In this document: one piece after another, positions 1 to 21,885 of the stretch
How positions within the stretch are numbered: the stretch's first letter is position 1
Layout: each line of letters begins with the position of its first letter
UHGV virus genome: UHGV-0198133
Length of the DNA stretch: 21,885 bases
From: a virus
Direction: 5' to 3' (one strand)
The notes under the pieces: generated by a model
What the model saw: the letters and a program-made list of their open reading frames with translations, nothing else
The model's database searches: none
Told to the model about the DNA's origin: nothing
Made by a program: the position numbers and the translations under genes

Positions 1-70
1 TTATGAAGGCTCCGGCAGTGGCGACTGGCGCACTGACGGTTTCATCGTGGGTGTCGGTTATAAATTCTGA
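1..70 (+). CDS. lom: 3' end of an Ail/Lom-family outer-membrane protein gene (partial, start outside window)
   Basis: Frame beginning at base 2 reads YEGSGSGDWRTDGFIVGVGYKF then TGA at 68-70. A C-terminal aromatic residue after a GVGY beta-strand is typical of Ail/Lom beta-barrels, and the position directly upstream of stf matches lambda J-lom-stf-tfa order. Confidence 0.5.
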   Translation, partial: YEGSGSGDWRTDGFIVGVGYKF

Positions 71-96
71 TTAGCCAGGTAACACAGTGTTATGAC

Positions 97-124
97 AGCC
101 CGCCGGTTCAGGCGGGCTTTTTTG
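97..124 (+). terminator. Rho-independent terminator after lom
   Basis: GC stem agcccgcc / ggcgggct with loop ggttca, followed by a T-run (ttttttgtg). Confidence 0.5.
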
Positions 125-134
125 TGGGGGGAAT

Positions 135-2666
135 ATGGCAGCAGTAAAAATCTCAGGCGTGCTGAAAGACGGTGCAGGAAAACCGGTACAGAACTGCACC
201 ATTCAGCTCAAAGCAAAACGTAACAGCACCACGGTTGTGGTGAACACGGTGGCCTCTGAAAATCCGGATGAAGCCGGGCGTTACAGTATGGACGTTGAGT
301 ACGGTCAGTACAGCGTTATTCTGTTGGTGGAGGGATTCCCGCCGTCACATGCCGGGACCATCACCGTGTATGAAGATTCTCAACCCGGTACGCTGAATGA
401 TTTTCTCGGTGCCATGACGGAGGATGATGCCCGTCCGGAGGCACTGCGCCGTTTTGAGCTGATGGTGGAAGAGGTGGCGCGTAACGCGTCCGCAGTGGCA
501 CAGAACACGGCAGCCGCGAAGAAGTCAGCCGGCGATGCCAGCACATCAGCCCGTGAGGCGGCAACCCATGCGACTGATGCTGCAGACTCAGCACGCGCAG
601 CCAGCACGTCAGCCGGACAGGCCGTGTCGTCGGCTCAGTCAGCGTCTTCCAGCGCAGGAACGGCATCAGCAAAAGCCTCTGAGGCATCGAAAAGTGCTGC
701 TGCTGCAGAGTCCTCAAAAAGCGCGGCGGCCACCAGTGCCGGTGCAGCGAAAACGTCAGAAACGAATGCGGCAGCCAGCGTTACCGCCGCTGAAAAATCG
801 GCAGAAAGCGCTGCATCGTCCGCTTCAACAGCCACAACGAAGGCTGGCGAAGTCACTGAACAGGCCACTGCAGCTGCGAGGTCTGCTTCCGCAGCGAAGA
901 CATCTGAGACGAATGCGAAAGCGTCGGAAACCCGTGCCGAATCCTCAAAAACGGCAGCCGCATCGTCCGCCAGTTCGGCGGCGTCATCGGCATCATCTGC
1001 GTCTGCTTCAAAAGATGAGGCGACTAAACAGGCGTCAGCAGCGAAAGGCAGCGCCACGACGGCATCCACGAAGGCGACAGAGGCAGCTGGCAGTGCGACG
1101 GCAGCAGCTCAGAGCAAAAGTGCGGCAGAATCCGCAGCAACGCGCGCCGGGACGGCAGCAAAACGGGCAGAGGATATTGCATCCGCTGTGGCGCTTGAGG
1201 ATGCGAGTACGACGAAAAAGGGGATAGTACAACTCAGTAGTGATACCAACAGCACGTCTGAAACACTGGCCGCGACATCGAAAGCGGTTAAGGCGGTAAT
1301 GGATGAAACAAACAAGAAAGCCCCATTAAACAGCCCGACACTGACCGGAACACCAACGACGCCAACTGCGCGACAGGGAACTAATAATACCCAAATCGCA
1401 AGCACGGCTTTCGTTATGGCTGCGATTGCCGCCCTTGTAGATTCGTCACCTGACGCACTGAATACGCTGAACGAGTTAGCGGCGGCGCTGGGAAACGACC
1501 CGAATTTTGCGACCACCATGACTAACGCGCTTGCGGGTAAGCAACCGAAAGATGCCACCCTGACGGCGCTGGCCGGGCTTGCTACTGCGGCAGACAAGTT
1601 TCCGTATTTTACGGGGAATGATGTCGCCAGCCTGGCAACCCTGACAAAAGTCGGGCGGGATATTCTTGCGAAATCGACCGTTGCCGCTGTTATCGAATAC
1701 CTCGGTTTACAGGAAACGGTAAATCAGGCTTCTGGTGCGTTGCAGAAAAACCAGAACGGCGCGGATATTCCAGGAAAAGATACCTTCACCAAAAATATTG
1801 GTGCCTGCCGCGCATATAGCGCATGGCTGAATATTGGTGGCGATAGTCAGGCCTGGACAACCGCACAATTCATTTCGTGGCTGGAGAGTCAGGGAGCATT
1901 TAACCATCCTTACTGGATGTGCAAAGGCTCATGGGCTTATGCAAATAATAAGGTCATTACAGATACAGGTTGCGGAAATATTTGTCTTGCAGGTGCTGTG
2001 GTGGAAGTTACTGGCACTCGCGGCGCAATGACCATACGCGTTACCACGCCGAGTACGTCCAGCGGCGGCGGAATCACTAACGCTCAATTCACTTATATTA
2101 ATCATGGTGATGCTTACGCTCCTGGCTGGCGACGAGACTACAACACGAAAAACCAGCAGCCTGCATTTGCTTTAGGGCAAACAGGAAGCACTGTCGGAAA
2201 TGATAAAGCTGTTGGCTGGAACTGGAATAGCGGGGTCTATAACGCAAATATTGGTGGCGCATCGACATTAATCCTCCACTTCAATATGAATACGGGGAGC
2301 TGCCCTGCTGTACAGTTCCGCGTGAATTACAGGAACGGCGGTATTTTTTATCGTTCAGCGCGTGATGGTTATGGATTTGAGGCTGACTGGTCAGAGTTTT
2401 ACACCACAACCCGCAAACCTTCTGCGGGAGATGTTGGTGCATATACGCGGGCAGAATGTAACTCAAGGTTTATTACAGGTATTCGCCTTGGCGGTCTGTT
2501 ATCTGTTAAGACATGGCATGGTTCCGGCTGGTCTGACAGGTCAGGTTATGTCGTTACGGGTTCAGTTAACGAAAACCGTGATGAATTAATTGATACAATT
2601 CAGGCAAGGCCAATTCAGTATTGCATTAATGGGGTGTGGTATAACGCGGGGAGTATTGAACGATGA
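135..2666 (+). CDS. stf: Side tail fibre protein (lambda Stf-like N-terminus, P2 gpH-like distal region)
   Basis: 843-aa ORF. N-terminus [27 protein letters not shown] matches my recollection of lambda/Rac Stf. A long Ala/Ser/Thr-rich low-complexity segment follows, then motifs shared with P2 gpH ([62 protein letters not shown]). Confidence 0.85.
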
Positions 2667-3205
2667 TGCACTTAAAAAACATTACTGCTGGCAACCCTAA
2701 AACAAAAGAGCAATACCAGCTAACGAAACAATTTAACATCAAATGGCTTTATACAGAGGATGGGAAAAACTGGTATGAGGAACAAAAGAACTTTCAGCCT
2801 GATACGTTGAAAATGGTCTATGACCACAACGGCGTTATTATTTGTATTGAAAAGGATGTTTCAGCAATTAATCCGGAAGGCGCAAGCGTCGTTGAATTAC
2901 CTGATATTACAGCAAATCGCCGGGCTGATATTTCGGGTAAATGGATGTTTAAGGATGGCGTGGTAATTAACCGGGAATGCACTTATGAAGAACTGGTGCA
3001 GCAGGCAAAAAATAAAAAGAGCTTATTAATGCGACAGGCCGATGATTGCATGGCACCCCTTCGGGATGCTGTGGATTTGGATATGGCGACAGAGGGGGAA
3101 AAGGAACAGTTACTGACCTGGAAGAAATATCGGGTGTTACTAAACCGTGTTGATACATCGACCGCGCCGGATATCGAATGGCCGGAAGAACCAGACACAA
3201 TGTAA
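2663..3205 (+). CDS. tfa: Tail fibre assembly chaperone (P2 gpG / Tfa family)
   Basis: 180-aa ORF whose ATG overlaps the stf stop (ATGA). N-terminus [25 protein letters not shown] and internal [14 protein letters not shown] resemble P2 gpG/Tfa as recalled. Confidence 0.85.
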
Positions 3206-3361
3206 GCGAAAAAGAAAAACCGCAGACACGACGTATGCAGGACGTGCTGCGGTTGGCTGGCGAACTTTCGATAGTGCGAGTATTGAATGATTTCCAGCCG
3301 TTATTGATTTTATATAACTGTAGTGGAGTTATTCAACACACAGGCAAAACAGAATAATCTG

Positions 3362-3399
3362 AGAAAAAAGCGTGCTTCGTCAGTCCGGGGCGAAGCACG
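3362..3399 (-). terminator. Hairpin with T-run on the minus strand (putative intrinsic terminator)
   Basis: Inverted repeat cgtgcttcg (3371-3379) / cgaagcacg (3391-3399) with an 11-nt loop. The A-run at 3363-3369 gives a U-run after the stem on the minus strand. Confidence 0.4.
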
Positions 3400-3566
3400 T
3401 CTGAATGACACCTGAAAATTTCCCGTCCGTTAAGTGTCCATCCCGAGAGAAGTGGGGAACCATAACACCCTGTCGGGACGCAGAAAGAAACAACACAACT
3501 TGCAGGGATATTTCTCGATACTACGTCAATGGGGGGTGTTAAATTATTACACTTAGTTACAAATAG

Positions 3567-3600
3567 AAAAGCCTCTGACTTCATAAGCAGAGGCTTTTCT
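3567..3600 (+). terminator. Hairpin with flanking A-run and T-run (putative bidirectional terminator)
   Basis: Inverted repeat aaaagcctctg / cagaggctttt around a 10-nt loop, followed by ttttct. Confidence 0.4.
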
Positions 3601-3718
3601 GAAATGCACGTGCATTTTGCGTGTATATTTTGGTCTTTTTCTGGTCCGCTCACTGTCTGGTCAGTGTCCATAAGTGACTGTTTTTATAGTCTCTGTCTGG
3701 TTGTGGTCCTGTCAAAAG

Positions 3719-3763
3719 TGGTGGAGCTGGCGGGAGTTGAACCCGCGTCCGAAATTCCTACAT
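3719..3763 (-). other. Prophage attachment core: duplicated 3' end of ssrA (tmRNA)
   Basis: Reverse complement reads ATGTAGGAATTTCGGACGCGGGTTCAACTCCCGCCAGCTCCACCA, a tRNA-like T-arm (GGGTTCAACTCCC) plus acceptor 3' end ending CCACCA, matching the E. coli ssrA 3' end from memory. No tmRNA body follows on the 5' side, so this is the partial duplicate copy. Confidence 0.6.
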
Positions 3764-3848
3764 ACCATTTTTACTATAGCAAAAACAGTAGTTTGCATTT
3801 AAAAACAGTGCGTTATTGTTATGTAGTGTTTGTCCATTTTACTAATTT

Positions 3849-4895
3849 TTAATGCGCTGCCGCCAAAGTGCCGCCAACTTCGTTAGGAACTAGAGTTAGT
3901 GCTTCAGAAACGTAATCAGCCCATTCCTGCGAAGAAAATGCTTGTAAAGAATTGGCGTGTTTTCTGAATTTAAACCTCAACTTACCAACATATAAGTAAT
4001 TATAAATGTTGTCGTAATGTGGTATATCTTCATTATATATCAAACGAATTAGTTTTCTTGATAGAAGATATGATATTTCTAAAATATCGGCGAATACTTG
4101 TTCTTCAAGTGTAAATGTTTTTAATTGATACCCATCATATTTTATCAAACAGTATACATGAGATATGGGGGATGTACATATCAGGTCTAATAACGAGGCT
4201 GTATTATATGACAAAGTGTTAAGTCGAATCATGTAACTTAATGGATTATATTCATCTATAGAGTGTTGAACCGACAGAGTATTATTAATTGTGTTTAAGT
4301 ACTCCTTTAATTGCACTAAAAAATCAGGGTTTGCGGTGAAGTTAGATGTGGTCTCTATATTTGATTTGTTGTATATTTTTGTATATAAAAGATATGGGTT
4401 GGAAATTTTAATTTCATCTGCTGTAAACAAAGTGATATTTGGTTCGCCATTGAATTTAATGAGGTTTCCATCTGAGTCTCTCGCGCTTTGAAGATTGTAG
4501 GCGAATATTTCCTTTGTTTTCTCAATAAAGTTTTTCTCATGTGCTAAATATCTATCGACTGCATTTTTCGTTTCAGCGGTGTTGATCTGAGCTTCGGTTT
4601 GTATAGTGCGATGTATATTGTTGACGATCGAAGCCAAAGGAACTGCACTAGCTAGCAATAGTAGAGGGAATTTGCTTATTTCGTAAAATCTTGAATAGCC
4701 ATGTGCGGAGAGTACTGGTTCTTTTCCCCACCATGTGAAAAAACCAAAATAGATAAAGGAAAATAAAGGTGTTAAAACTGAAATCCAAAATAATTTCTGA
4801 CGAAATAAATTTCTTTTATCAAGCATGTACCATTTTTTACTATTGTAATAAATACTAATAAAACGATTGCTGCAATATAAATCACTGTATAACAA
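3849..4895 (-). CDS. Hypothetical AT-rich predicted membrane protein between att and int (cargo/moron)
   Basis: 348-aa ORF, visibly much more AT-rich than the flanking phage genes. Hydrophobic N-terminal segments (LFWISVLTPLFSFIYFGFFTWW and FPLLLLASAVPLASIV) are followed by an Asn/Tyr/Ile-rich soluble region. Start is uncertain: TTG at 4895 or in-frame ATG at 4826. Confidence 0.55.
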   Translation of the reverse strand: MLYSDLYCSNRFISIYYNSKKWYMLDKRNLFRQKLFWISVLTPLFSFIYFGFFTWWGKEPVLSAHGYSRFYEISKFPLLLLASAVPLASIVNNIHRTIQTEAQINTAETKNAVDRYLAHEKNFIEKTKEIFAYNLQSARDSDGNLIKFNGEPNITLFTADEIKISNPYLLYTKIYNKSNIETTSNFTANPDFLVQLKEYLNTINNTLSVQHSIDEYNPLSYMIRLNTLSYNTASLLDLICTSPISHVYCLIKYDGYQLKTFTLEEQVFADILEISYLLSRKLIRLIYNEDIPHYDNIYNYLYVGKLRFKFRKHANSLQAFSSQEWADYVSEALTLVPNEVGGTLAAAH

Positions 4896-4914
4896 GTATC
4901 ACTTAACATGATTT

Positions 4915-5931
4915 TCACTCAATATAATTTAAAGGATTCTTAGTTACTGCATCTTCTAAGTGTTCTGGTGAAAAATGAGAATAGATCATCGTCATTTTTA
5001 TATCGGCATGGCCCAGAATATCGCGCAGCACCAGTATGTTTCCGCCATTCATCATAAAATGGCTGGCGAATGTATGACGTAGCACGTGAGTGCATTGGCC
5101 CTCTGGCAGCTCGATGCCAGCTCGCTTTACTGCTCGTTCAAAGGCTTTTCTGCACGGGGTGAATAGCTTCCCTCTGTTCTTGGGGAGTTCGTCATACAGA
5201 TCTTGAGATATCGGCACGGTGCGGTTTTTCTTACCCTTCGTCTTGGTATAAGTGATGCGGTATTTAGATAACTGATGGCCCTGCAGGTTTTCGGCTTCAC
5301 TCCAGCGTGCGCCGGTGGCCAGGCATATTTTTGCAATCAAAAGCAGACTGGGGTTTTGAGAATCAGCGCAGGCATCTAGCAGACGTTTAATTTCTTCCGA
5401 GGTCAGGAACGCCAGTTCCCCCTCAGCGATTTTAAATGTTGGCAGCCCGGCGAGAGGATTTGGTGCTGACCAGTGGCCTAGTTTTTTCAATGTGCCAAAA
5501 ACCGATGATAGGTTACGTTGCTCAAGATTCACCGTGCGTGGTTTTACTGGCGACATTAGTGTGCCGTCTTCGTTACGAACGTCACCTTTTAACCGTGCTT
5601 CGCGGTATTTCGTAAAGTCACCGGCTGTCAGTTCTGAGGCGATGGGGTCGCCTAGACCATTACAGATAATTCTAAGTTTCGCCATGAGGCGCTTGGGGTC
5701 TGCGAGTGTCTGACCATACAGGGAATACCAAAGCTCAATTAATTCTGATAGGCGTCGCCGATCATCCTTTTCACCCAACCACGGTTTTTTATTCACTTCT
5801 TCCATTGTGAAGCTTTCAAAAGCAATGGCTTCGCCTTTCGTAGCAAATTGCTTACGCACGCGCTTACCATTGCGTCCATTGGGATAGCACTCACACAACC
5901 ATTTTCCGTTCGGCTGTTTTCTGATGGTCAT
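4915..5931 (-). CDS. int: Tyrosine site-specific integrase (P2/186 Int family)
   Basis: 338-aa ORF adjacent to att. C-terminal catalytic region contains HVLRHTFASHFMMNGGNILVLRDILGHADIKMTMIYSHF (R, H-x-x-R and Y of the tyrosine recombinase signature). Confidence 0.9.
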   Translation of the reverse strand: MTIRKQPNGKWLCECYPNGRNGKRVRKQFATKGEAIAFESFTMEEVNKKPWLGEKDDRRRLSELIELWYSLYGQTLADPKRLMAKLRIICNGLGDPIASELTAGDFTKYREARLKGDVRNEDGTLMSPVKPRTVNLEQRNLSSVFGTLKKLGHWSAPNPLAGLPTFKIAEGELAFLTSEEIKRLLDACADSQNPSLLLIAKICLATGARWSEAENLQGHQLSKYRITYTKTKGKKNRTVPISQDLYDELPKNRGKLFTPCRKAFERAVKRAGIELPEGQCTHVLRHTFASHFMMNGGNILVLRDILGHADIKMTMIYSHFSPEHLEDAVTKNPLNYIE

Positions 5932-5932
5932 A

Positions 5933-6565
5933 TCAAAGGCTCTTAATGATTTTCAGTGCGCGGCCTACTACCTCAATGTCATCTAGGCCACACTCAAACG
6001 ATGAATCATCCTGATGTACTACTAATTTGTTTCCCGGGAGTCGAGTCAATTTAACAATGCTTTTTATCCCGTCGATATCGACTAACCACATACCATTTAC
6101 TGGTGGTGTTTGGTTGCGATCTATTAAATAAGAATCACCAGAAGTAGTCACCAGCAGTAGGTTGCTTGAGTCTGAGGGGAGTATGCTGCTATCAATGATT
6201 GCTTTTCCAGCATCGATCAATAAACCACCGTTGAGAGTCGCCTTGTCAATTTCAGGAGATACTAGTTCAGAAAGAGGTATAACCTTGCTGGAGTTCACGG
6301 AATTGATATTTTTTTGGGGTTCAATGTTTGAACCTGGCTCCCCCTGTCCGGTGGTTAGCCACAGTAAAGAAACTCCTGTTTCCAAGGCGCACTGAATCAC
6401 CCACTCTGCAGGAAAACTATCTCTTAAGTATCTGTTTGCCATGGTGCTTTTTGATGCGCCTAAGTGATCGCAAAGTTGCTGTCTGGACTTGAAATCATAG
6501 GCTGCCATTAGTCTATGGATAGCCTCTCTTCCCCCTGTATTCTCTCCAACCTTTACATGTATCAT
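5933..6565 (-). CDS. cI: 186-type CI immunity repressor
   Basis: 210-aa ORF divergent from the lytic operon, with its stop overlapping the int start (cI-int operon as in 186). N-terminal region has an HTH-like segment (LGASKSTMANRYL). Family assignment rests on position and size. Confidence 0.7.
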   Translation of the reverse strand: MIHVKVGENTGGREAIHRLMAAYDFKSRQQLCDHLGASKSTMANRYLRDSFPAEWVIQCALETGVSLLWLTTGQGEPGSNIEPQKNINSVNSSKVIPLSELVSPEIDKATLNGGLLIDAGKAIIDSSILPSDSSNLLLVTTSGDSYLIDRNQTPPVNGMWLVDIDGIKSIVKLTRLPGNKLVVHQDDSSFECGLDDIEVVGRALKIIKSL

Positions 6566-6577
6566 TTTTTAATCCTG

Positions 6578-6625
6578 TTGACGTATCAAATATTGGGTCG
6601 TAGTATCTCGATGTATCAAATATTG
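6578..6625 (+). promoter_or_regulatory. Lysis-lysogeny switch region: candidate rightward promoter with repeated operator-like elements
   Basis: TTGACG (6578-6583), 17-bp spacer, TAGTAT (6601-6606). Direct repeat gtatcaaatattg at 6583-6595 and again at 6613-6625, 30 bp apart, overlapping the promoter elements between divergent cI and apl. Confidence 0.4.
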
Positions 6626-6684
6626 AATCAAGTAAAACGAGATAAAACGACGTAAACCAAACCTTAATCGGGAGATACTGCACT

Positions 6685-6927
6685 ATGAGCACTGATATTT
6701 CAATTCGTGTACCAAAAGAGATGGCTACGCCTGCAGAGTTCGCGGAATGGGAAGGTATCTCCCGCGGCTCCGTGTATCAAAAAATTCACCATGGTCAGCT
6801 TGCTAAATACATGGTCAAGAAAGAAAAAAACAAAGGCCGCGTAAGCCTGCGTTATTTAATGTACAAAACCGATCAGGTCCGTGAATCCCTCGGTCATTCC
6901 AACTTCCGCGTCATTGTTGGTAAGTAA
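6685..6927 (+). CDS. Apl/Cox-like excisionase and switch regulator
   Basis: 80-aa ORF, first gene of the rightward operon opposite cI, with an SD-like gggaga upstream. Assignment is by size and position only. Confidence 0.5.
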   Translation: MSTDISIRVPKEMATPAEFAEWEGISRGSVYQKIHHGQLAKYMVKKEKNKGRVSLRYLMYKTDQVRESLGHSNFRVIVGK

Positions 6928-6959
6928 GTTCAATTATGAGAACTTTCTAAGGGGGTAGC

Positions 6960-7469
6960 ATGTTTGATTATAAGATTTCCAAACACCCGCATTTTGATGA
7001 AGCCTGTAGAGCTTTTGCACTTCGTCACAATATGGCGAAGCTGGCAGAACGTGCAGGAATGAATGTCCAGACTCTGCGAAACAAACTCAACCCAGATCAA
7101 CCGCATCAGCTCAATGCGCCAGAAATCTGGCTGCTTACCGATCTGACTGAAGATTCAACGCTGATAGATGGTTTTCTGGCACAGATTCACTGCCTGCCAT
7201 GTGTACCGATTAATGAGGTAGCAAAAGAGAAACTGCCGCATTACGTCATGAGTGCAACCGCAGAGATCGGGCGTGTTGCTGCAGGTGCGGTATCTGGCGA
7301 TGTAAAAACCAGTGCCGGTCGTCGTGATGCCATCAGCAGCATTAATTCTGTAACACGACTGATGGCGCTGGCGGCTGTTTCATTGCAGGCCCGTTTACAG
7401 GCTAACCCTGCGATGGCGAGTGCAGTTGATACTGTGACTGGCCTCGGTGCTTCATTCGGTTTGCTGTGA
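6960..7469 (+). CDS. cII: CII-like lysogeny-establishment regulator
   Basis: 169-aa ORF immediately after apl-like, with aagggggtagcATG providing an SD. Size and position match 186 CII. Confidence 0.55.
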   Translation: MFDYKISKHPHFDEACRAFALRHNMAKLAERAGMNVQTLRNKLNPDQPHQLNAPEIWLLTDLTEDSTLIDGFLAQIHCLPCVPINEVAKEKLPHYVMSATAEIGRVAAGAVSGDVKTSAGRRDAISSINSVTRLMALAAVSLQARLQANPAMASAVDTVTGLGASFGLL

Positions 7470-7476
7470 GGTGCTT

Positions 7477-7773
7477 ATGCTGACGAAAGAACCATCATTT
7501 GCGTCGCTGCTGGTAAAACAAAGTCCGGCAATGCACTACGGTCACGGCTGGATCACGGGTGAGGATGGAAAACGCTGGCATCCATGTCATTCACAAGATG
7601 AATTGCTGTCTGAATTGACCACGAGGAAACGGAGAAAGTCCAAATGTATGCGGCAGAAAGTGAAGTGGTTTATCAGTTTCGTTACAGAGGGGAGAGTTAT
7701 TCAGTACCTGAAGATGATTTGCTCTGTTGCTATCCGTCATTGTCGGGCGATGGCAGTTACTTTTTCACGTTAA
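7477..7773 (+). CDS. Hypothetical early protein (start taken at first ATG; 3' part overlaps the next ORF)
   Basis: ORF in the fil/dhr position of 186-like phages. First ~55 aa look protein-like (MLTKEPSFASLLVKQSPAMHYGHGWITGEDGKRWHPCHSQDELLSELTTRKRRKS); the tail looks like an out-of-frame read. Confidence 0.35.
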   Translation: MLTKEPSFASLLVKQSPAMHYGHGWITGEDGKRWHPCHSQDELLSELTTRKRRKSKCMRQKVKWFISFVTEGRVIQYLKMICSVAIRHCRAMAVTFSR

Positions 7774-7868
7774 AGGATGGGACGTTTTTACGGGGAGAGC
7801 AGGTTAAAGAGACGATACGAAAAAATGTATCTCCTCTTGAGCGTTACCGTAAGAACAAAGAACGATAG
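7644..7868 (+). CDS. Hypothetical early protein
   Basis: 74-aa ORF with GGAG about 9 nt upstream of the ATG. Overlaps the 3' end of the previous ORF in another frame. Confidence 0.4.
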   Translation: MYAAESEVVYQFRYRGESYSVPEDDLLCCYPSLSGDGSYFFTLKDGTFLRGEQVKETIRKNVSPLERYRKNKER

Positions 7869-7890
7869 CTGCGTTTGGGGGATATGAAGT

Positions 7891-8232
7891 ATGGCAATTA
7901 ATGGCGCTGCAGCAACTGTTCCATTAAGCCCCGGTGAACGCCTGAATGGACTTAATCACATTGCGGAGTTAAGGGCGAAAGTTTTTGGCATGAATATTGA
8001 GTCAGAGCTTGAGCGGTTTATTAAAGATATGCGTGATCCACGGGATATTAATAGCGAACAAAATAAACGGGCACTGGCTGCCATATTCTTTATGGCAAAA
8101 ATTCCAGCTGAACGTCATAGCATCAGCATTAATGAGCTGACCACTGACGAAAAGCGGGAGTTGATTAAAGCAATGAATCATTTTCGTGCAGTGGTGAGCT
8201 TATTTCCCAGACGGCTAACCATGCCGAATTAA
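7891..8232 (+). CDS. Hypothetical early protein
   Basis: 113-aa ORF on the same strand within the early operon; no recognisable motif. Confidence 0.5.
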   Translation: MAINGAAATVPLSPGERLNGLNHIAELRAKVFGMNIESELERFIKDMRDPRDINSEQNKRALAAIFFMAKIPAERHSISINELTTDEKRELIKAMNHFRAVVSLFPRRLTMPN

Positions 8233-8299
8233 CCAACTAATGAAATTCATGGCGTAAACCCGCCGGGCATCCCTTTATCTAAATTCAGGAGAATTGACA

Positions 8300-8533
8300 A
8301 TGCGTAATATTGAAACCCGCGCCACTAAAACCGGACCGGATGATGCAGGGCTTAATCTTTTACTGACAGAGGCTCGTCTGGAAGAACGCCGGGCAAGGGC
8401 TGAAGCAATGGCTGCCCGCCTTGATAGTCTTGCGTGTCATATCACATCCCGCCAGCTAAACCACGTCGAAGCGGCAGAACTGCTGCGTGTGACTGCTGAA
8501 GCAATCCAGAACGAAGCGCAGGAGATCCACTAA
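8300..8533 (+). CDS. Hypothetical early protein (start moved to ATG at 8300)
   Basis: caggag at 8286-8291 lies 8 nt upstream of ATG 8300; the ORF track began at TTG 8294. Stop overlaps the next start (TAATG). Confidence 0.5.
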   Translation: MRNIETRATKTGPDDAGLNLLLTEARLEERRARAEAMAARLDSLACHITSRQLNHVEAAELLRVTAEAIQNEAQEIH

Positions 8534-8760
8534 TGGCTGATGCAATGGATCTCGTACAGCAGCGCGTTGAAGAAGAACGCCAGCGCCATATCCGTGCTGC
8601 CCGTGCCAAAACACCGGGCGTGTCCCGCGTGCTTTGCATTGAGTGTGAAGCGCCAATTCCGCCAGTACGACGCCGCGCCATTCCGGGTGTGCAGCTTTGC
8701 ATTACCTGCCAGGAAATCGCAGAACTGAAAGGCAAACATTACAACGGAGGTGCTGTATGA
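8533..8760 (+). CDS. TraR/DksA-family C4 zinc-finger protein
   Basis: 75-aa ORF with CIECEAPIPP...QLCITCQ, i.e. CxxC-x17-CxxC at the C-terminus, as in phage and plasmid TraR/DksA-like proteins. Confidence 0.7.
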   Translation: MADAMDLVQQRVEEERQRHIRAARAKTPGVSRVLCIECEAPIPPVRRRAIPGVQLCITCQEIAELKGKHYNGGAV

Positions 8761-9614
8761 GCACCATCCTGAAATGGGCGGGTAATAAAACTGCCATTAT
8801 GTCCGAACTGAAAAAATACCTTCCTGCTGGCCCGCGACTGGTTGAACCTTTCGCGGGTTCCTGTGCAGTGATGATGGAGACGGATTACCCCAGCTATCTG
8901 GTTGCGGATATTAATCCTGATTTAATCAACCTCTATAAAAAGGTTGCTGCTGATTGTGAATCGTTTATATCTCGCGCCAGAGTTTTATTTGAGATCGCAA
9001 ACAGGGAGGTGGCTTATTACAACATAAGGCAGGAGTTTAATTACTCAACTGAAATTACTGATTTCATGAAAGCGGTATATTTCCTGTATCTCAATCGTCA
9101 CGGTTACCGTGGTTTATGTCGCTATAACAAGAGCGGGCATTTCAACATTCCCTACGGTAATTATAAAAATCCGTATTTCCCTGAAAAAGAAATTCGCGCA
9201 TTTGCAGAAAAAGCCCAGCGAGCAACGTTTATCTGCGCCAGCTTTGATGAAACGCTGGCGATGTTGAAGGCAGGGGATGTGGTGTATTGCGATCCGCCGT
9301 ATGACGGTACGTTTTCCGGCTATCACACTGATGGTTTCACTGAAGATGACCAGTATCACCTGGCATCCGTTCTTGAACATCGGTCATCAGAAGGACATCC
9401 GGTCATTGTTTCTAACAGTGACACATCCCTGATCCGTTCGCTGTATCGCAATTTTACTCACCACTATATCAAGGTAAAACGCAGCATCGGTGTGGCAGCT
9501 GGCGAGGGTAAATCAGCAACAGAAATCATTGCTGTTTCCGGGCCGCGCTGCTGGGTGGGATTTGATTATTCGCGTGGCCTGGATAGTTCTGCCGTGTACG
9601 GAGTACGTGCATGA
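8758..9614 (+). CDS. dam: DNA adenine (N6) methyltransferase, Dam-like
   Basis: ILKWAGNK near the N-terminus, FAGS (motif I) and DPPY (motif IV), the order characteristic of Dam-type MTases. True start is ATG 8758 with GGAGG upstream; the longer track ORF from 8697 overlaps the TraR-like gene. Confidence 0.8.
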
Positions 9615-12025
9615 GCCATGCCGATATGAACAACTGCTGCGGCTTTAACGAGGCTGCCGCAGCGTTCTCATGGAACAGCCCGAAAAAGGCCATTAACCCT
9701 TATCTGGACCCGGCGGAAGTTGCGCCGGTTTCTGCGCTTTCAAACCTGATCGCTCTGTACGCTGCCGATAACGAGCAGGAACACCTGCGCCGCGAGGCAC
9801 TGAGTGATCAGGTCTGGGAGCGTTATTTCTTTAATGAATCCCGTGATCCTGTCCAGCGCGAAATGGAGCAGGATAAGCTCATTAGTCGGGCAAAGCTGGC
9901 GCATGAGCAGCAGCGTTTTAATCCAGATATGGTCATTCTGGCGGACGTCAATGCCCAGCCTTCCCATATCAGCAAGCCGCTGATGCAACGTATTGAATAC
10001 TTCAGCAGCTTGGGCAGGCCAAAGGCTTATTCCCGCTATTTGCGTGAGACGATTAAGCCATGTTTGGAGCGACTGGAGCATGTACGCGACAGCCAGCTAT
10101 CTGCATCTTTTCGTTTTATGGCAAGCCATGTAGGGCTGGACGACCTGCTGATTCTGCCTGAAATGAGTCAGGATCAGGTGAAACGCCTGTCTACTCTTGT
10201 CGCTGCGCATATGAGCATGTGTCTTGATGCCGCTTGTGGTGATTTGTACGCCACCGATGATGTTAAGCCAGAAGAAATCCGCAAGACATGGGAAAAGGTG
10301 GCAGCAGAAACCCTGCGACTGGATGTTATCCCGCCTGCGTTTGAGCAACTTCGTCGGAAAAGAAACCGCCGTAAACCCGTGCCCTATGAACTCATTCCGG
10401 GTTCGCTGGCGCGTATGTTGTGCGCCGATTGGTGGTACCGGAAATTATGGAAGATGCGTTGCGAATGGCGGGAAGAGCAGTTGCGTGCTGTTTGCCTGGT
10501 CAGCAAAAAAGCATCTCCCTATGTCAGCTATGAAGCCGTGATGCATAAACGTGAGCAGCGCCGTAAGTCGCTGGAGTTTTTCCGTTCTCATGAACTGGTG
10601 AACGAAGACGGCGACACGCTGGACATGGAGGATGTGGTAAACGCCAGCAGCAGCAACCCGGCGCATCGCCGCAATGAGATGATGGCCTGTGTTAAAGGTC
10701 TGGAGCTTATCGCAGAAATGCGCAGTGACTGTGCCGTTTTCTACACTATCACCTGTCCGTCGCGTTTCCATTCCACGCTCAATAACGGCAGACCAAACCC
10801 GACCTGGACAAACGCGACGGTAAGACAAAGCAGCGATTATCTGGTCGGCATGTTTGCTGCATTTCGTAAGGCTATGCACAAAGCCGGGTTGCGCTGGTAT
10901 GGCGTGCGGGTGGCTGAACCGCATCATGACGGCACAGTTCACTGGCACCTGTTGTGTTTCATGCGCAAAAAAGACCGCCGCGCCATTACTGCATTGTTGC
11001 GTAAGTTTGCCATCCGTGAAGACCGCGAGGAGCTGGGCAATAACACGGGGCTACGCTTTAAGTCTGAGCTGATAAACCCGCGCAAAGGTACGCCAACAAG
11101 CTACATCGCGAAATACATCAGTAAGAACATTGACGGGCGTGGTCTGGCTGGCGAGATCAGCAAGGAAACGGGTAAATCCCTGCGTGATAACGCTGAATAC
11201 GTTAATGCCTGGGCGTCTCTGCATCGTGTTCAGCAATTCCGCTTCTTTGGCATTCCGGGGCGTCAGGCTTACCGTGAACTGCGATTGCTGGCTGGTCAGG
11301 CGGCAAGGCAACAGGGGGACAAAAAAGCAGGTGCGCCGGTACTGGATAACCCGCGCCTTGATGCAATCCTGGCTGCTGCTGATGCTGGTTGTTTTGCCAC
11401 CTACATCATGAAGCAGGGCGGCGTACTGGTTCCCCGCAAATATCACCTCATCAGAACTGCTTATGAAATCAACGAAGAGCCGACCGCCTATGGCGATCAC
11501 GGTATTCGTATTTATGGCATCTGGTCACCCATTGCAGAGGGCAAGATCTGCACTCATGCGGTGAAGTGGAAAATGGTTCGTAAGGCCGTTGACGTTCAGG
11601 AGGCGGCAGCCGACCAGGGCGCTTGCGCCCCTTGGACTCGTGGCAATAACTGTCCCCTTGCTGAAAATTTGAACCAACAGGAGAAAGATAAATCAGCTGA
11701 TGGGGACCCCAGAACGGACATTACCCGCATGGATGACAAGGTGTTGCACGATTACCTGCACAGTATGAACAAAAAGGAGCGCCGGGAATTGGCTGCAAGG
11801 TTACGTCTGGTGAAACCGAAACGGCGTAGAGACTACAAACAGCGAATTACAGACCATCAACGACAGCAGCTCGTCTATGAACTGAAATCCAGAGGATTTG
11901 ATGGCAGCGAGAAAGAGGTCGATTTACTCCTTCGCGGCGGCAGTATTCCGTCAGGAGCAGGCCTGCGTATCTTCTATCGGAACCAGCGTTTGCAGGAAGA
12001 TGATAAGTGGCGGAACCTGTATTAA
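9611..12025 (+). CDS. A: Rolling-circle replication initiator (P2 gpA / 186 RepA family)
   Basis: 804-aa ORF coupled to dam (ATGA overlap). Contains an HUH-like motif ([13 protein letters not shown]) and a twin-tyrosine motif YIAKYISKN resembling phiX174 gpA YVAKYVNK. Confidence 0.85.
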
Positions 12026-12095
12026 TTACGCTGGTTAACAATTCGTGCTCTTAATAATATCAGGCATATCAGGCTGATAAGCGTAAAAAAAACGT

Positions 12096-12138
12096 TTTAC
12101 ATCAGTAAGATTATTATATACTGTAAATATAAACAGTG
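12096..12138 (+). promoter_or_regulatory. Candidate SOS-regulated promoter with LexA box
   Basis: taCTGTaaatataaACAGtg at 12119-12138 fits the LexA box CTGT-N8-ACAG with an AT-rich spacer. Upstream TTTACA (12096-12101) and a 17-nt spacer place the -10 over the box. Confidence 0.5.
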
Positions 12139-12179
12139 GTTATACATACAGTATTGCGTGTGGTGTCATAGGAGGAAAG

Positions 12180-12368
12180 ATGCAGGACTATTTTTTGGAG
12201 TCTTTGAAGCTCCAGCGCATTGATTTTTTTCTTAAGCTTGTAGCGGCTAGTGAGTGCGATGATGAAGAGAAGCGGCTTGCTATCCAGTGGGTTTCGGAGC
12301 TGACCGATGAGTTAATGGCGAAAATCCGTACTCATGAGTACAACCGTTCAATGGATCTCCCCGGTTAG
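12180..12368 (+). CDS. Small SOS-controlled protein, Tum-like antirepressor candidate
   Basis: 62-aa ORF with AGGAGG immediately upstream, downstream of the LexA box, in the position after repA where 186 carries LexA-repressed tum. No sequence-level confirmation. Confidence 0.45.
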   Translation: MQDYFLESLKLQRIDFFLKLVAASECDDEEKRLAIQWVSELTDELMAKIRTHEYNRSMDLPG

Positions 12369-12952
12369 GCTTAGAAACGTTGCTGGCGTTAGGACTTGAT
12401 TCTGACGCTAGCAAGGTTGATCAACGAGCCATGCGAGGCGTTAGTCATGGGAAAAAAATAGTAACTTCCAGATTTTGCTTCGTGCCAGGTATTGAGTAGT
12501 TTTATCGCCAGAGGGGCTGTTAGCGCTCAAACTACTAATGGAGCCACACCTTAGATGAGTGATTTGGCTTAAGCTATGATTATATAGTTTCGCTGTACGG
12601 CGGCCTTGCTTTTTATTGAAGCGACCAGACTGGAACAACGGCGAAAGGAGACTAACGATACGCACCAGTTTTTTGAAAAGGTACAGTTATCTAGATTGGT
12701 TGCCAATTTTCGTTGAAACCTGACATACCATTAGGTCATTGCTTTAGAAAAATTAATACTTGATGTGAGAATTGCTTCAAAACATCTAGAATTAAAGTTT
12801 CTTTACTAGTATGCTTCATCACTTGGTCGTTGGGTTGAGTGCAAAAGCTAAGGCTGATGCCCAGTACGCTATCCGCATTATTGCCAGAGAACCGATTCGA
12901 AACCGGAATCTGGCAGAGCATGGGCGCAAGTGCTGGCTTCCCAACGGCCTCG

Positions 12953-13921
12953 TTATTTATAATATGCTGACTTCAAAACCACTCGTCTTTCAACCTGCTG
13001 TGATAGCATTACCGCGTTAGTCCAATCTTTTGGATACCTTATTTCTTCTATAACACGAATATAAGCACATACTTTATTTTTTCCCTCTCCTTTGGCATAA
13101 GTAACCTCTAGATTATTAAATTTCAATAAGTGCTCTCTTCTTTGGTAAGTAAAACAGCCGTAATCACGGACATCAGAAGAAGTAATAGCATGAGTTGAAG
13201 GAAACCGAACTAGTAAATTTCTCAAGTAGGGAATAATGTCCAAACTCGTTGCTTTGTTTTCTTCTCTGCGACTCTTTCTGAACATATGTCTCCAACCCAG
13301 CCGTGTAAGCTCGATTTTCCCAAGCACCGGAGATGTGATTTCTTTCTGTTCAGAATAACGTTTTTTAACAAACGCTCGCCGATTATTAAGTAGTGAGTTT
13401 CTTCTTCTTACATGGATTCCTTTTGCTCCAGTTTCACCTGCACGTACCATGGACATACAGCGAGCCAGGTCAAACCGTGTGGCCGGAGTGATTAAGTGAT
13501 ATTCTCCATAAGTTTGGTTTTTAAGGGTAGTGTTTGGATGTATATAGGCCCAAAATGCTTTACGATTAGTTCTGTCAACCCAAACGACACATATATGGTG
13601 AGTTGTCCTTTTGGCTGCTTTTTTTGCGGCCGAATTTAATACAAAACCTTTCTCTAATAAATGACCATAAGTTGCCCCTGATTTAACTTGCGATAATATA
13701 AGCATTCTTTCTTTTGATGCCCATGGATGTTCGAAGGATAATATTAAATCTATTTTTGAATTGTCGTCTTCCCTGGAACCCCAGTGCCCCTCTCCTCTAC
13801 AAGCAAGAATGAATTGACTCATTGCATAAGATTCGGCGTCACTGCCGTTAACTGAGTTAAACTGTCTTGTTTCTAGCACAGTTGGTATTGGTCGTGATGC
13901 AAGTAAACTGAAAGATCCCAC
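12953..13921 (-). CDS. Hypothetical AT-rich orphan protein in the repA-cos cargo slot (possible nuclease-like N-terminal domain)
   Basis: 322-aa ORF with GTG start at 13921 preceded by GGAGA (alternative ATG at 13822). N-terminal region has a pattern compatible with a PD-(D/E)xK-like core (E...KIDLILSF...MLILSQVKSG). Flanked by ~580 bp and ~600 bp of non-coding DNA. Confidence 0.5.
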   Translation of the reverse strand: MGSFSLLASRPIPTVLETRQFNSVNGSDAESYAMSQFILACRGEGHWGSREDDNSKIDLILSFEHPWASKERMLILSQVKSGATYGHLLEKGFVLNSAAKKAAKRTTHHICVVWVDRTNRKAFWAYIHPNTTLKNQTYGEYHLITPATRFDLARCMSMVRAGETGAKGIHVRRRNSLLNNRRAFVKKRYSEQKEITSPVLGKIELTRLGWRHMFRKSRREENKATSLDIIPYLRNLLVRFPSTHAITSSDVRDYGCFTYQRREHLLKFNNLEVTYAKGEGKNKVCAYIRVIEEIRYPKDWTNAVMLSQQVERRVVLKSAYYK

Positions 13922-14358
13922 TTATAGTTCTCTCCAAAAAATTGCATAATCTTGAACGCTAAAAAATAGTATACAAACTAAAGTATTTTTTCATTTAATT
14001 CAATGTATTGGCTAAAATTAAGACATTTATAGCTATATGTACTAGATAACATAGCGTTGTTTTCCTTTTGAAATCTCTTCTTGTGGTAACACAACAGTAT
14101 TTACTCAAGTAGTTTGTCACTGCATGGGGAGATTTTGCTATGTCCGCGGCATCATACAGATGCGATAGATTTTCAGCATGACCTTGGGTAGCAAATCTGT
14201 AGGTATCATCCATTGCACCTCAAAGTAACTCTGGTGCATACCTATGCTGCATGAAAATGAATGATCGCTAGTGGATCGTTTAAGTCGAAGCCTGCCAGTT
14301 CTGACGAGCTTTTGCTTATGTTATGCAACTGCATGAAAACCACTACACAAAGCGGGCA

Positions 14359-14377
14359 GGCGTGGCGGGGATACGAG
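14359..14377. other. Candidate cos site
   Basis: GGCGTGGCGGGGA at 14359-14371 matches the first 13 nt of the 19-nt cohesive end I recall for phage 186 (GGCGTGGCGGGGAAAGCAT); the remaining bases diverge. Lies between repA-side and portal-side genes as expected. Confidence 0.4.
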
Positions 14378-14529
14378 CGCGCGCTAAGTCATATAAGAGT
14401 TATATATTGATTTGATTGCTGGACATGCATACAGTATCGCTCTATCATCTAATAAATCTTAGAGTATTTGGCAATGTTTGGATAAAATGGAACCTAACTT
14501 ATTCATAATCCGCTAAACAGGGATGTCAG

Positions 14530-15444
14530 ATGCCATACCAATTGGTAGAGCTTAGCCCCGTAGCTAACGATCTTGAACAGTTAGGAACCAAAGAGAAGTT
14601 TTGGTTCTATTTCTCCGATGACACTGTAAATTTGCAGTTGTTTAAGTACTCTAGGCCAGGTACTGGCGAGCATTGGTCTGAAAAGTGTGCTGCTGAGTTA
14701 TGTCATTTGCTTAACATTCCACATGCTAGCTATGATTTGGCGCGATACAATGGTCGATTCGGTGTGGTGACTCAGAATATCATTCCATCTGGTTTCCGGA
14801 TGGTAATGGGAAATGAAGTGCTTCACAGTTCGACATTCGATTATCCTGGGCCTTTACAAGCCGGGGAAAAGCCGGTAAGGGTCAGAGAACACACTGTCAC
14901 AAGGGTATTGGGTTGTTTGGATAGGGAATCTATCAAGCCTCCTCCGAGTGTATATGATCTAACCGGGCTAAATGCAGCAGATGTATTTTGTGGATATTTG
15001 ATGCTCGATGCACTTGTGAGTAATCAAGATCGCCATCATGAAAATTGGGCGATCATGCTTAACAATGAAACTGGTGAGCAGTTTTTGTGTCCAACATACG
15101 ATCATGCCGCTAGTTTAGGAAGGGAGATGTTAGATGATGAGCGTAACGAACGGCTTAATACTAAAGATAAAAATCGACAAATCCCATGTTTTGTAAGAAA
15201 AGCTCGCTCTGAGCTATTCAAAGCAAAAACTGATAAAAAGCCCTTGCTGACCGTTGAAGCATTTCAACATGCAGTTGAAGGGAGAGTTGCCGCTCGCGAC
15301 CATTGGTTAGGTAAGTTGAGCGTTTTAACAGAAGATTCCATTACAGATGTGTTTAACCAAGTGCCTTCATCGTGTATATCCGACAGTGCACGTAGATTTG
15401 CAACGTTAATGGTAATGGAAAATCGCAGAAGGTTACTAGAATGA
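14530..15444 (+). CDS. HipA-like Ser/Thr protein kinase, compact core only
   Basis: 304-aa ORF. Gly-rich loop LGTKEKFWF (compare HipA GAQEKT), catalytic-loop-like LVSNQDRHHENWA (compare HipA D-x-H-x-K-N) and Mg-binding-like PTYDHAAS 24 residues later (HipA D309 to D332 is 23). No HipA N-terminal subdomain. Confidence 0.6.
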   Translation: MPYQLVELSPVANDLEQLGTKEKFWFYFSDDTVNLQLFKYSRPGTGEHWSEKCAAELCHLLNIPHASYDLARYNGRFGVVTQNIIPSGFRMVMGNEVLHSSTFDYPGPLQAGEKPVRVREHTVTRVLGCLDRESIKPPPSVYDLTGLNAADVFCGYLMLDALVSNQDRHHENWAIMLNNETGEQFLCPTYDHAASLGREMLDDERNERLNTKDKNRQIPCFVRKARSELFKAKTDKKPLLTVEAFQHAVEGRVAARDHWLGKLSVLTEDSITDVFNQVPSSCISDSARRFATLMVMENRRRLLE

Positions 15445-16181
15445 CTAATACAAACTCCGTTTACGTCGCATGGCAGGCACCAGATACCAGAGACTGGCAT
15501 GTTGTTGGTAACTTGCAAGAGCGCAAATCGGGGTATGTTTTCAGGTATACCAAAGGTGCTCTTAAATCTACTAAATTTACAAAGTTTAGCGGCATGAGTG
15601 ATGTTCGTGAAACTTATGTTTCGGAAGAATTGTTTCCTCTTTTTAAAAATCGCCTTTTATCACCGAGACGTCCAGAGTATCCGAGTTTCATTAAATGGCT
15701 TGGATTTGAAGAAGATAAGGTAAATCCTATCGATATTCTTGCTCGCTCGGGAGGCTTACGAAGCACTGATCAGCTGCAGATTTTCAAAAAAATTGATGTT
15801 GATTCTGATGGTAACTTTGAGCATTTTTTCTTCTTACATGGACTTGGTTACTTAAATAGCTTAGCTAATGCTCGTGTATCTGAATTGAAACCGGGGCAAA
15901 TTTTGCGTCTTTGCTTGGATCTTCAAAATGAATACGATGGGGATGCTGTTGTCGTTCGTGCAGATAAACCAGCTGAAATCGTTGGTTACTGCCCTAGGTA
16001 TTTAAGTAATGATATCAAGAAGATGTTATTGGATGATCCAAAATCAATCACTTTAACGGTCGAAAAGATTAGCGATGATGCTCCTCATAACTATCGGTTA
16101 TTATGTAAATTATCAGGAGTACTAAGCCAAGCCTGTCAATCGACGCTGATTCCTCAGGATGAGTTTGAACCTATTGAGTAA
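15441..16181 (+). CDS. HIRAN-like domain protein with unknown N-terminal domain, coupled to the kinase
   Basis: 246-aa ORF whose ATG overlaps the kinase stop (ATGA). C-terminal half (FFLHGLGYL...LQNEYDGDAVVVRADKPAEIVGYCPRYLSNDIKKML) follows the HIRAN pattern seen in HLTF (VVGLRYY...NPYDKNAIKV...VGHLKKELA). Confidence 0.5.
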   Translation: MTNTNSVYVAWQAPDTRDWHVVGNLQERKSGYVFRYTKGALKSTKFTKFSGMSDVRETYVSEELFPLFKNRLLSPRRPEYPSFIKWLGFEEDKVNPIDILARSGGLRSTDQLQIFKKIDVDSDGNFEHFFFLHGLGYLNSLANARVSELKPGQILRLCLDLQNEYDGDAVVVRADKPAEIVGYCPRYLSNDIKKMLLDDPKSITLTVEKISDDAPHNYRLLCKLSGVLSQACQSTLIPQDEFEPIE

Positions 16182-16186
16182 ATGAA

Positions 16187-16212
16187 GAAAAGCCACCAAA
16201 CGGTGGCTTTTC
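16187..16212. terminator. Bidirectional intrinsic terminator between the kinase/HIRAN operon and portal gene Q
   Basis: aaagccacc / ggtggcttt stem with loop aaac, flanked by an A-run upstream and T-run downstream; serves convergent transcripts. Confidence 0.55.
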
Positions 16213-16215
16213 TTA

Positions 16216-17256
16216 TTATGGGACTATATCTAGCGAGTAGGTATTAAACTGTATCGCCTCCTTGCCAAGCCAATCATTCATCTCCTGTAATCGCTTTTGT
16301 AGTGGCATTAGCTCATTTCGGACGAATACACGGCTTGCCTTTTCCACATCCCCAAACCCCCCAACATTATTCGGCATAATCCCCATCATTTGCGGCGGCA
16401 CGCGGTGCGCTGCCATCATGTCATCCCGACTCACGTTCTTGATGTTAAGAAATTCATCCTTCGCCGCGACTTCTGACAATGGGATGATCTGAAGCCCGTC
16501 TTTTTTGCCGTTAGGTGAGTACATAAACAGGTTGCGGAAGTTGCCTGGACCTTTGGCGCTTTTCATCGCGTTGCGGAGGTTGTTCACATCCTCCTGATTC
16601 TGCGCGGCATCGGTCATGTACATGATGAAGCCTGCATGGCTGCCGTTAATGTAATACTTACGGCGGAACAACGTGGCGGACTCGTTGAGCAGGGCTGACG
16701 GAATGGCAGAAAGATAACCGGGCAGGCCGTAGATCTCCTGGTTGATATCCGGTTCCATCAGATGAAAGATGCTGCCTTTCGTGAACTGATACGGCTGCGT
16801 AGTCATGCCGTATTGCACAAACCAGTAGGTATCCAGGTCTAACCCGCGTCGGGTGTATTTTGCCAGAGCAGGCTCAAGGGCGATAACTTCACCGAAGCGG
16901 TTCGTGCGTTTCTCCAGGTAGGCGTTACCAAATACCAGATAGTCCTGCACAAAACGTGAAAAAGCCTGCTGGCTGAGCAGCGGGTGGGGGATGTAGGTAC
17001 TGGTCAGAATGTTGCATTTCACCGCAATTGGTGAACTGTGATGCACGGCGGCGCGGAAGGTGCGCGCCAGTCCGTCAAAGCTTACTGGCGGCTCATACCA
17101 GCGATCTGTCTGTACGCATTCCACATAGTCCAGTAGTTCGCGGCGGTCCAGAACAGGAACGGGATCACCGAAGCTGAATGCTTCGGCTGTAGTTTGACTT
17201 TTATGCTGGATCTGGTTCGTCGACGCAGCGCGGTTCTTCTTACTCTTTCCCATCAA
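16216..17256 (-). CDS. Q: Capsid portal protein (P2 gpQ family)
   Basis: 346-aa ORF (P2 gpQ is about 344 aa), leftward, immediately upstream of and overlapping the terminase gene as in P2. Confidence 0.8.
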   Translation of the reverse strand: MMGKSKKNRAASTNQIQHKSQTTAEAFSFGDPVPVLDRRELLDYVECVQTDRWYEPPVSFDGLARTFRAAVHHSSPIAVKCNILTSTYIPHPLLSQQAFSRFVQDYLVFGNAYLEKRTNRFGEVIALEPALAKYTRRGLDLDTYWFVQYGMTTQPYQFTKGSIFHLMEPDINQEIYGLPGYLSAIPSALLNESATLFRRKYYINGSHAGFIMYMTDAAQNQEDVNNLRNAMKSAKGPGNFRNLFMYSPNGKKDGLQIIPLSEVAAKDEFLNIKNVSRDDMMAAHRVPPQMMGIMPNNVGGFGDVEKASRVFVRNELMPLQKRLQEMNDWLGKEAIQFNTYSLDIVP

Positions 17257-19019
17257 AAAATCTCCACAATATTACTGGTATTGGCGGACTCGCCCTGCAG
17301 TGGTTCGTTAAACAGTGCGTGCATTGTTGCCCAGGCCAGATCGGCGTGGCTGGCTTCTTCGCTGCGGCTGGCTTCATAGGTTGGGCGGTTGCCACTGGCG
17401 GTGGTTGCGCGACGGATTGCCATGAATGACTGCGCAATGTCGGTGTGCCCGGCGTCAAACTCCAGACGGCGGTGGCTGATAATGTCGTAGGCCTTGAGTA
17501 CCAGGGCGTTTTTAACGTTGGGGTTGTAGACAAACTCCCGGACGGCAGGAAAGAACGCTTTCACGTTCTCGTAAACCCCGTGACCAACGCCGGTTGAGTC
17601 GATACCGATATAAGTCACGTTGTACTGTTCGGTAAGTTTTTTGATGGCGTCAGCCTGGGCGCGGAAGTCCATCCCGCGCCACTGGTGACGCTCAAGAATG
17701 CGGAACTTACCACCCGGCACGGCTGGCGGTGCCACCACCACGCATCCAGCGCTGTCGCCGTTTTGCGTACCTTTTGCCGGGTCATAACCGATCCACACTT
17801 CGCGCCAGCCAAACGGGCGCAGCGCCAGTGCATGAAAGTCGGTCCAGACTTCCCAACTGTCCACCATGCACGCCTGCAGCTCGCTGAGCGGAAACACGGA
17901 CGCGAGATCGTCCACAAACTCGCACATCAGCAGGTTCTGGTATTCGTCTGGGCTGTACTCCATGCGTAGCTGGTCGAGGTCGAACAGGTTACAGCCGCCG
18001 CGCACCGCATCTTCCACGGTGACTATCTGGCGGTATTGCCCGTCTGCGCACAGCAGGCCGGGGGCCAGATTGCTGTGGGACAGGTCGATGTCCACCTTAT
18101 CGGCTTTGTTGCGCCCACGGTTGAACAGCGCACCGGACCAGAACGGATAAGCACTGTGTGTCAGACTGGATGGCGTGGAAAAATAGGTTTGTCGCCATTT
18201 TTTGTGAATAGCCATACCGGAAGCCACTTTGCGCAGCTCCTGGAATTTCGGTATCCAGAAATATTCATCCAGATACAGGTTGCCGTGGTAACTCTGGGCC
18301 GTGCGGGCATTGGTGCCGAGGAAGTAAAGCGTGGCCCCGTTAGGAAGCACCATCGGATCGCCTTTCAGCTCCACCTCCACTTCTTTGGCAAAGTCGATGA
18401 TGTACTGTTTAAAGACGTGGGCCTGAGCCTTGCTGGCAGAAAGGAAAATCTGGTTACGCCCGGTCAGCAGGGCGTCAATCAGGGCTTCACGGGCAAAGTA
18501 AAAGGTCGCGCCGATCTGGCGTGACTTCAGCAGGTTGCGGATGCGGTTGGTTTTTCCGGCTTCCCACCAGTGGCGCTGGTAGTTGAACATAGAGGAATGG
18601 AAGATTTCTTCCAGTTTCTCAATCTGTTCATCGGTGAAAACATTCTTTTCCGGCTGACGACGTGGGCCTTTGTTGCGGTTGGCAACGTTAGGGTTTAAGT
18701 CGGCTTCGTTGCCGCCATTGTTAAACTTGCCGATCCGCACGTGGCGCTCAGACTGGCGTGCCAGCAGGTCAATTTCTTTGAAATCTTTCCCTTCTTTGTG
18801 CTCCTTCATAATGAGCTGGCAGTAGCGTGCGGCGGTGGTGAGCTGCATCTGATCCAGCGGCCCATAGTCACCCCACTTGTCGCGTTTTTTCCAGCTGTGA
18901 ACGGTTGCAACTTTCTCGCCCAGCATTTCAGCAATGCGGGCGACGCGGTATCCCTGAAAGTACAGCAGCATGGCCTGCCGACGGGGATCGAGATCTGCGG
19001 GTGTCAGTGTGGTGTTCAT
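17253..19019 (-). CDS. P: Terminase large (ATPase) subunit (P2 gpP family)
   Basis: 588-aa ORF divergent from O-N-M, with start overlapping the Q stop. Size and position match P2 gpP. Confidence 0.8.
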   Translation of the reverse strand: MNTTLTPADLDPRRQAMLLYFQGYRVARIAEMLGEKVATVHSWKKRDKWGDYGPLDQMQLTTAARYCQLIMKEHKEGKDFKEIDLLARQSERHVRIGKFNNGGNEADLNPNVANRNKGPRRQPEKNVFTDEQIEKLEEIFHSSMFNYQRHWWEAGKTNRIRNLLKSRQIGATFYFAREALIDALLTGRNQIFLSASKAQAHVFKQYIIDFAKEVEVELKGDPMVLPNGATLYFLGTNARTAQSYHGNLYLDEYFWIPKFQELRKVASGMAIHKKWRQTYFSTPSSLTHSAYPFWSGALFNRGRNKADKVDIDLSHSNLAPGLLCADGQYRQIVTVEDAVRGGCNLFDLDQLRMEYSPDEYQNLLMCEFVDDLASVFPLSELQACMVDSWEVWTDFHALALRPFGWREVWIGYDPAKGTQNGDSAGCVVVAPPAVPGGKFRILERHQWRGMDFRAQADAIKKLTEQYNVTYIGIDSTGVGHGVYENVKAFFPAVREFVYNPNVKNALVLKAYDIISHRRLEFDAGHTDIAQSFMAIRRATTASGNRPTYEASRSEEASHADLAWATMHALFNEPLQGESANTSNIVEIF

Positions 19020-19065
19020 GGCACAAACCTACAGCCTTGAATGAAGGCTTTCCCCGCCTGCGGTT

Positions 19066-19083
19066 TGTGTGGTTGTTGGTACA
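19066..19083. promoter_or_regulatory. Candidate Ogr/Delta-type late activator site in the divergent P/O late promoter region
   Basis: TGTgtggttgttggtACA is TGT-N12-ACA, the dyad bound by P2 Ogr-family activators, located in the 142-bp gap between the P and O starts. Confidence 0.45.
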
Positions 19084-19161
19084 AATACCGCGCATTGTTT
19101 CACTGCCCCCATCACCGCAACCATAAGGCTCCAGTAAGTTTTTTCTAACGGAGCACGGCTC

Positions 19162-19995
19162 ATGACAGTGAAAGCAAAGCGTTTTCGCATCGGGGTGGAA
19201 GGTGCCACCACCGACGGACGCGAAATCCAGCGTGAATGGCTGGAACAGATGGCAGCCAGCTACAACCCGGCGGTGTATACCGCGCTGATTAACCTTGAGC
19301 ACATCAAGTCTTATCTGCCGGACAGCACCTTTAACCGCTACGGCAAGGTGACTGCGCTGTTTGCTGAAGAAATCACGGAAGGTCCGCTGGCAGGCAAGAT
19401 GGCGCTGTATGCCGACGTTGAGCCAACGGAGTCCCTGGTGGAACTGGTGAAAAAAGGCCAGAAATTATTCACCTCTATGGAAGTCAGCCCGAAGTTTGCT
19501 GATACGGGCAAAGCCTACCTGGTCGGCCTGGCTGCCACTGATGACCCTGCCAGTCTGGGCACTGAAATGCTGACATTCAGCGCCAGTGCAGCCCATAACC
19601 CGCTGGCAAACCGCAAGCAGAATCCCGCCAATCTTTTTACCGCTGCAGAGGAAACGGTGATCGAACTGGAAGAAATCCAGGATGACAAACCGTCCCTGTT
19701 TGCCCGTGTCACGGCGCTGTTCACCAAAAAAGAGCAGTCCGATGACGCCCGGTTCTCTGATGTGCATAAGGCCGTGGAACTGGTCGCCACTGAGCAGCAG
19801 AACCTGAGTGCGCGCACCGAAAAATCCCTGTCTGAGCAGGAAGAACGCCTGTCTGAGCTGGAGACTGCCCTGCAGGCACAGCAGACCGCCTTTAACGAAC
19901 TGGTGGACAAGCTGAGCCATGAAGACAGCCGCCAGGACTACCGCCAGCGTGCAACAGGCGGTAACGCCCCCGCTGACACTCTGACCAATTGCTGA
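19162..19995 (+). CDS. O: Capsid scaffolding protein (P2 gpO family)
   Basis: 277-aa ORF, first gene of the rightward head operon, with a charged coiled-coil-like C-terminal region (ELEEIQDDKPS...EERLSELETALQAQQTAFNELVDKL). Confidence 0.75.
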   Translation: MTVKAKRFRIGVEGATTDGREIQREWLEQMAASYNPAVYTALINLEHIKSYLPDSTFNRYGKVTALFAEEITEGPLAGKMALYADVEPTESLVELVKKGQKLFTSMEVSPKFADTGKAYLVGLAATDDPASLGTEMLTFSASAAHNPLANRKQNPANLFTAAEETVIELEEIQDDKPSLFARVTALFTKKEQSDDARFSDVHKAVELVATEQQNLSARTEKSLSEQEERLSELETALQAQQTAFNELVDKLSHEDSRQDYRQRATGGNAPADTLTNC

Positions 19996-20011
19996 TGGAG
20001 CACAAAACCTG

Positions 20012-21070
20012 ATGAAGAAGAATACCCGCTTTGCTTTTAACGCTTACCTGCAGCAGCTGGCGCGTCTGAACGGTGTGGCAGTTGAAGAACTGTCCAGCAA
20101 GTTCACCGTGGAGCCGTCTGTACAGCAGACGCTGGAAGACCAGATCCAGCAGTCCGCCGCTTTCCTGACGCTGATTAACGTCACGCCAGTGACTGAGCAG
20201 TCCGGTCAGCTGCTGGGGCTGGGTGTTGGCAGCACCATTGCCGGAACCACTGACACCACCGCGAAAGAGCGTGAACCTGTCGATCCGACGCTGATGGTCG
20301 ATGTGGAATATAAATGCGAGCAGACCAACTTTGACACGGTGCTGACCTACGCGAAGCTGGACCTGTGGGCGAAGTTTCAGGATTTCCAGGTGCGTATCCG
20401 TGACGCCATCGTGAAACGTCAGGCACTGGACCGCATCATGATCGGCTTTAACGGCGTGAAGCGTGCGAAAACCTCCAACCGTAGTGAAAACCCGCTACTG
20501 CAGGATGTGAACAAAGGCTGGCTGCAGAAAATCCGTGAGGATGCACCGGATCACGTCATGGGCAGCACCACCACGGGCGGTGAAACCACACCGGGTGCGG
20601 TGAAAGTCGGTAAAGGTGGCGAATATGCCAACCTGGACGCAGTGGTGATGGATGCCGTCAATGAGCTTATCGACGTGGTCTACCAGGACGATGACGATCT
20701 GGTGGTGATTTGCGGTCGTGAACTGCTGTCTGACAAGTATTTCCCGCTGGTCAACAAAGAGCAGGAAAACAGTGAAAAACTGGCTGCCGATATGATCATC
20801 AGCCAGAAACGCATGGGTGGCCTGCAGGCCGTGCGTGCGCCGTTCTTCCCGCCGAATGCGCTGCTGATCACCCGTCTGGATAACCTGTCCATCTACTGGC
20901 AGGAAGACACCCGCCGCCGTTCAGTTATCGACAACCCGAAACGTGACCGGATTGAAAACTTTGAATCCGTTAACGAAGCCTATGTGGTTGAGGACTACCG
21001 CTGCGCCGCACTGGTGGAAAACATCCAGATTGGCGATTTCAGCGCCGCTGCAGCAGAAGCCGGAGCGTAA
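20012..21070 (+). CDS. N: Major capsid protein (P2 gpN family)
   Basis: 352-aa ORF with clear similarity to P2 gpN as recalled (FNAYL, KFTVEPSV, GFNGVKRA, DKYFP.VNKEQ.NSE.LAAD.IISQKR, GDFS). Confidence 0.85.
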   Translation: MKKNTRFAFNAYLQQLARLNGVAVEELSSKFTVEPSVQQTLEDQIQQSAAFLTLINVTPVTEQSGQLLGLGVGSTIAGTTDTTAKEREPVDPTLMVDVEYKCEQTNFDTVLTYAKLDLWAKFQDFQVRIRDAIVKRQALDRIMIGFNGVKRAKTSNRSENPLLQDVNKGWLQKIREDAPDHVMGSTTTGGETTPGAVKVGKGGEYANLDAVVMDAVNELIDVVYQDDDDLVVICGRELLSDKYFPLVNKEQENSEKLAADMIISQKRMGGLQAVRAPFFPPNALLITRLDNLSIYWQEDTRRRSVIDNPKRDRIENFESVNEAYVVEDYRCAALVENIQIGDFSAAAAEAGA

Positions 21071-21073
21071 CCC

Positions 21074-21724
21074 ATGAGCCTGAGTCCCGCACGGCAGCAT
21101 CGCCTGCGCGTTCAGGCTGAACAGGCCGCCCGTGAGGGCGGCAGCGTTCGCCACGCGTCGGGCTATGACCTGATGCTGCTGCAACTGGCGGAAGACCGCC
21201 GCCGTCTCAAGGGCGTTCAGTCCACGGTCAAAAAAGCGGAGATTAAGGTGGAACTGCTGCCGAAGTACGCCGCCTGGGCAGAGGGTGTCCTGACTGCCGG
21301 AGGCGCACAGCAGGATGACGTGCTGATGTACGTGATGCTGTGGCGCATTGATGCCGGAGATTATGCCGGGGCGCTGGAGATCGGGCGTCACGCCCTGCGT
21401 CATGGCTGGGTGATGCCGTTAGGTAACCGCAACGTGCAGACCGTGCTGGCAGAGGAAATGGCAGATGCAGCCCAGAGCGCAATGCTTGCCGCCACCGGCT
21501 TTGATGCCGATCTGTTGCTGCAGACCCTGGAGCTGACAGACGGTATGGATATGCCGGACCAGTCACGGGCGCGTCTGCATAAAGCGATTGGCGCTGTCCT
21601 GAGTGAAAGCAACCCGGCTTCCGCCCTTAATCATCTCAACCATGCGTTACAGCTCGATCCCCGCTGTGGCGTGAAAAAAGACAAACAGCAGCTGGAGCGC
21701 AGACTGCGCAATGACAGCCGCTGA
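21074..21724 (+). CDS. M: Terminase small subunit (P2 gpM family)
   Basis: 216-aa ORF immediately after N in the head operon; assignment by position and size. Confidence 0.65.
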   Translation: MSLSPARQHRLRVQAEQAAREGGSVRHASGYDLMLLQLAEDRRRLKGVQSTVKKAEIKVELLPKYAAWAEGVLTAGGAQQDDVLMYVMLWRIDAGDYAGALEIGRHALRHGWVMPLGNRNVQTVLAEEMADAAQSAMLAATGFDADLLLQTLELTDGMDMPDQSRARLHKAIGAVLSESNPASALNHLNHALQLDPRCGVKKDKQQLERRLRNDSR

Positions 21725-21852
21725 CAGAACGTGCCCCCGCGCACGGGCGGCACGGGGTGGCGAAAGGCACTGCCACATCAAAACCCCGTCCACCGCCCTC
21801 TATTTCAGGAGAATGAGATGAACGCATCCCCAACCATTAAATACAGTGCACG

Positions 21853-21885
21853 ATGATGGATGAAGGGAAAGAACTTGAAGGTGTG
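21853..21885 (+). CDS. Possible start of the next head gene (L-like), truncated by window end
   Basis: ATGATGGATGAAGGG opens a frame running to the window edge at the position where the head-completion gene follows M in P2. Only 11 codons visible. Confidence 0.2.
   Translation, partial: MMDEGKELEGV

Follow-up and report, generated by a model that had tools for sequence, protein, structure and literature searches.

The locus analysed here raises the question of why a short copy of the 3' end of ssrA stands between tail fibre genes of lambdoid type and the integrase of a P2-family prophage, and whether the DNA on its two sides belongs to one element or to two. The window, by which we mean the whole stretch of 21,885 nucleotides, is a short-read metagenome contig assembled with MEGAHIT from an E. 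coli-like genome, the contig name suggesting k = 119, a value that exceeds the length of the repeat. Comparison of the window with related loci indicates that it very probably represents the seam of a tandem array, in which two unrelated temperate phages occupy the 3' end of ssrA. The arrangement is real but ordinary, having been documented previously in E. coli. The features that compose the seam and its two flanks are collected in Table 1.

Table 1. Features of the window from the lambdoid side (left) to the Fels-2-like side (right), with the evidence for each.
Feature	Position	Strand	Evidence
lom 3' end (Ail/Lom outer-membrane protein gene)	1-70	+	alignment to the annotated ETEC1732 Ail/Lom gene
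Terminator-like hairpin and T-run between lom and stf	98-123	+	GCCCGCC...GGCGGGC followed by TTTTTT
stf, lambdoid side tail fibre gene, 843 aa, mosaic	135-2666	+	PF08400, tail-fibre PHROGs
tfa, tail fibre assembly protein gene, 180 aa	2663-3205	+	PF02413, phrog_136
Non-coding lambdoid DNA, common to prophages at other att sites	3206-3520		homology to serT/hyaA prophages
attP arm of the lambdoid ssrA-specific integration module	3521-3718		occurs only beside ssrA
ssrA 3' copy, displaced att fragment of the Fels-2-like prophage	3719-3763	-	45/45 identity
Lambdoid att core, last 27 nt of the 45-nt copy	3719-3745	-	27-nt copies in relatives
AT-rich attP arm of the Fels-2-like prophage, 27% GC	3764-3848		near-identity to the Fels-2 att flank
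Cargo gene, membrane protein, frameshifted, ~1 kb	3849-4909	-	phrog_17460 match, function unknown
Tyrosine integrase, 338 aa	4915-5931	-	PF24624 and PF00589
CI repressor, 186/Fels-2 type	5933-6565	-	PF07022 and PF16452
Rest of the Fels-2-like prophage in the window	6685-21885		F719 match; runs off the window end

The segment at the seam matches the 3' end of E. coli ssrA at all 45 positions on the minus strand, and therefore appears reverse-complemented on the plus strand; a chance ssrA match of 45 nt arose in none of 100 shuffles. Alignment against the intact ssrA of ETEC1732 discloses the 3' end without the tmRNA body, and because neither ARAGORN nor Rfam finds a tmRNA gene in the window, the segment is a fragment and not a gene. 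Other RNA families are likewise absent from the window at the Rfam gathering thresholds. The fragment preserves the orientation of ssrA in all related loci and so corresponds to a tDNA fragment in the sense of Islander. The initial annotation had read it as the partial att duplicate, an ssrA 3' copy on the minus strand, while allowing that it might fail to align to ssrA; the exact alignment bears out the reading and removes the reservation.

Two identity blocks are nested within the fragment, including (i) the entire 45 nt, which constitute the ssrA-identical part of the annotated 47-nt attP of Fels-2, the remaining last 2 nt lying beyond the CCA end, and (ii) the last 27 nt, which recur as a separate copy at the far end of the lambdoid prophages of ETEC1732 and of E. 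coli tcmA_3 (NZ_CP059835.1), as well as in the attP of the phage LMessi. The 27-nt copy expected beyond the left end of the window would read TGGTGGAGCTGGCGGGAGTTGAACCCG followed by T. The notion that the two prophages share att cores is thus correct as far as the nesting goes, but the cores differ in length (45 nt versus 27 nt) and the integrases are unrelated, the Fels-2-like and lambdoid enzymes showing 30% identity over about 60 residues; the lambdoid int that belongs to the window itself lies outside it.

To the right of the fragment, the window displays the int end of a P2-family prophage, as had been proposed, comprising the cargo ORF, int, cI, apl, cII and the genes that follow. Positions 3714-21822 are 99.96% identical to an annotated prophage of E. 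coli F719, and the synteny follows the F719 annotation: beyond cI the order is apl, cII, fil, dam, gpA, a cargo hotspot located between gpA and gpQ (12026-16215), portal, terminase, scaffold, capsid and small terminase. The element carries its own int and its own tDNA fragment, and the close resemblance of its regulatory, replication and structural genes to those of Fels-2, combined with P2-family synteny, places it in the Fels-2-like class (Felsduovirus, Peduoviridae). The same element is 99.7-99.96% identical in at least five genomes, where it has different neighbours. Its attP arm contains two AAAAACAGT repeats, at 3781-3789 and 3801-3809, to which Int may bind.

To the left, the window holds the tail-fibre end of a lambdoid prophage, again in agreement with the first description of the locus. 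Because the window begins within lom, only the last 70 nt of this gene are present; they end in YKF* with a TGA stop at 68-70, and the lom gene call on the contig matches PF06316. The domain matches in the two following genes are strong, with PF08400 at the N-terminus of Stf (E 7e-72) and PF02413 in Tfa (E 3e-44), and the hairpin that separates lom from stf has a folding energy of -19.3 kcal/mol (z -3.0). The succession of lom, stf and tfa is that of the end of a lambdoid late operon, and in relatives of 98-99% identity this block comes after the tape-measure, L, K, I and J genes. The mosaic character of the tail fibre region is evident in 1690-2973, spanning stf and tfa, which is 96% identical to the S'-U' genes of Mu/D108. 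The exact Tfa protein was traced only to lambdoid prophages at the serT/hyaA site.

The 513-bp spacer between tfa and the ssrA fragment (3206-3718) comprises two parts of different distribution. Positions 1-3520 of the window are 98-99% identical to the lambdoid prophages at the serT/hyaA site, and this homology is lost at 3520, ~200 bp short of the att core; the serT prophages likewise switch to an arm of their own about 140 bp from tRNA-Ser, and the break together with the matching switch is the pattern expected of exchangeable integration modules. The remaining part, 3521-3718, is found only adjoining ssrA, in 451 of 5426 complete E. coli genomes, with 82-97.5% identity among the matches listed; the arm of the window is ~97% identical to its nearest relatives. 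It contains the repeats TCWCTGTCTGGT at 3650-3661 and 3690-3701, which may be Int arm sites. Two ORFs that extend over att arm and ssrA copy, 3333-3671 on the minus strand and 3529-3852 on the plus strand, have no Pfam or PHROG match; they are taken as non-coding.

Folding of the spacer reveals three strong hairpins, at 3218-3254, 3371-3399 and 3565-3600, with energies of -19, -14.6 and -24.2 kcal/mol and z values of -3.6, -2.3 and -5.5, respectively. All three have a T-run on the minus strand, and the one at 3565-3600 has a T-run on the plus strand in addition, so that the first two are terminator-like on the minus strand and the third would be a bidirectional terminator. The initial annotation was right that such hairpins exist, but had counted two. 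A simple terminator scan returned only a weaker site, at 3604-3626; T-runs that are interrupted or lie on the minus strand kept it from registering the three strong ones.

Other strains carry one or the other of the two elements at ssrA without its partner. For the lambdoid one, the segment running from tfa through the 513-bp spacer to the ssrA junction recurs at 96.4% identity in eight complete E. coli genomes, ETEC1732 among them, where it adjoins an annotated, intact ssrA with smpB next to it, and the far end of the lambdoid prophage of ETEC1732 carries its own integrase together with the 27-nt ssrA copy. In F719, intact ssrA flanks the Fels-2-like prophage on the ogr side and the 45-nt copy flanks it on the int side; the downstream neighbour differs from that in the window. 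The free phage LMessi presents the corresponding attP, in which the 27-nt core joins an arm homologous to 3540-3718 to a second arm, with int following. Finally, the complete genome of tcmA_3 displays the full array, comprising ssrA, a Fels-2-like prophage, the 45-nt copy, a lambdoid prophage with int and xis, and the 27-nt copy; here, as in F719, intact ssrA lies at the expected end of the array. The proposal of two integrations at ssrA that gave rise to tandem prophages is thereby upheld.

Among the 5426 complete E. coli genomes, not one has the exact pair of elements seen in the window or covers 80% or more of window positions 1-6600, and a search of GTDB species representatives for the 76-nt exact junction gave 0 matches. 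The Fels-2-like arm is matched at 80% coverage or more in 5 genomes, and in many more a related arm aligns with ~65% of the query. Outside the complete genomes, the contig of the window is recorded in 3 samples, and an independent SPAdes assembly, ERZ1034865, carries the same seam in its contig NODE_722, which begins 28 nt inside the lambdoid arm and runs through the 45-nt copy into the Fels-2-like prophage with no mismatch in the stretches compared.

Since the window includes neither intact ssrA nor the lambdoid integrase nor the distal lambdoid att copy, the array is reconstructed from these relatives. Read in the direction of ssrA, that is, along the minus strand, it would comprise (i) smpB with intact ssrA, both beyond the right edge of the window; (ii) the Fels-2-like prophage, its ogr end leading and its int end trailing; (iii) the displaced 45-nt ssrA fragment, from 3763 to 3719; (iv) the lambdoid prophage, whose tail-fibre end comes first (att arm, tfa, stf and lom) and which continues past the left edge of the window; and, presumably, (v) another 27-nt ssrA fragment beside the lambdoid integrase. 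Each attP carries a copy of the ssrA 3' end, of 45 nt in the Fels-2 type and 27 nt in the lambdoid type, so that integration restores a functional ssrA and moves the original 3' end beyond the prophage. We regard it as most likely that a lambdoid prophage was already resident when the Fels-2-like phage entered the regenerated ssrA; we infer this order of integration, and equally the completeness of both prophages beyond the window.

The opposite history, with the Fels-2-like phage as the earlier arrival and the displaced 45-nt fragment as the subsequent target of the lambdoid phage, would produce an identical sequence, and it is compatible both with the occurrence of either element singly at ssrA in other strains and with the presence, inside the 45-nt fragment, of the full 27-nt block used by the lambdoid integrase family. 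We nevertheless consider it unlikely, if worth keeping in view. A lambdoid phage arriving second would have had two usable targets, one of which alone yields the observed order, whereas for a Fels-2-like phage arriving second the intact gene was probably the sole target, because the distal lambdoid copy is just 27 nt long. The near-identity of the Fels-2-like element across at least five genomes (99.7-99.96%, compared with ~97% for the lambdoid arm) also suggests a recent spread, and lambdoid residents at ssrA are the commoner ones, with 451 genomes versus 5 that carry the Fels-2-like arm at 80% coverage or more.

Whether the resident of the preferred history is a whole prophage is a separate matter. 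The window includes only 3.7 kb of lambdoid DNA and the contig breaks in lom, so the lambdoid element could be a decayed remnant, reduced to its tail-fibre end and att arm, and the array a single live prophage next to a fossil. Such remnants are common downstream of ssrA, as exemplified by the IS-disrupted CP4-57-like integrase of F719, and many genes are frameshifted in the lambdoid prophage of tcmA_3. We judge this reading improbable: stf and tfa are intact ORFs with 98-99% identity to prophages that appear complete, and a break in lom is typical of short-read assemblers at repeats shared among lambdoid prophages. Moreover, the contig graph of ERZ1034865 has a branch point precisely where the 27-nt core ends, as the attP of an excised or duplicated lambdoid phage would produce; if such a phage is present, its attP would read ...CTGTCAAAAGTGGTGGAGCTGGCGGGAGTTGAACCCG followed by T. 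This branch hints that the lambdoid prophage still excises from within the array. Recombination or co-mobilisation of the two prophages, as the initial annotation envisaged, is purely speculative.

It is very unlikely that the seam is an assembly artefact in which junctions from two strains were joined through shared ssrA sequence. The contig does derive from a metagenome assembled with MEGAHIT, and complete E. coli genomes lack the exact pair; the shared sequence, however, amounts to 45-50 nt, far short of the k = 119 to which the contig name points, the SPAdes contig from another sample crosses the same seam independently, and the closed tcmA_3 genome shows the same architecture. Least credible, with a chance close to nil, is a rearranged or hybrid genome in which the tail-fibre genes are part of the P2-family element, an eventuality that the initial annotation had itself set out: P2-family and lambdoid phages are known to swap tail-fibre modules, and 1690-2973 of stf/tfa resembles Mu S'/U' and the P2-family phage P88, but the att fragment stands between the two gene sets, lambdoid prophages with no P2-family element nearby have the lom-stf-tfa block, preceded by J and the tape-measure gene, and the identical F719 prophage ends at the 45-nt copy and possesses P2-type tail-fibre and assembly genes of its own, so that stf and tfa do not belong to the P2-family element.

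Between att and int, the Fels-2-like prophage carries a cargo gene of 33% GC, which is frameshifted by a 1-nt deletion relative to F719 in a homopolymer run at 4833-4838; the intact form, P0001, comprises 353 aa. The cargo protein has no match in PADLOC or NCBIfam searches, P0001 shows only a weak, sub-threshold match to DUF3810 in Pfam, and the AF2 model (pLDDT 84.8) has no significant fold match. The family consists of uncharacterised prophage membrane proteins of Enterobacteriaceae, with a conserved N-terminal half that contains three transmembrane helices and an exchangeable C-terminal half, and one distant member gives a weak score for a HEPN ribonuclease domain. A doubtful, though conceivable, proposal is that the family is a new kind of exclusion or abortive-infection system carried by phages, and that the one-base homopolymer slip has inactivated or switched it in this prophage. 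Apart from the seam itself, the cargo slots between att and int and between gpA and gpQ hold uncharacterised genes that may matter for phage defence.

The value of the locus is mostly one of annotation, in that the 45-nt fragment is the boundary between the prophages, which automated callers would probably fuse into one region of ~80 kb. It also offers a clean example of two unrelated integrases that target ssrA through identity blocks nested one in the other (45 nt and 27 nt). The break at 3520 illustrates that lambdoid phages which are nearly identical elsewhere can exchange their integration modules.

Among named phages, the right-hand prophage most closely resembles Fels-2. Protein identities, CI apart, range between 89 and 100% (Int 92%, Apl 100%, CII 92%, gpA 89%, portal 89%, large terminase 97% and capsid 91%), and 71% of the DNA aligns at 83% identity; gene order, the 45 nt of ssrA in attP, the near-identical att flank and the position of int distal to intact ssrA are common to both. 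The differences include (i) the host, which is E. coli, whereas Fels-2 and SopEPhi are P2-family phages of Salmonella (Felsduovirus); (ii) the CI repressor, only 58% identical, so that immunity probably differs; and (iii) the additional 1-kb cargo gene between att and int and the other cargo in the gpA-gpQ hotspot. For both Salmonella phages, integration into ssrA has been reported (Pelludat et al. 2003, as cited in PMC3448106). The label 186-like, given at first to this prophage, fits its int-cI / apl-cII-fil organisation and its integrase of the '186 type', a class that targets tRNA-like genes (PMC3448106). The prophage nonetheless falls outside the 186 group (Eganvirus), with 54% identity in Int, as opposed to 92% with Fels-2, 34% in CI and 36% in gpA, and 24% of the DNA aligning at 69.5%; furthermore, the att of 186 is at ileY (tRNA-Ile) and that of the window prophage at ssrA.

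The closest counterpart of the locus as a whole is that of tcmA_3, which shares ssrA, the Fels-2-like prophage, the 45-nt copy, the lambdoid att arm and the tfa/stf/lom/J genes. It differs in its lambdoid arm, ~91% identical, in having other stf and tfa genes, in the gene between att and int, which is another one of 401 aa, and in the many frameshifts among its lambdoid genes. The ssrA-integrating phages and prophages CP-1639, the PhiR12 series and LMessi possess an att arm homologous to 3521-3718 (80-83%) and the same 27-nt ssrA core; the comparison covered the att region, where the arms have diverged.

Tandem arrays of integrative elements at tRNA and tmRNA genes are reportedly the subject of 'Traffic at the tmRNA gene', a work of 2003 by Williams. 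Islander recorded 125 tandems and found the tmRNA gene to be the most enriched target (PMC4383910). The array proposed here would share with those at tDNA the serial elements, here at ssrA, the different integrases and a displaced 3' fragment for each element; it differs from them not in kind, but only in the specific pair of elements involved.

The 45-nt segment TGGTGGAGCTGGCGGGAGTTGAACCCGCGTCCGAAATTCCTACAT at the seam between the lambdoid and Fels-2-like prophages corresponds exactly, as reverse complement, to the final 45 nt of E. coli ssrA, CCA end included (45/45 identity; 0 matches in 100 shuffles). Alignment to intact ssrA genes places the end of this identity at position 3763, past which the next bases (ACCATTTTTACTATAGC...) differ from the tmRNA body, and neither ARAGORN nor Rfam detected a tmRNA gene anywhere in the window. 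The initial annotation, which took the segment for a minus-strand ssrA 3' copy with phage DNA replacing the body, was therefore correct. The fragment belongs to both prophages as an att site, distal for the Fels-2-like element and ssrA-proximal for the lambdoid one.

Features of the window on both sides of the ssrA fragment (gene names to the right of CI are taken from the annotation of a near-identical prophage)
Feature	Coordinates	Strand	Details
lom, 3' end only			last 70 nt, window opens inside gene; ends ...GVGYKF-stop
hairpin with T-run	98-123		folding
stf	135-2666		843 aa; PF08400, E 7e-72
tfa	2663-3205		180 aa; PF02413, E 3e-44
spacer hairpin 1	3218-3254		-19 kcal/mol, z -3.6; T-run on minus strand
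spacer hairpin 2	3371-3399		-14.6 kcal/mol, z -2.3; T-run on minus strand
spacer hairpin 3	3565-3600		-24.2 kcal/mol, z -5.5; minus-strand T-run, bidirectional
repeats TCWCTGTCTGGT	3650-3661, 3690-3701		candidate Int arm sites
ssrA 3' fragment	3719-3763	minus	45 nt
AT-rich stretch right of fragment			85 bp, 27% GC; holds two AAAAACAGT repeats
AT-rich cargo ORF	3849-4909	minus	
tyrosine integrase	4915-5931		
CI repressor	5933-6565		
apl, cII, fil, dam, gpA, cargo region, portal, terminase, scaffold, capsid, small terminase			past CI, in this order
gpA-gpQ cargo region	12026-16215		
ORF in cargo region	12953-13921	minus	322 aa
PDC-M03 A/B pair	14530-16181	+	two overlapping genes

The left side had been read as the right end of a lambdoid prophage, and the order lom-stf-tfa bears this out, as does the tfa-spacer-ssrA junction, which recurs at 96.4% identity in eight complete E. 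coli genomes, ETEC1732 among them; in all of these the junction leads into the annotated, intact ssrA, with smpB, ratA and the other usual genes after it. The ETEC1732 prophage has a tyrosine integrase of its own ~40 kb to the left, and just past this gene lies a 27-nt ssrA 3' copy (TGGTGGAGCTGGCGGGAGTTGAACCCG), the next base being T where ssrA has C. Beyond this copy (positions 8300-13300 of L004, the ETEC1732 sequence) there is a P4-like satellite with psu, a regulatory gene and a P4-type integrase, and elements are therefore arrayed in tandem at ssrA in ETEC1732 too, though the partner differs. The lambdoid arm adjoins ssrA in 451 of 5426 complete E. coli genomes, and prophage CP-1639 and the PhiR12 phages likewise carry the lambdoid att arm.

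Window positions 1-3520 display 98-99% identity to lambdoid prophages inserted at tRNA-Ser (serT) upstream of hyaA, a homology that ends at 3520; from 3521 rightward the window matches ssrA-type prophages only, and it is here too that the serT prophages turn to an att arm of their own, ~140 bp ahead of tRNA-Ser. This sharp module boundary at 3520/3521 thus defines 3521-3718 as one arm of an exchangeable integration module. The attP layout of the free phage LMessi confirms this assignment: it comprises (i) a homologous arm (83% identity), (ii) the same 27-nt core, (iii) another arm with homology to the ETEC1732 distal flank, followed by (iv) an integrase. The spacer 3206-3718 yielded no credible ORF in Pfam and PHROG searches, and folding gives three strong hairpins in place of the two terminators initially annotated there. 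The third hairpin is very stable and falls within the lambdoid att arm, ~120 nt downstream of where ssrA ends; ETEC1732, tcmA_3 and LMessi all retain it, and in single lysogens it may act as a phage-supplied terminator of ssrA transcription. Further left, positions 1690-2973, covering the stf C-terminus and the greater part of tfa, show 96% identity to the Mu/D108 S'-U' tail-fibre genes, with phage P88 matching likewise; the side tail fibre is therefore a mosaic of a lambda N-terminus and a Mu C-terminus.

To the right of the seam, window positions 3714-21822 match, at 99.96% identity, an E. coli F719 prophage, the ogr end of which adjoins intact ssrA and smpB and the int end the same 45-nt copy; past that copy, F719 carries an IS-disrupted CP4-57-like integrase and no lambdoid phage. 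The same att arm occurs at 99-100% identity in four further complete genomes, in at least three of which the match begins at the ssrA copy itself, so that the DNA on the other side is unlike that of the window. The designation '186-like' correctly describes the class of regulatory region and of integrase, yet the element is a relative of Fels-2, to which its proteins are far closer than to 186 (Int, 92% versus 54% identity; Apl, 100% versus 30%; CII, 92% versus 70%; gpA, 89% versus 36%). Fels-2 displays nearly the same att flank, and the 45 nt recur within its annotated 47-nt attP. Integration into ssrA has been reported for Fels-2 and SopEPhi (PMC3448106), whereas 186 integrates at ileY.

The window is a short-read metagenome contig, recorded in 3 samples: the exact stf protein pointed to the 21,965-bp ENA contig ERZ19693220 k119_9141, and the 10.7 kb of it that were compared match the window perfectly at an offset of 40 nt. 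A chimeric assembly join at the seam is very unlikely, given that the same array is found in the closed E. coli genome tcmA_3 and that an independent SPAdes contig crosses the seam; the sequence common to both contexts amounts to only 45-50 nt. In a survey of complete E. coli genomes, one genome, tcmA_3, had the lambdoid arm adjoining an unannotated ssrA sequence, its locus comprising (i) smpB and intact ssrA, (ii) a Fels-2-like prophage, ogr ... cI, int, with a different cargo gene, (iii) the 45-nt copy, (iv) the lambdoid arm, tfa-like, stf, lom, J ... xis, int, (v) a 27-nt copy, and (vi) IS elements with a CP4-57-like integrase remnant. This is the configuration predicted from the window, where tandem integration at ssrA had been proposed. 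The SPAdes contig, from ERZ1034865, has its first base 28 nt inside the lambdoid arm, crosses the 45-nt copy and continues in the Fels-2-like prophage, with 0 mismatches to the window in the stretches compared. In the same assembly, contigs NODE_5267 and NODE_722 (L017, L019) overlap by exactly 55 nt (3691-3745), with coverage of 22.7x on the lambdoid and 17.3x on the Fels-2-like side; the assembly graph therefore branches at the end of the 27-nt lambdoid core, a pattern that would arise if the sample also contained the attP junction of a lambdoid phage, excised or duplicated.

The attP of each phage holds the 3' part of ssrA, and an integrase-mediated crossover in this block splits the gene, the phage copy restoring ssrA and the old 3' end being pushed to the far side of the prophage, a principle set out in PMC4383910. 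Two such integrations leave two prophages in series with the displaced fragment between them. The two integrases, with 30% identity over 60 residues, are unrelated except for the catalytic motif. Their identity blocks are nested, the lambdoid 27 nt lying within the Fels-2-like 45 nt; position 28 is T in the LMessi attP and in both distal copies (ETEC1732, tcmA_3), which assigns the lambdoid crossover to the final 27 nt. The suggestion that the prophages share att cores is only partly right: the seam fragment serves both elements, but the blocks are nested and differ in length.

The sequence gives no order of integration; a resident lambdoid prophage joined later by the Fels-2-like phage is favoured because (i) a late Fels-2-like phage probably has the intact gene as its sole target, leading to the observed order, where a late lambdoid phage could use either of two sites, (ii) the Fels-2-like element is almost identical among genomes with different neighbours, which suggests recent spread, and (iii) lambdoid residents are commoner at ssrA. 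Either prophage should be able to excise alone; were the Fels-2-like element lost, the locus would revert to the ETEC1732 arrangement. For joint excision, an integrase would have to pair sites in which one of its arms or part of its core is missing, and co-mobilisation of both as one unit is regarded as unsupported.

The cargo gene between the att site and int is frameshifted, its homopolymer (six T at 4833-4838, + strand) having one base fewer than the run of seven in F719, so that the reading frame is lost for the first 25 codons, which include transmembrane helix 1. In its intact 353-aa form (P0001) the protein has three predicted transmembrane helices, with no significant fold match, no PADLOC or NCBIfam match and a weak sub-threshold match to DUF3810 as the sole Pfam signal. 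Members of the family occur only in Enterobacteriaceae and conserve the N-terminal half but swap the C-terminal one; one distant relative gives a weak score to HEPN_RiboL-PSP. In the gpA-gpQ region, a hotspot described by Rousset et al. (PMC9122126), two genes match the PADLOC candidate defence system PDC-M03 A/B (E 2e-122, 3e-93), the first with a weak HipA_C-like match and the second with a HIRAN domain, and the 322-aa ORF has no match in any library.

In 'Traffic at the tmRNA gene' (2003), Williams reportedly described the convergence of several integrase families on ssrA, with tandem arrays there. The textbook account of E. coli prophage clusters invokes tandem prophages with a common att site (PMC8112680). 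Islander catalogues 125 such arrays at tRNA/tmRNA genes, and among the targets the tmRNA gene shows the strongest enrichment (PMC4383910). The two types of element have been described before, as have their att sites, and a RefSeq genome already contains this pairing; the tandem arrangement is real and correctly read, but it is known rather than new.

What the first reader, a model, noticed from the sequence alone, without database searches (positions are those of the whole stretch)
3849..4895. AT-rich membrane protein inserted between att and int
186/P2-type phages normally have int directly beside attP. Here a 348-aa strongly AT-rich ORF with predicted N-terminal transmembrane helices and an Asn/Tyr/Ile-rich body is wedged between them, on the integrase strand. 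This is a typical moron position, and membrane-anchored morons are often superinfection-exclusion or abortive-infection proteins. The C-terminal codons run into GC-rich sequence beside the att core, so the reading frame there may not be native.
Basis: partly seen in the sequence, partly recalled or inferred. Interest (0 to 1): 0.55.

Follow-up and report, generated by a model that had tools for sequence, protein, structure and literature searches.

The report
Frameshifted membrane cargo gene beside attP
An AT-rich gene for a three-helix inner-membrane protein sits between the attachment site and the integrase of a 186-like prophage; it belongs to a large uncharacterised family that rides in the variable "cargo" slots of P2-like phages and is most likely an anti-phage immunity protein, and the copy in this window is broken by a one-base deletion.

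Summary
The native gene is 353 aa, starting at ATG 4909 and ending at stop 3849-3851 on the minus strand. In this window an A7-to-A6 deletion (4833-4838) frameshifts it. The reported TTG start at 4895 is an artefact, and 45-aa and 325-aa pieces remain.

The protein has three hydrophobic helices and a probably cytoplasmic C-terminal domain. It belongs to a family of at least 1025 clusters at 50% identity. The family has no Pfam, NCBIfam or PADLOC match, its only PHROG match is of unknown function, and no similar fold was found in the PDB or BFVD.

Its membrane-proximal module is conserved (58% mean pairwise identity), while the C-terminal domain is highly variable (21%). Members lie directly after int in 186-like prophages, or in the gpA-gpQ hotspot of P2-like phages.

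Related E. coli prophages hold other AT-rich cargos in this slot, and a 2026 paper already lists it as a minor P2 defence hotspot.

The last nine codons are backbone DNA: two probable Int arm-type repeats, which give unrelated cargos the same GGxLAAEH-type tail.

Most likely it is a lysogen-expressed, single-protein anti-phage system. This rests on location and architecture only; no phenotype was tested.

The parts
3849..4909 (-). Cargo gene: native 353-aa membrane protein of the phrog_17460 family, disrupted in this window by a 1-bp deletion.
   Evidence: Annotated as a 353-aa CDS in five E. coli genomes at 99.5-99.9% identity. Matches phrog_17460 at E 2.4e-44. 103 homologous clusters.
4833..4838 (-). 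Frameshift site: an A6 run on the coding strand where all intact relatives have A7.
   Evidence: Alignment A1 and blastn against F719. The same allele is present in two independent metagenome assemblies.
4772..4909 (-). Truncated 45-aa product from the native ATG. It contains transmembrane helix 1, then out-of-frame residues and a stop.
   Evidence: The ORF list shows 4772-4918 in this frame. Called as a 45-aa gene in L031.
3849..4826 (-). Remaining 325-aa reading frame from native Met29. It covers transmembrane helices 2 and 3, the conserved helix next to the membrane, and the variable C-terminal domain.
   Evidence: Gene callers annotate it as a 325-aa protein.
3852..3878 (-). Last nine codons (VGGTLAAAH), encoded by phage backbone DNA rather than by the cassette.
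   Evidence: This block is conserved and non-coding in SEN8 and Cartapus. The same tail ends the unrelated cargos in L016, L017 and L018.
3858..3876 (+). Two TGCCGCCA repeats in 11-bp phase (3858-3865 and 3869-3876). These are probably Int arm-type binding sites of the P' arm.
   Evidence: The same phased pairs flank the core on both arms of the intact attP in SEN8 and Cartapus. That Int binds them is inferred.
3719..3775 (-). att site: a 3' fragment of ssrA (tmRNA). The crossover region is about 3719-3763.
   Evidence: Rfam tmRNA partial match. The two sets of homology meet here.
4915..5931 (-). Integrase. Its last ~90 nt (4915-5004) are AT-shifted, so the right-hand cassette boundary lies inside the 3' end of int.
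   Evidence: Pfam hits. GC of the last 90 nt is 0.29 against 0.49 for the rest of int. It is 0.29-0.42 in all cargo-bearing relatives and 0.51 in empty-slot SEN8.
5933..6565 (-). CI repressor, the first gene of the inferred cI-int-cargo leftward operon.
   Evidence: Pfam Phage_CI_repr and Phage_CI_C. No terminator-like site was found between cI and the cargo stop, and promoter-like sites lie at 6561-6606.
135..3205 (+). Tail fibre and tail-fibre assembly genes of a different, lambda-like prophage integrated in tandem at ssrA. Not part of the 186-like phage.
   Evidence: H31-H38, where tail-fibre assembly lies next to ssrA. Pfam phage_tail_N, Caudo_TAP and Ail_Lom in L031.

Best explanation
The gene is exchangeable cargo of a 186-like, ssrA-integrating prophage. 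It sits at the end of the lysogenic cI-int transcription unit, so it should be made in lysogens.

The native product is a 353-aa inner-membrane protein. By the positive-inside rule it has an outside N-terminus, three transmembrane helices and a cytoplasmic C-terminal domain. A near-invariant polar helix next to the membrane carries H100, R101, T102, Q104, Q108, K115, N116, D119, H124 and K126. The cytoplasmic domain of about 220 aa is highly variable.

The most likely function is single-protein immunity against other phages. In this model the variable cytoplasmic domain recognises a phage component and holds the protein inactive until then. The conserved membrane module carries out the response. 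That response would be loss of membrane integrity or energisation (abortive infection), or a block to DNA entry at the inner membrane.

Shown here:
- the gene structure and the frameshift;
- family size;
- the split between a conserved and a variable part;
- residence in two P2 cargo hotspots;
- the backbone origin of the tail.

Inferred:
- expression from the lysogenic promoter;
- topology;
- the defence role;
- the division into sensor and effector.

In this window the gene is frameshifted after codon 25. At best a 325-aa form with two transmembrane helices could be made, and no ribosome-binding sequence is evident at its ATG.
For: Location:
- The gene lies 5 nt after the int stop, on the same strand, with no terminator-like site between cI and its stop.
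- Every family member whose context could be read is cargo of a P2-like phage.
- Nine members sit directly after int of a 186-like prophage: P0100, P0093, P0095, P0034, L025, L026, L028, L029 and L030 (Proteus).
- Two distant members sit between gpA and ogr/gpQ, the main P2 defence hotspot: P0235 and P0214 (PMC13586616).
- One sits at the tail-gene end of a P2-like element in Pseudomonas chlororaphis.

The slot behaves as a hotspot:
- Related prophages hold this family, a RES-like 400-420-aa family, an HNH protein, a 510-aa protein and a 222-aa protein there, all with GC 0.33-0.36. SEN8 has the slot empty.
- PMC13586616 reports that 3% of P2 defence systems lie between int and att. It also reports that 6 of 8 randomly chosen unknown loci in P4 hotspots protected against phages.

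Architecture:
- Hydrophobic segments at 7-25, 40-58 and 78-97, with a basic loop at 25-39.
- AlphaFold2 model with pLDDT 86.8 and pTM 0.69, including a continuous helix 89-135.
- Mean pairwise identity is 58% for residues 27-135 and 21% for 136-345. For example, P0011 is 80% against 39%.
- About 28 positions are at least 85% conserved across 219 sequences.
- This C-terminal domain type occurs only fused to the membrane module.
- The gene occurs alone in most loci.
Against: - No phenotype was tested.
- There is no match to any of the 5027 PADLOC models, to Pfam or to NCBIfam.
- Being in a hotspot is a base-rate argument. The same paper's machine-learning methods flag only 15-32% of unknown P2 proteins as defensive.
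- Only 2 of 50,697 deposited phage genomes carry a relative.
- The copy in this window is frameshifted, so here it may do nothing.
- Topology rests on hydropathy and charge only.
- The assignment of sensor and effector roles is by analogy.
Confidence: 0.5

Rival explanations
1. It is a superinfection-exclusion protein in the strict sense. It sits in the inner membrane and blocks genome entry of incoming phages, as P22 SieA, T4 Imm or HK97 gp15 do. It would not sense the phage and would not kill the cell.
For: It is an inner-membrane protein probably made in lysogens from the immunity operon. The strictly conserved membrane module could contact a conserved host or phage entry component.
Against: Known exclusion proteins are small, and their active parts face the periplasm or membrane. 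Here the large, fast-evolving domain is predicted to be cytoplasmic. No sequence or profile similarity to any named exclusion protein was found.
Confidence: 0.15
2. It is a membrane-tethered HEPN ribonuclease of the abortive-infection or toxin type, which cleaves RNA at the membrane.
For: Two members give sub-threshold Pfam hits to HEPN_RiboL-PSP: P0093 at E 2e-5 and 25.1 bits, and P0089. Both carry a canonical RNAIAH motif. The cytoplasmic part of the model is mainly a helical bundle.
Confidence: 0.07
3. It is lysogenic-conversion cargo unrelated to phage defence. For example, it could be a membrane protein that changes host envelope physiology, stress tolerance or colonisation. Or it could be a selfish or neutral passenger.
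For: No defence-family match was found. Morons with non-defence roles are common in prophages. Most unknown P2 proteins are not flagged as defensive by machine-learning predictors.
Against: The very fast turnover of the cytoplasmic domain beside a frozen membrane module is hard to explain by a housekeeping role. So is the repeated residence in two slots enriched for defence systems.
Confidence: 0.2
4. In this particular window the feature is a dead gene. The frameshift removes the native start and the remnant is not expressed, so nothing functional is present here.
For: The A7-to-A6 deletion was found in two independent assemblies. No Shine-Dalgarno-like sequence precedes the ATG at 4826 (sequence). 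The 45-aa upstream frame overlaps that ATG.
Against: The change is very recent. There is no other lesion in the gene, and only one further difference in 7.3 kb from the intact F719 prophage. Natural family members annotated without transmembrane helix 1 exist, such as L019, P0096 and P0103. Helix 1 is the least conserved part. A form with two transmembrane helices would keep the same topology.
Confidence: 0.6

Closest known systems
Cargo of the P2-like phage defence hotspots (old/tin locus between gpA and gpQ, Z/fun locus, and the minor int-att hotspot; Rousset et al. 2022 PMC9122126; PMC13586616, 2026)
   Same: It has the same genomic logic. It is an AT-rich, exchangeable gene in a fixed slot of a conserved phage backbone. 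Family members occupy both the int-att slot and the gpA-gpQ slot. This prophage also carries the PADLOC candidate system PDC-M03 in the main hotspot.
   Different: The protein matches none of the systems described from those hotspots, with no PADLOC hit. No phenotype is known for it.
Fused sensor-effector single-protein immunity such as CapRel (conserved toxin domain plus variable phage-sensing C-terminal domain)
   Same: One polypeptide has a strongly conserved N-terminal module and a rapidly diversifying C-terminal domain. It is carried by a prophage and occurs as a single gene.
   Different: There is no sequence or fold relationship. The conserved module here is membrane-embedded, not a nucleotide pyrophosphokinase. 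The resemblance is architectural only and comes from my own knowledge of CapRel, not from a test here.
Membrane-acting abortive-infection effectors (lambda RexB, retron Ec48 two-transmembrane effector, transmembrane effectors of CBASS and Pycsar)
   Same: It has a small number of transmembrane helices, is carried by a mobile element, and is plausibly lethal when activated.
   Different: Those effectors depend on a separate sensor or signal-generating partner. This gene is solitary and has its own large cytoplasmic domain. No homology was detected.
Inner-membrane superinfection-exclusion proteins (P22 SieA, T4 Imm, HK97 gp15)
   Same: It is a prophage-encoded inner-membrane protein probably expressed in the lysogen.
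   Different: It is much larger, its variable part is cytoplasmic, and there is no homology.
PHROG family phrog_17460
   Same: Direct profile match at E 2.4e-44 over residues 7-291.
   Different: The PHROG has no annotated function, so it adds a name only.

Membership tests
Cargo of the P2-like int-att hotspot | Lies between the attP arm and the integrase gene of a P2/186-like phage | tested here: met
   att core 3719-3763, arm repeats 3858-3876, gene 3849-4909, int 4915-5931.
Cargo of the P2-like int-att hotspot | Slot content varies among phages with the same backbone (empty, or different genes) | tested here: met
   SEN8 has the slot empty, and Cartapus holds a RES-like protein. The E. coli relatives hold HNH, 510-aa, 222-aa, RES-like or this family.
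Cargo of the P2-like int-att hotspot | Composition differs from the phage backbone | tested here: met
   GC 0.328 against 0.476-0.49. All cargos in the slot are 0.33-0.36.
Anti-phage defence system (any) | Reduces phage infection when expressed | not testable with these tools
   Needs plaque and liquid-infection assays.
Known defence families in PADLOC-DB 2.0 | Profile match to a defence-protein model | tested here: not met
   No family at E <= 1 for the native 353-aa protein.
HEPN (RiboL-PSP type) ribonucleases | R-x4-6-H catalytic motif at the conserved position | tested here: not met
   Absent from the target. Present in only 3-4 of 219 family members: P0089, P0093 and P0071, with P0073 having the R-x5-H form.
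HEPN (RiboL-PSP type) ribonucleases | Pfam PF18735 match above the gathering score | tested here: not met
   No hit for the target. The best member scores 25.1 bits against a 28.4 cut-off.
HEPN (RiboL-PSP type) ribonucleases | Four-helix HEPN fold | tested here: inconclusive
Integral inner-membrane protein | At least one hydrophobic helix long enough to span the bilayer | tested here: met
   Kyte-Doolittle 19-residue windows above 1.6 at 1-31, 40-58 and 78-99. These regions are helical in the AlphaFold2 model with pLDDT 87-93. No dedicated topology predictor was available.
phrog_17460 | Significant profile match | tested here: met
   E 2.4e-44, 153 bits, residues 7-291.
Superinfection-exclusion proteins (SieA, Imm, gp15 types) | Sequence or profile similarity to a named exclusion family | tested here: not met
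   No Pfam or NCBIfam hit, and the only PHROG hit is of unknown function.

The most novel reading that the evidence does not exclude
The family is a previously unrecognised single-protein immune system with a new fold. The near-invariant membrane-proximal helix (H100, R101, T102, Q104, Q108, K115, N116, D119, H124, K126) together with transmembrane helices 2 and 3 forms a new membrane effector or catalytic module. That module is switched on when the highly variable cytoplasmic domain binds a phage protein. A further point would be that cargo genes in this slot are built to end inside the Int arm-type sites of attP. Int binding and cargo expression could then influence each other.
Probability: 0.3. 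Interest if true: 0.65.

Novelty: new variant of a known kind. Interest (0 to 1): 0.45.

Why it matters
If the intact allele protects against phages, this would add a large new family of single-gene membrane immunity proteins. The family has at least 1025 clusters at 50% identity, spans Enterobacterales to Pseudomonas, and has no known domain or fold. Its built-in contrast between a frozen and a highly variable part is well suited to mapping what is sensed and what executes the response.

The finding also documents how cargo is swapped at the int-att slot. The boundaries lie inside the 3' end of int and at the arm-type repeats, so unrelated proteins inherit the same eight-residue tail from attP DNA.

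For genome annotation, the case shows how a homopolymer frameshift in AT-rich cargo produces a plausible but wrong ORF.

Tried and rejected
Searches that found nothing useful:
- Pfam, NCBIfam and PADLOC scans of the native protein gave no hit. The weak DUF3810 and DUF6814 hits are transmembrane-composition noise.
- PDB sequence-profile searches with the whole family and with the RNAIAH subgroup gave only coiled-coil or designed-protein noise at E >= 0.07.
- Foldseek against BFVD gave nothing below E = 1.
- AFDB Foldseek was not available.
- A profile search with the C-terminal domain alone returned only members of the same family.
- Ten distant family members had no Pfam domain.
- A literature search for the protein accessions or the PHROG id returned no papers.
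- The new systems named in PMC13586616 (Crouga, Bandua, Aernus, Toga, Reve, Hailong) do not resemble this protein by their descriptions.

Ideas considered and rejected:
- HEPN RNase: the motif is missing in the target and in about 98% of the family.
- PLD-type HxK(x)4D motif at H124-K126: the spacing and the second half of the motif do not fit.
- The LAA in the tail as an ssrA-like degradation signal: it is not C-terminal, and arm-repeat DNA explains it.
- Sequencing error as the cause of the frameshift: unlikely, because two independent short-read assemblies carry it.
- Phase variation: there is no evidence, and all other copies seen are A7.

Short contigs L023 and L024 gave no usable context.

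Full report
**1. What is in the sequence**

The window is a metagenome contig. The same sequence is held as ENA ERZ19693220 k119_9141, 21,965 bp. It holds the ends of two prophages joined at ssrA.

- Positions 135-3205 encode a tail fibre and a tail-fibre assembly protein of a lambda-like element. The matching contig L031 has Pfam phage_tail_N, Caudo_TAP and Ail_Lom there.
- In other E. coli genomes this block abuts an intact ssrA (H31-H38).
- At 3719-3775 on the minus strand lies only the 3' end of tmRNA (Rfam partial match).
- From there rightwards the window is a 186-like phage. In order it has the target ORF, int (4915-5931), cI (5933-6565), apl/cox, cII, dam, gpA, a cargo region, and then gpQ, gpP, gpO, gpN and gpM.
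- The two sets of homology overlap at 3719-3763, which is therefore the att crossover region.

**2. Check of the observation**

The mechanical ORF 3849-4895 (minus strand, 348 aa) exists.

- It is AT-rich. GC is 0.328 and GC3 is 0.30, against 0.476 for int and 0.49 for the rest.
- It is rich in Leu, Ile, Asn and Tyr.
- The start is wrong. Five of 5,426 complete E. coli genomes carry the same DNA at 99.5-99.9% identity. They annotate a 353-aa protein that begins at the ATG equivalent to window 4909, five bases after the int stop.
- The alignment shows a single difference that matters. The relatives have AAAAAAA where the window has AAAAAA. This is the T-run at 4833-4838 on the plus strand.
- From ATG 4909 the window now gives a 45-aa peptide ending at 4772. 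The rest of the gene is open from Met29 (ATG 4826, 325 aa).
- The TTG at 4895 is simply the first start-like codon in the upstream read-through of that frame.
- Over 7,288 bp shared with E. coli F719, this deletion and one SNP at 6597 are the only differences.
- A second, independent SPAdes assembly from other samples has the identical A6 allele and the identical tandem junction.
- Two 325-aa entries exist in the 90% cluster.

The frameshift is therefore most likely a real, recent mutation in one lineage.

**3. The protein**

- The native protein has hydrophobic stretches at 7-25, 40-58 and 78-97, and a basic loop at 25-39 (KKWYMLDKRNLFRQK).
- By the positive-inside rule the N-terminus is outside and the C-terminal domain is in the cytoplasm (inference).
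- An AlphaFold2 model built on 61 homologues is confident (pLDDT 86.8, pTM 0.69). It shows helices 2-24 and 39-60, a kinked pair 69-87, and a continuous helix 89-135 running out of the membrane. A mixed helical and small-sheet domain follows to about residue 345.
- There is no Pfam, NCBIfam or PADLOC match. The only profile hit is phrog_17460, of unknown function.

**4. The family**

- The word-indexed search found 103 clusters at 90% identity, all unnamed. They come from Escherichia, Salmonella, Klebsiella, Enterobacter, Citrobacter, Cronobacter, Serratia, Pectobacterium, Erwinia and Rahnella.
- A full HMMER scan of 1.84 billion representatives found 1025 at E <= 1e-3 and 206 at E <= 1e-30.
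- Species-representative genomes add Proteus hauseri and Pseudomonas chlororaphis.
- Conservation is sharply split. Residues 27-135 average 58% pairwise identity. About 28 positions across the protein are at least 85% conserved in 219 sequences. These include L35, Q38, F41, P48, W60, G71, F75, P82, L86, H100, R101, T102, Q104, T105, Q108, K115, N116, D119, H124 and K126.
- Residues 136-345 average 21%. Only a PYxLY element around residue 172-176 is kept.
- Close relatives already show the split. P0011 is 80% identical in the N-terminal part and 39% in the C-terminal part.
- The target's C-terminal domain type was found only attached to this membrane module.
- Transmembrane helix 1 is the least conserved part. 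It is absent from some annotated members.

**5. Where the family lives**

Every member whose context could be read is cargo of a P2-like element.

- Nine sit directly after int in 186-like prophages.
- Two distant members sit between gpA and ogr/gpQ. This is the main P2 defence hotspot (PMC13586616).
- The Pseudomonas member sits beyond gpD and a lysis gene, next to umuDC.
- Only 2 of 50,697 deposited phage genomes have a relative.

**6. The slot**

- SEN8 has int five bases from the conserved attP arm.
- Cartapus has a 401-aa RES-like protein in the slot.
- Among E. coli prophages with an 88-91% identical int, the att-to-int span varies from 1.8 to 2.7 kb.
- Eight were sampled. Three hold this family, one of them as a fragment. 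Two hold the RES-like family. One each holds an HNH protein, a 510-aa protein and a 222-aa protein.
- All of these cargos have GC 0.33-0.36.
- In Klebsiella aerogenes the membrane family and the RES-like gene are stacked in the same slot.
- The slot is already listed as a minor P2 defence hotspot, holding 3% of P2 systems.

**7. The odd C-terminus**

- Similarity to the attP of SEN8, Cartapus, RE2010 and Fels-2 runs from 3719 to 3876. It therefore overlaps the last nine codons.
- That stretch contains two TGCCGCCA repeats 11 bp apart, at 3858-3865 and 3869-3876.
- In the intact attP of SEN8 and Cartapus, the same phased pairs flank the core on both sides. This is the layout expected of Int arm-type sites (inference).
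- On the coding strand the two repeats are read in two different frames, as GG(T) and (L)AA. This gives ...GGTLAAAH*.
- Family members only 25% identical end in GGTLAAEH.
- Unrelated cargos do the same: L016 ends in GDKLAAEH, L017 in GGNLAAES and L018 in GGTLAAES.
- On the other side, the last ~90 nt of int are AT-shifted in every cargo-bearing phage (GC 0.29-0.42) but not in SEN8 (0.51). The Int protein sequence is kept up to ...AVTKNPL.
- The exchangeable cassette thus runs from inside the 3' end of int to the outer edge of the arm repeats, roughly 3877-5004.

**8. Function**

Nothing here tests a phenotype. The best-supported reading is a lysogen-expressed, single-protein anti-phage system.

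- It is the last gene of the cI-int unit. No terminator-like site lies between cI and its stop, and promoter-like sites occur only at the cI/apl divergent region.
- It lives only in phage cargo slots that are enriched for defence systems.
- It pairs a frozen membrane module with a fast-evolving cytoplasmic domain, which is the pattern of immune sensor-effector fusions.
- In the cited study, 6 of 8 random unknown loci in P4 hotspots were protective.

I put the defence reading at about 0.5. I put the specific model, in which the C-terminal domain senses and the membrane module executes, at about 0.3.

The rivals are as follows.
- Strict superinfection exclusion is less likely, because the variable domain is cytoplasmic.
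- A HEPN RNase role is not supported. The sub-threshold PF18735 hit and the RNAIAH motif are confined to a handful of members and are absent from the target.
- A non-defence conversion role remains open.

For this window specifically, the copy is probably non-functional or truncated at the N-terminus.

**9. Novelty**

The kind of thing is known: hotspot cargo in P2-like phages. The slot itself is published. The protein family is uncharacterised and resembles no known family or fold. The arm-site-encoded shared tail and the cassette boundary inside int were not mentioned in the papers I read.

Noticed in passing
window 135-3763: The left 3.7 kb is the end of a different, lambda-like prophage (lom, tail fibre, tail-fibre assembly). 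It is integrated in tandem with the 186-like phage at ssrA. No complete E. coli RefSeq genome has this exact junction.
   Followed up: partly
window 14530-16181 (+), and 12953-13921 (-): The main P2 hotspot between gpA and gpQ carries the PADLOC candidate two-gene system PDC-M03 (E 2e-122 and 3e-93). Its two proteins are a HipA-like kinase-fold protein and a HIRAN-domain protein. A 322-aa ORF with no match lies next to it.
   Followed up: partly
window 6597: This is the only base substitution relative to the E. coli F719 prophage over 7.3 kb (G here, A there). It lies in the cI/apl divergent promoter region, just upstream of a -10-like TAGTAT.
   Followed up: no
window 3858-3876; L004 2934-2952 and 3140-3158; L003 2934-2952 and 3140-3158: TG(C/T)CGCCA pairs in 11-bp phase lie on both sides of the att core. 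They are probably Int arm-type sites. Several unrelated cargo ORFs stop just beyond them and so share a G[GD]xLAAE[HS] tail.
   Followed up: yes
window 4915-5004; int 3' ends in L003 and L013-L020: The last ~90 nt of int are AT-shifted by synonymous changes in all cargo-bearing phages, but not in empty-slot SEN8. After ...AVTKNPL the Int tail varies in length by 4-11 residues. This suggests cassette exchange by recombination inside int.
   Followed up: partly
L003 3165-4370; L014 460-1716; L017 431-1690; L008 6184-7377: A second cargo family of 400-420 aa uses the same slot. Cartapus annotates it as a RES/NAD+-binding protein, and the Pfam RES hit is only weak (E 0.05). Members are 37-62% identical to each other. 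In Klebsiella aerogenes it sits directly behind the membrane family.
   Followed up: partly
window 3000-3162 (+): Partial Rfam IS009 match (58.8 bits, gathering score 117) inside the tail-fibre assembly gene. It is probably shared prophage sequence rather than an RNA gene.
   Followed up: no
L002 (E. coli NMBU-W12E19) 6130-13282: In this genome the 186-like prophage is a remnant: cII is fused to a gpD fragment, with ogr, IS421 and a reverse-transcriptase gene. The cargo gene, int and cI are still intact.
   Followed up: no

What the first reader, a model, noticed from the sequence alone, without database searches (positions are those of the whole stretch)
12096..12368. LexA box upstream of a small ORF after repA, implying SOS-inducible antirepression
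A close match to the LexA operator overlaps the -10 of a promoter driving a 62-aa ORF with a strong SD. Together with the 186-type CI and CII genes, this suggests the prophage is induced through LexA derepression of an antirepressor rather than repressor autocleavage. The ORF is much shorter than 186 Tum as I recall it, so it may be a minimal antirepressor or something else under SOS control. A near-inverted repeat (ttgctggcgttag / ctgacgctagcaa) directly follows its stop.
Basis: partly seen in the sequence, partly recalled or inferred. Interest (0 to 1): 0.45.

Follow-up and report, generated by a model that had tools for sequence, protein, structure and literature searches.

The report
SOS-controlled prophage antirepressor gene (tumA-type)

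Summary
A 24-bit LexA box (12119-12138) overlaps the -10 of TTTACA-17-TACTGT. It drives a real 62-codon gene (12180-12368; AGGAGG SD; dN/dS about 0.07).

Together they form a colicin-type double operator, 27/35 identical to the ColE1 cea operator.

ORF62 is homologous to the N-terminal, non-DinI half of 186 Tum (hhalign 97%, E 9e-11; reciprocal PHROG hits). That explains why it is short: it is the tumA half of a split tum, as in PSP3 tumA/tumB and Fels-2 (STM2728, 93% identical).

The tum gene deleted in prophage DuoHS of E. coli HS is this same ORF. The published primers match the window exactly, the protein is 92% identical, and the promoter/operator region is 98% identical. There, both the tum deletion and lexA(Ind-) abolish mitomycin C induction.

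The window's CI is 186-type with no detected S24 peptidase (autocleavage) domain.

This copy has no dinI partner. The inverted repeat is a conserved plus-strand RNA stem-loop (12 of 15 pairs with compensatory changes) followed by a nearly invariant box of unknown function. Both are also present in 186.

Verdict: interpretation supported, mechanism already known, but databases still label the gene hypothetical.

The parts
12096..12124 (+). Promoter of the SOS module: -35 TTTACA (12096-12101), 17-nt spacer, -10 TACTGT (12119-12124). TATACT at 12117-12122 with a 15-nt spacer is an alternative -10.
   Evidence: Same layout as the annotated 186 p95 promoter. The -35 and TATACTGT are invariant in six divergent loci while the spacer varies. 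The 157-nt region that contains it (12026-12182) is 98% identical among DuoHS, Fels-2 and the window; this stretch is unchanged.
12119..12138 (.). LexA box 1, TACTGTAAATATAAACAGTG. It overlaps the -10 and the predicted transcription start.
   Evidence: PWM score 23.5-24 bits; 0 of 300 random windows reach it. It is the only CTGT-N8-ACAG in the window. A box of at least 15 bits is found in 115 of 118 loci.
12134..12153 (.). LexA box 2, CAGTGGTTATACATACAGTA. It overlaps box 1 by 5 bp (15-bp offset), giving a colicin-type double operator.
   Evidence: 17 bits. Same architecture as the ColE1 cea operator, TGCTGTATATAAAACCAGTGGTTATATGTACAGTA, and 27/35 identical to it. Present in 74 of 118 ORF62-type loci and in none of the 186-type loci.
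12170..12175 (+). Shine-Dalgarno sequence AGGAGG, 4 nt before the ATG.
   Evidence: Sequence. Invariant in the alignments.
12180..12368 (+). tumA-type antirepressor gene, 62 aa, predicted to be a two-helix hairpin.
   Evidence: dN/dS 0.07. Matches phrog_698 at E 1e-36. hhalign against the Tum N-terminal family: 97%, E 9e-11. 92% identical to DuoHS Tum and 93% to Fels-2 STM2728. AlphaFold2 model: pLDDT 87.7, helices 2-23 and 28-58.
12376..12410 (+). Conserved RNA stem-loop: 15 bp with a 5-nt loop, starting a few nt after the stop codon.
   Evidence: MFE -32.9 kcal/mol, z = -5.5. 94% of cells paired, 12 of 15 pairs with compensatory changes, slid controls at most 54%. 163 G-U cells on the plus strand against 12 A-C cells, so it is a plus-strand RNA structure. 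No U-tract follows.
12413..12444 (+). Nearly invariant box GGTTGAtCAACGAG-N-GCGAGGCGTTAG at the end of the SOS module. Conservation stops here and the variable cargo region begins.
   Evidence: Found after tumA, after dinI, or after orf97 (186: L003 about 8376-8412, just before t95b) in 129 loci. No Rfam match. Function unknown.
5933..6565 (-). CI immunity repressor, 186 type. This is the presumed target of the antirepressor.
   Evidence: PF07022 and PF16452; no S24 peptidase domain detected. 33% identical to 186 CI and 44% to DuoHS CI, with roughly three-quarters identity in the N-terminal domain by my count from the alignment.

Best explanation
This is the SOS induction module of a Fels-2/186-like (Peduoviridae) prophage of E. 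coli.

In the lysogen, LexA would occupy a double, colicin-type operator. Box 1 lies over the -10 and transcription start, and box 2 overlaps it 15 bp downstream. Together they would keep a weak promoter (TTTACA-17-TACTGT) shut.

DNA damage causes RecA-stimulated LexA cleavage. The promoter then fires and a 62-aa two-helix protein is made. This protein is the stand-alone equivalent of the N-terminal half of 186 Tum (PSP3 TumA, Fels-2 STM2728, DuoHS Tum).

The protein would inactivate the 186-type CI repressor by protein-protein binding, not by cleavage. That would release the early lytic promoter and induce the prophage.

Shown here:
- the operator and its conservation;
- that the ORF is a gene under purifying selection;
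- homology to the Tum N-terminal domain;
- the CI type;
- near-identity to the experimentally deleted DuoHS tum.

Shown in the literature for close homologues: tum and cleavable LexA are both required for induction.

Inferred:
- LexA occupies both boxes;
- this protein binds this prophage's CI, perhaps its N-terminal domain;
- the double operator raises the damage threshold;
- the 3' stem-loop defines or stabilises the transcript's 3' end.

Unlike DuoHS, Fels-2 and 186, this copy has no DinI-like partner.
For: - LexA box strength and uniqueness. It is conserved in 115 of 118 loci despite spacer variation.
- Double-operator architecture is the same as ColE1 cea. Colicin double boxes bind two LexA dimers and give no basal expression (PMC2994835).
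- The promoter layout equals the annotated 186 p95.
- Purifying selection on the ORF.
- Homology to the Tum N-terminal half: hhalign 97%, E 9e-11 over 49 columns. 186 Tum residues 7-44 hit phrog_698 at E 2e-5, and ORF62 hits the Tum-N families phrog_8554 and phrog_1993.
- The gene sits in the same place as 186 tum, directly after gene A.
- CI is 186-type with no detected peptidase domain.
- Split tum in Fels-2 and PSP3, with antirepressor activity in the upstream gene (PMC3121763). PSP3 tumA is annotated 'UV induction of prophage'.
- The DuoHS tum-deletion primers map exactly to window 12160-12182 and 12030-12050. The deletion junction equals the stop of the 62-aa ORF plus the start of dinI.
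- In DuoHS the tum deletion and lexA(Ind-) abolish mitomycin C lysis and virion foci (PMC12055606).
- The window's ORF is 92% identical to DuoHS Tum, and the 157-nt upstream region is 98% identical with the -35, both LexA boxes and the SD unchanged.
- Antirepressor type matches CI type in 139 of 141 loci. The CI N-terminal domain tracks antirepressor type (58-100% identity within the group, L134 aside, against 31-46% between groups). The C-terminal domain does not.
Against: - Nothing in this window has been tested experimentally.
- Direct binding of this Tum subfamily to CI has not been shown in anything I could read. The DuoHS paper shows only that tum is genetically required.
- This CI is only 44% identical to DuoHS CI, so the pairing is assumed.
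- The association between antirepressor type and CI type is confounded by lineage, because CII and A co-vary as well. One locus, L134, pairs an ORF62-type gene with a 186-like CI N-terminal domain.
- BLASTP finds no ORF62-Tum similarity. Homology rests on profile methods.
- The PWM was built from operator sequences recalled from memory.
- The -10 hexamer is weak and failed the simple promoter scan.
- I did not verify that the rest of the prophage is intact.
Confidence: 0.9

Rival explanations
1. The module is intact but not effective in this prophage. The TumA-type protein is made after DNA damage, but it does not match this CI allele, or the prophage is otherwise defective, so the module is a relic or acts only in trans on other prophages.
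For: The window's CI is only 44% identical to the CI of the tested DuoHS prophage. CI is very variable among prophages that carry nearly identical ORF62 genes (38-100%). A mismatched-looking mosaic exists (L134). Trans-acting antirepressors are documented in Salmonella (PMC3121763). BTP5 has tum but yields no detectable phage (PMC5322425, PMC7067206).
Against: Strong purifying selection on the ORF and the operator across genera. The CI N-terminal domain stays similar (58-100%, L134 aside) among prophages with this antirepressor type. Int, CI, CII, A, portal, terminase and capsid ORFs in the window are full length.
Confidence: 0.12
2. ORF62 is an SOS-induced accessory protein with a different job, such as modulating RecA/LexA together with DinI, or host physiology. 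It is not the antirepressor.
For: It usually sits 9-13 nt upstream of a dinI-like gene (22 of 37 genome loci). Shorter 186 Tum isoforms are annotated as modulating SOS induction. No Pfam or NCBIfam family covers it.
Against: The homology is to the non-DinI half of Tum. Clean in-frame deletion of the 92%-identical gene, leaving dinI in place, abolishes induction in DuoHS. The gene persists without dinI in the window and in 15 other genome loci.
Confidence: 0.04
3. The inverted repeat after the stop codon is an ordinary intrinsic terminator of the tum transcript.
For: A stable GC-rich 15-bp stem sits directly after the last gene of the module, on the transcribed strand, with covariation.
Against: No U-tract follows: the next bases are the invariant GGTTGAAC. 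The terminator scan did not report it. In 186 a separate canonical terminator, t95b, lies just downstream of the same element. The adjacent 30-nt box is far too conserved to be a mere terminator tail.
Confidence: 0.3

Closest known systems
tum of prophage DuoHS (E. coli HS, ECHS_RS04495) and STM2728 of Fels-2
   Same: 62 aa, 92-93% identical. The promoter/operator region is 98% identical to DuoHS, with the -35, both LexA boxes and the SD unchanged. Same position after gene A. Followed by the same 3' stem-loop and box. In DuoHS the gene and cleavable LexA are required for mitomycin C induction.
   Different: In DuoHS and Fels-2 a dinI-like gene follows 10 nt after the stop. Here it is absent and the 3' element follows directly. 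The C-terminal residues differ (DLPG against DVIS). The CI partner is only 44% identical. Different cargo lies downstream.
Tum of coliphage 186 (p95 SOS operon)
   Same: LexA-repressed promoter with the box over a TACTGT -10. First gene after A. The N-terminal roughly 45 residues are homologous. 186-type CI as partner. The same 3' stem-loop and box end the operon.
   Different: 186 Tum is 146 aa with a fused DinI-like C-terminal half and internal starts. It has a single LexA box. orf97 follows in the operon. Sequence identity to ORF62 is about 14% in the hhalign alignment, so the relationship is visible only to profile methods.
PSP3 tumA/tumB
   Same: Split arrangement: a roughly 60-aa tumA (annotated 'UV induction of prophage') upstream of a dinI-like tumB. 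LexA box upstream.
   Different: The TumA sequence is a third, divergent variant. It has a single box. tumB is present.
Colicin operators (for example ColE1 cea)
   Same: Two LexA boxes offset by 15 bp and sharing CAGTG. 27/35 identical to the ColE1 operator. Known to bind two LexA dimers and suppress basal expression of a lethal function (PMC2994835).
   Different: It controls a prophage antirepressor, not a colicin or lysis operon. Occupancy by two dimers was not tested here.
Gifsy/Fels-1 antirepressors (GfoA, GftA) and N15 AntC
   Same: LexA-controlled small antirepressors that bind non-cleavable repressors. In the Gifsy prophages they are also linked to a dinI homologue (PMC3121763).
   Different: Lambdoid (Gifsy, Fels-1) or N15 phages rather than P2-like. 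In the Gifsy prophages the gene order is reversed (dinI first). I did not compare their sequences with ORF62.

Membership tests
Tum/TumA-type LexA-controlled antirepressor of 186/Fels-2-like phages | Sequence homology to the N-terminal (non-DinI) part of 186 Tum | tested here: met
   hhalign A3 against A2: 97% probability, E 9e-11, 49 columns. Reciprocal PHROG cross-hits in the same register. BLASTP alone was negative.
Tum/TumA-type LexA-controlled antirepressor of 186/Fels-2-like phages | Promoter overlapped by a LexA operator | tested here: met
   24-bit box over the -10, plus a second overlapping box. Conserved in 115 of 118 loci. Actual LexA binding is not testable with these tools.
Tum/TumA-type LexA-controlled antirepressor of 186/Fels-2-like phages | Located at the distal end of the early region, directly after replication gene A | tested here: met
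   repA is at 9611-12025 (PF05840) and the ORF at 12180-12368. The order is the same in 186, PSP3, Fels-2 and DuoHS.
Tum/TumA-type LexA-controlled antirepressor of 186/Fels-2-like phages | Cognate 186-type CI repressor without a RecA-dependent autocleavage domain | tested here: met
   The CI at 5933-6565 has PF07022 and PF16452 only. It is 33% identical to 186 CI.
Tum/TumA-type LexA-controlled antirepressor of 186/Fels-2-like phages | Required for SOS induction; binds CI and blocks operator binding | not testable with these tools
   Requirement is shown for the 92%-identical DuoHS gene (PMC12055606). CI binding is shown only for 186 Tum (Shearwin 1998, as cited).
Full-length 186-type Tum (antirepressor fused or linked to DinI) | DinI-like C-terminal domain, or an adjacent dinI-like gene | tested here: not met
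   tblastn with the Klebsiella-phage DinI finds nothing in the window. No PF06183 hit. The 3' element starts a few nt after the stop. The window therefore holds a tumA-only module.
Colicin-type double SOS operator | Two LexA boxes overlapping by about 5 bp (15-bp offset) | tested here: met
   Boxes at 12119 and 12134. Same geometry as ColE1 positions 5061 and 5076 in L201, and 27/35 identical.
Rho-independent terminator (for the inverted repeat) | GC-rich stem followed by a U-tract | tested here: not met
   The stem is present. The 8 nt after it are GGTTGAAC or GGTTGATC, averaging 2 T. The scan did not call it.
Known RNA families (Rfam 15) | Match to a curated covariance model | tested here: not met
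   No match at the gathering threshold in the window. Only chance-level snoRNA hits in 12000-13000.

The most novel reading that the evidence does not exclude
The 15-bp stem-loop and the nearly invariant 30-nt box that close every Tum-type SOS module, including 186's, may be an undescribed cis-acting RNA element. It could set how much SOS-induced transcription ends at, or runs on into, the adjacent hypervariable cargo and defence hotspot. It could also set the lifetime of the tum mRNA, and so the induction threshold. This copy adds two further features that may matter: a colicin-type double LexA operator and the loss of the DinI partner. A tumA-only module of this kind might behave as a high-threshold, all-or-none switch.
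Probability: 0.2. Interest if true: 0.5.

Novelty: already known. Interest (0 to 1): 0.2.

Why it matters
The region explains how this prophage would sense DNA damage. The same type of module occurs in about one in five complete E. coli genomes (1103 of 5426).

The practical value is in annotation. PGAP calls the gene 'hypothetical protein', PHROGs lists it as phrog_698 'unknown function', and one UniRef entry names it 'levan regulatory protein'. It can be named a TumA-type antirepressor.

Three smaller points may be new and could be tested:
- the colicin-like double operator on an antirepressor gene;
- recurrent loss of the DinI partner;
- a conserved 3' RNA element shared with 186.

Tried and rejected
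- BLASTP of ORF62 against 186 Tum gave nothing. Profile methods were needed.
- Pfam and NCBIfam gave no family for ORF62. The PPP1R21_C hit at E 0.09 was dismissed as chance.
- PADLOC gave nothing for ORF62.
- A profile search of the PDB found no solved relative.
- The HMMER search of 1.84 billion representatives with the close-homologue profile found 87 clusters, nearly all small stand-alone proteins and none resembling a full-length fused Tum. It did supply the divergent members that made the hhalign test work.
- I asked whether the conserved GCGAGGCG box is the P2 cos site. There is no match to the P2 cohesive-end sequence as I recalled it within 3 mismatches. In 186 the box lies more than 200 bp from the genome end. 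Rejected.
- I looked for a partner sequence for the box elsewhere in the window. Nothing convincing was found.
- The search for related loci with the broad alignment A3 failed because it has no conserved stretch.
- One literature search was wasted on the term 'TumA', which matched unrelated words.
- Bunny et al. 2002 (PMC151935) is not held. Its content is cited only through Lemire 2011.
- My scan of LexA boxes upstream of 186-type tum was compromised by over-extended ORF starts, so the figure of 52 of 81 is a lower bound.
- The test of antirepressor against CI co-variation cannot be separated from lineage.
- I did not run a fold search on the two-helix model, because such a simple fold gives uninformative matches.

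Full report
**Context**

The window is part of a P2/186-like (Peduoviridae) prophage. Gene order is integrase (4915-5931, minus strand), CI (5933-6565, minus strand), an apl/cox-position ORF (6685-6927), CII (6960-7469), small early genes, a Dam-like methylase, replication gene A (9611-12025), then the region in question. Cargo genes follow, and then portal, terminase and capsid genes. The same 1.1 kb occurs at 100% identity in E. coli chromosomes. A related segment (end of repA, promoter and ORF) occurs in 1103 of 5426 complete E. coli genomes, where the ORF is annotated 'hypothetical protein'.

**Observation**

The sequence reads TTTACA (12096-12101), 17 nt, TACTGT (12119-12124). Then come AGGAGG (12170-12175) and an ATG ORF of 62 codons (12180-12368).

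- TACTGTAAATATAAACAGTG (12119-12138) is the only CTGT-N8-ACAG in 21.9 kb.
- I built a LexA weight matrix from 22 E. coli operators recalled from the literature, so the matrix itself rests on memory. With it the site scores 23.5-24 bits.
- The training sites have a median of 19.8 bits. None of 300 Markov-1 random windows reached the site's score.
- The simple promoter scan did not list this promoter, because the -10 matches only 3 of 6 positions. The experimentally defined 186 p95 promoter has the same -10 (TACTGT) embedded in its LexA box.

**A second box**

A 17-bit site, CAGTGGTTATACATACAGTA (12134-12153), overlaps the first by 5 bp. I fetched plasmid ColE1 and scanned it with the same matrix. 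Its cea operator, TGCTGTATATAAAACCAGTGGTTATATGTACAGTA, has two boxes at the same 15-bp offset and is 27/35 identical to the window's 35-mer.

Colicin genes characteristically use two overlapping SOS boxes. These bind two LexA dimers and prevent untimely, lethal expression, so that there is no detectable basal level (PMC2994835). Unscheduled antirepressor expression would likewise kill the lysogen, so the logic fits. Double occupancy here is inferred.

**Conservation**

I collected 37 genome loci and 80 viral-contig loci that encode relatives of the ORF.

- 115 of 118 have a box of at least 15 bits within 160 nt upstream (median 24 bits), although the spacer bases differ.
- 74 of 118 have the overlapping second box.
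- Pantoea/Erwinia-type loci and 186-type loci have one box.
- The -35 hexamer is invariant while the spacer varies.

**The ORF is a gene**

Among 70 distinct coding sequences, median dN is 0.074, median dS is 0.99 and median dN/dS is 0.07. Longer database versions of the protein are upstream over-extensions that read through the operator.

An AlphaFold2 model built from a 42-sequence alignment gives a confident two-helix hairpin (pLDDT 87.7; helices 2-23 and 28-58). There is no Pfam, NCBIfam or PADLOC family and no PDB relative. The protein belongs to phrog_698, labelled 'unknown function'.

**What it is**

186 Tum is 146 aa. Its C-terminal roughly 76 residues are DinI-like and have their own internal start.

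BLASTP sees no similarity between ORF62 and Tum, so I used profiles.

- An exhaustive HMMER search supplied divergent family members of 30-50% identity.
- An alignment of these (A3) was compared with an alignment of Tum N-terminal homologues (A2). Many of those homologues are stand-alone 63-78-aa proteins named 'Tum protein'.
- The comparison gave hhalign probability 97%, E 9e-11, over 49 columns, aligning ORF62 residues 1-44 with Tum residues 1-44.
- Independently, 186 Tum residues 7-44 hit phrog_698 positions 7-44 at E 2e-5, and ORF62 hits the Tum-N families phrog_8554 (8e-8) and phrog_1993 (0.005).

So the ORF is the antirepressor half of Tum as a separate gene.

**Literature**

Lemire et al. 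2011, citing Bunny et al. 2002, state three things (PMC3121763):

- Tum looks like an antirepressor fused to DinI.
[quoted passage not shown] The PSP3 record annotates tumA ('similar to 5' end 186 tum; UV induction of prophage') and tumB. A tblastn search shows that Fels-2 STM2728, labelled 'hypothetical protein', is 93% identical to ORF62. It is followed 10 nt later by a DinI-family gene described as similar to PSP3 TumB.

**Decisive link**

The Phollow study (PMC12055606) made an in-frame tum deletion and a lexA(Ind-) allele in E. coli HS, which carries the P2-like prophage DuoHS. Both mutants fail to lyse or form viral foci after mitomycin C.

The primers in its supplementary data identify the deleted gene:

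- The reverse complement of NHR24 is GTGGTGTCATAGGAGGAAAGATG, an exact match to window 12160-12182.
- NHR5 is an exact match to window 12030-12050.
- NHR28 joins that ATG to TGA-GGTGACTTTTATGCGCATTG. This is the stop codon of the 62-codon ORF plus the start of dinI in Fels-2 and in many other loci.

In the E. coli HS chromosome the gene is ECHS_RS04495 (62 aa, 'hypothetical protein'). It is 92% identical to ORF62. The 157 nt upstream are 98% identical, and the -35, both LexA boxes and the SD are unchanged.

**Partner repressor**

The window's CI has the 186 CI helix-turn-helix and C-terminal domains and no detected S24 peptidase domain. It is 33% identical to 186 CI. Induction by an antirepressor rather than by autocleavage is therefore expected.

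Across loci that contain both genes:

- ORF62-type antirepressors go with window-type CI in 70 loci, and Tum-type with 186-type CI in 69. Two loci are exceptions.
- This is confounded by lineage, because CII and A co-vary too.
- Within the ORF62 group the antirepressor stays at least 90% identical among the viral-contig loci that contain both genes, while CI ranges from 38% to 100%.
- The CI N-terminal domain stays at 58-100% apart from the L134 mosaic. The C-terminal domain drops to 28%, no better than between the two groups.
- DuoHS CI is 44% identical overall, with roughly three-quarters identity in the N-terminal domain by my count from the alignment.

This pattern suggests, but does not show, that the antirepressor contacts the DNA-binding domain. 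L134 pairs an ORF62-type gene with a 186-like N-terminal domain, which argues against strict pairing.

**Differences from the studied homologues**

In 22 of 37 genome loci a 77-aa dinI-like gene starts 9-13 nt after the ORF. In the window and in 15 other loci it is absent. The window therefore holds a tumA-only module. The modulatory DinI function inferred for 186, PSP3 and Fels-2 would be missing.

**The inverted repeat**

In RNA the repeat is a 15-bp stem with a 5-nt loop (12376-12410; -32.9 kcal/mol; z = -5.5). The same element recurs in 129 loci: directly after tumA, after dinI, or, in 186, after orf97 and just before the annotated terminator t95b.

- On 32 diverse sequences, 94% of cells pair and 12 of 15 pairs show compensatory double changes. 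Partner-slid controls give at most 54%.
- G-U pairs on the plus strand outnumber A-C cells, which would be G-U on the minus strand, by 163 to 12. The structure is therefore in the tum-sense RNA.
- It is not followed by a U-tract.
- It is followed instead by a nearly invariant box, GGTTGAACAACGAG-N-GCGAGGCGTTAG. Conservation ends abruptly after the box and the variable cargo begins.
- There is no Rfam match. The box is not the P2 cos sequence.

Its function is unknown. My best guess is definition or stabilisation of the transcript's 3' end, or control of read-through into the cargo.

**Verdict**

The mechanism is an already known one, a LexA-controlled Tum/TumA antirepressor, and a near-identical allele has been tested genetically. 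What remains unshown is direct CI binding by this subfamily and the behaviour of this particular CI pairing. Interest is low, apart from the annotation value and the small open questions listed above.

Noticed in passing
window 14407-14436 and 14530-16181: A third LexA-like box, TGCTGGACATGCATACAGTA (14417-14436, 19 bits), overlaps a TTGATT-17-TACAGT promoter-like site 113 nt upstream of a two-gene candidate defence system. The genes are a HipA-like kinase matching PADLOC PDC-M03A (E 2e-122) and a HIRAN protein matching PDC-M03B (E 3e-93). The box is conserved at the same distance in 9 other loci. One of these is a 71%-identical homologue with a different box sequence (21.6 bits), which suggests SOS control of this cargo.
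   Followed up: partly
window 12413-12444; 186 locus L003 about 8376-8412: A nearly invariant 30-nt box, GGTTGAACAACGAG-N-GCGAGGCGTTAG, follows the stem-loop. It is conserved between the 186-like and Fels-2-like lineages far better than the flanking genes. It ends exactly where the variable cargo starts. There is no Rfam hit and its function is unknown.
   Followed up: partly
window 12953-13921 (minus strand): A 322-aa ORF sits between the SOS module and the PDC-M03 genes. It has only sub-threshold Pfam hits (LPD3, DUF4365) and no PADLOC hit. It is an orphan cargo gene in the P2 hotspot.
   Followed up: no
locus L134 (IMG/VR UViG_2891954921_000001), CI at 2112-2690 and antirepressor at 9416-9616: This is a mosaic prophage with a 98% ORF62-type antirepressor but a 186-like CI and Apl. 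The CI N-terminal domain is 65% identical to 186 and 35% to the window. It is a natural test case for antirepressor specificity.
   Followed up: no
database annotations of ORF62 homologues: Some records name the protein 'levan regulatory (domain) protein' or give 87-109-aa versions. The long versions are upstream over-extensions translated through the LexA operator.
   Followed up: yes
186 locus L003 about 6985-7000: 186 and PSP3 carry a conserved CATATCATGTACATACAGTG motif, a LexA half-site-like sequence, about 45 nt upstream of the p95 box. It showed up as the top weak PWM hit in several 186-type loci.
   Followed up: no

Follow-up and report, generated by a model that had tools for sequence, protein, structure and literature searches.

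The sequence that includes the 19-mer at positions 14359–14377 of the window is, with a probability that we put at roughly 85%, a cos site in its Fels-2-type allele, separating two cargo slots of a seemingly complete E. coli prophage of the P2 family (Peduoviridae, 186/Fels-2-like). The window is the whole stretch of DNA that was analysed, 21,885 nucleotides of the virus genome UHGV-0198133. A sequence-only reading of this DNA had proposed a cos site on the strength of a short match to phage 186; homology, location between gpA and gpQ, and conservation agree with that proposal, and from them the virion ends are predicted. The feature is already known in kind and is ordinary phage anatomy. The only increment of the present analysis is the quantitative demonstration that two independently reassorting sites are joined at the cohesive end.

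The cohesive-end sequence

The 13-mer GGCGTGGCGGGGA, which corresponds to bases 1–13 of the annotated cohesive end (cos) of 186, occurs once in the window, at 14359–14371 on the plus strand, whereas about 6.5e-4 exact 13-mer matches would be expected in 2 x 21885 positions by our own arithmetic. Base-for-base alignment with the annotated P2, 186 and PSP3 ends leads to the following predictions:

14359–14377, plus strand: predicted 19-nt 5′ cohesive end (cosN overhang), GGCGTGGCGGGGATACGAG
14358/14359 on the top strand and 14377/14378 on the bottom strand: predicted nicks, by analogy with P2, 186 and P4

This GC-rich 19-nt end is homologous to the GGCG(A/T)GGCGGGGA... ends of P2-family phages. 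With the end of 186 and PSP3 (GGCGTGGCGGGGAAAGCAT) it shares the first 13 nt and 15 of 19 bases overall, the four mismatches lying at positions 14, 16, 17 and 19, and the full 186 19-mer is absent from the window at up to three mismatches; with the overhang of P2 and P4 (GGCGAGGCGGGGAAAGCAC) it is identical at 14 of 19 positions. GGCGTGGCGGGGATACGAG is 19/19 identical to Fels-2 at the aligned position (the Fels-2 record has no cos annotation) and 19/19 identical to a stretch inside the annotated 'putative cos site' of Escherichia phage Cartapus. It is also exactly the cos published for Salmonella phage SEN8 (PMC5427200), in agreement with the SEN8 record, the SEN8 and Cartapus sites being annotations by homology. 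Since SEN8 has been plaque-purified (PMC5427200), a viable phage carries GGCGTGGCGGGGATACGAG. A direct end-mapping of the Fels-2-type (ATACGAG) allele was not found in the searchable literature. The last third of the overhang varies in other P2-family members too, such as Smp131 (GGCGTGGCGGGGAGACGAG; PMC3931495) and SEN4/SEN5 (ggcgaggcgggggaacgag; PMC5261728). Judged from these alignments, the mismatch with 186 after base 13 is a different allele and not decay. The exact and unique 13-nt match to 186 that had been reported earlier therefore stands, its supposed breakdown after 13 nt being allelic variation of the Fels-2 type, and the suspicion that the 186 sequence used for it was imperfect was unfounded, that sequence being correct.

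Anatomy of the cos module

For the comparison with known cos regions, the circular junctions of P2, 186, PSP3 and P4 were rebuilt and aligned with Fels-2 and the window, the cohesive ends being annotated in the P2, 186 and PSP3 records and the P4 record carrying no cos feature. An alignment to the cos regions of 186, P2, PSP3 and Fels-2 had been suggested as a check of the sequence-only reading, and the window does align with them base for base. The elements recognized, all on the plus strand, are:

14236–14384: full conserved cos module, 149 bp, delimited by column conservation among 73 distinct alleles
14237–14263: distal block, made up of three motifs of the TGCAT type: GTGCAT, CTGCATGA and a third one, mutated here to GAATGA
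14290–14308: degenerate palindromic element, family consensus CCCGCCAGaaCTGGCGGG, from the alignment and the allele consensus
14330–14384: 55-bp cos core, TGCATGAAAACC...AAAGCGGGCA followed by the 19-mer and CGCGCGC, from core identity to P2-family cos

The concept of a 55-bp core goes back to Ziermann and Calendar (1990), as cited in PMC5694545, PMC3931495 and PMC2231350, and such a conserved core surrounds the cohesive end here. It is identical to that of 186 at 43/55 positions, to P2 at 41/55, and to P4 and PSP3 at 44/55 each, the cores of P2, P4, 186 and PSP3 being 47–54/55 identical among themselves; the identity to the annotated 'putative cos site' of Cartapus is 98%. Just outside the two nicks lie the hexamers GCGGGC and GCGCGC, which, as read from the sequence, are two-fold symmetric, as would be expected for symmetric nicking.

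The similarity extends far beyond the core. In BLAST searches, region 14226–14392 matched 91 phage records, with E-values down to 9e-40 to P2-family phages, and among the 73 distinct alleles, which come from close relatives, conservation drops abruptly outside 14236 and 14384, the flanks being unrelated. The module is strongly asymmetric: 123 bp precede the top-strand nick, whereas past the overhang it extends for just 7 bp (CGCGCGC), and the interval 14340–14400 to which the site had originally been assigned takes in only its proximal third. That the 13 nt agree with 186 by coincidence, in a GC-rich stretch, is scarcely credible. Matches to the 13-mer with two or fewer mismatches did turn up in 29 of 100 shuffles, but the window holds one exact match only, which is part of a 149-bp module matching P2-family phages with the E-values given above and sits exactly at the cos position of the family; the similarity of the whole module and the P2-family cos alignment refute the idea.

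The distal TGCAT block lies ~100–125 nt to the left of the cut and is found at the same distance in P2, 186, PSP3, Fels-2 and P4. Its CTGCATGAAAA sequence forms a direct repeat (D1), the second copy of which is located 82 nt downstream at 14329–14339. Because the satellite P4 has the block and is described as having essentially nothing but cos in common with P2 (PMC9122126), the packaging signal probably includes it. The palindromic element of the window departs from the CCCGCCAGaaCTGGCGGG consensus at 14304 and 14307.

Another reading would be that the module serves mainly in transcription control (promoter or terminator) of the flanking cargo and is cos-like in its core only. A weak hairpin resembling a terminator lies at 14355–14340 on the minus strand, and the old-tin transcript of P2 starts ~150 nt to the left of cos, so that its promoter would overlap the distal block. 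However, 186, PSP3, Fels-2 and P4 conserve the distal block to the same degree despite different neighbour genes and orientations, the promoter scan gave no promoter-like site inside the module, and no Rfam family was found in 13700–14700 at E <= 1. We regard a mainly transcriptional role as very improbable.

For a cos site, the mechanism can be proposed by analogy with P2, 186 and P4. Terminase (gpM and gpP) would recognize the 149-bp module 14236–14384 and introduce the two nicks 19 nt apart, between 14358 and 14359 on the top strand and between 14377 and 14378 on the bottom strand, thereby producing a linear genome with 5′ overhangs GGCGTGGCGGGGATACGAG. Nearly all of the conserved recognition sequence, made up of the TGCAT-type repeats, the palindromic element and the GCGGGC flank, is to the left of the cut and would therefore form part of the right end of the mature DNA; past the overhang, the symmetric GCGCGC nick flank is all that is conserved. 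The cut would therefore divide the gpA–gpQ accessory region into two slots situated at opposite ends of the packaged genome.

Prophage context and conservation of the site

Positions 12000–17300 of the window are 100% identical to two complete E. coli chromosomes. In E. coli 442/2 (NZ_CP076282), the surrounding 33 kb make up an apparently complete P2-family prophage with a full P2-type gene set, in the order integrase, 186-type CI, CII, Fil, gpA, accessory genes, portal, terminase, capsid, lysis and tail. The anchor and terminase genes in the window are:

9611–12025, plus strand: replication endonuclease (gpA homologue), left anchor of the left slot; Pfam Phage_GPA, 3e-126
16216–17256, minus strand: portal (gpQ homologue), bounding the right slot on its right; annotated in RefSeq for the identical region
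17253–19019, minus strand: terminase large subunit (gpP homologue); Terminase_6N, Terminase_6C and Terminase_5
21074–21724, plus strand: terminase small subunit (gpM homologue); Phage_term_smal, 3.5e-40

The predicted cos is thus located between gpA and portal Q, with the terminase P and M genes intact and adjacent. Having cos between gpA and gpQ is the textbook arrangement of P2, and the left slot is the classical tin/old region.

Conservation was examined in 80 IMG/VR loci whose portal protein is 93–100% identical to that of the window. The module was found in 76 of them, each with one best match, between gpA and gpQ, the other four loci being cut off shortly after the portal gene. In 72 of the 76 loci the 19-mer is unchanged, and in the remaining four it differs only at base 19. 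Among complete E. coli genomes, 1262 of 5426 carry the full-length module, and the 26-mer consisting of overhang plus flank is present in at least 120 IMG/VR contigs. A single copy in the window and a single best match per locus, conserved while the flanks vary, are what is expected of a P2-family cos. Loci L026, L054, L075 and L082 have a hybrid end, ...ATACGAT followed by TGCGCGC, in which overhang position 19 and the base after it are as in 186, the two bases changing together. One contig, L153 (IMGVR_UViG_3300011853_000021), harbors two inverted copies of the 26-nt overhang-plus-flank sequence ~3.2 kb apart, at 3440–3465 on the minus strand and 6704–6729 on the plus strand.

Cargo of the two slots

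The contents of the two slots in the window are as follows:

12026–14235: left cargo slot, predicted to form the right end of the mature genome, its contents falling into 22 clusters across 71 loci
12180–12368, plus strand: conserved 62-aa ORF of the left slot
12953–13921, minus strand: 322-aa orphan gene in the variable DNA that follows in the left slot, called shorter (290 aa) in RefSeq
13995–14213, minus strand: 72-aa ORF between the 322-aa gene and the cos module, unannotated in RefSeq in the identical region
14385–16215, plus strand: right cargo slot, predicted to form the left end of the mature genome, its contents falling into 49 clusters across 76 loci
14420–14448: promoter-like site, from the promoter scan
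14530–15444: HipA-like kinase gene
15441–16181: HIRAN gene; with the kinase gene it matches PADLOC PDC-M03A (2e-122) and PDC-M03B (3e-93), and Pfam gives HIRAN and a weak HipA_C match for the two
16188–16211: bidirectional terminator hairpin, AAAAGCCACC-AAAC-GGTGGCTTTT, read from the sequence

The predicted cut would place the 322-aa gene at the right end of the chromosome and leave 171 nt between the left end and the start of the kinase/HIRAN operon, in line with the earlier expectation that the two cargo loci sit at opposite ends. The region between the 322-aa gene and the kinase operon had been described as a long intergenic one; it also holds the 72-aa ORF. No Pfam, PADLOC or PHROG family was found for the 322-aa and 72-aa products. 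The kinase-like and HIRAN proteins belong to PHROG families of unknown function, phrog_8728 and phrog_8026. The hairpin at 16188–16211 lies between the stop codon of the HIRAN gene and that of the portal gene and also ends the portal operon, a placement like that of the tQ terminator of P2. The right slot is a self-contained cassette of promoter, two overlapping genes and terminator, encoding the candidate defence pair PDC-M03. Both slots have a GC content of 33–44%, compared with 50–56% for the backbone, and with its variable, low-GC genes and PDC-M03 in the right slot the region has the character of the P2 gpA–gpQ accessory (tin/old, 'TO') hotspot.

Independent reassortment at the cohesive end

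The two slots vary separately. The distance from gpA to the module ranges from 655 to 4960 bp, with 22 sequence clusters in 71 loci, and that from the module to the portal gene from 161 to 3502 bp, with 49 clusters in 76 loci; a right slot that is empty, as in P2 and 186, was seen in only 2 of the 76. Left and right contents form 64 combinations in the 71 loci, and the mutual information between them is barely above that of permuted data (p = 0.07), despite the presence of related genomes in the sample. The claim that the cos-like sequence splits the cargo into two independent slots is thereby borne out, the 22 and 49 content types combining nearly at random and meeting in the cohesive end. 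The kinase/HIRAN cargo itself occurs with three different left cargos among the IMG/VR loci, and a fourth left cargo, SIR2 plus an ATPase, accompanies the same pair in E. coli 89-3156. The possibility that 89-3156 shares the module allele of the window was ruled out by alignment, as this genome carries the common allele and shares only the core and the right slot.

The position of the junction can be read from pairs of loci. Between the window and L010, the 1875 nt of right-slot DNA beyond the module are free of mismatches, whereas the module itself contains 28, none of them to the right of 14348. In the 26 locus pairs with the same right and different left contents, the last mismatch falls at −4 to −39 from the nick, and in the 89 pairs with the same left and different right contents the first mismatch falls at +19 to +30, the pair counts being inflated by relatedness since IMG/VR loci are not independent samples. 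Because mismatches reach as far as −4 on one side and begin at +19 on the other, the two reassorting halves meet between −4 and +19, within the cohesive end, and the left cargo takes the 123-bp recognition region along with it.

As for how such a pattern arises, the slots may reassort as the two ends of a linear chromosome, in which case one crossover anywhere in the 95–99% identical backbone would, together with cos cutting, suffice to bring them into new combinations. The same pattern would follow if homologous exchange were limited to the ~22-bp invariant stretch. We therefore advance only tentatively, and at somewhat under even odds, the view that the 'single' gpA–gpQ hotspot consists of two cassette sites at the ends of the virion chromosome, shuffled through cos cutting acting as the second crossover. 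If it is true, defence repertoires would arise by reassortment of ends rather than by insertion at a hotspot, with the left cargo always accompanied by the 123-bp recognition region.

Comparison with known systems

The closest counterparts are the cos sites of Fels-2-type Peduoviridae (Fels-2, SopEPhi, RE-2010, SEN8 and Cartapus), which have the identical 19-mer, a core that is 93–98% identical, and the same position; these phages likewise carry one or two cargo genes between cos and portal. They differ from the window in their cargo on both sides, and the distal module of the window is only ~80–85% identical to theirs, with private substitutions. In 186 and PSP3 the TGCAT repeats and the GCGCGC nick flank are as in the window and the core is shared at 43–44 of 55 positions, whereas the portal gene begins 195–197 nt past cos and the right slot is empty. 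P2 and P4 show the same architecture, including the distal TGCAT triplet, but P2 has old and tin in the left slot only, with just a terminator between cos and Q. With lambda cos (cosQ-cosN-cosB) the site has in common the staggered terminase nicks, a partly symmetric cleavage site and an asymmetric flanking recognition region; there is, however, no sequence similarity, the lambda overhang is 12 nt instead of the 19 nt of P2-type phages, and the extended conserved region is here on the side that becomes the right chromosome end, unlike in lambda. The reported preference of P2-type packaging for circular monomers as substrate (PMC2231350) is another difference from lambda.

The gpA–gpQ region has been described as a defence hotspot by Rousset 2022 (PMC9122126), Vassallo 2022 (PMC9519451) and a study in NAR 2026 (PMC13586616), all treating it as one hotspot 'adjacent to cos', and PMC5694545, citing Dodd and Egan 1996 and Nakayama 1999, calls the segment from cosL to Q a hotspot for foreign genes and describes cargo on either side of cos. 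The window represents the same locus, its cargo including the PADLOC candidate PDC-M03. In contrast to gene-based hotspot surveys, cos is seen here to separate two reassorting slots, of which the one between cos and portal is the more diverse in this lineage; gene-based surveys of P2-like prophages merge these two separately exchangeable cassette sites. The split has a bearing on attempts to group adjacent genes into a single defence system: here the PDC-M03 kinase/HIRAN pair stands alone as a unit and has nothing to do with the orphan gene across cos. Correct placement of cos also tells annotators where the packaged genome starts and ends.

Divergence of this copy

The module of the window deviates from the 80% consensus at 15 positions, compared with a median of 3, and nearly all of the deviations are in its distal part. 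At 14260, in the third GCATG motif, 97% of alleles have a C, which is kept in P2, 186, P4, PSP3 and Fels-2, whereas the window has an A; 14304 is a G-to-A change in the palindromic element, and 14272 also falls at a near-invariant position. The substitutions at positions that are 95–97% invariant among the 73 alleles comprise 14260, 14272 and 14304 and also 14240, 14270, 14286 and 14322. The allele is rare, being found at 95% identity or more in 8 of 1707 E. coli records, and it is linked to the orphan left cargo, as in L012. Co-evolution with terminase was considered as the cause of the divergent distal module and rejected, as gpM is 97–100% and gpP 99–100% identical across related loci.

The question is whether the site could be a true cos homologue that has become a weakened or dead copy, in an immobile prophage or with damaged distal recognition motifs. 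The excess of deviations, including the C-to-A change in the third GCATG motif and the G-to-A change in the palindromic element, would fit with this, as would the rarity of the allele in E. coli and the unchanged terminase, which leaves no compensating change. The lack of a Tum/DinI antirepressor homologue in the window points the same way. On the other side, the 55-bp core is off consensus at a single position, 14348, with a variant common to five other loci, the 19-mer and both nick flanks are intact, the gene set of the 442/2 prophage looks complete, the same allele recurs in several E. coli genomes and in L012, and L024 and L054 deviate as much or more. A weakened copy thus appears unlikely, though clearly less so than a chance match or a transcriptional element, and a working cos of the Fels-2 type remains our preferred reading. 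Either the deviating positions tolerate change or the cos of the window is sub-optimal.

A search of the whole window gave no DinI/Tum-like antirepressor gene. In 186, PSP3, Fels-2 and E. coli 89-3156, a Tum/DinI gene comes right after the conserved 62-aa ORF, and the similarity of the window to 89-3156 stops at ~12359. Because the window has no Tum/DinI homologue, SOS induction of the prophage may fail.

Several features at the periphery were also observed. The first ~3.8 kb of the window are outside the P2-like prophage; they include, at 135–3205, an 843-aa protein with a 'Prophage tail fibre N-terminal' domain of the lambdoid type, after whose gene comes a 180-aa ORF, and this DNA differs from the flank of the 442/2 prophage, which contains an RM system and IS3 copies. 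The 442/2 prophage has an invertase adjoining duplicated tail-fibre assembly genes. Outside the window, at 32609–33595 of the same locus (L009, E. coli 442/2), a further cargo gene, encoding a DUF6602 protein, lies between the tail-completion gene and baseplate gene V.

What the first reader, a model, noticed from the sequence alone, without database searches (positions are those of the whole stretch)
14530..16181. HipA-like kinase plus HIRAN-domain protein operon in the cos-to-portal cargo slot
Two translationally coupled genes (ATGA overlap) lie between the putative cos site and portal gene Q, a known hotspot for anti-phage cargo in P2-like phages. The first protein has the three hallmark HipA-family motifs in the right order and spacing but lacks the HipA N-terminal subdomain. 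The partner has a C-terminal HIRAN-like fold, which binds ssDNA 3' ends in eukaryotic HLTF. I do not recognise a kinase-HIRAN pairing as a named defence or toxin-antitoxin system. One working model is that the HIRAN protein senses phage replication intermediates and licenses the kinase to phosphorylate an essential host target, giving abortive infection; a reversed-order toxin-antitoxin module is the alternative. The operon ends in its own bidirectional terminator.
Basis: partly seen in the sequence, partly recalled or inferred. Interest (0 to 1): 0.85.

Follow-up and report, generated by a model that had tools for sequence, protein, structure and literature searches.

The report
HipIN kinase module in P2 prophage
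A P2-like E. coli prophage carries, between its cos site and portal gene, a two-gene HipA-type kinase module whose partner protein joins a kinase-inhibitor-like domain to a DNA-end-binding HIRAN domain; this pairing is already catalogued as a candidate toxin-antitoxin or anti-phage system (hipIN, PDC-M03), but I found no experimental test of it.

Summary
Two genes, 14530-15444 (304 aa) and 15441-16181 (246 aa), overlap by ATGA. They sit between a cos core (14359-14385) and the stop of portal gene Q (16216), and end in a strong bidirectional hairpin.

Gene 1 is a HipA/CtkA-fold Ser/Thr kinase core that lacks HipA N-subdomain-1. Its Gly-rich loop, catalytic DRHxxN and Mg-binding YDH are invariant in the family.

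The claim that the pairing is unnamed is wrong:
- Gerdes et al. 2021 named it hipIN (HipI kinase plus HipN, HipS-like-HIRAN).
- PADLOC-DB lists it as candidate PDC-M03 (E 2e-122 and 3e-93).
- Rousset et al. 2022 list these exact protein accessions in P2 hotspots, and a Vibrio homologue as an unknown "HIRAN-kinase" system.

I found no experimental validation.

The most likely mechanism is inferred, not shown. The HipS-like domain holds the kinase off, HIRAN couples its release to free DNA 3' ends, and the kinase then blocks translation.

Verdict: already known candidate, interest about 0.3.

The parts
14359..14385 (.). cos-like core (GGCGTGGCGGGGATACGAGCGCGCGC); left boundary of the cargo slot
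   Evidence: Pattern match, 1 hit against 0.01 expected. The region 14235-14385 is shared at 80-90% identity with 1245 of 5426 E. coli genomes. The same core sits about 155 bp upstream of the portal stop in the empty-slot prophage L012. That this sequence is the cohesive-end site rests on my recollection of the P2/186 cos sequences and on Rousset 2022.
14386..16215 (+). hipIN cargo module (about 1.83 kb) inserted between the cos core and the portal gene Q stop
   Evidence: Only 21 of 1245 cos-bearing genomes extend past about 14385. GC is 39-44%, against 52-58% in the flanking phage genes.
14420..14448 (+). sigma-70 promoter-like site TGGACA-17-TATCAT (10 of 12), about 80 bp upstream of hipI
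   Evidence: This is a consensus match only; function is not shown.
14530..15444 (+). hipI: 304-aa HipA-family Ser/Thr kinase core. Gly-rich loop aa 16-26 (nt 14575-14607), catalytic NQDRHHEN aa 165-172 (nt 15022-15045, D167 at 15028-15030), Mg-binding YDH aa 190-192 (nt 15097-15105)
   Evidence: PDC-M03A E 2.1e-122. HipA_C E 3.6e-4, below the Pfam cut-off, but matched by 47 of 48 homologues. AF2 pLDDT 84. Foldseek hits CtkA at E 7e-11 (TM up to 0.76), HipA and HipT.
15441..16181 (+). hipN: 246-aa two-domain partner; start overlaps the hipI stop (ATGA)
   Evidence: PDC-M03B E 3.4e-93. AF2 pLDDT 89.5. The full-length architecture is kept in the listed representatives of 1014 50%-identity clusters at E<=1e-10.
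15441..15785 (+). HipS-like domain of HipN (about aa 1-115), homologous to HipA N-subdomain-1
   Evidence: Couple_hipA E 0.018 here and in 28 of 44 homologues, best E 7e-4. Foldseek hits HipS of E. coli HipBST, 7ab3_E: E 1.2e-3, probability 1.00, TM 0.72, 21% identity; also HipA 3tpd. hhalign aligns aa 20-72 to HipA 11-65, weakly.
15819..16124 (+). HIRAN domain of HipN (aa 127-228)
   Evidence: Pfam HIRAN E 1.1e-13, above the cut-off, in 44 of 44 homologues. Foldseek hits HLTF HIRAN 4xzg/4s0n at E 3e-5 and lp_0118 3k2y. N163, Y165, D166, A169, G182 and R186 align to HLTF N91, Y93, D94, A97, G109 and K113.
16185..16214 (.). bidirectional intrinsic terminator hairpin shared by hipIN (+) and portal gene Q (-)
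   Evidence: 13-bp stem, -21.0 and -20.4 kcal/mol, z -6.2 and -7.5, U-tract on both strands. It differs from the hairpin downstream of Q in the empty-slot prophage L012.
16216..17256 (-). P2-type portal gene Q (right flank, not part of the module)
   Evidence: annotated 'phage portal protein', followed by the terminase ATPase subunit.

Best explanation
This is a hipIN-type module (PADLOC candidate PDC-M03), carried as accessory cargo in the cos-to-Q slot of a P2-like E. coli prophage and expressed from its own promoter.

HipI is a HipA/CtkA-fold Ser/Thr kinase core with no N-subdomain-1. HipN supplies that subdomain in trans as a HipS-like domain, fused to a HIRAN domain that keeps the residues HLTF uses to hold a DNA 3' end.

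Proposed mechanism (inferred by analogy, not shown):
1. The two proteins are made in coupled amounts and form a complex.
2. In that complex the HipS-like domain sits over the kinase Gly-rich loop and active site and keeps it off, as HipS does to HipT.
3. When the HIRAN domain engages free 3' ends or ssDNA, for example from replication, packaging or incoming linear genomes of a superinfecting phage, the inhibition is relieved.
4. HipI then phosphorylates an essential translation factor, most likely an aminoacyl-tRNA synthetase as for HipA (GltX) and HipT (TrpS).
5. Growth stops and the infection is aborted, which protects the lysogen population.

I put identity as hipIN / PDC-M03 at about 0.9. 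I put the kinase-toxin and HipS-like-inhibitor relationship at about 0.6, and DNA-triggered anti-phage abortive infection at about 0.35-0.4. The single confidence figure given (0.55) is for the explanation as a whole.
For: Identity:
- Full-length hits to PDC-M03A and PDC-M03B.
- The architecture matches hipIN as defined in PMC8262856.
- The exact accessions are listed in P2 hotspots, and 'HIRAN-kinase' is listed as an unknown system, in PMC9122126.

Kinase competence:
- The CtkA/HipA/HipT fold.
- D167, N172 and D191 align to HipA D309, N314 and D332 and to CtkA D155 and D179.
- G19, T20, K21, E22, K23, K39, D167, H169, N172 and D191 are invariant in 48 homologues.

HipS-like plus HIRAN partner. 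HipS neutralises HipT by binding at the Gly-rich loop (PMC10627512).

Autonomous two-gene unit:
- The same order with overlapping stop and start is found in V. cholerae, Ectopseudomonas, a second E. coli island, Microbulbifer and a Vibrio Vinavirales prophage.

Cargo status:
- Present in 21 of 5426 E. coli genomes, against 1245 that carry the cos core.
- An empty slot exists in L012.
- GC content is low.
- The cos-proximal gpA-gpQ region is a validated hotspot of anti-phage systems.

A natural fusion, HipL (kinase-HipS-HIRAN), is reported in the literature.
Against: - I found no experimental evidence for toxicity, neutralisation, DNA binding or phage defence in this family.
- PDC systems are unverified candidates, and two other PDC candidates showed no defence when tested in a native host.
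- Rousset et al. report that only about a third of the hotspot systems they cloned were active.
- The HipS residue that wedges into HipT (Trp65) is not conserved. By extending the weak HipA alignment by eye, the equivalent stretch in HipN is S74-P75-R76.
- Gene order is kinase first, the opposite of hipBST, and there is no HipB-like HTH gene.
- The sequence-level links are weak. HipA_C scores 20.7 bits against a cut-off of 30.5, and the hhalign probabilities are low. The fold assignments rest on predicted structures.
- The kinase target is unknown.
Confidence: 0.55

Rival explanations
1. It is a plain toxin-antitoxin (addiction) module with no phage sensing. HipN is a labile antitoxin. Its HIRAN domain replaces HipB as the DNA-binding part that autoregulates the operon. 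The module stabilises the prophage or island, or contributes to persistence.
For: [quoted passage not shown] There is no HTH gene in the module. The pair also occurs as an isolated two-gene insert among housekeeping genes in V. cholerae and Microbulbifer, as many TA loci do.
Against: In characterised cases HIRAN binds DNA ends rather than specific operator sequences (literature cited). I found no inverted-repeat operator upstream of hipI. The module recurs on temperate phages and satellite-like islands and in a validated defence hotspot. The TA and defence readings are not mutually exclusive.
Confidence: 0.25
2. It interferes directly with the phage, without aborting the host. HipN uses HIRAN to recruit the kinase to phage DNA ends or replication forks, and HipI phosphorylates phage or DNA-associated proteins rather than a host translation factor. 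The HipS-like domain acts as an adaptor or activator, not an inhibitor.
For: The closest solved structure, CtkA, is a HipA-like kinase that does not act as a TA toxin. The HipS Trp65 wedge is absent. In HipA the equivalent N-subdomain is an integral part of an active kinase.
Against: Every characterised bacterial Hip toxin target listed by Gerdes et al. is an aminoacyl-tRNA synthetase. There is no evidence for any phage substrate.
Confidence: 0.1
3. The module serves the P2-like phage itself, for example by handling cos ends or taking over the host during lytic growth, rather than excluding competitors.
For: It lies directly next to cos. After terminase cutting, cos ends have recessed 3' ends, which is the ligand type of HIRAN (inference from my own knowledge).
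Against: It is present in only 21 of about 1245 cos-bearing E. coli genomes, and P2-like prophages with an empty slot exist, so it is dispensable. The same pair occurs in non-phage chromosomal sites and in unrelated Vinavirales prophages.
Confidence: 0.03

Closest known systems
hipIN module (HipI kinase + HipN putative antitoxin), Gerdes, Baerentsen and Brodersen, mBio 2021 (PMC8262856)
   Same: A short Hip kinase lacking N-subdomain-1, with the Gly-rich loop at the N-terminus and a Thr beside it. The downstream gene encodes a HipS-like N-domain plus a C-terminal HIRAN domain. The module is bicistronic with the kinase first. The same abortive-infection hypothesis was proposed there.
   Different: Nothing in architecture. 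That paper had only 14 hipIN modules, and this E. coli prophage copy was not found in its text-held supplements. Placement in their tree was not tested here.
PADLOC-DB candidate PDC-M03 (A+B), and 'HIRAN-kinase' in Table S6 of Rousset et al. 2022
   Same: Full-length HMM matches to both components. The Vibrio crassostreae 'HIRAN-kinase' has the same domain string, HipA_C + Couple_hipA/HIRAN, in a prophage hotspot. The exact E. coli accessions are tabulated in P2 hotspots.
   Different: These are catalogue entries without a demonstrated phenotype.
HipBST tripartite TA system (E. coli O127, Legionella)
   Same: A split HipA: a kinase core without N-subdomain-1 (HipT), plus a separate HipS-fold protein that matches the N-domain of HipN. 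HipS is the antitoxin.
   Different: There is no HipB. The HipS-like part is downstream, not upstream, and is fused to HIRAN. The HipS Trp65 wedge is not conserved. The HipT target (TrpS) is not known to apply here.
HipL (monocistronic kinase-HipS-HIRAN fusion)
   Same: The same three domains in the same order.
   Different: In HipL they form one polypeptide. Here they are split into two translationally coupled genes.
HipBA (E. coli K-12)
   Same: The catalytic Asp/Asn and the Mg-binding Asp align, and the fold matches.
   Different: HipA is 440 aa with its N-subdomain-1 in cis. Its antitoxin is the HTH protein HipB, encoded upstream. It is chromosomal and linked to persistence.
Old and Tin of phage P2, and other gpA-gpQ hotspot cargo (PARIS and others)
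   Same: The same cos-proximal hotspot of P2-like prophages, carrying lysogen-expressed accessory genes.
   Different: The proteins are unrelated. hipIN sits on the Q side of cos, and a separate cargo block sits on the gpA side.
CtkA of Helicobacter pylori (3akj), the closest solved structure to HipI
   Same: A compact HipA-like kinase fold, TM 0.67-0.76, with catalytic D155 and D179 aligned.
   Different: 14% identity. CtkA is a secreted proinflammatory kinase without a HipS/HIRAN partner.

Membership tests
hipIN (Gerdes et al. 2021) | Short Hip kinase (279-321 aa) that lacks HipA N-subdomain-1, so the Gly-rich loop lies near the N-terminus | tested here: met
   The protein is 304 aa. The invariant E16-x-LGTKEKFWF motif is at residues 16-26. 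The model matches HipA only over the core and matches HipT and CtkA over their full length.
hipIN (Gerdes et al. 2021) | Canonical Hip motifs: Gly-rich loop, catalytic motif, Mg2+-binding motif | tested here: met
   D167, H169, N172 and D191 align to HipA D309, H311, N314 and D332 and to CtkA D155 and D179. All are invariant. The Gly-rich loop was assigned by pattern and position, not by a scored alignment.
hipIN (Gerdes et al. 2021) | Fourth canonical motif: the activation loop | tested here: inconclusive
   The invariant stretch S41...T45-G46-E47-H48-W49 follows the invariant K39, where the HipA activation loop follows K181. No alignment produced here covers that region (one search aligns only 153-194).
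hipIN (Gerdes et al. 2021) | [quoted passage not shown] | tested here: met
hipIN (Gerdes et al. 2021) | Phylogenetic placement of the kinase in a HipI subclade of main clade XI | not tested
hipIN as a toxin-antitoxin system | The kinase is toxic and is neutralised by HipN | not testable with these tools
   This needs expression experiments. I found none published.
PADLOC PDC-M03 | Adjacent genes matching both the PDC-M03A and PDC-M03B HMMs | tested here: met
   E 2.1e-122 (2-304 of 304 aa) and E 3.4e-93 (1-244 of 246 aa).
Anti-phage defence system (validated) | Demonstrated protection against phage | not testable with these tools
   PDC entries are unverified candidates. 'HIRAN-kinase' is listed under unknown systems.
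Pfam HipA_C (PF07804) | Score at or above the curated gathering cut-off (30.5 bits) | tested here: not met
   20.7 bits, E 3.6e-4, covering only aa 154-225. However, 47 of 48 homologues match at E<=0.01, best 3.9e-9.
HipA/CtkA-type kinase fold | Predicted structure superposes on solved HipA-family kinases | tested here: met
   AF2 pLDDT 84.4, pTM 0.85. Foldseek: CtkA E 7e-11, TM up to 0.76; HipA E about 1e-6; HipT (Legionella pneumophila) E about 3e-6.
Pfam HIRAN (PF08797) | Score above the gathering cut-off, and the HIRAN fold | tested here: met
   51.3 bits against 24.7. HLTF HIRAN E 3e-5, TM 0.64 normalised to the target.
HIRAN as a DNA 3'-end binder | Conservation of the HLTF residues that hold the 3' nucleotide (Y93, D94, with N91, G109 and K113 nearby) | tested here: inconclusive
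hhalign pairs N163, Y165, D166, G182 and R186 with them, but at 20% probability. N163, D166, G182 and R186 are invariant. DNA binding itself is untested.
HipBST | Tripartite operon with an HTH protein HipB and with HipS upstream of the kinase | tested here: not met
   There is no third gene. Upstream of hipI are the promoter-like site and cos, and the HipS-like domain is downstream and fused to HIRAN.
HipBST | The HipS Trp65 wedge that blocks the Gly-rich loop | tested here: not met
   Extending the HipA alignment by eye puts S74-P75-R76 at that position. The alignment is weak, and the eLife paper notes that some HipS proteins have Pro there.
P2-like prophage cos-proximal hotspot cargo (Rousset et al. 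2022) | Variable genes between gpA and gpQ, next to cos, in a P2-like prophage | tested here: met

The most novel reading that the evidence does not exclude
hipIN is a genuine abortive-infection system in which a HIRAN domain acts as a sensor of free DNA 3' ends or ssDNA. On sensing, it releases a HipS-like brake from a HipA-family kinase, which then shuts down translation. This would be the first demonstrated Hip-kinase anti-phage system and the first bacterial immune sensor built on HIRAN. Its position immediately beside cos, on the Q side, may have its own significance, but this was not examined. The idea was published as a hypothesis in 2021, so the novelty would lie in the demonstration, not the concept.
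Probability: 0.35. Interest if true: 0.6.

Novelty: already known. Interest (0 to 1): 0.3.

Why it matters
The locus is a clean natural example of a catalogued but untested candidate system. It is compact (1.83 kb), has its own promoter-like site and terminator, and sits in a prophage hotspot where other cargo has been validated as anti-phage defence. That makes it a convenient construct for testing whether HipA-family kinases, known mainly from persistence research, also act in phage defence. It could also test whether bacterial HIRAN domains sense DNA ends. As a discovery it adds little. The pairing, its domain logic, its name and the abortive-infection hypothesis are all in the literature, and these very proteins are already tabulated in P2 hotspots.

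Tried and rejected
- **PDB sequence searches.** Single-sequence and profile searches found only a weak CtkA hit for HipI and nothing usable for HipN. The fold-level links needed structure prediction.
- **NCBIfam.** No significant family for either protein.
- **Megablast against deposited phage genomes.** No match. tblastn found only distant copies (37% identity) in Vibrio Vinavirales prophages and one Clostridioides phage.
- **hhalign of the family profiles against single HipA and HLTF sequences.** It placed the motifs sensibly but with low probabilities of 0.7-20%. I use these only for residue mapping.
- **Literature searches for experimental work.** Searches on HipIN, HipN, PDC-M03 and HIRAN with kinase and phage found none. 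Several apparent hits were author names (Hirano) or hip-surgery papers.
- **Millman et al. preprint.** It does not mention HipA or the HIRAN domain in its text, so I could not confirm the origin of the 'M' series of PDC candidates.
- **Rfam scan of 12000-16500.** Only a sub-threshold hit on the terminator hairpin (32 bits against 114). No RNA component is indicated.
- **Repeat search.** No operator-like inverted repeat upstream of hipI.
- **The simple terminator scan.** It missed the hipN-Q hairpin, which direct folding showed.
Full report
**1. What is there**

The window carries the early region and the start of the late region of a P2-like prophage. It includes an integrase, a CI repressor, replication gene A (9611-12025), portal Q (16216-17256, minus strand), terminase P (17253-19019, minus strand), and the scaffold and capsid genes. 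A near-identical prophage in E. coli MS1665 is annotated in exactly this way.

Two plus-strand ORFs, 14530-15444 (304 aa) and 15441-16181 (246 aa), overlap by ATGA. SD-like purine runs precede both starts; I read these directly from the sequence.

A cos-like core, GGCGTGGCGGGGATACGA, lies at 14359-14376. A sigma-70-like site (TGGACA-17-TATCAT) lies at 14420-14448. A 13-bp-stem hairpin at 16185-16214 has U-tracts on both strands and folds far better than shuffled sequence (z -6.2 and -7.5).

**2. It is cargo**

- The 14235-14385 cos region is shared at 80-90% identity with 1245 of 5426 complete E. coli genomes. Only 21 genomes continue into 14386-14529, and 21 genomes carry hipIN.
- In E. coli T28R the same cos core is followed by only about 155 bp and a different hairpin before the portal stop. 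The roughly 1.83-kb block 14386-16215 is therefore an insertion that brings its own promoter-like site and terminator.
- GC is 39-44% across 12000-16500, against 52-58% in gene A and in Q and P.
- Rousset et al. define the cos-proximal gpA-gpQ interval as a hotspot of anti-phage systems in P2-like phages.
- A second, independent cargo block lies on the gpA side of cos, at 12357-14234.

**3. The kinase**

- Pfam gives only a sub-threshold HipA_C hit (20.7 bits against 30.5), but 47 of 48 homologues match HipA_C.
- The AlphaFold model (pLDDT 84.4, pTM 0.85) superposes best on H. pylori CtkA (E 7e-11, TM up to 0.76). HipA and Legionella HipT follow.
- Profile alignments place D167, H169 and N172 on HipA D309, H311 and N314, and D191 on HipA D332. 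The same Asp residues align to CtkA D155 and D179. I verified the HipA sequence used against PDB 2wiu.
- These residues are invariant in 48 homologues down to 57% identity. So are the N-terminal LGTKEKFWF loop, which contains T20, and K39.

**4. The partner**

- The C-terminal half (aa 127-228) is a bona fide HIRAN domain. Pfam gives E 1.1e-13, above the cut-off, and 44 of 44 homologues match. Foldseek hits HLTF HIRAN at E 3e-5.
- N163, Y165, D166, A169, G182 and R186 align to HLTF N91, Y93, D94, A97, G109 and K113. I verified the HLTF sequence. This alignment has low probability.
There is a weak Couple_hipA hit here, and 28 of 44 homologues also match it.
- Foldseek hits HipS of the E. coli HipBST complex (7ab3_E) with probability 1.00, TM 0.72 normalised to HipS and 21% identity. 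It also hits HipA.
- hhalign pairs aa 20-72 with HipA 11-65.
- So the 'missing' N-subdomain of the kinase is encoded in the next gene, fused to HIRAN.

**5. The pair is a conserved, mobile unit**

The same order, with overlapping stop and start, recurs in five other settings:
- a two-gene insert among housekeeping genes in V. cholerae;
- next to an integrase in Ectopseudomonas;
- an E. coli AlpA/DUF3987 island beside a cdiBA locus;
- Microbulbifer;
- beside the integrase of Vibrio Vinavirales prophages.

The two-domain HipN architecture defines 1014 clusters at 50% identity with E<=1e-10. Nearly all of the 150 listed representatives are 235-270 aa.

**6. Comparison with what is known**

- **Gerdes et al. 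2021.** They described exactly this arrangement as hipIN: a short HipI kinase with a downstream HipN, which is a HipS-like domain plus HIRAN. They also described the fused version, HipL. They proposed that HIRAN recognises phage DNA ends or replication intermediates and activates the kinase for abortive infection.
- **PADLOC-DB.** It holds both proteins as candidate PDC-M03A and PDC-M03B. PDC entries are unverified candidates.
- **Rousset et al. 2022.** They tabulate the exact accessions found here, WP_001146828 and WP_000185757, in P2 hotspots. They list a Vibrio homologue as the unknown system 'HIRAN-kinase'.
- **A 2025 NAR paper.** It again treats HipA-HIRAN clusters as merely predicted defence genes.
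- I found no experimental test.
- The system differs from HipBST in three ways: there is no HipB, the order is reversed, and the HipS Trp65 wedge is not conserved.

**7. Mechanism**

What is shown: the domain identities, the conservation of catalytic and HIRAN pocket residues, the translational coupling, the conserved pairing and the cargo status.

What is inferred by analogy with HipS-HipT and HLTF:
1. The HipS-like domain holds HipI inactive.
2. HIRAN engagement with free 3' ends or ssDNA relieves this.
3. HipI phosphorylates an essential translation factor, giving growth arrest.

The rivals are a plain addiction or persistence TA module with HIRAN as autoregulator (0.25), direct phosphorylation of phage or DNA-bound proteins (0.1), and a role in the P2 life cycle (0.03).

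**8. Verdict**

It remains an untested candidate, so it has practical value as a test construct. I set interest at 0.3 and novelty at 'already known'.

Noticed in passing
window 12357-14234 (ORF 12953..13921 minus strand, 322 aa; ORF 13995..14213 minus strand, 72 aa): A second, independent cargo block lies on the gpA side of cos. Homology to the MS1665 prophage breaks at 12356 and resumes at 14235. The 322-aa protein has no PADLOC, NCBIfam or PHROG match. It has only weak Pfam DUF4365 and LPD3 hits. It has 179 homologues of about 320 aa in proteobacteria and cyanobacteria. The block occurs in only 4 of 5426 E. coli genomes. It may be an uncharacterised single-gene defence candidate.
   Followed up: partly
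L013 (Vibrio phage 10N.222.46.E12_PE001, PQ189286) 2935-4649: A HipA-like plus HIRAN pair (37% identity to HipI, 4-nt overlap) sits next to the integrase of a 14.6-kb temperate Vinavirales (non-tailed) Vibrio phage. The module is therefore cargo on unrelated phage lineages as well.
   Followed up: partly
L007-L010 7001-8663: A 71%-identical hipIN variant in E. coli (146 member sequences) lies in an island with AlpA, a DUF3987 protein and an AEP-type primase. The island sits directly beside a cdiB/cdiA contact-dependent-inhibition locus. This may be a satellite-like element.
   Followed up: no
L012 about 3710-3727 (E. coli T28R, empty cos-Q slot): A long homopolymeric G run lies between the cos core and the portal-gene terminator in the cargo-free prophage. 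Its significance is unknown.
   Followed up: no
window 14575-14607 (HipI aa 16-26): Lining up HipA S150-VAGAQEK with HipI E16-QLGTKEK by eye puts the invariant Glu16 at the position of the HipA autophosphorylation site Ser150. The invariant Thr20 falls inside the loop. This is not supported by any scored alignment here, but it is relevant to whether HipI is regulated by autophosphorylation.
   Followed up: no
Rousset et al. 2022, supplementary file 3 (plasmid pFR108): A different P2-hotspot candidate, 'Exonuclease + HipA', was cloned by those authors. I did not check whether it showed activity or how its kinase relates to HipI.
   Followed up: no
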